Source: Raillietiella orientalis
Taxonomy: Eukaryota
Direction of reading: 5' to 3'
DNA: 64,000 nucleotides
Assembly (NCBI GenBank): GCA_036172245.1
Contig: JAYWIR010000005.1
Location: forward strand, 434,001-498,000
Below the pieces are notes generated by a model that did no database searches, was not told where the DNA came from, and was given only the letters and a program-made list of their open reading frames with translations. Position numbers and translations under genes: made by a program. This document shows positions 1-64,000 of this stretch, one piece after another. Every line of letters starts with the position of its first letter. The stretch's first letter is position 1.

Positions 1-2
1 TG

Positions 3-539
3 GATGAATATCTGCCTTCTTCCCTGCTTCTAACTGACAAGGGCTACCAGGAGTATTATTATTCCTCGATGGCTTTTGTTGATATGCACTGTAATGAATT
101 CAGATTAACTGCTAAGAGGATAAGGAAGAAGAAGCCACATATCACTGTGAAGTGTAATGAAGAACAGCTACAAAAAATGCTGTTCCTAATGGAAGATAGT
201 AACAACAATCATTTCTTCTATGGCGATGATCCAAGTCTTTCAAATCCATTTGCTTCCCAGGTCAGCATTGGTAGATCAAACAGCATTGGTAGTCAGTGGA
301 GGTACAATTCACCAAGAAAGAATCTTCATGGAGTTAATGGAGCTCGAGTACAGCAGATGACTGTGCCCTCACGTGGCAAATTTGTGGCCAAAGCAATGAA
401 TGGAATGCCTTCTGTTGAAAAATGTGGTCCTGGCATGGATGGTGCTGGTGATGCTCCCTCTGATCTGATGCTCTCTTGTGCCAATGATGAAGATGAGGTG
501 CAGGAAGTTGCCACTCAACTTCAGTCTCTTGATTTGTGA
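3..539 (+). CDS. 3' end (terminal exon) of an unidentified protein-coding gene entering from the left edge
   Basis: Frame is open from position 3 (DEYLPSSLLLTDKGYQEYYYSSMAFV...) to TGA at 537-539 (...VATQLQSLDL). Protein-like composition and CpG-poor, like other host genes here. No family recognised. Confidence 0.6.
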   Translation, partial: DEYLPSSLLLTDKGYQEYYYSSMAFVDMHCNEFRLTAKRIRKKKPHITVKCNEEQLQKMLFLMEDSNNNHFFYGDDPSLSNPFASQVSIGRSNSIGSQWRYNSPRKNLHGVNGARVQQMTVPSRGKFVAKAMNGMPSVEKCGPGMDGAGDAPSDLMLSCANDEDEVQEVATQLQSLDL

Positions 540-1439
540 ATTGGAGATTTTTTTTTGCATCCATTCCACAACTGATGAATTATTTGAGTGATTATGTCGT
601 GTGAACTTCTTGATCTCAGCTGTGCATTGTTCTTTAGATTCATCACAGAACAATGTCTTTCATAGTTAGAAATCCTAGTGCTCCAAAACCCTTGGCATAA
701 CATCATAGCAATCTGTTTGGACAGCATGCATGTTTAGGAGGTTTAACAGAAAATCAGTTTAATGCTTTCTTTCATTCAAATCCGGTTTGCCCTGAGGCAT
801 GTGATAGAATAAGAGGATAGTAAGCACTTGATGGTTCAAAACCTGGATAACTAGTTACGAATGTAAAATTGAACGATTTCCGCATTATTTTTGTTACAGT
901 TGTCAATGTAATCATCATGAAGTAGCAGTTCTTAATCTGACCTTGAAAATTTGACTGTCCAGTCATGCTTCTTTACCAGATTCCAATTGCTAAGGTATTT
1001 TTTGGTTTTATGTTTGAAAAAAAACTCCTGCATGCTTGGATTTTGCGTTTGGAACACTATTTTACAATAGACCCTCATGCATTCCTTTAATATCTTTACA
1101 AGATAAAATATTTACTTCGTTCCAGATACTAAGGCAGAGTTGTGATAATTATACATTATCAAAAATTCTAGTTAAAAGCATGGTCACATTCGTGATATTA
1201 AATAGCCGAAGTCTAAGTCAACAGAAATTTATTGCACAAAAATATAAATATTTCATTCTAAATAAAGAAATTATATAACACATCAAGAGTTTCTATTTGC
1301 AATAAGGGGTAGGCTGTTTGCCACCAGGGATATGTACCCCATACCTCATGGTTTTGAGGAGTTGCCCTGTGTAAAAGTTTCTTCACGCCTCGGCACTAAC
1401 TAATGCTGTAGTCAGGTCGTTCACACCAATCAGTGTCCG

Positions 1440-2735
1440 ATGTCTGAGGATTCGATAACCTGGCCCGTTGGTAATGTACAAGTCGTGAGCGTGGTCAGAA
1501 TTACGTGGTTTCTCTAGTCCAGTTCCCGGTCATCCCCTCAGCCAAGCATTACGAGTATTCTGTGCGTGATGGACGTCCCGCACTTACTGCTTCCGTGAGT
1601 GGTATACAGTTCGAGGGACGATGTGTCCCCAACCCGTCCTATACGACGTATCTGGCGGTGGTCAACAAAAGGAAGAAAACCGTGGAGATAGTGGAAGCTG
1701 GTTTATTCTCTATGAATCCGAAGTTCGCAAACGGAGAGGAGGACAGCGTGCCTGACACGGTGAATAAGTCCATGTTCGAGGAAAGGGTGATGCAGTTTGG
1801 CACAAAAAGAGCCACTCAAGCCCTCATTCGATCGCAAAAAGTTGATTTGTGCCCCGATCTACGGTTAGCCCACATGAAAAAAGTTGTCAAGAAGATTATC
1901 CGCACCGTGGATAACGACAAGAAGACTGCGACGCCAGAGGAAGTTTTATTTCCAGTTTGCAATTATGATGCTAGTACGCCAAAAGAGGCGTATAACATGT
2001 TTGATTTGGTTAGCATGCCGGAATTGGAGCAACTGAAGGAGCTCAGCGCGACCATCTTTGACAGTGACAGCTGGAAGGAGGAGCTGCAGCCACGGTACAG
2101 GTCTTCCTTCCTTCCTTCTGTGATCTCTTGTGTGTTTGCCCAGGTGCAGTCCCTTCGTTGCGGAAACCATAAATCGCCTACTGAAATCGAAAACTCGGAA
2201 GGAACATATGAAATCCTTGAAAAAAAAAATGCGTTTGTGTCTGTATTTGGACTGCTTGATCTCTATGGCCAACGTGAATGGGCAGCGGCTACGGAAAAAT
2301 CCAAATAAAGCCTTACCAGACCACGTACCAGACATGATTAAGAGGAAGCTGCTGAATGACTTCACGGTGGAAGGAGTATCCGGAATGAGGTGAAGCGTTG
2401 GGTTTAGTGTATACAAATGTGATGATTTCTGTAGGATAGTAACCCCCAAAATGTTCGATAAACTGGTTGCGCACGCAACTCTTTTTGCATTTTGGAGCAA
2501 CAGCTACAAGTTCGATGTCGAATCTTTCTTAACGTCCATTTCCAAGTTGACGCGTACGAGGTATGCATGGAGTCTTCCTTTGCTGGGTCTTTGAGTTCCC
2601 TCTTCAAGGTTCAGAGCCATACTTCGTTTCTTGGGAGGTCACATGCTAGACAAGAATACCAGGGCTGCGCTGACTTTGCCTTTGAAGAAACCCCCCTCAG
2701 CAATGTATAAAAGGAAGTTTGGAACGAAATACTAA
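1440..2735 (+). CDS. POLR1E: DNA-directed RNA polymerase I subunit RPA49/PAF53; exons 1440-1470, 1518-2094, 2144-2389, 2435-2560, 2609-2735
   Basis: Four GT-AG introns of 47, 49, 45 and 48 nt join in phase. Peptides match the A49 family: YLAVVNKRKKTVEIVEA, QFGTKRATQA, PVCNYDASTPKEAYN, PKMFDKLVAH and C-terminal LG...AALTLPLKKP. Start codon is tentative; the exon 2 donor could alternatively be 2101. Confidence 0.88.
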
Positions 2736-2739
2736 TAAA
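2734..2739 (+). promoter_or_regulatory. Polyadenylation signal AATAAA overlapping the POLR1E stop codon
   Basis: TAC TAATAAAA at 2730-2740, followed by a GT/T-rich stretch at 2748-2770. Confidence 0.6.
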
Positions 2740-4380
2740 ATTATGCGGTTGTATGACTTGTTTATTTTGGAGAGTGTTCACCGGAACACCAGAAAAGGCC
2801 GCCGAATTTGCGGTGTGGCTTGCTAATCCGTGCCTTTGCTATCATTGAAAAAAAAAAAAAAAAGTTCCCATTCCGTCAGCTGTGGCATTCGTAGTTCAGC
2901 AAATATGTGGTACTTGCATGTTTTGCAAGAAGCTTTTCAGTGGCACCTCCCTAGAATAGCTACGTGGTGTCTCAGGCAACAAGACGCTAGTGACACGGAA
3001 AACCGGAAAGCATGGGTGGTTCTCCGAAAGGAGAAATTCTGTCAGCCCAGAACGTGTTCGTGGGTGCAACTCGATTGTGATTTGCGAAAAGTGATTTACG
3101 TTGTGAGGGTCTGCCATGAACGGCACTGACGAAGGAAGGCTTCCCATGGGAAGATTCGGAAAAAGGGCGTCCCCCCCCACACACACAAAAAAAAAAACCT
3201 TGAAATCAGGGAATAGAATAGTACCAGGTTCAAAATCAGTTCCGCAAATTCACGTGAACCGCACGAGCGAAACCATCCGTGGAACTCGGAGTCGTCCTAA
3301 GCGCGTGAAGAAAATGGAAGTTTGTTGTTCCACTGGGACGGGGCGCAGAGAAATAGCAGAAACAAAGGATGATTAGCCGTTGGTCAGGACTGACGTTGAG
3401 GGCCATATTGCACACTAAACTGAATCTTCAGAAAGCTCTGACGATCAAAAGCTGCTGCTGCATTGGGATAGGTGAGGGGGGGGGGGCTCGAAGTTAGACA
3501 AAATTCATTCGTTACTAATCATGAATAAATCATGAATATACGTTGGCGAGTGCAACCATCACCATTCTATAGTCAAATTCCAATAAAGTTCCCGGTATTT
3601 TTTTTTTTGAATGCATTAACATCCCAAGGGAGTTTGCTTTTAGTTCCTCATTTTCCAAACGCTAATCCGCTAAAGAAGCTGCCATTTGGTAGCAGCGCCT
3701 GGAGATCGAAGATCGGGTGTTTCGGTCACTGGTTTTCGTGACTTCTGCTTGCTGCTGCCGCCACAGCTGTGGCCAAAACGCCACAGAAACATATTTTTCG
3801 AGATGGTCTGATTTTCCGGAACTCGACGATGCTAACCGAGTGCCACCCAGAAAGAGCGCTCTTTCCCTGATACACTTCATGCCGAATTTTCGAACGTTTC
3901 GTTCCCCAGGAAAAAGAAAAAGAAAGGAAGCGAAGTCGTCTTGAGAATCCTGACTCACACTGCATGGTGAGAAGTGCATGAGCTCCCCAATGCTGAACAA
4001 AGGTGCCAAGAGATCGGAGACACTGGTAAACTGCGAACCAAAAAGCCAAACTCGTAGATGTGCTCATACATCTCGCACCTTATGTCAGACTGGGCTGCAA
4101 ACTTGCAGATTCGTGGAAATCGTAAGAGCCGCAAGTTTTCGGTGGATTCTGTTTGCGAGACGAATGCCTCGGAAAAGAACTGGGAGGGAGGTGGCGGGAA
4201 GGGATAAGCCGCCAGGGTTCAGAATCCAGCAAAGACGAGCAAGTGCTGCAGGGAAATTTCTGGAGGATCGCAAAGTCGAAGCTGGAGTTCCCGTTCCCAC
4301 AACCACGGGATGCATCCAGCGCTTCTGAGGGCTCTCCTCGAAGATGGCGCCAAGTCGCCGCATCTCCCCCCCCCTCCCCT

Positions 4381-4518
4381 TCTCCGGGCATTCTCGGAGC
4401 AACTGACTGTCGCAAAATTTGCATCCGAGAGGAATGCGTGGGCATCAATGCACATTCTCCTCCCAATTAGAACATTTTCGGCAGCGCTTGCATTTGCAAT
4501 GCTTTAGGGCATTCGCAC
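4381..4518 (+). repeat. Left arm of a 138-bp inverted repeat (partner 5562-5699)
   Basis: Aligns without gaps to the reverse complement of 5562-5699, with about 20 mismatches counted by eye. Confidence 0.85.
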
Positions 4519-5561
4519 ACTAAGAATACAATTTTTTTTTCCCGACAAACCAAAGAAAGGGATGCATGGAGGTCCTGATTTTCTGATTTGGGGGGAAGGG
4601 GGAAGGAAAAGAGAAGGGGAGACTACACAGGTGTTTTTTTTTTTTTTTAGACAAAACACTTGGCATCCTCAGAGTTGGTCCATTTCTTTGGACACCACTT
4701 GATTTCCACAAAACACGGCTTCGGTGCAACAATGCTTCCTCCCAGAATTCGTCGCTCTGATGGACGCTTGGAATTGTTGGGGATCCGGACCGCCCCCGGT
4801 CGAAAGCAGCCACTCCGGTCAGGCCTCGCCGTTGCTGCGGCGACCACGAGCGCGCGCGCGGTACCCCCCGCGTACCGGGGGGCTGCTCGCGCCGCCGGCT
4901 GGCGGCGATGTCGCGCGCTCGAGGTGCCAACCCCTGCAACGGAGTGCACGGCGAAGAATGCGCCGCAAGAACAACACGTGGTTCAAGCTTGCTCGTGCTC
5001 CGTGACCCGAAGGTCATCTCGCGTGAATCAGCGTCCTCGCGTTGCGCCTGGGAAATGGCATCGTACGAGAAATTCTCTTCCAGGATCCGGAAAAGGGGAA
5101 CATGGGAATACCGAGGGTGTTTTCCGTTCCGTCGAGATGAGAAGCCGCTCCGTAGCCGCTATCTGTCCTCTTCTCACTGTTGCGAGTGTGCACCTGGGTG
5201 TGTGTGCGTGTGTACTTGCTTGCTGGTTTGGTACATTTCGAGTACTGAATTGACGACGGGAAAACCCATGAGAAGCCGAGGCACGTGTACGGATCGGTTC
5301 CGAAACGCACGTCCTGGTGAGTCACTTCTTCCCTTCTTCCTTTTCGTATTCTGAATCAGGCTGCGCCATTTCGAAAGTGAAACGAGTGATCGTTAGCAGC
5401 ACAAGAATTCCAGAGTTGCGGCAGAAACCACAAGACAGTTCTTAGAGAACAAAGAAGATCGGCCGAGAGGGGTAATTGCGGATCGTCGTCCTCCGGAGAC
5501 TCCATGCAGTTCGGTGAGGGGGCCGCGTCGTCACGTGACGTCACCGAAGCAACATCACAGC

Positions 5562-5699
5562 GTCCGAATGCACTAAAGCATAGCAAACGCAAACGCTGCC
5601 GAAAATCTTGTAATCGGGAGGAGGCTGTGCATGGGTGCCCACGCATTCCTCCCGGATGCAGATTTTGCGACCTCCAGTTGCTCCGAAAACTCCCGGAGA
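5562..5699 (-). repeat. Right arm of a 138-bp inverted repeat (partner 4381-4518)
   Basis: Reverse complement tctccgggagttttcggagcaactgg...gctttagtgcattcggac matches 4381-4518. Confidence 0.85.
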
Positions 5700-6794
5700 C
5701 GAAAAAAAGGAACGAAGTCCAGGAAAGCGAGATTTGAAAACAAAAACAAAACACTTCGCCAGTCCCAGGGATGCGGAATCCGCAGATTCACACCTGGAAA
5801 GTCATACCACCCCTCGCAGAACGAGGAAGACGGAGAAAAGGAAAGGAAAGAAATGAGTCTCCCGCTCTTTCCCATTTTCGCGCACCTGACGAGCGGTCCG
5901 AACACCTTCGAAAGCAATTTCCGTCGAATTTCCTCGTTCGGAGCCATCGGTAGGCAAGGGCAACGCCCCGAACCTTTGCGACTCATCAGATGTGCCACAG
6001 TCGCTCAACCCTTCCGCCCATTAGCTGGCAGCATCCTCGGCCTGCTCCCAAGAGGTGCCCCACGCCCAAGAATGCGAATCGGCAGGATGCTTCTGAAGGG
6101 GACCCCCCCCCCATCCTACAGTTTTCCGAGTGGTCGCCACGGTCTCGGAGGTCCTCTTAGCAGAACTGATCCGTCGGCGGTGGTGGTTTCTGAATCATCC
6201 ACCTGCGTCCGGAGCACGAAAGGAAGATAACCCGGAAAGGAGAACAAATGAAGTTGACGCTCCACACAGACTCGCTTTCCACTTCTCCTTACCCTCTTTT
6301 TTCTTAACACTCTGTGGGTGGCGAAGAGAGGGACCTGAGGAAGGTGTGCTTCCAAAACCCCTTCTCGTGGCCATGCGACGTCCGTTTAGCCATCCGTGAA
6401 GAATGTTCCGATATCTGAACCTCATTTCCCCCCCCCCCTCTCTCTCCCGCCTCCCCCGACCTCTGATCTTCATCGACGGCATCGCCGTTGTGAAACGTCA
6501 CTGAAAGAGCAAGGAGGGGAGGGGGGGAGTGAGGGAAAAAGGGAAGGGTAGAAAAGAAGCAAGGAGTCCACGTTCCACGATGAATCACACACACCTATGG
6601 CGTTTGGAAGATTCGCACACGCACACATTTTTTCCTTTTTTTCTCTTTTTTTTTTTTTCTTTTTTAGTCCCGGAGAGCGCTCGCTAAGCATTGTTGGGCG
6701 AGAGCGTCGGCAGCGTTTCCACGGCAACGAGCCTGTGGTGTCTTCCTTGCAGAAAATTTCTTAGGGTGGATTTCTTCTCCTTTCTCTCCTGCAG

Positions 6795-9700
6795 CCAGCC
6801 AGTAATGAAGGTGCACAGAAAAGCAGCAGCAGCAGCACATCTTTCGTCAGCTCACGAGCTCCCCTTGAGCCGGTCTCTCTCCACGCGGCACTCATGAAGG
6901 CGATCCGTCCCCTAGGAGAATCAGAAAGAGCTTGCGATGTCCTCCTGGATGTCCCCAGGTCGCTCGCGATCCATCGCGAGTTCGAAGCTCCCGGTGAGCC
7001 CACGCGTCCCCCTCGCCTTCCTCCCACCTCCACACGCTGAGGCATTCCAAGTGCCTCGTTCTCTCCTCGTTTCAGCCTCAGAACGATCTCAGGCGGGAGG
7101 GATAGCCGTGTGCATTCCCGAATGCCTTTCCCAGCCGACTGCGTCAGGAAGGAGCGACTGCTCCCAAGTGTCCTCGTGGAACTCTTGTGCAGGGACAGCA
7201 GCAGCACGCTGCGATGTCCCGTCCTTATTCTTCGGCGACGAGGACAGCGAAACCGTCATCTCTCCTTCTTCAGAGGTAGGCCGGAGCACGGCGCCTCATG
7301 GAGTGAGCTGCGGGGACTTGGCTCCTGGCGTGCCAAGTGCCTGCTCGCTGGGACGAGTCTCCTCACTTCTGGCATGAAGGGAGCAGGACGAGGAGAAGCG
7401 GCATTGGGTTTTGCCCTGGGAAGCCGGGGGAAAGGGCGTGTGGGTGGTGCAACCTTCCCGCGGTGGGAGATCAGATAATCCCCCCTTGGTACATGGAATG
7501 ACACTAGCGATGATGCGACGTGCACCAACACGCCGCTCCTTTGATTTGCAGTTGCATGGAGACTACGAGGAGCTGTCCTACAGGCTAAAGCACCTGAACG
7601 ACAGCATCTGCTACGCAGCCCGCGAAGTCATATCCTACAGCAACGATATCGACGTATACAGAAGAACGGCAGCGCAGATGAAGCAAGAAATCCAGCGCCT
7701 GGAAGCATCCATAAAACAAGAAAGGAAGAAGCGAGACCAGTTGGTCACAGTGACTCGCAGCAGGACTCGAAAGTGTAACGAAAGCAAGCGTTGCCTGTCT
7801 CAGGTGCTCCTTCGCAAGCAGAAAGCGCAGTCCGACATATGCAGACTGAAACTGGAATTGGCGGCAGTGAAAGAGGGAAACAGCAAGCGCCAGGAGTTCA
7901 TTAGCGACCTGAAAGAAAAGGTATCGGGATCCTTTTTTCAGCCTTGCTTCCTCCTTTCTTCGCATCCGTTTCACAGATGGGATAGCTTTGCCCATAAAGA
8001 GCAAAAGAAAAGCCTTCATTCGCGAGAACACATCGGGTTCCTCAAACCAGGACGGAATCTTAGTCACTGTCCAACCGGGATTCTGGAACATCGCCACGCC
8101 CCGTGCTTCGCTTCCCGTGCAAGCGTGAACGACTCGAATGGATAGCAAAGTCTGCGCAAAGAGCGTTTGGTCCTTCCTCCTCCCCCACTTCCCCCGCTCC
8201 GTAGGCGTCACTCATGTTCCTTTGCCCACACACATCAATGAAAAACACACATTAGGGAAGCAACTCGTTCTGCTCGGAGAGCCAGTGATCTACACAAGGG
8301 TCGTTCGAGAAATTGACGCTCAGCACCTCCACGGAAGCACCGGCGGACGGGTCAGCGCAGGTGCAGAGGCTCGACATCAGGAAGCGGCGGCGGGTTTGTG
8401 GCGTCATGCGTTACTGAATAAGAGCAGCCGCATTCTTCACTGTTCCTTTCCGACCCTTTGCCCCTCTGCCGAGAAGCTTCCCGCTGGACACGGGGGAGGA
8501 ACGCCGCCGCCCCTTCACCGCCTTTCGCCCGCTGCTGCGTCCAGGCAGACCAGGGTTTCCCGCGAGGCGCGATCGGGAGCCCTGCACCGCAGGAAGGAAA
8601 GCCACGCGCAAGAGGCATCGGCCGGCTGTGCAGGGAGCCTGGAGGTTGCTCCCTCTTCCCGCGATGCGATGCGACTGTGAGCCACGGACGGTTCAGGGGG
8701 AACAGGCGGCTCGAGCCTTCCTGAAACGAATGGGTCTTTGCACCTGGAGCGAGCCGGACGGGGAGAAGAGACTCGGAGCTCCGGCTTCGGGAACGCGTGC
8801 CACCAGACATAGGTAGGAGGGACGCGAGAAACTCGCGTGGGGTGTGCCGAGGGTCTTCTGGAAGGAAACGCGCGCGCGCGCAAGGCGCCGTCCTTCGCGG
8901 GCGGCGCTCCTGGGGACCGTCAGTCTCCGAGGCAACGCATCGACGGACTCTCGGACCTATCCCTTTGCGCACCCTCTCGTTCCTCTTCCAAGGCTCTCAA
9001 GCCCGTGGGCCTCCTCGCCGCTCTCCTCGTCCAGCATCCCGTCACCAGGGAGATGGGGGACAACGTGCCGCGCGCGCTCCCGATTCTCCCGTCGCGCCGC
9101 CGCCGTTGCGAAGCGCGCGTGGGGCGTCGTCACTGAGAGCGCTCATGCTTTTTCGGGCGCACCACCCCCTCTGAGCAAGGGAACCCGCTCTCTTGCAGTC
9201 TCACTGCAACTGCGCCCAAGCAGTGTCCCTCCGGGAAGAGACAGAGCGCCATGACAGGGCGCTGGCGTCGGCGGAGTGCGACCGCCGGCGGCGCCTCGCG
9301 GAGCTTCTCTCCCTGCAGACCCGCCAAAAGACTCTCGGGAACGAGGAAGACGCCCTGCGGAGGTGTCTGTGCGACGAAACCGGACGCAGAGAGCATGCTG
9401 AGCGGCGGCTGCGTGCCGAGCGGAGCAGCAATGCGGAGCTGCGGTCGCGGATCTCTGGGTCCGCAGCCCGGCCTTCCGAGGGCGCCACCTCTACCCACGA
9501 GTTCGAGCTGCGGGACGCGGAGACGGCCGCCCGCGAGCTGGCGGACCGGCGGCGCGACCTACGGGCGAGGGTAAGCGCCTCGGGGAGGGGAGGGAAAAAA
9601 GACGCCCATCCGCTCGCCGCCTCCTCTAGCTGGACGCGGCGGGTGAGGAGCTGCGGCGGACTGCGGCCGAGGTCGCGGAGACCGAGTCCCTGTGCGGGCG

Positions 9701-11441
9701 CTTCCGGAGGAGAAAAGAGGCTCTGGAGTCCCGCAAGGAAACCCTTCGCGGAGAGGGCGCCGTCCTGGCAGAGGACCTCGCGCGGCGGCAGGAGGAGGTG
9801 CGCTCGCTTCACGCAGCGAAGGATGGCCGCGAGTCAGAGCTGTCGGCGCTGCGAGGACGGCTGAGAGCCGCCGTCGCCGGCGTCGAGGACACGACCCTCA
9901 CGTTGCGTGCCAAGTGGGGTCGACTGGCGACGCGACTGTCCCGGGAGAAGGAGCGATACGGGCTGCTCTCCCGGAGAGCGTCCTCGCTGCGCCGCCTGGT
10001 GAGTGGTCGACAAGCTGCACCAATCCCGAGCGGCACCCTTGTGCAACCCGTTCTTCCCAGGTGAGGGAACTGGAACGCAGGAGGTCGGGGAAGGAGCGGC
10101 GGGCGGGCCGAGTCGGCGCCAGGCTGGACAGGGTGGAGAAGAAGCTCGAATCGAGGAGGTCGGCTATGCGGAGTGCGCAGGTCGCCACCGAGCAGGCGGA
10201 GCGCACCCTGCGGGCCGGATGGGAGACCTCCGCCCGGTTGCAGGAGACGCTGGCGGCCCTGCGCCTGGAGGCTCGCGGGAGGGCGAAGGAGCTCTCCCGG
10301 TTGAGGCGCCGCTCCAGGGAGCTGAAGGCACAGACCCAAGAGCGGCAGGCGATGGACGACCTGGAGTTACGCGGCACCAGAGACGACGCCGAAGACGTCC
10401 GCAGGAAGAGGGTGCTGGTGTCGAGGAGTCTGGAGGACCGCCGCGCAGCGGTAACTCGCGCGCGCGTGCGCACGGGCAGGCAGGATAGCCTTGCCTTCCA
10501 GCGTCCAATTTCCGGACCCCTCAGGGAGGGGGGAGGGCTGGGCGTGCCCCTTGCTCGTGGTGGAGGGAGGGGGATAGCGTCAGCGTCCCCACACTCCCGG
10601 CTACTCCTCCCTCGCAGGTGATGGAGAGCTCGCGGGCACAAAGGAAGTTGGCGGTGGAATTGGAGGCTCTGGAGATGGAGCGCCACTGCCTAGAGGAGCA
10701 GCGCGAGGGCCTCGGCAAGGTGCTGAAGGCGGGCACGCGGCAGTTGGAGGAGCTGAGGGACGCATGCACGCTGCTCGCATCCCGAGGCGACCTCAGGCAG
10801 CAGGAGGCCGCGGAGCTCGCCCGCGGCCTGTCTCAGCTTCGGACAGAGCAGCGAATGCTGTGCGACCTGCAGAGCGACGCCCGGAGGCGGATCGAGGCAC
10901 TGGAGGCGCAAATCATTGAGATGGACGACTACAGGCAACAGGCGGATTTTCGGGACAGGTCCTGGGGGTTGAGAAACCTGATGAAGCTGTGCACCGCTAA
11001 GAAAAACGTGAGTGACCATCCCCCGCGCGCAGCGGCCAGCATCTTGCTTGGGGAGCCTGTGCAAAGTCGCTTCCTGATTCCATTCCTCATCCCGGCGCCT
11101 TGGCACGTTCCAGATAGAGGAGGAGTACCACGCCCTGATCCGGGAGAAGCGCAGGGGCAGGTGTCTCACCGAGAAGGTAGTCAGCCTTCCCCCCCAGCAG
11201 CGTTATCGAGGCGCTTCTCTCCCAGATCGCGAGGATGCAGAGCCAGCTGCGAGGTGCCAAAATGCTGGTATGCAGCTTCCCGGGGCTCACCTCTTTGGAC
11301 AAGCTGGCGACGCTCGGGGATGAGAGGCGCGTTCTCTACTCCCAGGATGAAAGCACCAACGATGACGACGGATCCGACATCCGAGAACGTCTCGGAACGC
11401 CCAGTGTTTCATGCGGCAGCCTGAGGGCTCCGGAAAGATAG
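6795..11441 (+). CDS. Long coiled-coil protein; exons 6795-6993, 7076-7275, 7552-7920, 9199-9570, 9630-9998, 10061-10450, 10618-11007, 11114-11176, 11226-11441. Start and possible extra exons at 7.9-9.2 kb unresolved
   Basis: Consecutive GT-AG bounded exons join in phase and give heptad-like E/R/L/A-rich sequence (QMKQEIQRLEASIKQERKKRDQL; LAVELEALEMERHCLEEQREGL). TAG at 11439-11441 is immediately followed by AATAAA. Confidence 0.75.
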
Positions 11442-11559
11442 AATAAAAATGAAATGGCCCAAAGAAGCTACCGATCTCAGATGATGGAAGAGTAAGAGAG
11501 CAGAACCACATTTCCTCGGATGGATGCCACATGCCTGCTTCGCTATTACGCGCCTGACA

Positions 11560-12185
11560 ACCAGGTGGTGCGGGGCACCTGGCAACACGGGTTCAAATCC
11601 CGCCTGGGAAAGGACTGACGGAACGGGAGGTGCGTCATGGGCTTCGAGCCCCATCTCCTTCCCGCAAGATGTCCACGGGCTTCGGATACAGCACCAGCGA
11701 AGGCCGGAAACCGGATGGTCCCGTTGACTGGCCGGGATTGGATCTTTGGCCCTCCGTGGTGGTTCCAGGAACCAAGAAGTCGGTTCTCTTCTGGTTGTGT
11801 AAACGGGGCTGTCCCTTCCCTTGGAGATATTACGGTAATCTCGTATTACGGAGTTGGCGAATTGGTACCTCTCCAGAGTGTGAAGAAGTGCTCCTTTCCC
11901 TGCAGGAGAGCGAGCCATCCAGAGAACTGTGAAGCGTCCCTTAGGGGTTCTCTTCAAAGGAGTAACAAGGAGCGGTTCCCTTTGAACAATCAGGGTGGAG
12001 GGTTCCCCTCTTAAGAGTGAGACGAACGGACTCTTTCTCAGGAGCCTTCTTAGATTCATAGGGTGGTCCCTTCCCGGGATATCCCCTATCTTGAAGAGTT
12101 CGCACGCACCCTCAGGTGGCGTGGACAGTGTTAAAGAACCTCATGAACCCCTAGACAACTGTCTTGAGTACTTAGCGAACCAAAA
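11560..12185 (+). mobile_element. tRNA-derived SINE-like element, copy 1 (internally shortened, most diverged)
   Basis: B-box GGTTCAAATCC at 11590-11600. Shares blocks with 29262-30000 and 34782-35762 (gaagcgtccctt.ggggttctcttca; gattcataggg...cccctatc). Ends in GTACTTAGCGAACC followed by As. Confidence 0.75.
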
Positions 12186-15100
12186 GGAAGGAAAAAGCTG
12201 GAAGGGAAGCAGCGAAAACAGGAGAACCCTGAAGGATCTCCATCATCTGCTCTTTCGAATGTCCTCTCCTCGAAAATTGCACCAGCGAACCCAAAATTTC
12301 ACAAGCGGACATCTACCGTGGATTCGCGTTGCTCCGACCTCTTCGTGCGACAAAGGTGGCACGAAGAGTGGTGGATTCGAGTTTCCCGCGGAATCTTTCC
12401 AGGTTCGGCATGCGACCCCGTACAGCTGGGAAAACAAAATGCCGAGTAAATGGTTCTCCAATACAAAAAAGCCTAGAGATACTTTGGAATTCTCAGTTCT
12501 CTGGAGAGGCGTTGGCTGGCCTTTTCCAGCCTACAAAAGCTTGAAGAACAATGATCGCCCTTCCAGACGCTTCCTCTTAGACGGGGTTAGAGTATTTGCC
12601 GAGATCGGGGACGGCGCTTGCACGAGCACATTAAATGAGATGCAGAATCGTTCCATTCACTGTCATATAGTCAGTGCCAGCATTCATCATCATTCCCTTT
12701 ACAAAGCGCTGTTTTTTTCCCTCCCTTTCATCGGAGTGCCTTCATTCAAATTAATCGCAAAGCCTTGCGATGCTTGCCTCCGTGGAAACTCCTGATTTCA
12801 TACCTCGTGATGGTAGGTGACTTCTGTTCCCCAAATTCTCGGAAATTTTTTTTTTGTTACCAAACAGTAAAATCATGGGTCTCGGAACGCGAAGCAGGTA
12901 ATTCTTCTTTGCTGCCTGTGTAATGAGGGTGTGTACTACCAGGGTTGGTACATTGCCTGCACAGTCGCCACTAGCAACAACTGCCCGTGTACATGGAAGG
13001 TGCATGGAATGCTGAAAGTGATCCACTTTCCACAGAATTATAAGATACAACGCAATTTTTCTGTAAAGGTAATGGGAGTACAACATCCTTCAGCTCAACC
13101 CTTGAATCCCCCCAAAAAGATTTCAAGCCTCTGCATCGGGACTCTTCATTATTCAGTTTTGCTCCCACAAAATAATCTTTATTCACAAACAGTCATCTTC
13201 ATTTTGGACTGGATCACACTTTGCAATCAAAGTTATCCAGTTGGAGAAGAACTTATACTTGTCAGATCTGGCTTTTCCGGATTTTAAGCTGCAGAGCAGC
13301 GTTCTCAAGAATCATATGGCCAGAAATCCAAGAGGATTTCTGGACAAGAGGGTATCGTTAGATAGAAAGTAGTTTTGGTGAAGGAAAAACCAGCCACTAT
13401 TCCTCTAATGTTACAAGACAGACACACAAGTAACATGCAAGGGCAAGCACCACTGACATTTATGAAAACAAAATGCACAGCACTCTGAACAATCTGGGTA
13501 TGATGTTTTCACAGGCAAGTCTGCACATATCCATAATATTTTGCATTTCCTCGAAGACTTGCTCATATTCTAATGGTTTGTCTTCCCTGAACTTGTAGAT
13601 GACGTTCAGGCTATGCACTCCTTGAGCTAAAGTTACAAATGCAGAAGCTTATTTCCGGCAGAATTCTGAAACTATAACATTCGTAAGGCATTCTTGGTCC
13701 AACTGGCAGCATCCACAATTACCTCCATAGCACTTTGATTGGTGAATCCATGCCAAACCATTTACTTAGGAATCTCAGGATAAGTTGGATTGCAAATCTC
13801 AGGACACTGGGACAAGGCAGCATCTTTCTTCCCAGAAGAGCCTTTCAGCTTTTTTGTTTCTAAAGAAACGAGAAATTGATAAACCAATGCTATTAATTCT
13901 TAAGACTCTTATAGTGTAGGAGAGGCCCATACTCTCACATAAACAGCTGCAGATACTCTGCACAGAGTAAATACCCTTCACCTATCATGCATATCCCACA
14001 CAGTTCCTAGTTTCTACAACAAGATCCATTTGCAATATTAATGCTATGTCCATTTTTCAAGCACCTAGAATGCAGGAAGATGCTCTTTCGAGTCATCTGA
14101 AAATGTAAAATACTAAAGGAACAATCGTAATTGGCAATTGGATAAATACATAACAATGCCCAATTTCTTTTCCAATAGGCTTGTTCCATTTCCTTAGCAC
14201 AGATACCAAAAAGCACAGTTACTTCCTCAGAATTCAATGCCTTCCTTGAGTGATTTCTCAGATTCCCCTATTATCAACCTCCATATTACTCTTTTGATTC
14301 CTGCATTCCTTACATCATTTATTTGGTAATCCTCTGAACTCAGTGACATTCACTCCCATGATAACTACCAGGTAAAAAATCTCAGACTGCATGCTCCTCA
14401 CTAACTCTTGGGCAATTGATTCACCTGTTACAGCACTGCTACTGACATTTACATTTACATTCTGTGCCAACCAGCATACCTCTGATTAGAATACTTCCTA
14501 GACCTCAATCTACACTTGAAAAGGCATAGCTAATATATGCTTTGGATGCACCATCCCTAAATAGGACAACTGTAACTGAAATCACAAAATCGCTCACTGC
14601 ATCCCCAATGCATCTACTTTTCCCAAAAACCAATTTGCACTCATGGGTTTAGGGTATTCAGATGCTCAATAATGCCATCTGCACTCTTGTTAACTCAAAC
14701 ACATACGTTGTTTATTTTCCAACTAAGGTAATTATGTATTTCCGATTCTTTCCCAAATGCTAACATACTCAAAATTAAACTCCGATGGATATTATTCATC
14801 ACTCCAATGGACTTTCATCACATGTTAATAATATAATCATAATACTTTCCGAAAATTACACGAATTTCTTGGTAATGATCTACACTTTGCACCAAGTTTT
14901 TTTTCTTCTTCAGTAGCATTTTTGTTTGCTGCATAAATGTTCCCTGCTGAAATCATCAGTGTCGCATCAAAGTGTCCCATGCTGGTGATTCTTGGCCTGA
15001 TAGGCATTCTTAGCTATTCTGCTTCCTCAAAGGCAAATCACTGTGATGTGCTTAACCAATTTCCATTGGTCTGCATTAATAATAAAAATACCTTCAAATG

Positions 15101-15203
15101 GTAACAAAGGATTGAGAAATGTGCACATACAACAGAAGCCATGCACAAAAACAAAAAAAAAGACAAATGGACTTTCAGACTTGGAATAAAGTACTGCCCT
15201 TAC

Positions 15204-15682
15204 TCTTTGATGATGTGTGGGATTCTGCCTTCGAGAGAAGTTCCAATAAATCTGAAAACAGATCATTTTGAAATTGCAAACACAGACATGATGCAGTTTG
15301 TGATGACCTTGTCCCAAAATTGCTGCCATGCTGTCATCTTCAACATTCTCAGCTGGAAGAGCTTCAGCTTTGGTTTTAAAATTAACAATAACAGCATCGT
15401 TCTTGTGAGCTACTTCACCATTGCAGTGACTGATATTTCGCAGGTTCTCAATGAGAATACTCTGAGCCTTATTGAGCTGCCTCAAGTAACGTTTGTACCT
15501 TTCTTTGGCAGCATCCGCTATGGAAGAATGTGTAAACAAAACTTCAGCAGCGGCTGCCTTCATAAGAAATCAACTTACTCTGAATATACGGGAAGCAAGC
15601 ATGGATTGGCGAAGAGACAATGTTCATGTGCTCGACTCCATTACTTTTGGAACTAACGTTATTTTTATTTGGCATACCTTGA
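15204..15682 (-). CDS. Unidentified multi-exon gene; core exons 15682-15579, 15517-15308, 15251-15204, probably continuing toward ~13.5 kb
   Basis: Two GT-AG introns (61 and 56 nt) join in phase 1 to give ...FPYIQTDAAKERYKRYLRQLNKAQSILIENL...AAILGQDLLELLSKAESHTSSK. Further exon-like pieces lie near 13770-13860 and 13480-13630. No family recognised. Confidence 0.5.
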
Positions 15683-17729
15683 CTGAAAAGAAAAAAAAAG
15701 GCCATAAATACGCACACCCATGTATCGTGGATATGTAAAATGATTACTGCAAACAAAGTCTCAATACAATCTAATGATGACACGAAACACCAAGTGCAAG
15801 ACAAGAGACCTTCAAGAGCTTGGACGAAAACATGGCTAAGAGTTAATGCCTTGCCAAACGAGATTACGTTCGCATAATACCAAATTCAATGTCTTTCATG
15901 AGAACTTCCAGAGAAAAAGGCTTTTCCTACAAGTTTTCGTTTTTTTTCTTTTAAAAAAGGTGCTGTTCTTTGAAATGGGTTTGAAACTGAAAACTTGAAA
16001 TGGGGCTCCCATTAATCAACGCTGGGGTTTTCTCATTTGTGACTAATCACAGGTTTCATGGGGGCATGTTTCGACTGCTGGACTATAAAGTCTTCCTGAC
16101 AACATGTAATTTTTCACAATTCTGCCCCTCATTTATGCATAACATTTACATAGAACCTTGGTGAATCTACTAAACTTGAAAGTCCATCACGACGACAAAA
16201 CCAACTGATCCTTTGTCTTTCGAGAACAGGAAAACACTCGATCTCCGATTTCAATAAACTGCTTTTTCGTTACCTAATGAGTTTAACCAGGTGTTCTCAA
16301 TTAAGCTTTAAATTTCATCAGTGAAACACTCAAAAGAGGATGAAATGATCGAACGCGAAAGCAACCCTGCAATCTCCATGGTCCCGCAAGTGGACCACCA
16401 GCGATCTCCAAATCTGCCTTCACGGTACTTCACCAACGGCTTATCTAGCCATAAGTACCTTAAGAACGACTTGGCAAACTTTTTAAAAAAAATTTTTTCT
16501 TTACGGCTTTCGCAGCTTCCTTTCGATTTCCTAACACAATGAAGGCTAGAATCTCGGTTTGGAATATACCTACGCCGTTTTGAAAGGTGATGTTTCATTC
16601 TCTGTTCCCAGAAGGGAAAAGGAGTGTACGAACCGAACCGAAAAGAAATGCAATCCCGAAACTTCCTGTACGCAGACAGGTAAGTCAACGATCATAGATC
16701 CCATAGATCCTTCAGGAAACAAGATTAAGGCGCCGAAGAATGCCATGCATACAGAAGATTGGAAATATTTCGTCCTTGAACAGCTGTGAAAGGAAGGAAT
16801 TTTACTTTGCGAGGCAATGAGCGGGAATTATTATAGGAAGGAGAAATAGGTGTACATTTGGTTCCAGAAGTTCTTTTAGAAGAAGGGTTTCCTTCCTAAG
16901 AATTAAAGATCGGGCTGCAAGCCTGCGCTCAGGAGGAAAGAGTTTTTCTCTCACGTAGCTGAATTAAATAGACGGCAATACTTTGATGTACTTGTGCTCT
17001 GGAGATGTTCTCGAGGTGCTCGAGACTATTTTCTCTACATGTTGCGTTCTGTCAAAGTACTTTTTATGGTTCGTTAAAGTTCGGTTTTCATTTTTTTCAA
17101 TTTACCGGCCTTCATGAAACTGAAGGCCAATTCCCTAATGGCGGTCCCAAGGCTCCCCATTCATTTCCCGAATTCCCCTGTGCTCTTCACACGTTCGGTT
17201 CCGCCGAACGGGGAACGAGGGAAAAGAGCACAAGTTGTGAAGGCAAGCCGCGGGCCATACTCCTTGGTTAACTGCAGCCACTGAGAAACCTCCCACTGCC
17301 GGTTTATTCTTCGGAATGCCCTGGTGCCACCGGGTGATGACTTCACGCATCTCTCTCGGCAGAATGTTTGTTTGCTTGTTTGCAGCTCACAACTCCTTCG
17401 TGGGGGCCTCGCCGCACAACGTCTTTTCTTGTTTCTGGGAAGCTGGTGAAAACGGGAAACTGGTTGGGATTGATGGATAGTGGAACGAAAGAGAAAGGAA
17501 GGAAAAAATAAGAGGGCATGTGACGAGGCCTCCATACACTTGAGCACCTGCTATTTGTGCAGCTGAGAGAGCATATCCCAAGGAAAGGTTCTGTCTTCCA
17601 ATGACTGCTCTTGTCTGAGGTCGAAATTCGATTGTTATTGCTGCGGTTCAATTCTTCTTTCTTCATGTTGCAACTCACTACTCCTATTTTATTATGTAAC
17701 TTGGTAATTGTGTGATGTAATTCCCGTTT

Positions 17730-18530
17730 AAGAGTTCAAGTGGCTTGAACATGCTCGTGGCAATCTGAAATACGTGTCACGACACAGAACCATCAGATCC
17801 CTGGTTCTATTGGTTTCCAAACTATGGCGCTTCATGCTGCCAACGATTTCTACTAAGCGGGTATGGCGTTTCACTTCTGTGCATTTATTAGTCATATTTA
17901 AGGAAAGCTCTCCTGCCATTTTCCATAACCGACATCTACAGATCCATCAAGCAGAAGCGTCCGCCGAGGCTTGGCTCAGGTGGGCCAGCACCCAACTTAC
18001 TCAAAAGATGCACAAGATGAAGCATCAAATTGATTCCGCCGAGCCCGCCCAATGGGCCCTATCCCGGCTTTGTGAGGGAAGAAAAGCACCACTACACTGC
18101 TACAAACCCTAAGGAATTGCAGCAACGCTTCAACCTAAACAGATCTTCCATGGACTTCAAAGGTGGGCACACCACCTCAACGTCCCTGCTGCCAGTTTGG
18201 ATGTCCCATCCATCTATGCACAAGACAAAGGCGTGCCACTTGAAGTACAGCACCTTCTGGCCCTGGTGATACACTGGGAACGAGCCTAGGAACGAGCAGC
18301 TCCACCACATCATCCGCAAGGCAACAAGTCCAAATGGCAGTAGATGCGGAGATGAAGAAACCTTCGTGCACCTCTTCATGGAGTGCCCTTACCTAGGGCA
18401 CGGACGGAAGGGGATGGCGCTTAGCCTCTCACTCTAGGAATTGGATGCCAAAGAGCTGCTGACCAGATTCTTTAGCAAGGAACGGATCACAAAAGCATAT
18501 TCTGCTACCTTCGAGCCCCTATCTTAGCCA
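17730..18530 (+). mobile_element. Degenerate L1/Tx1-type non-LTR retrotransposon ORF2 3' fragment
   Basis: zf-RVT-like motif SRCGDEETFVHLFMECP at about 18340-18389. RSLVLLVSKLWR resembles RTLALMEKFWS/RILALVAKLWS in the 20-27 kb copies. Contains stops and frameshifts. Confidence 0.7.
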
Positions 18531-20099
18531 GACATACGAGTGAAGGAGAAACGCAATGAAAATCTCCTTGGGATATGTGGGTGTCTGCTAAATGCAGCGC
18601 GCAAGTCGTCTCATTTCAACGGAAGAGACAAAGAACTGCTTGGGACTGCAAAGCGGGTTTTGGATGCCCACACCCCAGTGATTCGTTCATCCCACCTCCT
18701 CATCCGCCCTAACCCCCCCCCCCCCACTCACTGCAGAACTCCGAGATCTTCAATTATTGGTCTCACCTTCTCCTGCCACGGGAAAAGGCATGTAAGTTTA
18801 TTGAAAACGATAAACGTCCCGGCGCAACCGGGAAACACTCATTTCCCATTGCCGAATCACTTGAAGAAGGGTGAGAACCGTTCTAATCATGCTTCAACAA
18901 ACGAGTCAGCTATTTCTTATTTGGAGATCATCCAGAGAAACCAAACACCCATGAGGAAGGAAAAGTTAGTCCCCACGGATGCAGAAATGCGCTGCATCCG
19001 TGGCGGCACGGGCAAACAAGAAGCAGACGACAATGGAAGACAAACAGCAAAAGAACTAACTTCCGTTTACTGTTTTCCAATCATGATGTCAACACGAACA
19101 TATCCCCAAGGGAACTGGTAAATCAAAGAAGTTCAAACAGCGGAAGTCGCGTGTGCGTATTCCGAATCCATGAGCGCCGTAAGCCAAAAAAAAAAAAGGT
19201 GAAGACAAAAAAAATAAGAATGAAGAACCGTGCATGGAGCTGCCAAGCACTGCACTCGTCTTGTGAGGAGCCAATGCGGAATGGTGATCAGAGCTGGCAG
19301 GGGTGCTCTTTTTTTCTTCGAAGCAGCTGGGTATGGTGGAGGATCTGCTCGACTGAGGATCCTGAGATCGTGAGAGAGCAAAAGAACGGAGAAGCCTCGT
19401 TCCCTGAAGCAGAGAGGTGGCGCAAGAGTCGCTCCGGCGGCGGAACGGAACTCTGAAGACTTTGTCGTTTCGTGCTGCACAGCTGCCAGACGTGGCTCCA
19501 GTTTCCTGTGAAATAACTCTTGAGCTGATTGCATCTTGGATGTGGAACTAAGATCGTCACAGGTGCCTTTCAGCGACCTTTGCGCTGCACAAAGGACAAG
19601 GCAGACACACCAGTGGGAGATGTGCCAGTGGGCTTAGTGCAGCTGTTGCAATGCCCCGTCTCTCGCGCAGCCCGTCGTCTGAAGTCAAAACTTGATATCT
19701 AAAAAAAAAAAAAAAATGGCGTGGCTTCTGCCTGTGACCTTGGGTTTGCCACCTGCGTTCGGAGCCTGCAGGGATTTGTTCAGGCAGATTCTTTTGCGCC
19801 CTGATCGAACCGGCTGCGAAATTCGTAGGTCAAATCTGCTCGGTGCTCTTCCTGAGCACCTGATGAGCAACGGCAGCATTCGGATGTCTCCGATGGAATG
19901 GTTTCCCTGCTCCTCGAGGATCCGTGCTTCAACCGCGCCCATGACCCAACAGAGAAAGTTGCCGAAAATACGGCTGGTGGCGTTCTCCGCATGTCGCCCC
20001 CTGCCCGCTGCAATCTCGCCTGCGCATGCGTGCGGGCGAGCGCGCCGCTTCCAACGCTTCCCACTGAGGGGGGACGACCCACTGAGGGCTTCCAACGCC

Positions 20100-20994
20100 C
20101 CCCAAATTCGGCTCAGGCCCGATGGGAGGGGGTAGGGATCTCAGCGAGGGGACGATGGGCGGGCGATTCCCACGCTCTTCGCTGGACATCGAAGGCCGGG
20201 GAGCATCTTTCCCCGTCTAAGCACAGCCTTCCGACAGCGGCGCTCTTGGTGGAGGCGCGCTCAGGGCCTCGCACCACGTGTGCGAAGCTTTGGAGCCGGA
20301 AGCCTACCGACCAACTCGCCCGAAGGACTTGTGTGGCTCCCCTTCGGGACGTCGGTCTAGGCCTGGAGCGAATGGAGTTGCAACTTCATTTCCGAACACT
20401 GGCCCTCATGGAAAAATTCTGGAGCACCACCTGGTGCCAACCTGTACGTCTCCTCGTCCGGCAAGCTACCAGCAGCGTGGGACTCGCGTCCTTACTTGCA
20501 CGCCCTCCACGCAGTCTCATCCACTGCGGACTGCACCGACTTTTTGAGCGTGGCCACCTGTTCGGCGAGTGGCCATGCTCACAAGGAAGAAACATGGGAT
20601 GGATCTCCTGCCGCCGCCTGCGAACGGTAGCGCCTGGTTGCAGGAAACCGTTTGCACGTGGGCGAGGAGCCAGGAGCCAAGTGCGGAACAGATGCGACGT
20701 TTCCTGGACGGTGCAACCACAACTGCACTCTCCGGGAGATCCGGTGACCCCGTTGAAAGATGCAGGAGTTCGAACCGCTGAAAGTGAAAGCGTATCCAGA
20801 GTCTGCTCTTCCAGAAATGGAAGGGACGACCTTTGAACACTCTTCGAAGAGTGCATGGGCAGGACTGACAACCTCCTCCCACCACCACCTCGAGGACTTT
20901 TACGCTGGGGCGAGCTACTGGGACTTCCGGTGGAAGATCTGCAGTGGCCCTCAGTGTTTATGAACACCTGTACGCCCCCTTTGCAGTGGATTGG
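20100..20994 (+). mobile_element. L1/Tx1-type LINE ORF2 C-terminal remnant
   Basis: RWEGVGISARGR...KLWSRKPTDQLARRTCVAPLRDVGLGL resembles the post-RT W...LS..GR and FxW...P...GGLGL motifs of L1/Tx1 ORF2. Confidence 0.75.
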
Positions 20995-21810
20995 CACCAA
21001 GTCATGCCAGGGCATTTATTTATTAAAAAAAAAAAAAACATACAGGTTAGTGGCAAAATGCGTGGTCCTGCCACGTCACATGTATACACGAAAAGGAACC
21101 TTCCGAGCGGCGGTTCAGGCCAGCGGGGTTCGCCTCGGCGACAGAGGGGGAGGGGGACAAACAAAAAGAAAAGTAAAACAAAAAAAAATGTATATACAAA
21201 AATTGGGAGGGTTCGGGGTTACAGGTTGTTCGAGGCCGTCCTCTGCATCTTTGTGAGGATGCCGGCAAGTTCCTGTTTTACGATCCCCAGATGAGGCGAT
21301 CTCGAATCTATCTTCATGAAGAGGACGAAAAATAAATGGCGTCACTGTCGTTGCGGCCTCTGGCGTTGTTGCTCCATGCCGCCACGGTCCCGCTGCATGG
21401 GCAGCAAAGTGCTGCTGGGGATGCGACCGACGACAGGACGTCGCGCAGGAAAAGGCGCTTCAGAACGTATCTGGGGTAGCCCTCGGGGATCCACAGGGAC
21501 GCGGCGAAACGTCCCCAAAGGGACCGGAGGGTAACACGGTCCACGAGCAGATGCGGGAGGGACTCTCTCTCGCCGCACATGCTGCAGTTGGGGGCTCTCA
21601 CTCCCCCAGGTCCTAGGGTGTCGACGGGCGTTACACGGGAGGACCTAGTGCAACAGCAGTGTCGCCGACTCCTGCCACTTTAGGGGGAGGGCGCCACTGT
21701 TTTAGCACGCTGGGGGCCCTTGTACCTCATTCGGAGGGATTTGTAGTAGCTCTCCCCAGTGTAACGGTCCTTTTGATGGGGCACTCGAAGTCGCGGCATT
21801 CGCTAGCTCC
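20995..21810 (-). mobile_element. L1/Tx1-type LINE 3' fragment with zf-RVT and 3' UTR
   Basis: Minus-strand NCSMCGERESLPHLLVD at about 21540-21590, then a T-rich 3' UTR and AATAAA near 21015-21024. Confidence 0.75.
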
Positions 21811-22418
21811 CGAGTTGCCATTGAAGTGGCAGGAGCCGGTGCTGCTGCTGGTGCACTGGGGCCTGCCGGCGGGCGTTGCACTCTTTGCCGCTACCCTAGA
21901 AACTCCCTGGCGGCAACTCCAGGTACTCTTCAAGACCCCTCCTCCTACGCGAAGCCCTTTAGCCGGCAGACTTGCTAGCAGCCCTTTGCTGCCTGAGCGG
22001 GATTGTGGCATCCCTAGGCGACACAAGGGGAGGACAGAGCGAGATGTGCCACATCCACTTCACTTCATGAAGCGGTGTTCGCTTCATGAGGACGGCAACC
22101 AGATGGTTCCACCTGGGCAACAGCATCCAACAAGAGATTGCCGGCATCTTCCGAAGGATGCAGAGGACCTCTCCCAGCAGAACGTCATCCCTTGCCTCAC
22201 CCCACCAGAATTTATTTATTTATTTTTATTTTTGTTTCTTTTTTTTAATCTTTTTGTTTGCCCCCCTCTCCTCTGCTGCCGTGGTGGACCTTACCGGTCT
22301 GCGAACCGGCAACGGAGCAGGCTACCGGTAAAGCGCACGTGGTTGAATCACTGGTCCAGCCACAATCTTCGTAAATGTGTATTTTTACATGAAATAAACG
22401 CCCCGGCGCACCTGAGTG
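21811..22418 (+). mobile_element. L1/Tx1-type LINE 3' fragment (zf region deleted) with 3' UTR
   Basis: LPLKWQEPVLLLVHWGLP, FMRTATRWFHLG..IQQEIAGIFRRMQRT, and a UTR ending AATAAAcgccccggcgcacctgagtg (22393-22418). Confidence 0.7.
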
Positions 22419-22560
22419 CAGGAGTCCAGGAGTCCACGAGGGCATCGCAGTCCATCAGGAGGTGCGGGAACGATCCGGCATTGCCCCGCACCTGAAACGG
22501 TCCATGGACGCAACTGTCCCGGGGACCGGGTTGCCTGCGCTGGCAGCAAAGGACACTTTG
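22419..22560 (-). mobile_element. Short LINE zf-RVT fragment
   Basis: Minus-strand GSFPHLLMDCDALVDSW. Confidence 0.55.
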
Positions 22561-23589
22561 GTCCAGGAAAGCAGAACATCCCATTTCCACGTCAACACTG
22601 AAGTACCCACACACGAAGAAGGGACCACTAGTTCTTCAGAGGGGACCCGAAAGGAGTAGAGGCTTCACGTCTCTTTGAGCAGAGTGGCTGGTCGCTAGCT
22701 GCCGCTGCTACCGCAGCGTCCCGTGCTGTCCACGCGGAGCCTCCGCCTCCGGGAACGGCGCCGAGAGTGGACGGCTCGACAGGGAAGCCGCCGTCCTCTT
22801 CGTCGTCCGGTTTCTTCGGACCGGGGCGAAGAGGACAGTGGCTTCTTCTTCTTCCCCAGACGCCGAGGTGCTTCCCCACTCCTCGGAGCACCCTTTATCA
22901 CCTCGATCTGCGTGCAGAGCGGAGCGGTTATGGAAGGTCGCGCAGGCTCTACTTTGCTAAAAGGCTTAGAAGACCTGAAACTTCCGGAGACCAGATCGCC
23001 TTCATCCCTGAGTGGAAAGGCGACCTCCAGATGTCTGCGCCAACGGGACTCAAGAGACGAGACGGATGCTGATACGCGCTCGCGCTGCCTTCCTCTCGCT
23101 TATGCATCTTCCGAAATCGTCCGCACTTCCGGATGGCAGTTGCGCTGGCATCTCCTTCAGCAGGCTCCTCATCTCATTCCTCTTCGAGAGACCACAGTCG
23201 AAGGGTACAAGGATATCCTGCCGGCATCGCGGATCTGGCGGGCACGTGTTTAACGATCGCGGAGCGACAGGAGTGCTGCCGCTCGACGGATCAGCTCCGC
23301 GTCTCGACTTCGTCTTGCAGTAAAACGTGCCGACGGCGACTCGTAGCGTTTCCGAGCAGCTTTCAACAGCCCTGCGCCCGCTGCTTCCATGGCAGACGCA
23401 GCTTCCGTTCCTTCACGCTCAAGTGTGCATATTAAGCACATGTAATCGCACTGCTGCCTGCAACCACTGCTGTCTACCGTAAGGCGGAGCCTACGCCTGC
23501 CTGTTCTGGGAGCGGCTCGCATGCGTTTCGGCAAAAGAGGCTTCTGGAGAAGAAAGTAACGTGCACATTTCGATAAAAATGGCGGGTGC

Positions 23590-23900
23590 CGTTCCAGCGA
23601 GGGGAGCAGGGCTGCAGTCAGAGGAATTTCGGTGTCCAGCCATTCGCCGAGATCGGTGAGCGCCATTCCCGTGGTATCGCACCGTCCGCATGGAGAGCGA
23701 AAGAATCAAATGGAGCAGGGCCGGGAGGGCAGCACAGTCGACGAGCGGATGAGGGAGGGTCTCTCTTTCTCCGCGCATGCCGCACTCCGCTCCCGCCCCC
23801 TCCCGGGTCCAGAGGCGGAGGCGCGCTTTGCACGGGATTCCCCGATTGGCTATCAGCAGCGCCGCCCCCTGCCACTTCAGAGGGAGGATGCGCTGCTGTA
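23590..23900 (-). mobile_element. LINE zf-RVT fragment
   Basis: Minus-strand ILPLKWQGAALL...AECGMRGERETLPHPLVDC, same family as neighbouring fragments. Confidence 0.65.
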
Positions 23901-23939
23901 CGCAAACACCGGAGACCACGTCAGGTCTACACGGGGAAG

Positions 23940-24461
23940 CCTTAGCAGCTCGTTCCAGTGGAGAAGTTCTCTAAGTCATTGGAGAACAGGTACAGAGACT
24001 ACTGTACTGTTTCCACAACAACGGCTCGCTCCAAGAGATCACCGAACATCCCGCGAAGAGCGCGTGGGAGGGAAGGACCTTCCTCGCCGCAGCGCTACCC
24101 TAAGGCAACACATGGGCAGCAACTTTGCGGAAAGATGGGAGGTCAGTGCGAAAATCTCCGCCAAGGTAAAGGACGGGATGAGTGGACGACGGACTAGCTT
24201 AGAGACGCATTGACCCTAAGTGTCCCACCACAAGGACCTTCGCGCTGGGGAGATCTGCAGGGTCTCCAATACTCCTGGACACTCACTCACTCACTCACAC
24301 TCAAGAGGGTGCTCTTATTGAAGTGGCAGCAGTTGGTGCTGCTGCTTCTATTGCACTGGGACCTCCCATGAAACGCTTGCCGGCATCACTGGGTACAAAA
24401 GGTGGGGTGGGCCTCAACTGTGGCAGGTGGGGGAGGACGAAGCCCTTCAGCACCTGCTTTC
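23940..24461 (+). mobile_element. LINE ORF2 C-terminal fragment up to zf-RVT
   Basis: LRQHMGSNFAERWE is homologous to FREHLGSSIAANWE (26180-26404, -). Ends NCGR/GEDEALQHLLS. Confidence 0.7.
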
Positions 24462-24900
24462 CACTCAGGTGCGCCAGGGCGTTTATTCCACAAAGAGAAC
24501 AAGCTACCTGGGAACAAAGTTCCCAGACAAAGGGAAAAGAAGTTCGAGGGTTAGACTCCCCGACATGCAGGCCTGTCACATCGAAAGTCCGAAACGGGAG
24601 GGAGAGGACCACAGATACATATATGAAAAATACAGAGAAAGATATGGAGGAAAGGGGGGTTAGGGACCTTGGGTTCCGCCGTTCCTTCCTTTGAGAACTG
24701 GCGTTGTATGCGGGAGATCTTCCTCAATTCTTCCGTAAGATGAGGCCACCTGATAGCCGTCCTCATGCTGGCGTCGGCGATTTCGGTGACCTTCTTAGGA
24801 AGCGCCCGCGACTCCAGCTGGCAGCAGGCCGTGACGATGACGCGGATGCAACAGATCCTTGCGAGGACCTCACCTAACGGAAGACCGCCTCGCGTGAAGA
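24462..24900 (-). mobile_element. LINE 3' end fragment with terminal motif
   Basis: Minus-strand SMRTAIRWPHLTEELRKISRIQR. The terminus at 24462-24487 matches 22393-22418 at 25 of 26 positions. Confidence 0.65.
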
Positions 24901-24909
24901 AGCGGTGCA

Positions 24910-25320
24910 TGACATCCGTTGCAGTGTCCCCCTGGTGCAGGAGCGCTGAAGGTAACCTCCAGCGCCTGCTTATGGACTGTGTTGCCCGCCCTCCGGTCCC
25001 TCTGGGAACACTTCGCCGCAACCCTAGGAACCCCCGGTAGCAATCCCAGGGACCCTTTAAGGCTCCTCGTTCGCGACGCACTTCGGCCCGCAGCCTCGCC
25101 TGCAGCCCTCTGCTGCCTACGCAGGATCGTCGCTTCCTGGAGCGATGCACGAGGAGGACCGAGAGACAGGGGTGCCACATCCACTTCGCCGTCCGATTCA
25201 TGAGGATGGCAACGAGATAGCCCCACCTGGATCATATACAGTGTGGACTTGCCGGCAACCTCGAAAGGATGTAAAGGACCGCCCTTAGCAGGACGTGATT
25301 CCTTCACGCACCCCTCCCAC
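24910..25320 (+). mobile_element. LINE 3' fragment
   Basis: ALRSLWEHFAATLGTP...FMRMATR, homologous to 21314-21601 (-) and 25813-26052 (-). Confidence 0.7.
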
Positions 25321-25324
25321 GTTC

Positions 25325-26760
25325 GGTTCACCACGGCAGCAGAGGGGAAGGAGCAAACAAAAAAAGCAGAATTAAAATAAAACCATTTTGGAGGGGGAGG
25401 GGGAGAATCAAGGCCCGCTTAAAACGTTTATTTAAATAAAAATACACATTTAAACATTGGCACGTTCACGTGTGCTTTATCAGGAACCTGCTGGATTACA
25501 GGTTCGCAGACCGGTGAGGTCCGCCACGGCAGCAGAGGGGAAGGGGCAAGCAAAAACAAGGAAAAGAAACTATTTTTTGTTTCTTTTCTTAAACAAACTT
25601 GGGGATGAGTGGGGTACGGGATCATTGTCTTCTGGGGGCGGTCCTATGCATCCTTTGAAGGATGCCGGCAAGGTCTTTCTGGATTTTGTTGTCCACGTAA
25701 GGCCATCTTGTTGCCATCCTCATGAAGCCAGCGGCGAAGGCATCCCTATCGCAGGGTCTTCCTCTTGCATCGCTCCATGCAGCGACAATCCTGCTTAGGC
25801 AGCAGAGAGGTGCTAGGGATGCGGCCGCGTAGGAGGAGGGGCCTTAAAGCGTCCCTGGAGTTGCCGCCGGGGGGCTCCCAGGGCCGCGGCGAAGCGTTCA
25901 TAGAGGGACCGGAGGGCGGACAACAGAATCCACAAGTAGGTGTGGGAGCTGATATTTGCTCTCCTCGCACCACCACAGTTGGGGCCCACACTCCCTCGTG
26001 TCCAGTGATGCCGGCGGGCATTACGCGGGAGACCCCAGTGCAGCAGCATCAATGCCTACTCCTGCTACTTTAAGGGGAGGGTATGGGTATCCATAAGCAC
26101 TGGAGGCTGCTTCAGATGTTCCAACGGAACATCCAGTAGCTCTCCCAGCACAAAAGTCCACGGGTTGATGTACTCGGGGTCATAGCGTCGGTGAGCTGTC
26201 CCGTCTTTCATTCGCCCAGTCCTTTCTCCCTATGGAGATTTTCACGTTATTTTCCCAATTCGCCGCAATGCTGCTGCCCAGATGTTCCCTGAAGGAGGGT
26301 AGCTCTGCGGCGAGGGAGGTTCTTCCTGCCCACGCTCTTCCGGAATCCTCCAGGATCTCTTGGAGCATGCAGTTGCGGTTGAGCGCGTACAGGAAACGTC
26401 GCACCTGTTCCGCGCTTGGCCCCTGGATCCTCGCCTACGTGAGAACGGTTCCCTGCAACCAGGCACTACCGTTCGTGGGGCAGCACGAGATCCATCCGTT
26501 TTTGCTCACCAGTGGCCACCTGCCGAAGGTGCAGTCTGCAGTGGATGAGACTGCATCGAGGGCATGCAAGAAAAGACGCGAGCTCCACGCTACCGGTGGC
26601 TTGCTGGATGAGGAGGCGTGCAGGTTGGCACCAGGTAGTGCTCCACAACTTCGCCACGAGGGCAAGTATCCGGAACTGGAACTGAAGCTTCATTCGCCCC
26701 AGAGTCAGGAGGTGGCGAAGGCCACCGTTCCGAAGAGGAGCGCACAAGTCCTTCAGGCGG
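25325..26760 (-). mobile_element. Longest L1/Tx1-type LINE 3' fragment, plus an extra UTR piece at 25325-25400
   Basis: CAPLRNGGL...RILALVAKLWSTTWCQPARLLIQQAT matches 20330-20480 (+). Continues through the zf region, FMRMATRWPYV and a 3' UTR with AATAAA near 25427-25432. Confidence 0.75.
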
Positions 26761-27019
26761 ACCCACTAATAATAATCGCCCTAAAGGACGATCCTAAGGA
26801 GGTCCTTCGTCCTCTTCCTGATACTTTCACGCAGGAAGAGGAGGACAGCTACGAACTTGTTCCACACAGTCGCCACCTCGGCAGGTAGGCAAGCCGTGGT
26901 GGAGCCAGGAAGTTTACGGATGCAAGGGCTGCTTGCCATCTGTGGAGCGTCTTTCTATCCTCTCTGGGTTTCATTATCGTCCGTTCGCAGGCGACTCTCG
27001 AAAGCTCCCCTTCCCCGCT

Positions 27020-27310
27020 GCTAGGCGAACGCAGGTACGGTGGCCGCAGGAGACAAATGGATTGTCACGGGCCCACTTCCCGTTCTACGTAGTGTGACCT
27101 TGGGGCCTCCTTCTTGTACCCGACCGAAAGTTGCAACACCGAAAGCTGCGCGGGTGCTCCTCTCGAAGAACCACCTCGTCCGCCCTCGTTGCTCTATCCC
27201 CGAATCCCTCTTCCAGCGGTCGCGGTGCGCCCTTGTCGGGTTCTGATCAGGACGGCAGGTTGGGGCTTGACTACACCAGTCCAGTGGAGCCTTTTGGGGA
27301 TGTGTCGACA
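27020..27310 (-). mobile_element. Possible internal LINE ORF2 remnant
   Basis: EQRGRTRWFFERSTRAAF loosely resembles the L1/Tx1 RSR..W...GE..T.YF motif; adjacent to the LINE nest. Confidence 0.35.
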
Positions 27311-29261
27311 CGAACAGTCATTCGAGGGAGAGCTCTGGATGAGGGAAACAGAAGGAGGGATGATCTTCGCTTTTGCTCTTGCCTCTTTCCGCAGTTCACC
27401 GCCATCTTGCATTCTTTGGGAGTACGATTCCTGGGCTAAGGAGAAACCCGTCCGGCCACCGCCAGGAGATCTGGGAAGATCATTGATCCTCTGGAATAAG
27501 CCGACAAAGCTCGGTCTCTAACTCAGAGTTCACGGATAGCTCCGTGCCCTACATTCCCAACTGGAAGCAGCAGACACCAAATGTGAAACCTGATGACGCG
27601 CTTCTCATCATGCTTCATGCAATGCTCCAAGGAATTTCAGTTATGGTCAGTTTTAGAATAGGGATAGCAAGGCAGTTCCAGGCACAAATTGATCCTTGCA
27701 TCATACTGAGAATGAAAAAAAAAAAAAATTTGTCAGAAGTTCGATCATTTATTTCAGACACCTCTGTTGCATCGCTAACACATACTAGAAGTACCAAGGA
27801 AAAATAAAAACACTGAAAGGACTGCACCTTTTCATTTGCGTTTTATAACTTATGCTGAAGCACGATGCATTTCTCCGTGAAAATCCCTAAGATGAATCCC
27901 ATTATGGCATGAAAACTTTCCAGATTCTCTACTTATTTACACTGCATCTACGCGAGAGAATGAGATCCATTCATACGAAACGCTTGCCGCCTATCCCTGC
28001 AAGCTCAGTCTGTCAGCAGTACCTCTTCAAAGAACATTAGAGATTAAAAACAAAGCAGTTTAGAAAATAAACAGGAAAATTCCCGTTACGTGGCGATTTG
28101 TAATCATTAAGCCAGGATTGCACACGTAAATGGGGGAAATCGAAATTGCACATTAAGAGAATTAAGAGCCTATCCGCACTTCTCGGAGTGGATGGTCTGA
28201 TCCCTTGCGTGGTTTCCTTGTCTTTGATTTATCCCTCGGATGCACGCAAGATCTTTCGACGTACCGCCACTTTTTGTTCTCGATCTGGTTTGCAGCTGCA
28301 AGTCGGACTCTTGGTGGATGCTGAAACGCTCGTTAAAAGGCATTACAGACTGAATACTTCTCCATATCGGAAAATTATCCCGTCTCGAAATGTAAATCGT
28401 AATCCGAATGGCTATTGATTGACTGTTGAGATGACAAACGCTGCCCCGTGCTCAGTTGAACAAGATAACGTGAAATGAGAAGATCAGCACTGCTGGATGC
28501 ACTGCCTAGGCTAATAGGATTGCATGTGCCTCTGCTTGCTCTCCTTCTCGGGTAAACTTCTTCCTTCTGATGGTAAACTTATGTAAATTCACCCATGGGA
28601 TATACGGTCCTCAGATCTTGGATTCTGGAAACCGCTCTGGAAACGGAAATCCCATCGCTCAGGAAGTGCACATTGAGTTTATCTGGCATTTCTTCTGCAG
28701 AAGAAATGCAGATTAACGATAGATTCGTTGTGTTTACCGACTAAACACTGACATTTTAGACACAGACCAAGCTGGACTTGTGCTGATCTTGGAATTTGCG
28801 AGGTGTCTGCGATTGAATCATGTAAGACGCACTTGTGGTCATTGCTTACAACGTATCATACAACTTACAAAAGTATCCACTTATTTATCAGCAGCATCCC
28901 AGTATGAAAGCTCGTTGCTGTCAATAAACGAACATCAATGTGATCTTTGCACTTGTTATCTATGAACTCTAGTGAACTTCCTCTCATGGAAGTAGCTTTG
29001 GAGTGGTGGCTCCTGTATCCAATCTGGCCACAAAAATCGGAATGGGGGGACCCATTCGTTGCTTGCACTCGTGAATACACAGCCTTTTCGACAATTCAGT
29101 TTTGCATTGCGCCACTTTTGTACACAGCCTGATTGATAAGCTCTCCTGAATGCATAACAAAACGCGAAAGGTGAGCCGAGTCTTTTACATGAGTAAAATT
29201 TTACGGAAAAAGATAGATATACAGTCTTTACACTCGTAAAACTTTCTGCGTCGGAGGACGT

Positions 29262-30000
29262 GTCGTTACGGTGGTCTCCGCGCGTGGCACCACGCGTCGT
29301 GGGTTCGAATACTCCGGAAGGAATCGAAGCAGTGAGTGGTGGGTCCCGAGTTCATCCCACAAGATGACCTGGTTGGCCTGCATTCATCCGGGTATGGCAC
29401 TGGTAGCTGTTAAAACCGGATGCCCCCGATGAGGGCTGGGACAAATGGGAGTCGACCTCCGGGTCCTTCCAGGAATCACGGAGTGGGAGCTCCCCTCCGG
29501 TTGTGAAGGAGCGGACTCCCCATTCTGGGGGGACCCTCCGCGTCGTACTGATGGAGTAGGTGTGTTGCCACCACCTCTCCAGAGAGTGCAGAGAAGCGAG
29601 TCGATCCCTTCAGAGAAGCTGCGTCCTTCTGAATTTCGGAAGCGTCCCTTCCGGGTTCTCTTCAGAGGAGTAAAACAGGAGCGGATCCTTTGAGGGGGAT
29701 CCCTCCGGAGAAGAAATTCCAAGATCGGATGCTTTCCGAGTTCCCTTCAGAGAAGAAGGAATAAGAGCGGATTCCCCCAAAGGTCCTCCGGAGAGAATAA
29801 GGAAGGAGGTTCCCTTCTAGATTTTCCTTCGGAGACAAACAGGGTGGAGGTGATTTCCATTTCCGGGGATCCCTCCCCAGGTGTGAGAGAAAAGGATACT
29901 CCGAGTCCTTCTTGGATTCATAGGGCGGACCCCTCCAGGCGTACCCCCTATCTTAAAAAATTACCCACCTTCGGGTGGCGTGGAACCGTGTCGAAGAACT
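29262..30000 (+). mobile_element. tRNA-derived SINE-like element, copy 2 (lacks the 3' tail)
   Basis: gtcgt...gtggt head, cgcgtg-gcac-cacgcg stem, B-box GGTTCGAATAC at 29302-29312, and a hairpin array collinear with copy 3. Confidence 0.8.
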
Positions 30001-30074
30001 GCGAAGACAGAAAAGAAGGATTTCCATCATTTTCTTCTTCTTTACAGCACTCGATGAAATCAATATTTACACAA

Positions 30075-30245
30075 ATCTATCTATATAAATATATATTTAC
30101 ACACATGCACACAAATCTATCTATCTATCTATCTATCTATCCATCCATCCATCCATCTATCCATCTATCTACCTACCTACCTATCTATATCTATCTATCT
30201 ATCCATCTATCTACCTACCTATCTATATCTATCTATCTATCTATA
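30075..30245. repeat. Compound (ATCT/ATCC/ACCT)n microsatellite
   Basis: Direct reading: atctatctatctatccatccatcc...acctacct. Confidence 0.9.
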
Positions 30246-30624
30246 CACGTACACATATGCATTGCCTTGACTGAAATCTGAATCTTCTTTTAAACTTTAT
30301 TTCCTTGAAAAAGTCGTGATATACCTCCGTCCATTTCCTCTAGGTTTTACCTGTCATTTGTCTTTTATTTTAAGCATTTCTTATGTGGGCTGTGTGAATG
30401 CGGCAACCCATGTGTGCCAACGGGCGTTTCGCCCCGCGTGTCGAGATGGGAGGCAGGCGATGCACCAGGAAACGTGGCTGCTCTCGGTTACCCAGAGCCG
30501 ATATCACGGTGACGCATGCAGGATGGTGGCGTAGTGACCCTCTGTTTCCCGTTATCAGTGATGGGGGAATATGATGATGTAAAATCGAGGAATGTGTGGG
30601 GCACCAAACGTAGGTTCAGATAGC

Positions 30625-32088
30625 ATGGAACCCGTGCCCTCCAGCAGTCAATCAGAGAGCAGCTCCTCGGGAGTAAGCATGCCAATCTTCTCTTTTCCCA
30701 AAGAGTCATTGATAAAGGCAGCATGCCTGATTGTTTTGACTTTGATGACTTCCACAACGATTTTGACTGTGCGCTATTCACGGAAAACAGCAGAAAACAA
30801 CTATTTAACAACCACAGCAGTCCTGTGTACAGAAATTCTTAAATTGATTCTTGCCTTTATACTTTTATTTCTTAACCAAGGTAAAGATGGAAACTTCTTG
30901 GGTTATGAATCCTTTTTCTTTTATGTGTGTGCTTTTCGTTTTTCGCCTACCATGTCGCTGAAAGCCTTAAAGTTAGCTTTCAATTCAGCTGCACAGCATG
31001 AAATTGTTCTCCAATCCATACCACTGCAGTTTTCAAGATACTTTCTCAATCACCGAATTTGTATAGATTTCAATCACTTTATTAGTAACTTATTTCAATG
31101 GACACTATTAGTAACTGTCCATTATGCCTGTACCTCTTTTTCCTTCAGAGTACAGCGTGAAGAAAGCAAGCAAAATTTTCAAGACTGAAATAATTGATAA
31201 ACCATTGGAGACTGCAAAGCTGCTTATACCAAGCAGCTTATATACCATACAAAATAACTTACTTTATGTTGCTTTGACCAATTTGGATGCTGCTGTTTAT
31301 CAGGTAAAATTTGTATGTCAGTACTATAATCATCTGTTATACAGATTACCTATCAACTTAAAATTCTAACCACAGCTGTGGTTTCTTTGCTGCTATTGAA
31401 TAAGCAACTCCATTGTCATCAGTGGATTGCAATGTGTTTACTTATGGCAGGAGTCAGTCTTGTGCAGCTTTCAGTGCAAACAGAAACATCTTCCCATAGT
31501 TTTCAGCAAAACTATTCCCTTGGATTAACTTGTGTGCTATTGGCATCATTATCAAGTGCATTTGCTGGAGTGTATTTTGAAAGACTAGTCAAAATGGGTA
31601 CTGCAGAATCCTCAAATTTAGCAGTCCGTAATCTGCAGCTTGGCAAGTGAAAAAACAAAGTTGAAGGTAGATTTTTGATTCCAGGTCTCAGTGCTACCAT
31701 GTTCTCAGCTCTAGGTCTGTTGTTCTACGAATGGGATGCTGTTCAAAGTAACCAAGTTTTTCAGGGCTTTAGTGATATAACATGGGTTGTCATTTTGTTA
31801 CAAGCTGTAGGTGGATTAGTGGTGGCTGCAACCATCAAGTATGCAGACAATATTTTGAAGGGGTTTGCAACCTCAATCTCCATTATTCTGTCAAGTCTTT
31901 GCTCTTATTTTCTTCTGAGGGATTTGGAGATTTCTGGAAATTTTTTGTTTGGAGCATCTGTTGTTCTCTTTGCTTCCATGCTGTACTCCTGTAACCCCTT
32001 CTCAGCTTCCAAATCTAGTCATGTGCTAGTTGTAAGTGCGCCTGTTCAAGATTCATCACAAGCAGGGAAACGTTCAAAGCCAGAATAG
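30625..32088 (+). CDS. SLC35A3: UDP-N-acetylglucosamine/UDP-galactose transporter (SLC35A family); exons 30625-30880, 31149-31303, 31345-31642, 31685-32088
   Basis: Family motifs [61 protein letters not shown] and GGLVVAATIKYADNILKGFATSISIILS. Introns are 268, 41 and 42 nt. A3 versus A2 assignment is by recalled motif similarity. Confidence 0.9.
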
Positions 32089-34781
32089 ATTTATTTGTTG
32101 AGCAGTTGATTCAATGTAAGCTGCATTTTAGGAAGGTTTGTATTATCTTGAAAGCAAAATTCAGTATTTAGTACAACATTACGTCTGCTTCCTTAAAACA
32201 GAGGCATTTGTTGGCTTTAGTTGGCAATCAAACTTTAAGAAAGAAATCTTGTAGAAGTATCTGATACTAATATGTAATAAAAGGAAGTGTGGTAGTTAGT
32301 AGTAAGCTGAAATCATCATTTCATGTTTTCTTTTGCACTCATTAAAAGACATATCACCAACTTGTTCTTTGGCCGAGTTAATCCTCTACGAGGTATCCTT
32401 TTTCCGTCGATGAAGAGATTTTCCCATGCATTTTGTATCCTTATAATTAGAAAACAGGACCAAACAGGGAAAACGTGGAAAGTCATTCGGGTTTTCAGAG
32501 TTAACATTGAGATTCTGGTTCTGTTGCTCCATGGGGCTGCAATCGTATATATTTTTATTTTTAACCAAATCTCACGTTCCTGGAGGTTTCCAAGGTGTTC
32601 TGGATTAATCGGAGGATTCCAGGCAGCTTAGTTTGTTGCCGCAGTTGGTGCTATCTGCCAGGTGCACCAGTGCTCGCAAATCTGGAGAATCTCTGTGCAT
32701 AGCGATACACCCGTTTTTGCGGGCTACGACCAGGTATGCCACACTTGGGAACCGAGCGGCTGCGGAAGATCTTCGCTCCTGCGGAGCAGCGATGCAACAA
32801 GTGGGTCATGAACGAAACCGATTAAAGAAGTGGAAGCTGGAGGAGGCTTATTAGTTTCCCTTTCTCAAGTACCACGTCTCAGCGATCCTGGATTTTTGAA
32901 GGGAAAGGAAATCGACAGGGCGACCGGAGGGTCAGCCAAGCTGCTGCAACAAGAACGAGCGCCTTCCGAGGAGGTTTCGAAAGAAGTTTTCGAAATGTGC
33001 TTTTCAGGCTTTTCCATGCGTGCTAAGGGGCGCACGTACAACCGGGAACCACTGTGAAGCCTCCAAGCGTGATGTTCGATAAATTCATGGAAATTATTTG
33101 GGAAGGATGCAGATGGTGTGCTAGGGGAAGATTTGATATGAGGGGAGGGAGGAATCGCTCGACCTCCTGTCCAGCAGCCGGTCCAACTGTGGCGTCCGCA
33201 GCCCGAATGGTGGTACCTTCTGATGGGTCCGCGATACACACGTGCTTGCGGTTAGAATGGGGCCCATCCTATGCACGGCGCACCTCTTGCAAGCCAAGAG
33301 CGGTCGCGGTTCCGCTTCTGAAGTTTTGCGATTTTGAAATGCCGACATGCTTTGAGATGCGCCAGGGTTTTCGAGATTTGTCTGAGCCTTATCCATCCTC
33401 ACGGTGTGCTCCGTAAATGGGTGAGGGAGGGAAACACTGGCTTGGTTTGATTGTCACGCTGCGGCGGCTGATCAGATCCCTACAGGGCTGGTTCCAGAGG
33501 GACAGAAGCGTGAGGGGCATGCTGAAGTTGCCGGTGGCGCTCAGCAAGGAGTGATGCACACTCATGGGATAAAAAAGAAAAAAAAAAAAAAAACCTTGCT
33601 TCTCGTTTAGTACATCGTAAAAGTAGATGGAGTTTTCGCATCGTCAGCCAAGGTTAGCACGGCGAACAAATCCGCTCTTCAGGAAAAATTGCCGGGTTGC
33701 CTTCTCTTCATAGCGAATCACCGCCGAAAGAGAACGAGCCCAGGACAATCTGGAATGTTCACATCTAGAATTCGTTTGTTAATCTGAAAAATTGCTGAGC
33801 AGAAAAGGCGTAGGACCGTCGCAGACCTTTGGCTGGTAACGTCCTTTCTGTGCTGGCTGTCCCACGATGAGGGAACTTCTGCCCCGCTCTAAACAGCGAA
33901 TTGAGTGGAGGCGGCGACTTGCAGCATTGGTAAGTTTGGACGCCTCCCTTCACAGGCAAAATTGGCTTTATTTCGTGAGTGGAATTTTTCCTTCTCGTGC
34001 TCACAACTGCAAAAGTGCATCATCCGTGTGGCGGGACGGATGAACTAAGCTTCATTCATGAGCACGCTAAGCTTTGTCCCTCTTGGATGTGTGGCGGTGG
34101 TTGGCTATGCGAATGTAAGCACGGTGATCCGGCAATCTCTCGTCATTGATTTGGAAACAAGAACTTAGAAGCCTAAAGACTCATGAGCGGACCCTAAGGA
34201 AAGCACAAGCACGTGCCCACGACGTGCTGGTGCAATTCCATACTTCAGTTTCCGTCCGCGGTGTTTACGTACAACACGAGAGCCCGGCTGTATCGCTGAC
34301 AAACATGCACACTTTGGTAGTTGTCTCTGGGTAGCTGCTCTCTCTCCTGAGAAGTCCCAGGGCTTATCTCGGGCTTTCTTCTTCTGAAGAAAATTTTTCA
34401 TGGATTGGTTGTAAAGCTGATGTTAACTCGTGTGCTCCATTAATAACGGAAGTGCCATTCAGAGCTGCTCGGCAAGTCTGAATGGCACTTCCGTCATTAA
34501 CATCGATAGATCGTAAAGAGGACGGGAGCCATGCAGGAATGTCCCGCAGAGGGCGTCTGGGATCGGCTCGATTTCGTCCGATGACGTGAAGTGTCAACAG
34601 AATCTCGCTTCCACATTCCTTTTGTTTAGTCTTTCTTTTTTTTCCTTTTTACTTTGTGTTTCGCGTCGCAATCACTTCTTCCTCCTTGTCATGCTTTTCT
34701 CGATCTCTTGGATTTGCTACACAAAAATTATCCGTGGATGCCGCATCCCTTGCTGACTTTTGGATTCACTCTCCTCCAGCT

Positions 34782-35762
34782 CCTCCTTTCTTCTTGCCCG
34801 CGTCGTAGGCTTTGTGGTTAAGGCTTCCGCGCGTGGCACCATGCGTCGCGGGATCGAATACTTCGGCAGATAACTGACGCCACTGCGTCGTTTGGGTTCC
34901 GAGTTTCTCCTGCAACGGCGCCGGTTGGCCGAGACATTCGGGCGTGGCCCCGGCGGTGGATAAAGCCGGAGGCCTCCCGATGAAGGCCGGAACAATGGGA
35001 GTCGACCTTCGGGTCCTCCCAGGAATCAAGGAGTGGGGAGTTCCCCCTCCTGTCGTGCAACGGAGAGTGGACCCCCCCCATCACCGGGGGACCGCCTCCG
35101 GTTTCAAGATGGAGCAGGAGCCCTCACGGGCACCTCTCCAGTTGTTCAAAGGAGCGGACCCCCCCTGTTGCGAGGGGGACCCTCCGAGTCGTCGCACTCT
35201 TCACAGAGTGTAGAAGGAAGCAAGCGAGAGCGATTCCCTGTGGGAAACTGCAGCGCCCCTTCTGAGTTTCCGAAGCGTCCCTTCGGGGTTCTCTTCAGAG
35301 GAGTGAGCAGGAGCGGTTCCCTTGCGAATTCCCTCCGGAGAAGAAATTCCTACAAGCGGATCCTTTCCGGGTTTCCTTCGGAGAAGTTGAAATGGAGAGG
35401 ACCACCCCCCTAATGGGGGGTGTCCCTCCGGAGAGAATGAGGAAGGAGATTCCCTTCGCGGTTCCCCTTCGGAGACAACCAAGGTGGGAGGTGCGATCCC
35501 CCTTGTCCGGGGAGGATCCCTCCCCAAGCGTGAGAGGAACGGACTCCGAGCCCTTCCTGGATTCATAGGGCGGACCCCATCCCGGGTGTCCCCTATCCTG
35601 AAGAATTACACTGAAGAATTACACGCCCCCCTGCGGGGGGAGTGTAAGGAGTCCTTGCCGCGGGTGGAGAGGCGTGGAAACTAAACAGCGTGTTTAAAGA
35701 GCCACGTGCACCGCGAGGCACGTGACCGGCTCTGAGGTACTTAGCGAACCAAAAAAAAGAAA
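34782..35762 (+). mobile_element. tRNA-derived SINE-like element, copy 3 (apparently full length, about 980 bp, A-tail, 14-bp TSD)
   Basis: A-box-like GTGGTTAAGG (34814), B-box-like GGATCGAATAC (34851), 3' GTACTTAGCGAACC(A)8, flanked by the direct repeat ACTCTCCTCCAGCT at 34768-34781 and 35763-35776. Confidence 0.88.
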
Positions 35763-38700
35763 ACTCTCCTCCAGCTTCCGTGCTCATCTCGTGCATCAGT
35801 GCCAACAATTTTCTTGTTGCACAGTTTCATCAGCATGCCTTGGTTCGAGAAGCTAGCCATGTTTTGGATGCACGGTAAATCCTTGAAAGCAAGGACTCTA
35901 CAGGAGGCTCTCTGCATCACTTCCATTTACCTTCTTTAGTGCGTATCAACGAGCTCGCGACGCGCTTCCGGGTCGGGCTCTCACGTTTGCATGCTATCCT
36001 TAAAGATCATTGATTTTCCTTTTCCGCTTGACGCAGGGATACCCACCGCCAAGAAGTCCACTCTTGAGACAGCAGACATCGGAGACAACCCTCCTGCAGA
36101 GGATCTGATTGCGCGAAGATGGCCTTCCACCTGCTGTTATTCCCTGGACACCTTTCGCTTCCGTTGCGATGTCAGCTGAGGCACTCATCCAACTCTGGAG
36201 CACGACGCAGTGCTTTTCGAGAGTTGCGTCTTCACGCACGTCTTATGACGTCTCTTTCTTTCTTTTTTTTATAATGGAAGAATAAAATTTATTAGTCATT
36301 CGTCAATTGCATGAACGCTTTGAATTGCTGTTACCGAAATCCGCCTGTTTTCTTCAAATTTCAAAAGTTTTGTCTGGGTAAGCAATCCGTCAGGCTTTTC
36401 CGGTTTGGTTTAGTGCCATCAAAAACGATGGAGTCATATCTTTTCGTCATCAAGAGCAACTCTACAAGCAGTACACCTCAGCAGAATCCTCATTCCCCAG
36501 AGGTGTATTGCTCTTAGAGTTGACTGTATTCTTTTCAGACACTTGATTAACGTGATGCCTTCCAGATTAATAACGAGCATTCTGGAAGCATTGCTCCCAC
36601 TCTGTCAGGGTCAGTCCCTCAAATGTAAAACCAGCATCACATTGGTGAGCAGCAGATCTTCCTTTGCCGAGCGCCCTTCTTCCATGACCTTCATGTATCC
36701 ACTCAATCCTAACTGATGTAGTCTTTTTTCCAAATCAAGGATAGTACCAAGCTTCTTCCTCTACAGCCCCTTCTTCGGAAATTAGACGTCTCTTAGAAAA
36801 GGAAGGATTACACTGATGTTCCGTTCCTCGGAAGTCTCGATTTCTTTCTCCTTCCTCTTTCTTTTTCGAAGATGTGGAGGAAAGTGGGCTGGTACGAGAA
36901 AGGACCGCTGTCCACTCAGTCTGGTGAACGGATTTCAAGAAGAAAACGCTGCATCAGAGGGTGGAATCGTACGAAATTCCTTCTGAGCGAAACGAGCGGA
37001 AAGCCGAGAGAGAGAGAAAGAGAGAGAGAAAAAAAAGTAAAACCTACGCACACAAGCAGAGTTCTCTAGAGCTGAAGAAAAAAGAATGTAAGGTGGGCAG
37101 GAGGCTAGATCTTCCGTGCTTGGAAGAGGCGGATCTGAAGAGGACGGAGATACCGAACTTCTGATCGATCAGCGAAGACGGGTGGAGCTGACCGAAGCCA
37201 ACACGAAGCTTTCGGAATTCTCGAGTGGGCGAAACAAGGGGTGTTCGGTGTTTGAAGGTGCACTTCCGATAGTTGCGAAACGAAAGGCGCGAATCTCGCA
37301 GAACTTCAGCTCCTCGTTGCGATGCGATCTCAGCAGGAAGCGCGCGGAACCTTGAATTTTCGTGCCCCGGGCCGAGGTCCTCCTTCGAACTAGCAAAGTG
37401 CTGAGGCCTCAACACCCACACAGCTGTTAAGATCGGAGTGCCGTTCGAAGGAGGCAGCTGGTTTCGAAACCCCGTTGAGTGTTCAGCCCAGGTCCCCTCG
37501 TCCCACAACCTCCACAGCAACCCTTTCTTCCCTATTCCGGTCCAGTCCGATCCAAAGACATGCGGCTGATGACATCGTCCAGCCCGGGGTGGGTTCGACC
37601 TGGGAGCAGCTGGCTCGTGGAGCGGGATGGAGTGGCCGGGGGTGCCAACTCCGGTTTCAACATCGCGCAGGCAGGGCAGGAAGGTTCGGCAGCCTCGTGG
37701 GGACGCGACGAGGTTCTGTGGATGCTGACGGTCGCTCAAGGACTCGCAGATTGGAAGAAGTCGCCGTGGAGATACGTGGGCGATTGAAGGCCGGGGGGGG
37801 GGGGGGGGCAGAAAAAGTGCCATCATGGCGGCAATCTGGTTCACGATCCCGAACGATCGAAATCCCGAATCTCGAAAGTTTACAAGAAATAAAATATAGA
37901 TGTCTGTTACGTAGATTGATATGCAAATTTATTTCAACATACACATTTATAAATATGAATAATAGTGGGTTTTGATAAATGCATAGACTAAAGATTTAAA
38001 AAAATAAACGTGTTTATATATATATATAGATAGATAGATGGATAGATAGATATTTATGTATATAATAAATATATATTAGGTGAATGTATAAATATCGAAG
38101 TGTAAACCTGTATGGATGCTGACGACTTCAGCGAATTACGGTGCCCCCGGGGTGGATTCCCCTCTGCGGTCCGATTTGGTGCCGCAAAAGGGCAAAGGCC
38201 AGCTAACGATGTTGGATGCTTCTTGCCCATTTGAACGTGTTGAGGCTTTCGGAGTGCCAGGGAGGAGGAGGAGGAAAGGGGGGGGGAGAAATACCGGGAC
38301 ATTGCCCAGCAAATTTCACAGACGGGGCCGCAGACCAAGGTGCTCGCCCCTTTGTAGCCGCATCTCTGGATGGAAGCCGGGATCCTCTCAGCGATGCAGT
38401 TCCTGTACTCTCAGAAGAGACAATCTGATAGTTGCCTCGTGTCTGATGCAGCTGCGACATCTGTCGGACGGATCGACTTTGCCGTCCCACCAGACGACGC
38501 TGCCAGCCTGAGGCAGCGTGGCCAAGCTCGTTAAGGACCAAGACAAGTTTTAATCGGAAGGTCCCGGCCACACGATCCGCTCGATCGTCGTATCAGGAAA
38601 TGAGAAGGCAATGATTGCAAGATGGCTCGAATCCATCCTTTTCGCTTTTGTTTGCATTCCCTGTTCTGCCCTTTGGGTGAAATCTGGTCAGAGAAAAGAT

Positions 38701-39572
38701 GACGACTCGAATTTTTCCGCCAGACCGGTCACCCAACGAAATTGGCACCCTGGGTCTGGGAAAGATGGGACAGGCAGAAGAGCGTCCACCATCAGTCCAA
38801 CGATCACCCGTCGAAGAGGGATTTTTCCCAATCTCCCTCACATTCTAATGGACTCAAGAAACAATGGGGGGAGGGAGGAGAGGAACTGATGCAAAAAAAA
38901 AAAAAAGAGTCAAGGAAACACTTTTTTTTTTTTTTTTTTTCGAGAAATAGATGCGAGTAAAAAACAAACAAACGAACAACAGCAACAACAAATCAAGCAG
39001 CTCAGCGCTCTCACAAGAATCTTCTTAGCGCCGATAGCTGGAGCAAGTTCCGTAAGAGAAGACGTTCCGGGAAGAGGCAGCAACGTCCAATCAGATCGCG
39101 CGTTTCAGAGCGGCGCCGGAGCGCGTGCGCAGAAATCCCGCCGTGCCGTCCCGTCGCGAACGGAGAACCGGGACTCGGCAGGTCGCGGTCGCGTTCCCTG
39201 TTCCCGAAGCCCTGAGGCGACAGTGGGGTCGCTCTGTTTCGCGAGGACGAATGGAAGAGGGAAGAGAAGCCTTGGGCCGGACGGCGGCGTGGGTTTCACC
39301 CCTGGCTGCAAGAGTGTCGACGGGAAGCGGGCCGAGTGTTGCTGCAGCCCGAGGGCGCAACGCAGGTTTCTTTCGGGAAAGCAGGTGGACTTCGGGTGCA
39401 GCCTTGTAGAACAAGGAGGAGCAACTGTGTGTGTGCGTGTTTCTTTTTAGGGGAGGGGAAGGGAAGAGATGCTGTCTGCCATGGATTCAAATATAGAAAC
39501 CATTCTATTGTCTTCACACAACCTTATAAGCGTCTTGAGAGCTTGAAGCGTGTTTCGTCGTTCTGACAGAAT

Positions 39573-42500
39573 CTAGCTCGGATTCCTCCGGGCGGTCACC
39601 TGCTCGAGGCTGCCCTCCGCGGCGGCGACCGCGTCTTCCACGGAGAAAAACACCATCTGGTCCGCGAAATGGAAGAAGAATTCGTTCCTCTCCAGGAAGA
39701 AATAAACAGGTCCTTGCGGGGCGACCACCCAAATCAGGAACCTTCTGCTCTGAAACTCCTTCACGAATTGAAGCAGTTTGTCCACAGCCATCATGTCGGC
39801 GAAAGTCAGCATCGACAAGTCGAGCACCAAGTTCCAAGAGGACTGCTCCACGCCGTCTGGCAGGCAGTGACCCTCCTGCAAGTCAACGGTGGAGGAGAGG
39901 GAGGGTCATCTTTACCGTACCTTGTGAGGGGGAGAGAGCTTTTCTTCTTCGCAGGGAGGAAGCAAGCTGTTGAACTTCTTTTTCAGGCCCAGGATGTTCG
40001 TAAAGGTCAGCCCCCCTTGCACGCGGATGACGGTCGTGCGACGCAGGGGGAGCAGCCCCTCGTAGAGCGCTTCGTCGACCAGCAGGCGGTTTGGGGAGGG
40101 GAGCACCCCAAGGCGACAGATGTAGACCTTCTGGGATCTGTAGAGCAGCAGGATCAAGGAGAACACGACGCTGATCCCCAGCCCGATGTCGATGTCCAGC
40201 AGGACCACAGAGAAGAAGGTGACGAGCCACACGGACGCGTCTAGACGGGATCGCGACAGAGCGCGCACGACCTCGCGGTACTGCAGGAACATGCCCCTGA
40301 GAGCTACCGTGATGATGGACGCCAGAACACAGGTGGGCAAGTCACTAAAGAATGGTCCGATCTTCAGCAGGACGAGCAGAAGAAAGCCACAGGAGATGAT
40401 GCTGGCCAGCTGCGTGCGGCCGCCCAGAGTCCTCTGGACGACGCTCCTGGACAGCGACGCGCTCACGGGAGCGCAGGAGGTGAAGGACCCCACCAAGTTG
40501 CTGACGCCGACGGCCAGCCACTCCTGGTTCGCGTTTATTTTGTACCCGTCTTTCTTGGCCAGGATCTTGGCCATGGACAGGCAGATGGTGTAAGACACCA
40601 CCGCGACGGTGAGGCTGTCCAGAACCAGTTTGGGAAACAGTTCCACCGGGGGCATCGAGAACAACGGCAACCTGGCGGCGGAGGTCCCTTCCTTGAGGCG
40701 GACGGCGGCCGCCCCATCTCCTTACCCGGTGGGGATGTCGCCGACCGTGAGCACCCCGAAGCGCCTATTCAGCTGCGAGTACCGCATCACCAGGGTGCCC
40801 GTGATGATGGCGACCAGCTCGATGGGGAACGAGAAGCGGGTGCGCTTCTGGAGAGCAGGCTGGAATTCGGGAAGGGGGGAAGGGAGACGAGACTTCGCAT
40901 CTTCCGCCGACGGAAGAGGTCACCAACCTTGACGATCTTCTCGAACAGCATAAGGCAGGTGATGGTGATGGCGGATATAAGGACGGAGGCGAGGTTGCTC
41001 TCGCCGAGGTGGCTGACGATGTCGACCAGCATCTGCAAAGGTCCCGCCGGGTTTGCCATTCGGTTCCTCTCCCGAGGAATCGATTCGGTTGCGCAGGAGG
41101 GCGCGACCCCTCTCCGCCCCTCAGACTCACGTAGATCACTTTGGTGATGCCAAAGTGCTTGCCGACGGGGACCCCGAACAGGTGCTTCAGCTGCGAGACG
41201 AGCACGTGTACCGCGGCCCCCGTCGTCATGCCGCTGACGAGGATGTCAGTCAGCAGGACGCTGACGACCCCCAGCCGCGCGATAGCCAGGCCGCATTGCC
41301 AGAGCCCGCACAGCAGCGACATGGCCGTAGCCACCTCGACGGGAGTGAAGGTTGCGTTGCCGCCGGCCGCCAACGCCTCCAGGTCGGAGTGCTGTTCCAC
41401 GGCCTTGCCCGTCATCATGCACACGACGGAGAACGTGCCTGGAGGAAGGGCGGGCAAGGTCGAGAGCCGGTGCGCTCATGGGCGGGGACTCACCGATTGA
41501 TATGTGCCTCGAGGTACCGAGCAGGGAATACGCAATCACAGGAAAGAAGGCCATGTAGATGCCCGTGATGGGCGGCACAAGCGCCAGCATTGCGTAACCG
41601 AGGCCTGCCCGGAGCGTCGATCAGGCGGGTCCAATCCCCGTTCCGCAGCTTACCTTGAGGGATCTGCATGACGCTCACGGTGAATCCCGCAGATAGGTCG
41701 CCCCAGGCGCTCTCCTTCCACCTGTAGCGCCTCAGCCAGCACGCGGCAGGGAGGAGAGAAGACAGCAAGCGCGCGAAACGGCTTGCAGAGCAGCAGCCGC
41801 CGCCATCCCGGAGCTTCCTCTTGAACTTGGTCAGCAACGCTGGGGACACGCGGGAGAGAGGAGTCCTGAAGAGCAGAGGCGATTCGCCGCCGCATACGTA
41901 AGGGACCGCGCGTCCGACCGATTCCAGGGGAGATGGAAACGTGTGAAGCGCTCTTCCACTTGTTGCAAATGCTTTCTTCCCCACCTGCCCACCCCCTTCT
42001 CCTCCTCTCTTCGAGTGAGAGGAGCGTTGCCCGCGGAAGAGAAATACTCCCCGGGGGAAGGAGGCATCGTTCGCTTTCGCTGCTGCGCGGAGCGGGCGAG
42101 GGGGGAGGTAGAAATGGAGGCAGCTATAGAGGAACACACGATCATTCCGAGACCACGGTGCGGGCCCATGATTCGTGGCCATCATCTCAGCGGCAGTCGA
42201 ATGCCGGGAGCCTCCGCATGGAGCGCTGCCGCCGCAAGCGAGTGAGCGAGTCTGACGTTGGTACCGCAAGGGCCGAGGAGTCGTCGGAAGCTTCCTTGCT
42301 CTCTTGATGGATGCCTCTCCCATCCCATCATCCATAGCGGTTTCTTTGCTATTTTTTTTTTTTTTTTTTTTTTACCTTCTCTCTCTTTACTCACTACACA
42401 CCGCGGACTCTTTCCTCTATTCCAACACTTGAGGAGCTGAGACTTCTTCTTCTGCCTCCTTCTTCTTCAGGCATAAGACCTATGCGAGGGAGCGTAATTC

Positions 42501-44810
42501 TTCTTGGAAAGGGCGATCGAGGCCATGCCACGCACTCGAGGGGGCGAAGGGACTGCGAATCTTCGGTTCCGGGAAGACAGGAACGGACAGGAAAGGATTC
42601 AGACGCTTTTGCTCCTCCTTTGGGAACCGCCTTCCTTCTCGGAGAAGATGGATGACGGGAACGAAAAGGAGAGGAGATGAAAGTCGGTGGAGCCCTGAGG
42701 CGGTGCTGAGGAACGAGCAGCAAGCGAGCCGAGGTGTCAAAACGCATCCCACTCTCGGAAGCCGAAGACCACGGACCACAACCAGCACAAGCGTTCCCTG
42801 CCCACGTCTCGGTGAAAATCCCGTCCTCGTCCTCGTCCTGCAAGTTAGTTGGCTACAAGAGAGCGCGTCGTGAAATCCCGTGCTCTGCTCGCCGTCGTGG
42901 GTGGCTTCCCATAATCCGAGCCCTCACGCGGCCGGTGCAGTTGGCACGAAGCACGTGTCTGGCAACTCATAGCCCACTCGGCTCGGGATCGGTACCTCCT
43001 GGATGCGAGGAGGATCCGACTAAACTGATCTGACGGGAATGCGAGGGATGCGAGGATCCGATCCGATCGCAAACCGCGTCCTTGAGCGGGATTTGTTTTG
43101 TTTGTTTGCTCTTGCTTTTTTTCCCCATCCGAAAGTTCTCGAACGTGTTCTCTTGCAAGATGGGAATTTCAGGATCAGATGCAGCGAGAGAGAGAGGCTT
43201 CACTTGGGCATCTTGCTTGCTCCCGCGATCTGCGAAGAGACGTGTCAACGCTCCGGGAGGCGGATGCCGGGTCTTATCCCGCAGGATTCGAAAATCCTCG
43301 AAGTAGCCAATTAAAAATGACAAAAATCCAAAAACTGCACTCACGAAGTGTACACACCACGGTCAGCTCCCGTACCCACCTTAAACCTTCCGTTTTGGTA
43401 TCTTCATCACTCTACGACCACTTCAACAAATGCACAGAAAGGGAAAGCCCTCATGCACCCACAGGCCCGGAGAAGCCTTGCCCTTCCGGAACTTGGCAAC
43501 ACTGCAATTGTTACGGGCATGAATGGAAGTCTCCCACTTCGATGCACATGACGGCTGGCAGGATTTCCCTCTCTCCAAAAATAAAATGAAAAAATACATA
43601 TATTATAAATTTTCCCTCGCTCCAAAAAATCATTTTCCTTTTGGAGAGACTGAAATTTATTGAATATGGAATAAAATGCAGGGAGTCACAGGAGAGTTGC
43701 CACGAGACCCGTAAGATCCACTGCGAGGTCCATGCAAACCTCTTTCGCCCTCCTACGATCCCCCGAAATGACCGAGAGCGCGAAACCGCTCCGGACGGCC
43801 GAGTTGGCGGTCAGAAAAGCGTGCCTATAGGGTTTCTGCGCAAACCTGTCCAAGGACGACTGCGACTGCTTCGCATATCAGAGCGGTATTTCGTCGGCGT
43901 CGCCGCCACGAAACCGGACCTTTTCAGCACGAACGGGATCAAGTCGTTCTGGACTGCGTTTGCCCGCCGCCGCCCACTCGGAATCCCAAAAGAATGCGAG
44001 GCCGATCTCTCGCTTCTACGGAACTTCACATCTCGTGTAGGGTCCAGGTCGTTTTCAGCAAAAGGAAAACTGGAACAATCAATGAGCCCAGCATCTCTTG
44101 CACGGGTCGAGTGAGTGTGCGCGGACCACTCCCGGTAGCTCCTCAGGGGATCCATAGAGGCGAGCCTGACGTGCTCCCTCTGGTACTTAGCGGAAACGCA
44201 ACGGCCGCGTAGAAGCTCCGTCATCGCCTTCCTCGAGCTGCAAGAACGGTGGTCGCACGAGGGAAACGCCAAGAAAGCACCAGCGGCAGCGTAGGCCGAT
44301 GCATCTTTTCGCGGATCGGGGAAAGGTCGGGAGAAGCAGGTCGCTATCTGCGAGCCCTGGCATACCTCCCTGCTTGTCCCCACTGCCGAGCGAGGCAGCG
44401 GCCGACTCCCCGAGCTGTTGCCGGGTTCTCCCGCAAGGAGCAGTGCAACCCGGCCCAACGCTGCCGGCAGCCGGTCCGCACTCCAGGGACTACGGACGGG
44501 AAAGCTGAACTGTGGATGGCCCAACCCGATGGTCGGAAAGAGGCGCTGATACTTGCTCATGCGCAGAGCGACCTTTTCCCGTAGCCAGTTGGCGCGGGTC
44601 GTGGAGAATAAGGCGGAGCAGGCACCGTCCCCGCGAACTCGATCTTTCCGAGCCCCCATCATCCAGAGGAAAAGTACCTGACTTGACCGGTGGGCGCTGG
44701 TGGTAGAGGGCGTTGAAGCGCGAGAGTGGGACTCCTTCATAAGAGGTCGGGTTGCTGCCATCCAAGTGGACGAGCGTGCTGGCATCTTTAACACTTGGTG
44801 GCACTTGCAT
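39573..44810 (-). CDS. Prestin: SLC26/SulP anion transporter (prestin-like) with STAS domain; exons 44810-44678, 41839-41654, 41604-41494, 41438-41131, 41032-40928, 40859-40726, 40671-39921, 39875-39573
   Basis: All junctions are GT-AG and in phase. Motifs [70 protein letters not shown] and [20 protein letters not shown]...FFSVEDAV. First coding exon is inferred from phase and an in-frame upstream stop. Confidence 0.92.
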
Positions 44811-47800
44811 ATGCTTCACGTCGGTGGCTCACAAGAGAGAAAAGGATGACGAGAAGTGGTCGTCGCGTCTTCCACCATCAAACTGGAAGTAAACGATTGC
44901 TACATTGAGCAGCCTATTCCCTATTTCACCGCCAAGGAAAATTCGTGGAAATTCTCGCTGGAAATTCTCTTTCATCCGCTTGTATGATTCGAGGGAGGGA
45001 AGGAGGAGTGGATGAAGGAAGAGAAGTCATCGACCTATAGATGGAGGGGTTCTTCCGAGAACACCTGACTTCGAAAAGACCGGGCATCCTGGGGGACGTG
45101 CATGTCTAGTCATACTGTTCCGCTGCGTTCGGCTGGTCTTCGGAAACCGTTTCCCTCAGCAACGGACGGACGCTTTGCTGGGAGAGCCTTGATGTGCTCC
45201 AAGGAGGATGGCGGCACGGAAGAATCTCTTTGACGTCGAAAGCGCGAGGTGCTGCCGCCTATCCAAGCCCTCGGAGTTGCACTGGATGGCTCAGTGAGCC
45301 TCCTCTCGCTTTCACGGAGATCTGGCAACCCTTACGCGAGCGGAAATAAGAGGGGACACAGCCGCCGCATACCTCCGACCGAGGTTCTGTGACGCGCGGC
45401 GGCGAACCGGACGACGAAGAGCAGGAAGGAGATGTGATGAAACCACGAACCACCTCCTTCCTGCTCTTCGACGCCTTTCCTCCTTCACGCCTGCGCATGC
45501 CCACCGACCCTATCCCTCCTCCCTCGCCGTTCGCCAGCAGCAGTAGCAGCAGCCTGAAAGCCGGGCTCAAGAGCTGGAAGAGTGACCTCAGCTCTGTTTC
45601 GGCAAGACTTCCAGCGAAGGAAGGCCTCACCAGATGGAGGAAGTGAATGGGGAAGGAGGGGGGGGATTTCCGATGGACTTCTCTCATCGTCAGGGAAACA
45701 AAGCGGAGCGGAAGAACAAAGGCAAAGGTGAACTGCTGCGTCCGAACGTCAAACGAAAGCGGCTCGTTCGAGGGAGGGGAAGACGAAAAGAAAAGGAAGC
45801 GGGGAAATTTCGGGAGCGGAAAGGATCGACTAGGGTGCGCGCGGAGGGGAATGTCTCCCCGGGGGCCTGCAACCGCGGTACTGGAGCCATGGGAAGGTTT
45901 CCTGGCGGTGACAAAAGTCCTCCGAGGAGAGCAGCCTCCTTCCTCCGCTCCCTCTCGAGGTTCCGGAAGCGGGATGAACCCACAGGTTGGGATGCAGTCA
46001 GTTGGCAAGAGGAGGAGGAGGGAAGTTCTTCCTTTGCCGGAGGTCATCCCCCACCCGACATTCCCGGAACCCCTCGATGTGCCAACCTCTCGACAGCCAC
46101 CGTCTCTACCCTAACGTGCTCCGCCTGCTTCCGGGAAAGCGCCATCGTTGCTCGGGGTCGCCGTCGCTCCTTCGGGGGAGAAGAGGGGAAAGCAAATCCG
46201 CGCCGCCTGTGCTGCTGCTCTTCCTGCCTCTACGTGATCCACGAATTGGGGGACGGGGCAGTCGCCTCTAGGAAAACCACGTCGGCCACTGTTCCCTCAC
46301 AGTGTTCCCGCGAAACAAGCAATGCGGAACGGAAACAGGAAAGCGGAGTACCGTCTCTTTTTTCTCCTTCTCTGCCTCCAGCAGTCGAAGGCTTCGGTCG
46401 ACAAGCACGAAAGGCTCACAAGCTTTCCTCCAACCGATGCGACGAGCACTTGCACGAGCTCCGGTCCCCCTGCTTCAACTCAGAGCACGCCAACAACACA
46501 TCACGTGAACCACAGAAGCCGCCTCTGAGGGCTGGAAATCGTCATCCGAGGATCTATCCCTCCTCGTTATGAAATTCCCCTCTTTATCAAGGGATTAGTG
46601 ACTTCTGATTATCGATTTATCTCTCTGCGCGTTCTCTCCATGACCTCCTTCCCCTCTTCGGAGGTTATCAGCATCGAGATCTAGATGCAGATAAAATGGT
46701 CTGTCTCTTCTCGAGCAACTGCCTGTCCTTAACGCAGGTCGCCGCCACCGCCCCGCCCCTCCGCGCCTGCCTGGGTCGTTCCCAGCTCCCGGTCGTCAGT
46801 TCAAGTCTGGCTTTCCCGAGAAGCCACATCGACCGCTGATCCACCCAATTCATGCTCCCTCTCCGCCCCCCTTTTTTTTTTTTTCTGAGGAAAGGGGGGG
46901 GGGGGCTGAACCTGCGAATCCGAACGGACTGCCATGGACCAACCTCGCCGCCGGTATGCACACTGCTTCCAGATGACTGCTTCCTCCTCCAGCATGCAGG
47001 TGGGTGGAAGGGAAGGACTCGGTTCTCGCCGTGCACCACGACGCCTCCGCAGGTGGGGGGAGGGGGCGCTGTGTATACTCGGGAGGCTCCCCCCATCGTC
47101 GCTCGTTGGACCTGTGGTTCCGACGAGGCGAGCGGGAGGAGGTTGCGGACGACTCCTTTCGGATGGCGTGCCAACGCTGATCCTCCTTCCCTTCCTCGTT
47201 GCTGCCGCTTCCTCCTCGTCCTGGCAGACAACCCACGTTCCTTCGGGCCCGAGCGCCTGCACCGCTTCCAAGGTGCCATCCGTCGTTCGCCCTGATTCAC
47301 ACAGCCGGCTGGTGCGAAGGGCAGTCGGTTTCCTCTTTTGCCCTTACTTTCCATAAGCGAAGGCCCACCTCCCCACTGCAAGAAGAGCTCGTCTCAGCGT
47401 GCTCGGAGCTTCCACAGGAGGAAACCGACTTGGTTAGGAGATCTGCCTGCTCCAGCGGAATCCTCCCCCTGCTTCCAGAGGTGGCGGCTAGAACACGCGG
47501 AGATGCTGAACAGGTGTCAAGAAAACGCTGGGTGATAAGTGAAAGTGCGGGTTCTTCCATGCAGCCTGCTCTCCGGCAGGTTCGCCTCGCAGGCAACTGG
47601 GGCAAAAGGGAGGGGGAGGGAAATGGAGGGGAGCAGGAGAAATCATGAGCCACCAGGCTGTGGAAGTGGTTGAACGACCACCCTTTCAGTTCGATGCTGA
47701 TGAAGAACACTGGCACCTAAGGTTGTTTGGGGGTTCAGTCGGAGCAAATCACCACCTCACTTTCCACCTGTAGGACAGATGGCAGGTTTCCCCCTGAAGA

Positions 47801-50800
47801 AACTGGTGCTCCTCATCCGCGAGACGAAATGCCTTAAGGATGTTCTATCCACTTGCGGAGATTCTTCCCCTTTCAAGCTCTTCGCTCTTCTCTTGTCATT
47901 TGGCAAGGTCCCCACACCCCTTCTTTCGTTCCTCTGCTGCCTTCCAGAGTCCTCCTCTTCGTCGCTGGTGGCTGGCACTCCGATGGAGCTCCGAGGCTCC
48001 AGCGACTTCCTCGTCCTCGTTCGGGTGCCTTGAATGGCAGCCTGAAGCCTCGTTCAAAGGATCTCCGGATGCCCGGATGTTGCATCCCCGGGATTTCGAG
48101 GAGAAATTCGCTTTCTCGTTGTCGGATGAATGCCGTCCGGTAGAGTGTGGGCGACTGCCTCCCGGTCGGCAAGCCGCAGAGCCAGCTGATCGGGCGCACC
48201 GAACCCAACAGTGACCTGTCCGTCCCCCGCGGCGCCTCCTCGCATATCCCACCCGCATCTTCTTTTTCCGAAGGGAACGGCTGACGAGCAGCCCGTTTGG
48301 TTCCCGGAGGAACGGACCAGCCCCTCCTTCCGGAATCTCCCCGGAAGACCTGTTCTTCGCAAGGGATCGATGGGCGCCCGCTCGACCTGAGTCCACCGGC
48401 TACCTTCTCGAGGGAACGAGGGCGGAGGATGCCAAGAGCGGCAGCAACAGCCGGGTGTGCCGACGACGTTCGGGGAGGGGGGAGGGAGATGAAAAAATCT
48501 TTCAATCGATGCGCAGCTCTTCCGAGAGATCTCCGGGTGATGAAGATACAGGAGACAGCAGGGAATCCGATTCCTTCGCAAGCATCTCTTCCCGCTGCCA
48601 GCGCCTCGGGAGCTCCGTCGCGCGCGGAGCCGGTGAGTGCCAGAGTGGCTTCCAGTGCGTCTCGCCTCGCTGGTCAGTCGGGGGAGCTTCTCTCCGCTCC
48701 GGCCGCAGACCCTTCGCCGGAGGGTCTGCAGCTCGCAAAGCGATGCCGCCACCAGGGATCACGTGCGCGCGCGGTGGCCAAATCTGTGCGCGAGCACGTT
48801 TCCTGCGCACAGAAAGCAGGGATCCGATACGCGGCTGGTTGCCGCCACCTCGTACGAACGAGCACACACTTCGCGTATACGCCATGCACAACACGAAAAT
48901 GTACGCGCAAACACAGAGATGCTCGTACACGCTGGTTTGCTGATTGCAACACACATACTCGTGCACCTACCGGTGCAAGGCAAGTGAGGCGGGGCAGGGG
49001 CGTATCTGCGTGGCTCGACTCACCCTCTTCCAGGTTTCCCCTTGGTAGCCACAGTTCGTGCAAGCACGGGGTTCCACCTTTATTGCTGTAAAAGGGAAAA
49101 GAGCAACAACCCCTTCCTTTTTTTGAATTTGCACGACTTATTTCCTCTCCCCCCCTCCCCCTTCCTCTCTCTCTCTTGGAAGGTAAACATCAATAGATGT
49201 CATTGTATTTACTCGCACCAGCATTATTAATATGCCGCGAATTGTCTGTACACACATTATATGTAATTTTCAAGTCATTATATGTAATGAGGTGTAATTA
49301 CGCCAAGCGTTGTTCGAAAGGGCAGCCCGTGGTGGTCGTTCTGCCGACCGAACAACCTGATGGCTTTCCCACCGTGCACCATGTCCTGTGCACGTGATGC
49401 TCATCCTTCTGTGTTTGTTCCACACATTCCCCATTGCCCAGAAGCGTTTCGAAATGGCATCCATGCGCCAGAAGGCGCCACACTGCGGATCAAATGAGTT
49501 GCGTGCATTCACTGATTCGCAATTTTCACGCATCCCTTCAGCACACATCAGTGCACTGATTGCTGTCGTTTTTCCCCTTTTTTTTTTTGTATTTCTTGCA
49601 GCGAACCCGTCAGTCAGCTGCAGACCAATCAGATACATCCGACACTTCGTGCATCATCCATGAACGCTCACTGTTTTAGGGAGAACAGCTCACGTAGATT
49701 GAACCAATGGCAACCACACGGGTAAGGTGCCAGAAAATGATGAATCACGAGAGGCCTCTAAGGAAGAGCAGCCATTTCGAAGCGAAATCCATAACCCCCC
49801 CCCCTCCCCTCTCCCTCCCGGCCTATCCAGAGAGAAGAAGCTCTCGGGGTGGCTCTCGCGGGATTCCGGAATTTGAAAGTGAAATGGGAACTCACGGTTC
49901 CGAGGCACGAAAACCGCACTCTTCGCCTACCCCCGCTTGCTGGTCTCACGAGCCAAGACACGAGGAAGGAAGGAAGGAACACGAGTGTCCACGAACGGGA
50001 TCAAGTAATTCGCGCACCGACGGAGGAGGGGGAGGGAGCAAACACTAAGAAAAAAAAAAAACAAAAAAACAAAAAAAAAAAAAGCTACGTACGCAGCGCA
50101 GTGCGGAGAAAGAGTGGCTTCCAGCGAACCGGGAGCTCAACGACCGACTGGCGCGTGGATGCTGATGCCGCCTGCCTCACCGTATCCTGTCGGGGTCATC
50201 GGGAAGAGCCACCGCCGCCGTGAGGAGCCAACACCTCCTCCCACACAGCGAACGCGTCGGCGAGGCACTGCCGCAGCACTCGTGTTGTGCCGCCCCCACG
50301 TGAAGAAAGCTATTTTGAAAACCACGCTGCCGGGAGCGCGGTACGCGCTGCTGCCCCGTCCCTATCGATTTTGGCAAACTAGGAAGCACACGTTCCGCTG
50401 CGCTCCCGTGCAGGTTCAGCCTGCTGGTTACTTCCCATGCGTGCCAGGGAACTGCTTTTCCTCCTTTCTCCCTGCACACAAGAAGGCAACCGCGTGTTTT
50501 CCCGGGCTGGATGCGCGCCCTCGTACTGCTCCATTTTTGTCCCCCTCCCCTCCCCTCTCCCCCCTTCTTCGTTTCCTTCCTTTTCTCCTCCGATTATCCA
50601 CCGAGCTTTTCCCGCTGTGAATCGGAAGTGCTCAGGTTCGTGCCTCGAGGCTGCGCCAGTGTAGGGAAGGTCGCGCGGAACACGTGGCGGAGAGGGAGAC
50701 GGAAGATTTTATCATAGCATGAAAGCTTGTCCCGTAACGAACTTCCGAAAGAACTTTTCAGGGTTCGGGGTAGTCACCTTATTCGTCTTCTGCACGCACT

Positions 50801-53800
50801 GCTAACCATCCGGGGGGTCGCCCGGGTGGCACCCGGTATCCGAGATCGACTTCGCTTCCGCGCGCGTTCCTGCAGATCCAATCGACCCCCACGCGTCCCT
50901 AGTTCCCGGGCAATATTCAGGGAAACGTCCCGCTCGGCGCATGCAGGCAGGTCACCACCGCCGAGGCTGGAACCAAATTCCTCGCAGTCTCAGAGCTGGC
51001 GCTCTGCCTCAAACCTTCAGTGTGCTCTGCGGCCGATGCACCGGAATGCACTCTTCGCCGCCACCCGATTTTCGGCTCTTGGCCGGAGCGTGGTCCAGGA
51101 TGGGTGGCGAAGAGAAGATCGACCATGCCTTCTCCATCTTTCCTCTGCAGCGGTGGAGATGCAAGCTGCCCTTTGCGATGGGACTGGTGGAGGTACCTTG
51201 CCGCTGCATGAACCGGCGAGGAGATGCCCTCCGGGAGTGGAAAAGCGTCTGCAGGTTCCAGCAGAGAGGCGCACTCATAAATCCCCGGCTCCGGAAAAAT
51301 AAGAAGCGGGAAGGGTCGGCCCCCCACGAGAGGCACTGGCTCCCTCTTGGTGTGGGTACCTTCGAATGAGGCTTTCCCGTCGCCAAGGTCGCGCTCGCAT
51401 CCCCGACGCGTCAATCTTCTCCCCGGTCGGCCGCGTTGTGCGGATCAATCGCCCTCCATTGCGATGCAACCTCGACCTCCTGCCGCAAGCGGTCTCGTGG
51501 CGACTGAGCCACAGAGGGCGTGATCTGACTCTTAGCTGCCGAGTTGGCACGCGAAGACTCGCACGTTTCCTCTCTTGGAGATGCATCACGAAGCGCTGCG
51601 CGCTGCGTGACGTATAAAGAAGAGCCGCTTCCGACTGAAGAGTCCGACCCCCGGGGTGCCGTGACGCCCTTCCCGATACCACCTCCAGCGGGAGTCAGCT
51701 AACCCTCGACCGCGGAGGAACCTGATGGCCGCGTTCCCGGCTCACCAGGGAGGGAACGGAGAGTAGGCAGTAGGAAGGATGAACGCAGAGAGAGCGTTGC
51801 AGCCCAGAGGGCGAGAGTCTCCGGGCTGGACTTGGTTTCGGCGCGGCGAGAGCTCCCGAGGCCGAATCTCTTGGATCCTCTCGACTGCGGGGTCCAGTCT
51901 TCAGGTACTGCCGCCTTGCTTGCAAATCGATCGGTCTATGATCGCTTCCGAGAGCCTGCGCGCTTGCATGACCTTTTCCCCTGCAGGTGGCGTGCAGGAG
52001 CGCCCCACGGCGGGAGATAACGGGTGCGGAAGAGCAGCCGCTCCGACTTTGCGGCGGTGCACACCTCCATGTCCCTGCGACCCGCGCGCCACCTCCCGAG
52101 ATCTCCTTGACCCACGACTCGAAGCCGACCCCGGTTTCGAGCATCTTCAGGTGCCCGCTCCCGCCTTCCTGCCTCCTTCCCCAAAGGACCTTTGCTGAGG
52201 TCTGCGGGGGCGTTGGAGAGGTCGGGGTCTTCCTCTTTTGGGTCCTTCCTTCCACCCCTCGCCGCGGGGGTGCCAGGAGACGCGCGCTATCCTCTCCTTC
52301 CCGTTACTTCTCGTGGGCTTCTGCACTGCCACTGCGCAGACGCTCCACGCTGCAGCTCCCGCATCCTGTCCGTAGGACGGGGTGAGGGGGACGGACCGCT
52401 CCAGCGAGGCATCCTGAGGTTAGTTCTTCCTTGCTCCATCCCGAGGGCAGCGATCTCCCCTTCGACTCTGGGTCGGGCGGGGTCGCCCTTCCTTCCACAT
52501 CTCGTCCGCCGCGCAGCGATGTTGGCCCTTCCTCCCCAGCCGCTGCCGCCGTCGCCGTTGAGAGTGCTAGCTGCTGCCTCCACGCAAAGATGCCGGAGTC
52601 TGGGCGGAGTCCATCCCGGTCATGACGACCCTACCGGAAATCCGAATACAGGGAAGGCTCTCCCCCCTCTCTTGCTGGGAGGACCGATGGTCGAGACGGC
52701 CTAGAGCCAGATTGCCGCGCGGCTCCAGGGGAGGGTCCTTACCCCGTGAAGCAAGTGCGCCGGTGGGAAGTGGAGGTGCTGACGACGTTCAGGGTAGAAA
52801 GAAAGTCTCGGGGAGCGGCCAATGCACTCGCGCGCGCCTCGGAAGTCCGCAGAACCCACCCGAACTGTCTTGGGGTGGAGGATAAGGAGGGATGGGAGTT
52901 GTCTCGTTCGGAGTACGCTCGCGAAGGTGGATTTGTAGCTGCCGCTCGCGGTCGGCGGGAGGGCAGCTCGGCGCGAGGCGCCAGGGGAGGTGGCGCGTAA
53001 CAAGCCCAACTCACCAGTGGGGCCGGCCTTCACCTGGAAGGGGCATCACCCGCCCGCCCTCGTCCTCACTTGACCTCGGTCGCCCGCCTCCGTTGCTGCC
53101 GAGATGGAAGTTGCGAAGGCTGAATCAAGATGTTCGCCGGCACGTGGGTGGGCGAGGCCCACCGAGCAGGACCAACCGAGGAAGCGATCCTTCACCTCAC
53201 CCCAGCATGCAAGCTGGAGAACGAGGAGAGCTCTGATGATCTGATGATGGTCTGCACGTGTACGGGGCGAGTTCACCGTGAGGGTCACTTGATCCAGACG
53301 GGCGAGGCAGGTCGCGGTCAGGTGGGTCGGTGAAGGTGAACGGGCTGGGGATTGTGAACACAAGGACAAGACACCTGAGATCTTTTCGCGTTGTGGTGAA
53401 TTTCCCTTTTGGGGCGTTCGGCTATAGAAAGGGTCATTCTGTGGGGCGGGGTGAGGGGGGATCAAAGGAGGTCGGTTGCTTATGGGTATGGAAATGCTGA
53501 GGAGGAGGTCGAGGAGGATGCGGTGGTCTAGGAAACACCCCTGTCACCCGATGCGACATCCACAATGGCGCCTTTGAGAGGGAAGGAGAACACGCATCTA
53601 CTTACGAATGCCTCAGAATGTGTGGAATGTTAGTGTTGGTACGGTTTCGTGGCGCACAGCAGCAAATCAATCAACACTGAACTGTTGGCGAGGTGGATTT
53701 AGGGCGCTGGGCCGTAAGGGCAGACCTCCCTGTTTAATTTTGGGGGAAGTGGTAGCAGCACTGGATTTCCGAGCTCGAATTTCTGCACGGCTTCGTCAAC

Positions 53801-54699
53801 AAAGTCCGTCGGAAATAATATTGAAAAAAACACGGAAGTGACGAATTAATTTTCCACCCCGAGTTAATTTTAAAACATCCGCGAACGATTTGAGCGCCGT
53901 TGAGGAAGAGCAGCCCGCGTTACCATGGCGCAGGTGTTTTATTGCAAGAAAATGTTGCGTGCTTTTTCTTCAAATAAAACTCTTTTCGAACATCTGCAAA
54001 ATATTCTGTGATGGGGTGAGGATCCATGGAAAACGTGAAAGAAAAGCAAAAACAAAAACAGACAAAAGGCAGCAGTTCCCTCGAAACTCGGGAAACGAAC
54101 ACAAACACTCACGAAAACACGAAAGCAGGGTTCCCCGAACTCTTCCCGCAACGGAACACCTCGCGAATCCTGAACCTTCCAACGGAACACCTCGGTCATT
54201 TTATAGGGTAGGTAAGTGTTAATAATAAATAAATCGAGCAAGTAAATATAAAAGTTACGAAAACAAAGCAAGTATTCATTCTCGAATTTTAATGTATGTA
54301 AGGTTTTCACAATTTTTCACGGAACACTTTCCGCCGAATACAATCTGGGAAAAAAACGCAGAACGAAAGAATGATGGCCAAAAATTCGTCTAAAGACTCA
54401 TTTAGACGTCCCTACCCACGAAATTCTTTAGCAAGAAAAAAAGAATGATGGCAATTTGATTTTGGCAATTGCTTTCGCGAATTACATGTACATGTGTAAT
54501 ATAACGATTAATTAAAGTAAAATGGATTGATTATGTAATGGAAAGCATCGATCATGATTTCCGATCATTTAGTAGTTGTATAGCTGATTTATTCTATTCG
54601 AGGTGTATCGTGACCGATGAGTGATGGTATGGTACTTTGGGATTTGCAGAGCAGAACTTTATCATCGGGTTGACGAAGGAGAATCTAGGAATGCGGTTT

Positions 54700-54940
54700 G
54701 AATGGGAAGGGACCATATAGTGGTCACATAATGCCTTCGGACGTTTTCCAACAAATGATTCATGCCGGATCCTCAGATCAGTGGCAGACTCGGTGACGGC
54801 GACGAAGTGGTCACAGGAAGCGAGTGGGAAGAGGAAAAGACTGGATCCGGGTGAGATCATGGCCAGTTTGAAAATCGACGACTGAGAAGGATGGTGGCAG
54901 CAGTGCAGGACCGGATTGGATGGAGAATGCGGAAGAGGAG
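54700..54940 (+). mobile_element. Possible RTE-clade LINE 3' remnant
   Basis: Degenerate pieces SGHI, SGKRKR and AVQDRIGWR (54900-54926) resemble the RTE C-terminal GH..R, GKR.RGRP and A.DR..WR motifs. Confidence 0.4.
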
Positions 54941-55009
54941 CTTTCAGGTTTCCGATCTGGCACCCATCCAAAAGGGGGAGGAGAGATATGGGCTCAGAGA
55001 CTACCACGA

Positions 55010-55260
55010 ATCCGCATCTCGTCGTCTGTTAGAAACCCGCGTGTGCTGATATCCAATGGACTAACAGCCTCCATGTGGAATTCATGTATCCATCCATACA
55101 TCCTATGAGGTTTGTGATTCCCTCACCGGCGTCCACCTCATCCACCTGACCCTAGTTATTCTCTGTCTTCTTCCAACGCCATATGTGCCATTCTTGCGCC
55201 CCTATTATCAGTCTTGCCATCTTGGTTACTACTCAGCCAGTAACCGGACTCATTTTTCCG
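55010..55260 (-). mobile_element. Degenerate RNase H-like fragment of a non-LTR retrotransposon
   Basis: Minus-strand LVHWISAHAG (about 55035-55064), followed by a frameshifted GNE.AD-like relic, matches the RNase HI W.P.H.G..GNE.AD motif. Confidence 0.5.
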
Positions 55261-57279
55261 TGACCGACGACACCAATTCCTCAATCACCTCCGCACCCAC
55301 CGCGGCTCCACAAAAAAGAAAAAAAAAAGAAAATTCGAAAATTAGTAATCAAAATTCCTGGATTTCCTCCCCAACCGCCTGCGCCCTCTCCCGTAAAGAG
55401 GCCACCCTGGGGTTCCGTATGCATATCGAAGGCCAGCGTCCACACCGTTGCGCGGCTGGGAACGAACTGTCCCGAAGGGCTGGGATGTCTCTGAGGCAGG
55501 GTACAGGTGAGTACACTCGGGAACTGGCCCTTGCGCGGGGTGGTGGTGATCACCAGCTACGTGCTCCGAGCATGCGAAAGGAAGTCCCCAGCTGCCTTTT
55601 CTCCCCACGAAGCGTTGCCATCCCTCTTGGAGATCCTCGTGACTGGGGACCGAATGCACCACCACCTGGCGGTGCTACTCGCCGGCGAAGATCCGATCGA
55701 AGGATGAGATCAGGAGGAACCACCGATTCCGACGTGGCCAAGGGCTGCTGGCGGTTCGGTCCGAACTTCCCCACGAGAACCCATGAGGTCAAGGGCACCT
55801 CGCCTGCTCTGATTACCTCACCTAATCCTGCTCTGGGACCGCGTGACTCCTCCTCCGCCGCAGCAGCTGGACGGAGGACGGCCTCTGAGTTTCCTCTCTC
55901 CGCCGCGATGCGGATGGCATCCGAAAATCATTTGGAGGGATCTCCAGGAAGAGCCTACAATCGGTCAGACGCTAGCGGTGGGCAGCTGCTCAAGCGTAAC
56001 GGAGAGGAACATTCCCAGGACGTCAAGGTTCATCCCAGGGAGCATAGTCGCGTGGATGACCTTCCAGTGTCCTCTTCGGCCTTCGTTTGGCTCCTGTTCG
56101 GAAAGGGTCGGTTTCTGTTCGGAACGCCCTCGGTCGATCGTCTTCGAAAGGATCGTGCCATGCACTCGAGATCACGGCGGAGTGGGGTCCTGTAAGGAGC
56201 CTCTCGTCTCCGTGGTAACCGCCCCGTTTCGGCTCCTTGAAGGATTCAGGCAAGAGCAGCAGTGGGTGCAGGTGAGTCTCTCTCAGATGCTAGCAGCTGC
56301 TGCTGCTCGCGACCCCCGTGATCGCGCTTCTTGGTCCCCACCGCGGAGGCGAGCATCGAAATGCACACTGAGACCGGAAGCGTTTCCGGTTCACTCGGCA
56401 TCCAATAGTGTCCCCCCCCCTCCCCGGCGAAACAGTCGCGCTCCGAGAGGGGAGGGCCGTCTCCATAGCCACGCCCTCACCCCGCATCCTCTGTACCTTC
56501 CTCTTTGCCCGGCGCTCGCGAGGAAGCCGAGATTCGAACGCGACGAGCGTCTCGCCTTTCATTCGAATCCCCGCCTCCTCGTCGCTCTTGTCGAGTTGCT
56601 TCGACTTCAAAGGGAGGCCAAGAAATGGTGGTCTCTCCTAAATGGACAAACAAAAAGGAAAGATGCAAAAGGCAGACACAGGCGGAGGAAATGCGGAGCA
56701 CTGTGGGCGAGGTGCTGCTTCGTCCTTCGCCATTTCCTCTTGCGGGGAGGTGGCAGTCGCCAAGGACCGTCCATCTGCACTGCGGACTCACGGAGCGTCT
56801 CCGTTGGCTTCCGTAGCGAGGCTGACCCCCTACTAAGAGCTCCAAAGTGCAGAATTATCAGCTGAATCTTTTTTCCTCGCCTTCTTTCCCTGTCCCCTGT
56901 TCCCTTGTTCTATCCTGCCCCCTCTCCTTCCTCATCGGCAAGGCAGTCGTCGCTCCTCCTCAGCTGGCGTCCAGCTTCCCCTAACAGGTCCGCAGGAGGG
57001 CGGATCGGGCTCATCCCAGGACCTCATCATCGGCAAGCAGTATCTAGGGAAGCGCTAGAATCTTCTGAGTGGTAGTCCGACGCTTCCTTAGAGACCGCGT
57101 AGCGGGAGGCGCCGGCCGGAAGCTCGAAATGGCGTCTGCTGTCAGCCCTTCTGCGCAGGTAGACAGCGCATCCCTGCTCGGGAACGTAGGCGTTCCAGTC
57201 GTCACCGCCACGGCACGGCGTGTCAGACGGGAAAGGTCCCAACTGACGCCGCACCTCGCTTAAGTGAACCCAACTCATC

Positions 57280-57920
57280 TCACCTTCACCTATCCTTCCC
57301 AGTCATCACCTAACCTCCTATACCACCACCTACCTAACCAACCTAATCTAACCTACCTAAAGCACCCTAGGTAACCTACTCTCCAACTTACCAGCCATAC
57401 TTCACCAACTCTTAGTGACCTACGACCCAGATCAAACCATTTTACGCTACCTACAATGCCTACCAGCTAACCTATACCTACCCGCAGTAGACCTTCAACC
57501 ATATCTAACGTTCTACACAACTAACTACCCCAACCCACCCCAGTCCAAACAAACCCATCAGTCCGGTACACTTAAACCAACTCACCCTACCATTCCTCTG
57601 CCACTATTTTACCTACCACCGCAGCCTACCCGACCTCGCCTACGCACCCCCGCCACCCAACTTACCCTACTCTACCTAACCTGACTTAATCTGTGATGTG
57701 ATCTACCTTAACCACCCTTCTGAACTCTGTCTCACCAACGATCGAACTAATTGCCCTATCCCACATAACTTACATACCTAAGTAATCTGCGACCCACCCT
57801 TCCTTCTAGCTTTCCTACCCTACTTGCCTGGCCTACTATAGTAGGTAGAGCAATTTCCCCAACTAACCCCAATTGCCTATCCTAATCCATTGATGATCCG
57901 AGTCACTAGCTGTCCTCCCC
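57280..57920. repeat. Strand-skewed C/A-rich low-complexity tract with degenerate CCTAA/ACCT units
   Basis: G is scarce on the + strand; recurring cctaac, cctacc and ctaacc words. Confidence 0.75.
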
Positions 57921-60868
57921 ACTGACTTCACCCAGCTCAGTGTACTCACCCTGGAGCTCCGGGACGTTTCTTCCCCTGCATCTGTGGAATGAGGAGATGC
58001 CTTCGGGCGATCTCCTCATCTCGCCCATCCGGGGGCCACGCGATGCGGCGGCTCGCCGGTCGCTCCAGGCCTACCTCCCCCCTCTTGTGCTACCGGGAGC
58101 CGTCGCAGAGGTGTCTCCGAGCGCCTCTGAGGTTGCAGAGCAAGTTCCTCGAAGGCCTCCCCTCCTCCTCCCTGGCAACATCTCTTTCAGACCCTGGGGG
58201 CGCATCCGTGAGACGCCCCCTCCGCCGTGATGGCCCTCCTCCTCGGATGGGCTGGGTGATCGTCCCCGGTGGGAAGAAGGGGAAATAGGAAGATGGGGAT
58301 GGGCAGTACGAATGACCCCCGAGGTGGTGAAGAAGATCACAGGAACGTGGAAGGGGTGGGTCTCCGGGGAAGGAAGAAGAGAGCAAGTTAGGCGGTCCAT
58401 CCCGACTACGAGACACCAGGATTCCTGGAAGGGAAAACGGCGGCGGAGGTGGGAGGGAGGGAACAGAGGGGAGGGCGAGAGACCTTGCGACTGTTTCCTG
58501 GCGAAACCCTCCCCCAGGGAAGCGAGCAAGACCCACATTGGCCTGTTGGGATCCGAGGAAACCCCAGGGTCGCCATCCTGACCCGAAGCCGCTTACGGAG
58601 TCCGCCTTCCATCTCTCGATCTCTGTAGGGACACTCATGGAGGGGTCACGGATTGCAGGCAGCGGACGACCTCATCCTTTTCGTGTCCTCTCGCTGTACC
58701 GGAAATCTCCTCAGGGACTCTCTCCTTCGGCGATAGACGTCCTCCTGTAACGGGACCTAGGCGTCCTTCCGTTGCCAACCTGTCCCGGTTGGAAGTTCTT
58801 TGGGAGGGGCACTGGGCGGGACGACATCCGGTCGCCTGTTTCTCCCCCCTCCCCTCCCTACTCGCCGCCGCCTCCCGGACCGCCCCAGTCGGCAGTCATC
58901 TTGCGGTCCCTGCAAAGCGATCATTTCGGAAGGACCCTGACTTTCAGCGACTGCTTTCCAGGTGTCGATGGGGTCTGAGCACTTCCGGGAACGGAGGTTC
59001 TTGACTTCTCAAAGTGATCTTCAGCCGCATTCCACCCTCCGCTCTGACCGCAGTCCGCCTCCTAAAGTGACGGCCTTGTGAAGGTCGCTCTCCCTCCTGC
59101 TTGGCAAGAAACGACCGACAGAACGCTTCTTACGATTTCTTGAATGCGAAACTCGGCTTCTGTCTGGAATCCGTCTCCAGACAAAACGGTGACTCCTTCA
59201 GCTCGTTTCCCTTTGGAGGTGCTGTGCTCGAGTCTCGAACCATCGAAAGAAAACGAAAAACAAATCCGGGAAGATTGCAGCTTCTTTCAAGAGGCAGGGT
59301 GCAGAAGCGAGTGCACGAGAAGCTGCTTGCGGATGAAGTAAGTTCGTTCAAGGAACTGTGTGATTGATCATGCAGAAATGTTTTGAGCGCACCAAGTTTC
59401 CACTAAAGAAATCAGCCAAGGGAGCAGAAGCAGAAAACGTTCTCTTAAATATTCGAATCACGACGAGATACGATGGAAAAAAAAAAAAAACAGCGAGTGG
59501 AAGTACTTGGTTTGAACTCAAAAACCTATACCGATGATGTAGCAAAGTAAAGCCAGTGTTTTTTTAAAAAAGCCACACATTACATAAGGATGAATAGAAC
59601 AAAATTAATTTCTCCATTATTAAGTTAAAATCCAATTCTTACATTAAGGAAACCAAATAACCAATGAATCTTCATCAGTAATGCAGAGAGCATTTTTTGT
59701 TGCAAATATGAAAAAAAAAAGTAAGAGGGGCAGTTTACAGCAATCGGGATATTCTACGTTATTTAATGAGAGAAAAAAATTCTTAAGAAAAACCGTTAAC
59801 TTTTGAGGATAATGGTTTTTTTTTAAAAAAAAAAAAAATTTTCTAATTTCAATATCTCGATACTAGGTACTCTTTCGGATTGATTTGCTATTTGAAAACT
59901 AGAGCAATTTTTTTTTTGACAATCCTATGAAGCAGAAGGAAACTAAAAGATGCAAATGCTTATGCCTATTATTCCTGATTAAATTTTCCATTAGAACACC
60001 AAAAGAAACATGTGAAAAACTTCTAGGACAATATTCTTGGCCTAGATCATTGAAATCTTTTAGTCTTTTTATGTCATTAGATAAAACCATTTTATTTGTA
60101 CACATAGATTTAATTAAAGATTCAACCAATTTTTTTTTGTGTGCTACATATAAAATCAAAATACTCTTCACATAGCCATTGACCAGATGTGACTTATTTA
60201 GTTCTTATTCACTTATTCAGTTCAATTTTTAACAAAAGTCAATTACTTTGACATGTAAATTGAAAAAACTTCCATGGCAAAGTAATAGACTTTTGTTAAA
60301 AATTTAAGGCAATAAAATGCATCCATATTATGCGTACAGTTTCGTTTCAGTGGATAATAATTATAAAGGTATTTTTCATGTAAATCGAAAGGAAAGTAAA
60401 AACTTCACTTAATGACACTCATTTATGGACAACTGTCATAGGTTTCTCAGATTTAAAGTACTTTCTTGTAATATTTGTTATTCTTTTATCAATGTTGGAC
60501 TTTTCAAAACTGGTAATCCTGAGCGTGTGAAAATTTTAAATTGTTATGGTGTCTTGACCTGTTGAATTTGTTAAAGAAAAACAAGGTCGTAGTTATGCTA
60601 CAGTTCAACATTACAGCAGAAAGGTTCAGAATGCTGGAAAGGCTCAAACACGTGTTAATCATTGGCAGCCGAAATATTTTCCGCAATATATAACATCAGA
60701 TCCATGAATGCTTAGGCAGATTTCAAAACCTGTATTTGGATGTATTAGTTCTCAGCAGTTAAAATAAATGGTTTTGTGAATACATAGTTAAATTTCATCA
60801 AGGTTTTCTACACTTTTCTAGATGAAATTTGAATTTACCATCCTGGAATTCTTTTTATTAGCAATAAC

Positions 60869-63817
60869 ATGCTGCAGAGTACTCATTGCAGTGCAGGTAA
60901 CTTGTGACTTTGGTAACAAAGAAGGCATAGTTGTCAATAGAAAGCAATGTAACTTTTTAATACTCTTTAGATATGAAAACCAGCAAGGAAGGAAGTAATT
61001 TTGCTAAACTGAATAAAAATGATGACCCTCGAAAAGTGGCTTTCATAAAAAAGTTGCAGCAGTACAAAGAACTTTCAAAGTCATGGTCTCAAGCCAAAAG
61101 ACTGATGAAACTAGCGCAATTTTTTCCTTGCAAGGTATTAGGGAATTTTTCCTTGAAAACTCCTCAGATATAACACTATAAAACTTGGACCAGTTTTCTT
61201 TGTAAACCTTTTTCGTCTTAAAGTGGATGAAGCTTCCATTATAGCTAATTTGTGTGTTTAATGCATTAATTGAATGTTGTACAACTTTCACGAAAGCAGA
61301 ATTTACTCACAAAATAATATGTACTTTTGTTTAACCGAAGTTTCTTGAACTGGTTCATGCATTCATTATGACAGCATTTAGCATTTATTTGGCATTTCAG
61401 GATTTGTTGATCATTTCGTTTTCAATTGGCATGTGTAGTAACAATTTGACCTTAATGTTCTAACAAGATCTGACTGTTTCAGCATTTTTTTTTTACTGGC
61501 GATTGTTCTATAAGTCTGAAGATATGAAAAATTTCATATCTTCAGACTCAATTTAGGGTTGAATCGGTAAATATGTTTTCTGTTTTCCCTAACTTGATAT
61601 TTTTGTAGTTTTTCTTCAAAATTTCTTCAAAAATTTTAATTTCAAATGCTTTTCTCCAGTCACCAGTTTCTATAGAAGTATTTCATCTCCCTTTCTTTTT
61701 TTTTTTTGCAATTATATGCCTTAATGTAACTGTTTTCTCTCCTTGAAAATTTCCCGTTGGTTTCTATGTAAAAAGAAACCACTTGGAAATTTTGAATGGT
61801 TCCTTTTATTTATTTTTTTCTGTAGCTAAACTGTGAGAATTATTTGTTACTATTTAAGTTGCATTAATTATTGTGAAAGACATTCTTCAGATTAGTTTGG
61901 ATCTATGTGAGGAAACTTATTATTTCATATTTATTCAGATTTATTTGCAAGGAAAGACTTCATTACAAAAATGTGCTTTTTAACTTTATAATAATTGCTG
62001 TTTTACTATTTATTTTATTATTTCTTTGAAGAAAGTATAAATATTTATAGTACAATCAGATATTACTCCAAAGTTCTAGCAATTAGCATTCTATCTTGAA
62101 TAGGGGAGGATTAACATTGGATCAAAAATTTCGTTTCGTGCAGATCTGGATCCTCAGTTACAGCTTCTAGCTCAGAAGAAGGTTGCTTTTAGCTGGTAAT
62201 CAATTTAGAAAGTTTTAAATTTGGATGTCTTGAATATAATACTTATAATCAAGTATACCTTGTTATGTAGAATATTCAAAACCATTATTCATGCTGGCTG
62301 ATGCATATGTTTCCTTTAAATCTAGCTAATATCAATTGGCTTTCTTTAATGTATTTCAACCTGCAAACTATGCCTTCATTATAAATAGTAGATTACTCAA
62401 AGGTTCGAGGTCTTTGAACACAAGACTGTGTGCAGAATTTAATGATCATACTTGTGTTTTGTCTAAGTAATCAATTTGTGTTTTGTCTAAGTAAACTTTT
62501 TGGAAAGGGTCCAAAATTTTCAGACAATAATATCTTCAGTAGTACACCCTATGTGGGCTGATAACTGCTCTTATTTACTTCCTTCTAATATGGACTTTTT
62601 GTGTCCTTTAGCCTTTTTTTTTTTCATTTAGAATCCACTCATGTTACTTTTTGAAAATATACATTGTGAATGTGTATGCAATCGTGTTTTAAAATCAAAT
62701 GAAATTCAGTAAGAGCTTCTCTTAATAGATTCAATCCATGACTAGAATTCAGTCTTTTGTTCTTGATTTGATTCTGTTGTATTTTAAAGACAATGTCTCG
62801 AATATCAGTGTCAGATTTAACCCGTATTTCACATTAGTTAAAATTATGTGATGCCAACCTGTCAAATTCAGAACAAGAATTTCCAGCTTTTAAGTATTAA
62901 ACATAATTTTTTATTTGAATTTGAATGTGCATCAGAAATCCCAGCTTTGAATTGTCTTTTTTTTTTGTATTTATGTGTTGCCTTTTATTTTAGGCAGATT
63001 CATGTGCATGCACAGGATGGAAGTCTTCTGCCCCAACTAATGTGCATGATCCATCATATTCTGATTCCAGTGATGTGTGTGGAGCATGCAATCATACTGT
63101 TGGTATGATTTGGTTTTGATTGTTTATACAGTACGTGCAGCATCATTTTCAGCTTCACATGTTCAGAATCTCAGCAGCTTCAAAGAAGAAGAAGTACAAA
63201 ATGTCCTGAGTATTGCAGTAGATGTAGAAAATCTGCATGCATATGCTGATAGAGAAGATGACTCGGATGCATCCAACGTGTGTAATTTTATTTTAAAGGT
63301 ATTCATTTCAGATTGTTTTTGAAACTAGTATGTTGATCATGAGTTTTGTGGTTAATAGTTATTGTATGTTGCTGTTGATGTATCATTATAAGATAAAAAA
63401 GTTTCTGTTGAAACTAGTTACGTATTGGAAAACATTTTCTGTTAACTGAAGGAGTTTTCCGTATTCCAAAGTCTCCCTTAAGCAGTACCAAGTCATACAT
63501 CAGTCATATTGTTGCAAAGATTGTTTATGCAAAATGTGGAACATGTTCTGCAGTATTTAGGCCCGTTTCGCGTATTCATTTAAGGTTTATCCAAGATTTG
63601 TGTTAAAATTAAATATGATTCTTTTATGCACACAATGCAGTAATGAAGGTGTGAAAAATTAATGAGTGGAACTTTTTGAAAGATTTTAGAGAGAGCACTA
63701 ATGGCAATGAAAAAACCAGTATTTGATGATGAAATTGGTGTTCCTCCATTTGAAAAACCATGTATTGCTAAAGCAGTCCTTAATTACATCAATTTCAATG
63801 AGTATTCAGATGCCAAA
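60869..63817 (+). CDS. KAT2A: Histone acetyltransferase GCN5/PCAF, N-terminal (PCAF_N) exons 60869-60896, 60971-61134, 62994-63102, 63153-63298, 63683-63817; continues beyond the window
   Basis: Spliced peptide AKRLMKLAQFFPCK-ADSCACTGWK...CGACNHTV-ASHVQNL..EEEVQNVLSIAVDVENL...REDDSD..VCNFILK-ILERAL...PPFEKPCIAKAVLNY matches the PCAF_N domain. GT-AG junctions are in phase; start exon is tentative. Confidence 0.9.
61513..61548. repeat. Palindrome with perfect 17-bp arms and a 2-nt spacer, in a GCN5 intron
   Basis: agtctgaagatatgaaa AA tttcatatcttcagact. Confidence 0.9.
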
Positions 63818-64000
63818 GTGAGTTTTATTTTCATATTTTGTGTTGCTTGAAAATCATTATAAAAAATCAACATCGTGTAGATTTCTTTTTCATGATTCAA
63901 GTTGTACTAAATTTAGAATTATTAGTTGTTTTTTGTACATAATAATTTTCTGTCTTGATTTTACTCATTTCATGTTATTGCTTAATTGAAAACAATTTGC

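Follow-up and report, generated by a model that had tools for sequence, protein, structure and literature searches.

The window analysed here, a 64-kb stretch of eukaryotic DNA, carries three related sequences on the same strand, the largest of which is a 981-nt element that interrupts its target cleanly and is bounded by a perfect 14-nt direct repeat (Table 1). From its 5' end the element comprises a tRNA-like head, a long body made of bulged hairpin units, a terminal stem-loop, and a short conserved core that leads into an A-rich tail; 969 nt remain when the tail is set aside. The A-rich sequence AAAAAAAAGAAA at the 3' end, together with a target-site duplication (TSD) that agrees at 14 of 14 positions, gives the element the insertion signature of a retroposon.

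Table 1. Position of the element, its relatives and its component features in the 64-kb window; all features are on the + strand.
Feature	Position	Remarks
Copy 3, older, most diverged	11530..12195	~665 nt; 60-64% identity; without most of the unit run; same tail core
Copy 2, older, fewer units	29238..30010	~770 nt; 73% identical to copy 1
Left TSD, ACTCTCCTCCAGCT	34768..34781	exact 14-nt direct repeat with 35763-35776
Copy 1, full-length 981-nt element	34782..35762	TSD-bounded; 60% G+C
tRNA-like 5' head	34787..34874	box-like motifs; ARAGORN call at relaxed threshold only
A-box-like TAGGCTTTGTGG	34806-34817	in head of copy 1
Head hairpin CGCGTGG/CCATGCG	34830-34845	precedes B-box-like motif
B-box-like GGATCGAATAC	34851-34861	in head of copy 1
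Unit TGGGAG-tc-GACC-TTCG-GGTC-CTCCCA	34996..35021	c(UUCG)g loop; copy 2 orthologue has loop TCCG and lower-stem G-C to G-U
Unit GGAG-t-GGGG-agtt-CCCC-CTCC	35030..35050	dG -13.1; adjoining outer pair A-U to C-G in copy 2
Three units	35062..35185	35062-35099 (dG -21.6), 35111-35139 (-16.7), 35151-35185 (-19.7)
Unit GAAG-cgt-CCC-TTCG-GGG-ttct-CTTC	35272..35297	competes with CCGAAG-cgtcc-CTTCGG (35270-35286)
Run of ~43-nt units	35300..35523	each ends C(C/T)TC, then directly GGAGA and purine-rich linker
Units within the run		35300-35336, 35355-35379, 35394-35429 (dG -28.7), 35430-35470, 35487-35523 (-19.7)
Hairpin GGATTCATAGGGCGGACCCC...GGGTGTCCCCTATCC	35559..35598	present in all three copies
13-nt tandem duplication, CTGAAGAATTACA x2	35598..35623	specific to copy 1
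Hairpin CCCCCC-TGC(G)-GGGGGG	35625..35643	c(UGCG)g reading; orthologues CCACC-TTCG-GGTGG (copy 2), CACC-CTCA-GGTG (copy 3)
3'-terminal stem-loop	35698..35733	dG -18
Tail core GAGGTACTTAGCGAACC, then A-rich tail AAAAAAAAGAAA	35734..35762	core 35734-35750; A-rich part 35751-35762
3' end motif of copy 1		stem-loop, then TACTTAGCGAACC(A)n
Right TSD	35763..35776	exact 14-nt match to left copy

A coding function for the element was rejected, since none of the three ORFs of at least 110 aa in copy 1 matches a Pfam family. The ORFs inside copy 2 likewise belong to no Pfam family, as befits a non-autonomous, non-coding element, and many of the indels in the alignment of the three copies are not multiples of three. 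A DNA transposon or MITE was also rejected: terminal inverted repeats are absent, and an A-tail combined with a long TSD indicates retroposition rather than movement as DNA. The sole inverted match between the termini of copy 1 is formed by its pyrimidine-rich 5' end and the A-tail opposite. Copy 1 is probably a recent insertion, one young member of a family of non-autonomous, non-coding SINE-type retroposons in a eukaryotic genome. A previous sequence-only reading of the locus had described a SINE mobilised by target-primed reverse transcription and ending in a small hairpin, an A-tail and a 14-bp TSD. These terminal features were borne out, and the proposed mode of mobilisation is supported by the perfect TSD, the A-rich tail, the non-coding character of the sequence, the dispersal of three copies with matching 5' ends, and the conserved tail core.

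The three copies were recovered on the + strand by blastn and by nhmmer, the latter with E between 1e-15 and 1e-95. Copies 1 and 2 start within a few bases of the same point, and CTTTCT...GCGTCG directly follows both 5' boundaries. The tails of copies 2 and 3 are A/G-rich. No TSD was found for copy 3; for copy 2, an 8-mer that lies about 25 nt downstream of its tail was judged an unconvincing candidate, as was a 16-nt similarity downstream of the tails of copies 2 and 3 (E = 0.3). Relatives of the element are also present in an otherwise unrelated DNA run (X1), in which 120 contigs, a figure that is not a copy count, align with the element and none with its unique flanks. Their likeness to the element is at least 99% in 6 contigs, 95-99% in 22, 90-95% in 32 and below 90% in 60. 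Thirteen joints in these contigs skip 52-175 nt inside the body, which indicates that the number of units varies. Rfam yields no gathering-level match anywhere in the 64 kb, and only chance-level matches (E > 2) on the element itself.

All three copies (981, ~770 and ~665 nt) are shorter than 1 kb, and copies 1 and 2 exceed 700 bp. By the SINEBase criteria, SINEs are interspersed, non-tandem elements that are short in the sense of less than 1 kb, elsewhere less than 700 bp, and whose heads match tRNA, 7SL or 5S RNA with 60% identity or more across 60 nt or more (PMC3531059). The 175 families described there span 75-662 nt, with which the earlier remark that typical SINEs are much shorter than this 981-nt element agrees (PMC3531059). 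The composition and gene spacing of the window tentatively suggest a coccidian such as Sarcocystis; protein searches with the RNA polymerase I A49 exon found no match. Only if that lineage is the right one do two further sources bear on novelty: a survey of repeats in Apicomplexa looked for tRNA-derived SINE candidates (PMC9141347), and 'SINE' has no occurrence in the main text of the S. neurona genome paper (PMC4337577).

The head contains a B-box/T-arm-like motif at a homologous place in each copy. Scored against the B-box consensus pattern, this motif has 2 mismatches in copy 1, 1 in copy 2 and 0 in copy 3, whose exact B box lies at 11590-11600. Five related contigs of the X1 run carry T at 34853, giving GGTTCGAATAC, and this family majority base reduces the mismatches of copy 1 to 1. 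The hairpin that precedes the motif is formed in the three copies by differing yet pairing sequences, CGCGTGG/CCATGCG, CGCGTGG/CCACGCG and CCAGGTG/CACCTGG. The A-box pattern has no exact match in the head, and box motifs at up to one mismatch are not enriched in the window (28 versus 34.8 in shuffles). ARAGORN at default settings finds no tRNA in the head; it calls that of copy 1 only at -ps80/-ps85, as a class-II-like cloverleaf, and -ps80 yields 56 calls in the 64 kb. No Rfam tRNA-clan model matches the head of copy 1 at E <= 10, and the head of copy 3 gives two sub-threshold scores, 13.3 bits for mascRNA and 8.2 bits for the tmRNA T-arm. The tRNA head of the earlier reading is therefore retained in part: box-like motifs and a relaxed-threshold cloverleaf are present, but default ARAGORN and Rfam at E <= 10 do not recognise them, and the head is not the cloverleaf, recognisable by tRNA models, of a genuine tRNA gene. 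Runs of T4, of which shuffled sequences contain 3.1 on average, are absent from the 969 nt of copy 1 before the tail (P = 0.017); the first lies 47 nt downstream of that copy, and copy 2 contains one. Because A4 runs are likewise absent from copy 1 (P = 0.06), the lack of T4 is not strand-specific. Judged from these motifs, a tRNA-derived head transcribed by RNA polymerase III (Pol III) is plausible for the family.

The same observations can be set against a different origin, in which the element would be a Pol II-transcribed or read-through derivative of a LINE, descended from a 3' UTR or assembled from a LINE tail and a captured 5' piece, with fortuitous tRNA-like motifs. A length of ~1 kb, beyond the SINE range catalogued in SINEBase (PMC3531059), a head that tRNA detectors pass over, and box-like motifs that are common by chance are compatible with such a derivative, and a conserved tail core is expected of it as well as of stringent LINE/SINE pairs. 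We consider this origin unlikely, however, since copies 1 and 2 start at the same point rather than showing random 5' truncation, the T-arm/B-box motif and its preceding hairpin are co-located in all three copies, the head of copy 3 weakly matches tRNA-like Rfam models, copy 1 is free of T4 runs, and no coding remnant is found.

At the other end of the element, the 17-mer TACTTAGCGAACCAAAA is identical in copies 1 and 3 although their overall identity is 60%, and conservation over the ~20 nt that immediately precede the tail far exceeds that of the remainder. The 3' stem-loop and the tail core may be recognised by the reverse transcriptase of a putative partner LINE, and the element RNA would then be copied into the nicked target by target-primed reverse transcription. 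Among the 152 ORFs scanned, out of 205 in the window of at least 110 aa, there is no reverse transcriptase or endonuclease domain and no LINE. In metagenome contigs the tail 17-mer occurs at 49 loci, all of them alike over the seed alone and none a partner LINE or a further copy. Genome contigs searched with a degenerate 18-mer of the body yielded 13 chance matches, all prokaryotic, of which 4 align and do so no further than the seed (18-22 nt); viral contigs yielded none.

The body consists of imperfect palindromes, each ~40 nt long and belonging to one of at least two unit types, that together form a quasi-oligomer in which a degenerate short motif is repeated in varying number; its likeness to quasi-oligomeric SINEs is one of architecture only. 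Repeat families D1-D3 recur at spacings of 40, 43, 87 and 91 nt, and alignment of the units gives the consensus GGAGnGGnCC...GGGTTCCCTCC; the MAFFT alignment of 18 units (A3) is too gappy for a fair structure-neutral covariance model. Units 35062-35099 and 35151-35185 are related and lie ~87 nt apart, and copy 2 has a single unit in their stead. Pairing is not confined to one register: neighbouring CTCCGGAG / CTTCGGAG junctions are able to pair mutually, and a compensatory change from C-G to G-C in copy 2 supports the alternative register at 35270-35286. The hairpin shared by all copies at 35559-35598 has an inner 32 nt of similar stability in each (dG -15.2, -12.4 and -13.9 in copies 1, 2 and 3).

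Units of the common design were counted as single hairpins of 18-44 nt with an enforced G[GA]AG...CT[CT]C lower stem and dG <= -8. Copy 1 contains 9 such units versus 1.7 +/- 1.1 in 60 dinucleotide shuffles (largest 5), copy 2 contains 7 versus 1.45, and copy 3 contains 1 versus 0.72; with stricter unit grammar the counts are 3 versus 0.27 and 5 versus 0.22. A 5' bulge of 1 nt is present in 7 of the 9 units of copy 1 and in 5 of the 7 of copy 2, and the purine richness of the linkers is confined to the + strand. Adding the TTCG units at 34998 and 35272, both recognised in the sequence-only reading and passed over by the optimiser, brings copy 1 to ~11. That reading had counted 11-12 hairpins of common design. 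Its four examples (34996-35021, 35030-35050, 35272-35297 and 35394-35429) and its purine-rich linkers were found as described, and the excess of design units upholds its count, but the total of local hairpins is barely above that of shuffled sequence. It had further called the hairpins UNCG-capped. Three c(UNCG)g-capped stems occur in copy 1 (35004, 35279 and 35627) against a shuffle mean of 0.24, a number reached in 0 of 1000 shuffles; copy 2 has two and copy 3 none. Such caps are thus enriched, but they belong to a minority of the hairpins and are not a general part of the design. In two orthologous hairpins the UNCG loops of copies 1 and 2 differ at N alone, and on the - strand TNCG arises only from the CTCCGGAG junction palindrome.

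Copy 1 forms 13 local hairpins versus 10.5 +/- 1.3 in shuffles (~2 sd), with a summed energy of -234 versus -163 +/- 17 kcal/mol. Against dinucleotide shuffles the z-score of the summed energy is about -4.2 for the body of copy 1 and -3.5 for copy 2, beyond all 100 shuffles in both cases, and after regression on G+C the positions of these two copies are among those with the most negative fold residuals across the 64 kb. The two strands are equal in fold z-score (-5.33 on the + strand and -5.46 on the - strand, 20 shuffles each). The window as a whole holds 165 local hairpins of dG <= -18, and the region at 19.8-21 kb equals the element in score. Pairing that shuffled controls explain by composition alone, which the earlier reading had named as grounds for abandoning its proposal, nearly accounts for the number of hairpins but not for their summed energy or for the design units.

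Comparison of copies 1 and 2 provides a second view of the fold. Double changes keep the pair in 12 of 14 cases on the structure of copy 2 and in 9 of 14 on that of copy 1 (slid controls, 17/50 and 26/70), although the two directions largely count the same events and each structure is derived from one of the compared sequences. By the tool's own count, compensatory pairs number 7, against 0-1 when the structure is slid in six controls. Single changes leave the pair intact in only 21 of 51 and 25 of 58 cases, stem columns diverge by 0.25 and non-stem columns by 0.29 (P = 0.28), and 27 of 137 pairs derived from copy 2 are broken in copy 1. Copy 3 displays neither enrichment of the design nor a compensatory excess. 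Covariation between copies, by which the sequence-only reading had proposed to judge the array, amounts to a modest compensatory excess between copies 1 and 2 that is offset by many broken pairs and does not extend to copy 3. The compensatory changes and the UNCG loops that differ only at N suggest a weak signal of structure maintenance. Pairs are lost from inserted copies roughly as fast as neutral change would predict.

These data bear on two opposed views of the array. The pairing might be purely a by-product of composition and of palindrome duplication at the DNA level, with no selection on RNA structure. The equal z-scores of the two strands, a hairpin number near that of shuffles, the general proneness of G+C-rich parts of the genome to form hairpins (165 in the window, with 19.8-21 kb equal to the element) and stems that diverge as quickly as non-stems all point this way. 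We regard this as a real possibility but on balance doubt it, because the summed energy lies beyond each of 100 dinucleotide shuffles for copies 1 and 2, design units number 9 versus 1.7, compensatory doubles number 7 versus 0-1 in slid controls, and the enrichment of UNCG is specific to the + strand reading.

At the other extreme, the sequence-only reading took the array for a multivalent scaffold or sponge that binds proteins; if selected as such, it would work through the avidity of bulged GGAG...CTCC hairpins, each a putative binding site. In favour of this view, the units share an asymmetric design with a 1-nt 5' bulge (7/9 and 5/7 units), the linkers are rich in purines on the + strand alone, c(UNCG)g is enriched on that strand (3 versus 0.24 expected), with two orthologous loops that differ at N and nowhere else, and compensatory changes between copies 1 and 2 are in excess. 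Yet unit duplication accounts for the shared design, fold stability is strand-symmetric overall, several units have competing registers (CCGAAG/CTTCGG and the neighbouring CTCCGGAG junctions), and UNCG loops number only 3. In addition, the design is missing from copy 3, the most diverged member, which indicates that it is not needed for retroposition. We therefore find a selected scaffold highly unlikely. A related proposal is that the source genes make a discrete ~1 kb Pol III RNA whose bulged hairpins are selected on the + strand and that the array is growing, from ~665 through 770 to 981 nt, as each added unit brings an advantage, for which multivalent binding of a host or LINE protein and protection from decay are candidates. 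This, too, appears distinctly unlikely.

The history that we favour for the retroposon family begins with transcription, probably by RNA polymerase III, from a degenerate tRNA-like promoter region inside the element. A ~40-nt imperfect-palindrome unit, composed of GGAG, one unpaired base, a G/C-rich stem, a short loop, CTCC and a purine-rich linker, would have been duplicated, and divergence of the duplicates would have given rise to two or more unit types; the number of units now differs among copies of ~665, ~770 and 981 nt. The common hairpin design would accordingly reflect, first of all, the shared ancestry of duplicated units. In the source genes, pairing seems to have been partly maintained, and the most plausible reason is that a transcript of compact and stable form survives better and makes a better template. 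Copy 1 was inserted as one unit, with 14 bp of target duplicated and an A-rich tail at its end, and after insertion copies would decay neutrally.

If three copies in a 64-kb stretch are a fair guide to its abundance, the family would be a major and possibly still active shaper of its genome and a useful insertion marker, and it would extend the known size range of SINE-type elements. It would also show how the body of a SINE can grow as a hairpin unit is amplified. Should a selected array of ~10 hairpins on a Pol III transcript prove true, the product would be a multivalent RNA of natural origin that merits biochemical study, and no SINE RNA so far described would be longer or more regular in structure; if the host belongs to the protist lineage at which the composition hints, the family would in addition be the first SINE of that lineage.

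Among genomic parasites, the element belongs to an ordinary class but is unusually long for it. Like the tRNA-derived SINEs of SINEBase, it is non-coding and dispersed, with box-like 5' motifs followed by a body and an A-rich tail and with a TSD, and its copies are distinguished by internal deletions and duplications; unlike them, it measures 969 nt without its tail versus 75-662 nt, and its head fails tRNA detectors (PMC3531059). With the quasi-oligomeric SINE CHRS, to which it is likened by architecture alone, it shares a degenerate short unit present ~10 times in the body and variants that differ in repeat number, whereas its units are ~2 times longer, are imperfect palindromes that yield bulged hairpins, and alternate between at least two types with purine-rich linkers. 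Stringent LINE/SINE pairs, such as UnaL2/UnaSINE1 of the eel, share a 3' stem-loop and tail, and the terminal stem-loop of the element (35698-35733), followed by a short conserved core and a short A-rich repeat tail, resembles this arrangement. SVA, a hominid composite of Alu-like and retroviral parts with an internal VNTR, is thought to be transcribed by Pol II. Like the element, it is a retroposon that is long and non-autonomous and owes its variable length to tandem repeats in its interior, but it has no homology to the element and carries no tRNA-like head.

The element under study (copy 1) was inserted in one piece, duplicated 14 bp of its target and is A-rich at its 3' end. It is a member of a dispersed, non-coding family possessing a common 5' end, a conserved 3' core, and a body in which related hairpin units form a variable array. 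An earlier sequence-only reading was right to regard it as a retroposon, and the four hairpin examples, linkers, terminal hairpin and tail core which it described were all located where it had placed them. The 3' end of the element reads AAAAAAAAGAAA. The surrounding window is eukaryotic DNA containing the exons listed in the table; the A49-like exon had no relatives in a collection of 5.8 billion proteins, from which the source organism and its near relatives seem to be absent. Two A+T-rich blocks (14000-16000 and 60000-64000, 30-37% G+C) stand out from the remaining 45-66% G+C.

Coordinates of the element, its relatives and neighbouring genes in the window
Feature	Position	Strand	Remarks
Copy 1	34782-35762	+	981 nt, 60% G+C
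Target-site duplication (TSD) of copy 1	34768-34781 and 35763-35776		exact 14-nt direct repeat ACTCTCCTCCAGCT flanking both ends
3' stem-loop of copy 1	35698-35733		dG -18; followed by GAGGTACTTAGCGAACC, then the A-rich tail
c(UNCG)g stem GACC-TTCG-GGTC, copy 1	35004	+	
c(UNCG)g stem CCC-TTCG-GGG, copy 1	35279	+	
c(UNCG)g stem CCCCC-TGCG-GGGGG, copy 1	35627	+	
Copy 2	~29238-30010	+	blastn and nhmmer within the window
Copy 3	~11530-12195	+	blastn and nhmmer within the window
RNA polymerase I A49-like factor, exon(s)	1475-2305		
Nucleotide-sugar transporter, exon(s)	30583-32085		
SulP sulfate permease, exon(s)	39915-41620	-	

The three copies are 73% (copies 1 and 2), 60% (1 and 3) and 64% (2 and 3) identical; they occur in 64 kb on the same strand, each at most about 3 kb from a gene exon. 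Only copy 1 bears a clean TSD (the best candidate for copy 2 is an 8-mer about 25 nt past its tail, and none was found for copy 3), so copy 1 looks young and the others old. Among DNA contigs from a single public run that has words in common with the region, 120 map to the element and none to its unique flanks. Their likeness to the element ranges from over 99% (6 contigs) to below 90% (60 contigs), and 13 joints jump 52-175 nt within the element body. These figures point to a multi-copy family whose members differ in age and in the number of their internal units. No Pfam family was detected in the three ORFs within copy 1 or the three within copy 2, and no reverse transcriptase or endonuclease domain in the 152 scanned of the 205 window ORFs of at least 110 aa. 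Copies 2 and 3 also share a 16-nt stretch (15/16 identical, blastn E = 0.3; 30015-30030 and 12231-12246) some 20-40 nt beyond their A/G-rich tails, which may reflect chance, a preferred target, or old subfamilies having had a longer 3' end. A compound microsatellite, (TCTA)n passing into (CCAT)n-like repeats, directly follows copy 2 at 30060-30200.

The body of copy 1 is built of repeated units. A repeat search recovered a 37-nt family of three copies (35065, 35152 and 35395; 62-73% alike) and a 23-nt family of four (35279, 35319, 35362 and 35453; 74-78% alike), spaced 40, 43, 87 and 91 nt apart, and 18 aligned units from copies 1 and 2 yield the consensus GGAGnGGnCC...GGGTTCCCTCC. When a unit is defined as a single hairpin of 18-44 nt and dG <= -8 in which G[GA]AG pairs with CT[CT]C, copy 1 contains nine, versus 1.7 +/- 1.1 in dinucleotide shuffles (n = 60, largest 5), copy 2 seven versus 1.45, and copy 3 one versus 0.72; counts on the opposite strand are about equal because the units are palindromes. 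The 5' bulge of the sequence-only reading is real: one unpaired base immediately follows GGAG in 7/9 units of copy 1 and 5/7 of copy 2, a mark of their common descent. Copies differ by whole units. Copy 1, the longest and youngest, carries about 87 nt more (35062-35150) where copy 2 has one unit, a strong unit at 35394-35429 that has decayed in copy 2, a 13-nt tandem duplication (35598-35623) and a larger 3' hairpin; copy 3 lacks most of the 35300-35480 run.

The description of this array as UNCG-capped was over-generalised. Three stems in copy 1 do carry c(UNCG)g loops, a number reached in 0/1000 shuffles (mean 0.24), as do two in copy 2 (P = 0.012) and none in copy 3, but most unit loops have other sequences (AGTT, TCAC, TAAT, GTTGCG and others). 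Two orthologous loops vary between copies 1 and 2 at the free N position only (TTCG/TCCG and TGCG/TTCG), a small hint that the plus-strand reading of the hairpins matters. At 35279, TTCG has become TTCC in copy 2, and this change together with one 14 nt upstream preserves a competing hairpin (CCGAAG/CTTCGG to CGGAAG/CTTCCG), so the register of this unit is ambiguous. The CTCC|GGAG junction is also palindromic, which lets adjacent junctions pair with one another, enclosing a linker and a unit. The real fold, if any, need not be the one originally parsed.

How much of this structure follows from base composition was judged against shuffles and a window-wide regression on G+C. The whole-element fold is more stable than dinucleotide shuffles on both strands alike (z -5.33 and -5.46, 20 shuffles each). 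The body of copy 1 forms 13 local hairpins (dG <= -9, span <= 45) versus 10.5 +/- 1.3 in shuffles, with a summed energy of -234 versus -163 +/- 17, beyond 100/100 shuffles. The sum is -225 versus -165 +/- 17 in copy 2, and in copy 3 does not differ from shuffles (-144 versus -132 +/- 14). In the regression, the windows of copies 1 and 2 rank within the four lowest residuals, equalled by the 19.8-21 kb region, and G+C-rich parts of the source genome are hairpin-prone in general. Many of the hairpins can therefore be put down to composition, but the stability and the shared design of the units cannot. Once G+C is corrected for, the stretch at 19800-21000 is the most hairpin-rich in the window (residual -81). 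It contains a tRNA-Trp call by default ARAGORN (20057-20130) that has neither Rfam gathering confirmation nor a B-box-like motif, and the stretch may be a further structured repeat or just rich in G+C.

Covariation, to which the sequence-only reading had also looked, gave mixed results. Hairpins were defined on one of the three copies alone and scored in another. Between copies 1 and 2, double changes remained standard pairs in 12/14 cases (copy 2 structure) and 9/14 (copy 1 structure), two directions that largely count the same events, versus 17/50 and 26/70 in slid controls, where the 3' partner was shifted 1-3 columns, and 35-37% for random pairs of changed stem columns. A second count on an independent alignment, using 137 pairs derived from copy 2, gave 7 doubly changed kept pairs versus 0-1 in six slid controls. 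A structure derived from a compared sequence biases toward the unslid register, and slight misalignment in an array of look-alike hairpins can mimic compensation. On the other side, single changes mostly break pairs (only 21/51 and 25/58 retained), 27/137 copy 2-derived pairs are broken in copy 1, and hairpins defined on copy 3 show no compensatory excess (5/18 and 2/14). Divergence is similar in stem and non-stem columns, 0.25 versus 0.29 (P = 0.28) and 0.23 versus 0.30 (P = 0.03). These comparisons suggest, though not strongly, that inserted copies decay neutrally and that the source-gene lineages behind copies 1 and 2 kept many stems paired.

The label of tRNA head overstates the case. In copy 1 no tRNA was detected there by ARAGORN at default settings or by Rfam at the gathering level or E <= 10, even with the search space cut to 106 nt. 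With its threshold relaxed, ARAGORN does fit class-II-like cloverleaves that include a long extra arm, one at 34787-34874 and another at the homologous place in copy 2; these prove little because this setting gives 56 calls in 64 kb. What does stand is a T-arm/B-box-like motif in all three copies at equal distance from the 5' end, with 0 (copy 3), 1 (copy 2) and 2 (copy 1) mismatches to the B-box consensus GGTTCRANNCC; most related contigs have T at 34853, returning copy 1 to one mismatch. Ahead of the motif every copy has a short hairpin, the arms of which vary in sequence but still pair (CGCGTGG/CCATGCG, CGCGTGG/CCACGCG and CCAGGTG/CACCTGG in copies 1, 2 and 3), and the copy 3 head gives weak, sub-threshold matches to Rfam tRNA-like models (mascRNA, 13.3 bits; tmRNA T-arm, 8.2 bits). 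An exact match to the A-box pattern was not found, and box-like motifs in the window are no more frequent than in shuffles. T4 runs are absent from 969 nt of copy 1 (shuffle mean 3.1, P = 0.017), the first one lying 47 nt downstream, and so are A4 runs (P = 0.06); copy 2 has one T4 run. The case for a degenerate, tRNA-like Pol III head is plausible without being proven. Immediately after their 5' boundaries copies 1 and 2 share CTTTCT...GCGTCG, a sign that the RNA has a defined start and that the copies were not truncated at random from the 5' side. The first bases of copy 1, which are pyrimidine-rich (CCTCCTTTCTTCTT, 34782-34795), can pair with the A-rich tail (35751-35762) as a panhandle in the global fold, probably incidentally.

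At the other end, the tail 17-mer TACTTAGCGAACCAAAA is identical in copies 1 and 3, versus 60% identity overall, as would be expected if the reverse transcriptase of a partner LINE recognises the 3' end. No such LINE was seen among the 152 window ORFs scanned, and a search for it or for further copies of the element in collections of metagenome, prokaryote and viral sequences returned chance seeds only.

The element is a real retroposon of SINE type, unusually long and probably recently mobile, whose hairpin units make up a quasi-oligomeric body. The sequence-only reading was largely right in what it observed, although its two labels go too far and the function that it proposed is unsupported. 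Transcription would be driven by the tRNA-like region inside the element, probably through Pol III, an assignment we hold at slightly better than even confidence. A LINE reverse transcriptase would then recognise the 3' stem-loop and core, with target-primed reverse transcription following; the body may have been enlarged through unit duplication, and a compact, stable RNA could be of modest benefit to source genes. The proposed role as a protein scaffold or sponge is purely conjectural and seems improbable.

In the SINEBase paper (PMC3531059), SINEs are short non-autonomous retroposons, <700 bp in one sentence and <1 kb in the working criteria, which comprise a Pol III-derived head, a body, a simple-repeat tail and at least 100 copies, and in which the head matches a tRNA across 60 nt with an identity of 60% or more. 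The present element shares with them non-autonomy, tail and TSD. It is dispersed and below 1 kb, but copies 1 and 2 exceed both 700 bp and the 75-662 nt of the 175 family consensuses catalogued there. Among the papers listed by literature searches on SINEs, including those of coccidia, none describes such an element in its title or abstract, a result of little weight. The closest architectural relative is the CHRS family, a quasi-oligomer in which a degenerate motif of about 20 nt occurs more than 10 times and variants differ in repeat number (PMC3531059); the units described here are twice as long and form hairpins, and the element is at most a modest variation on a known type.
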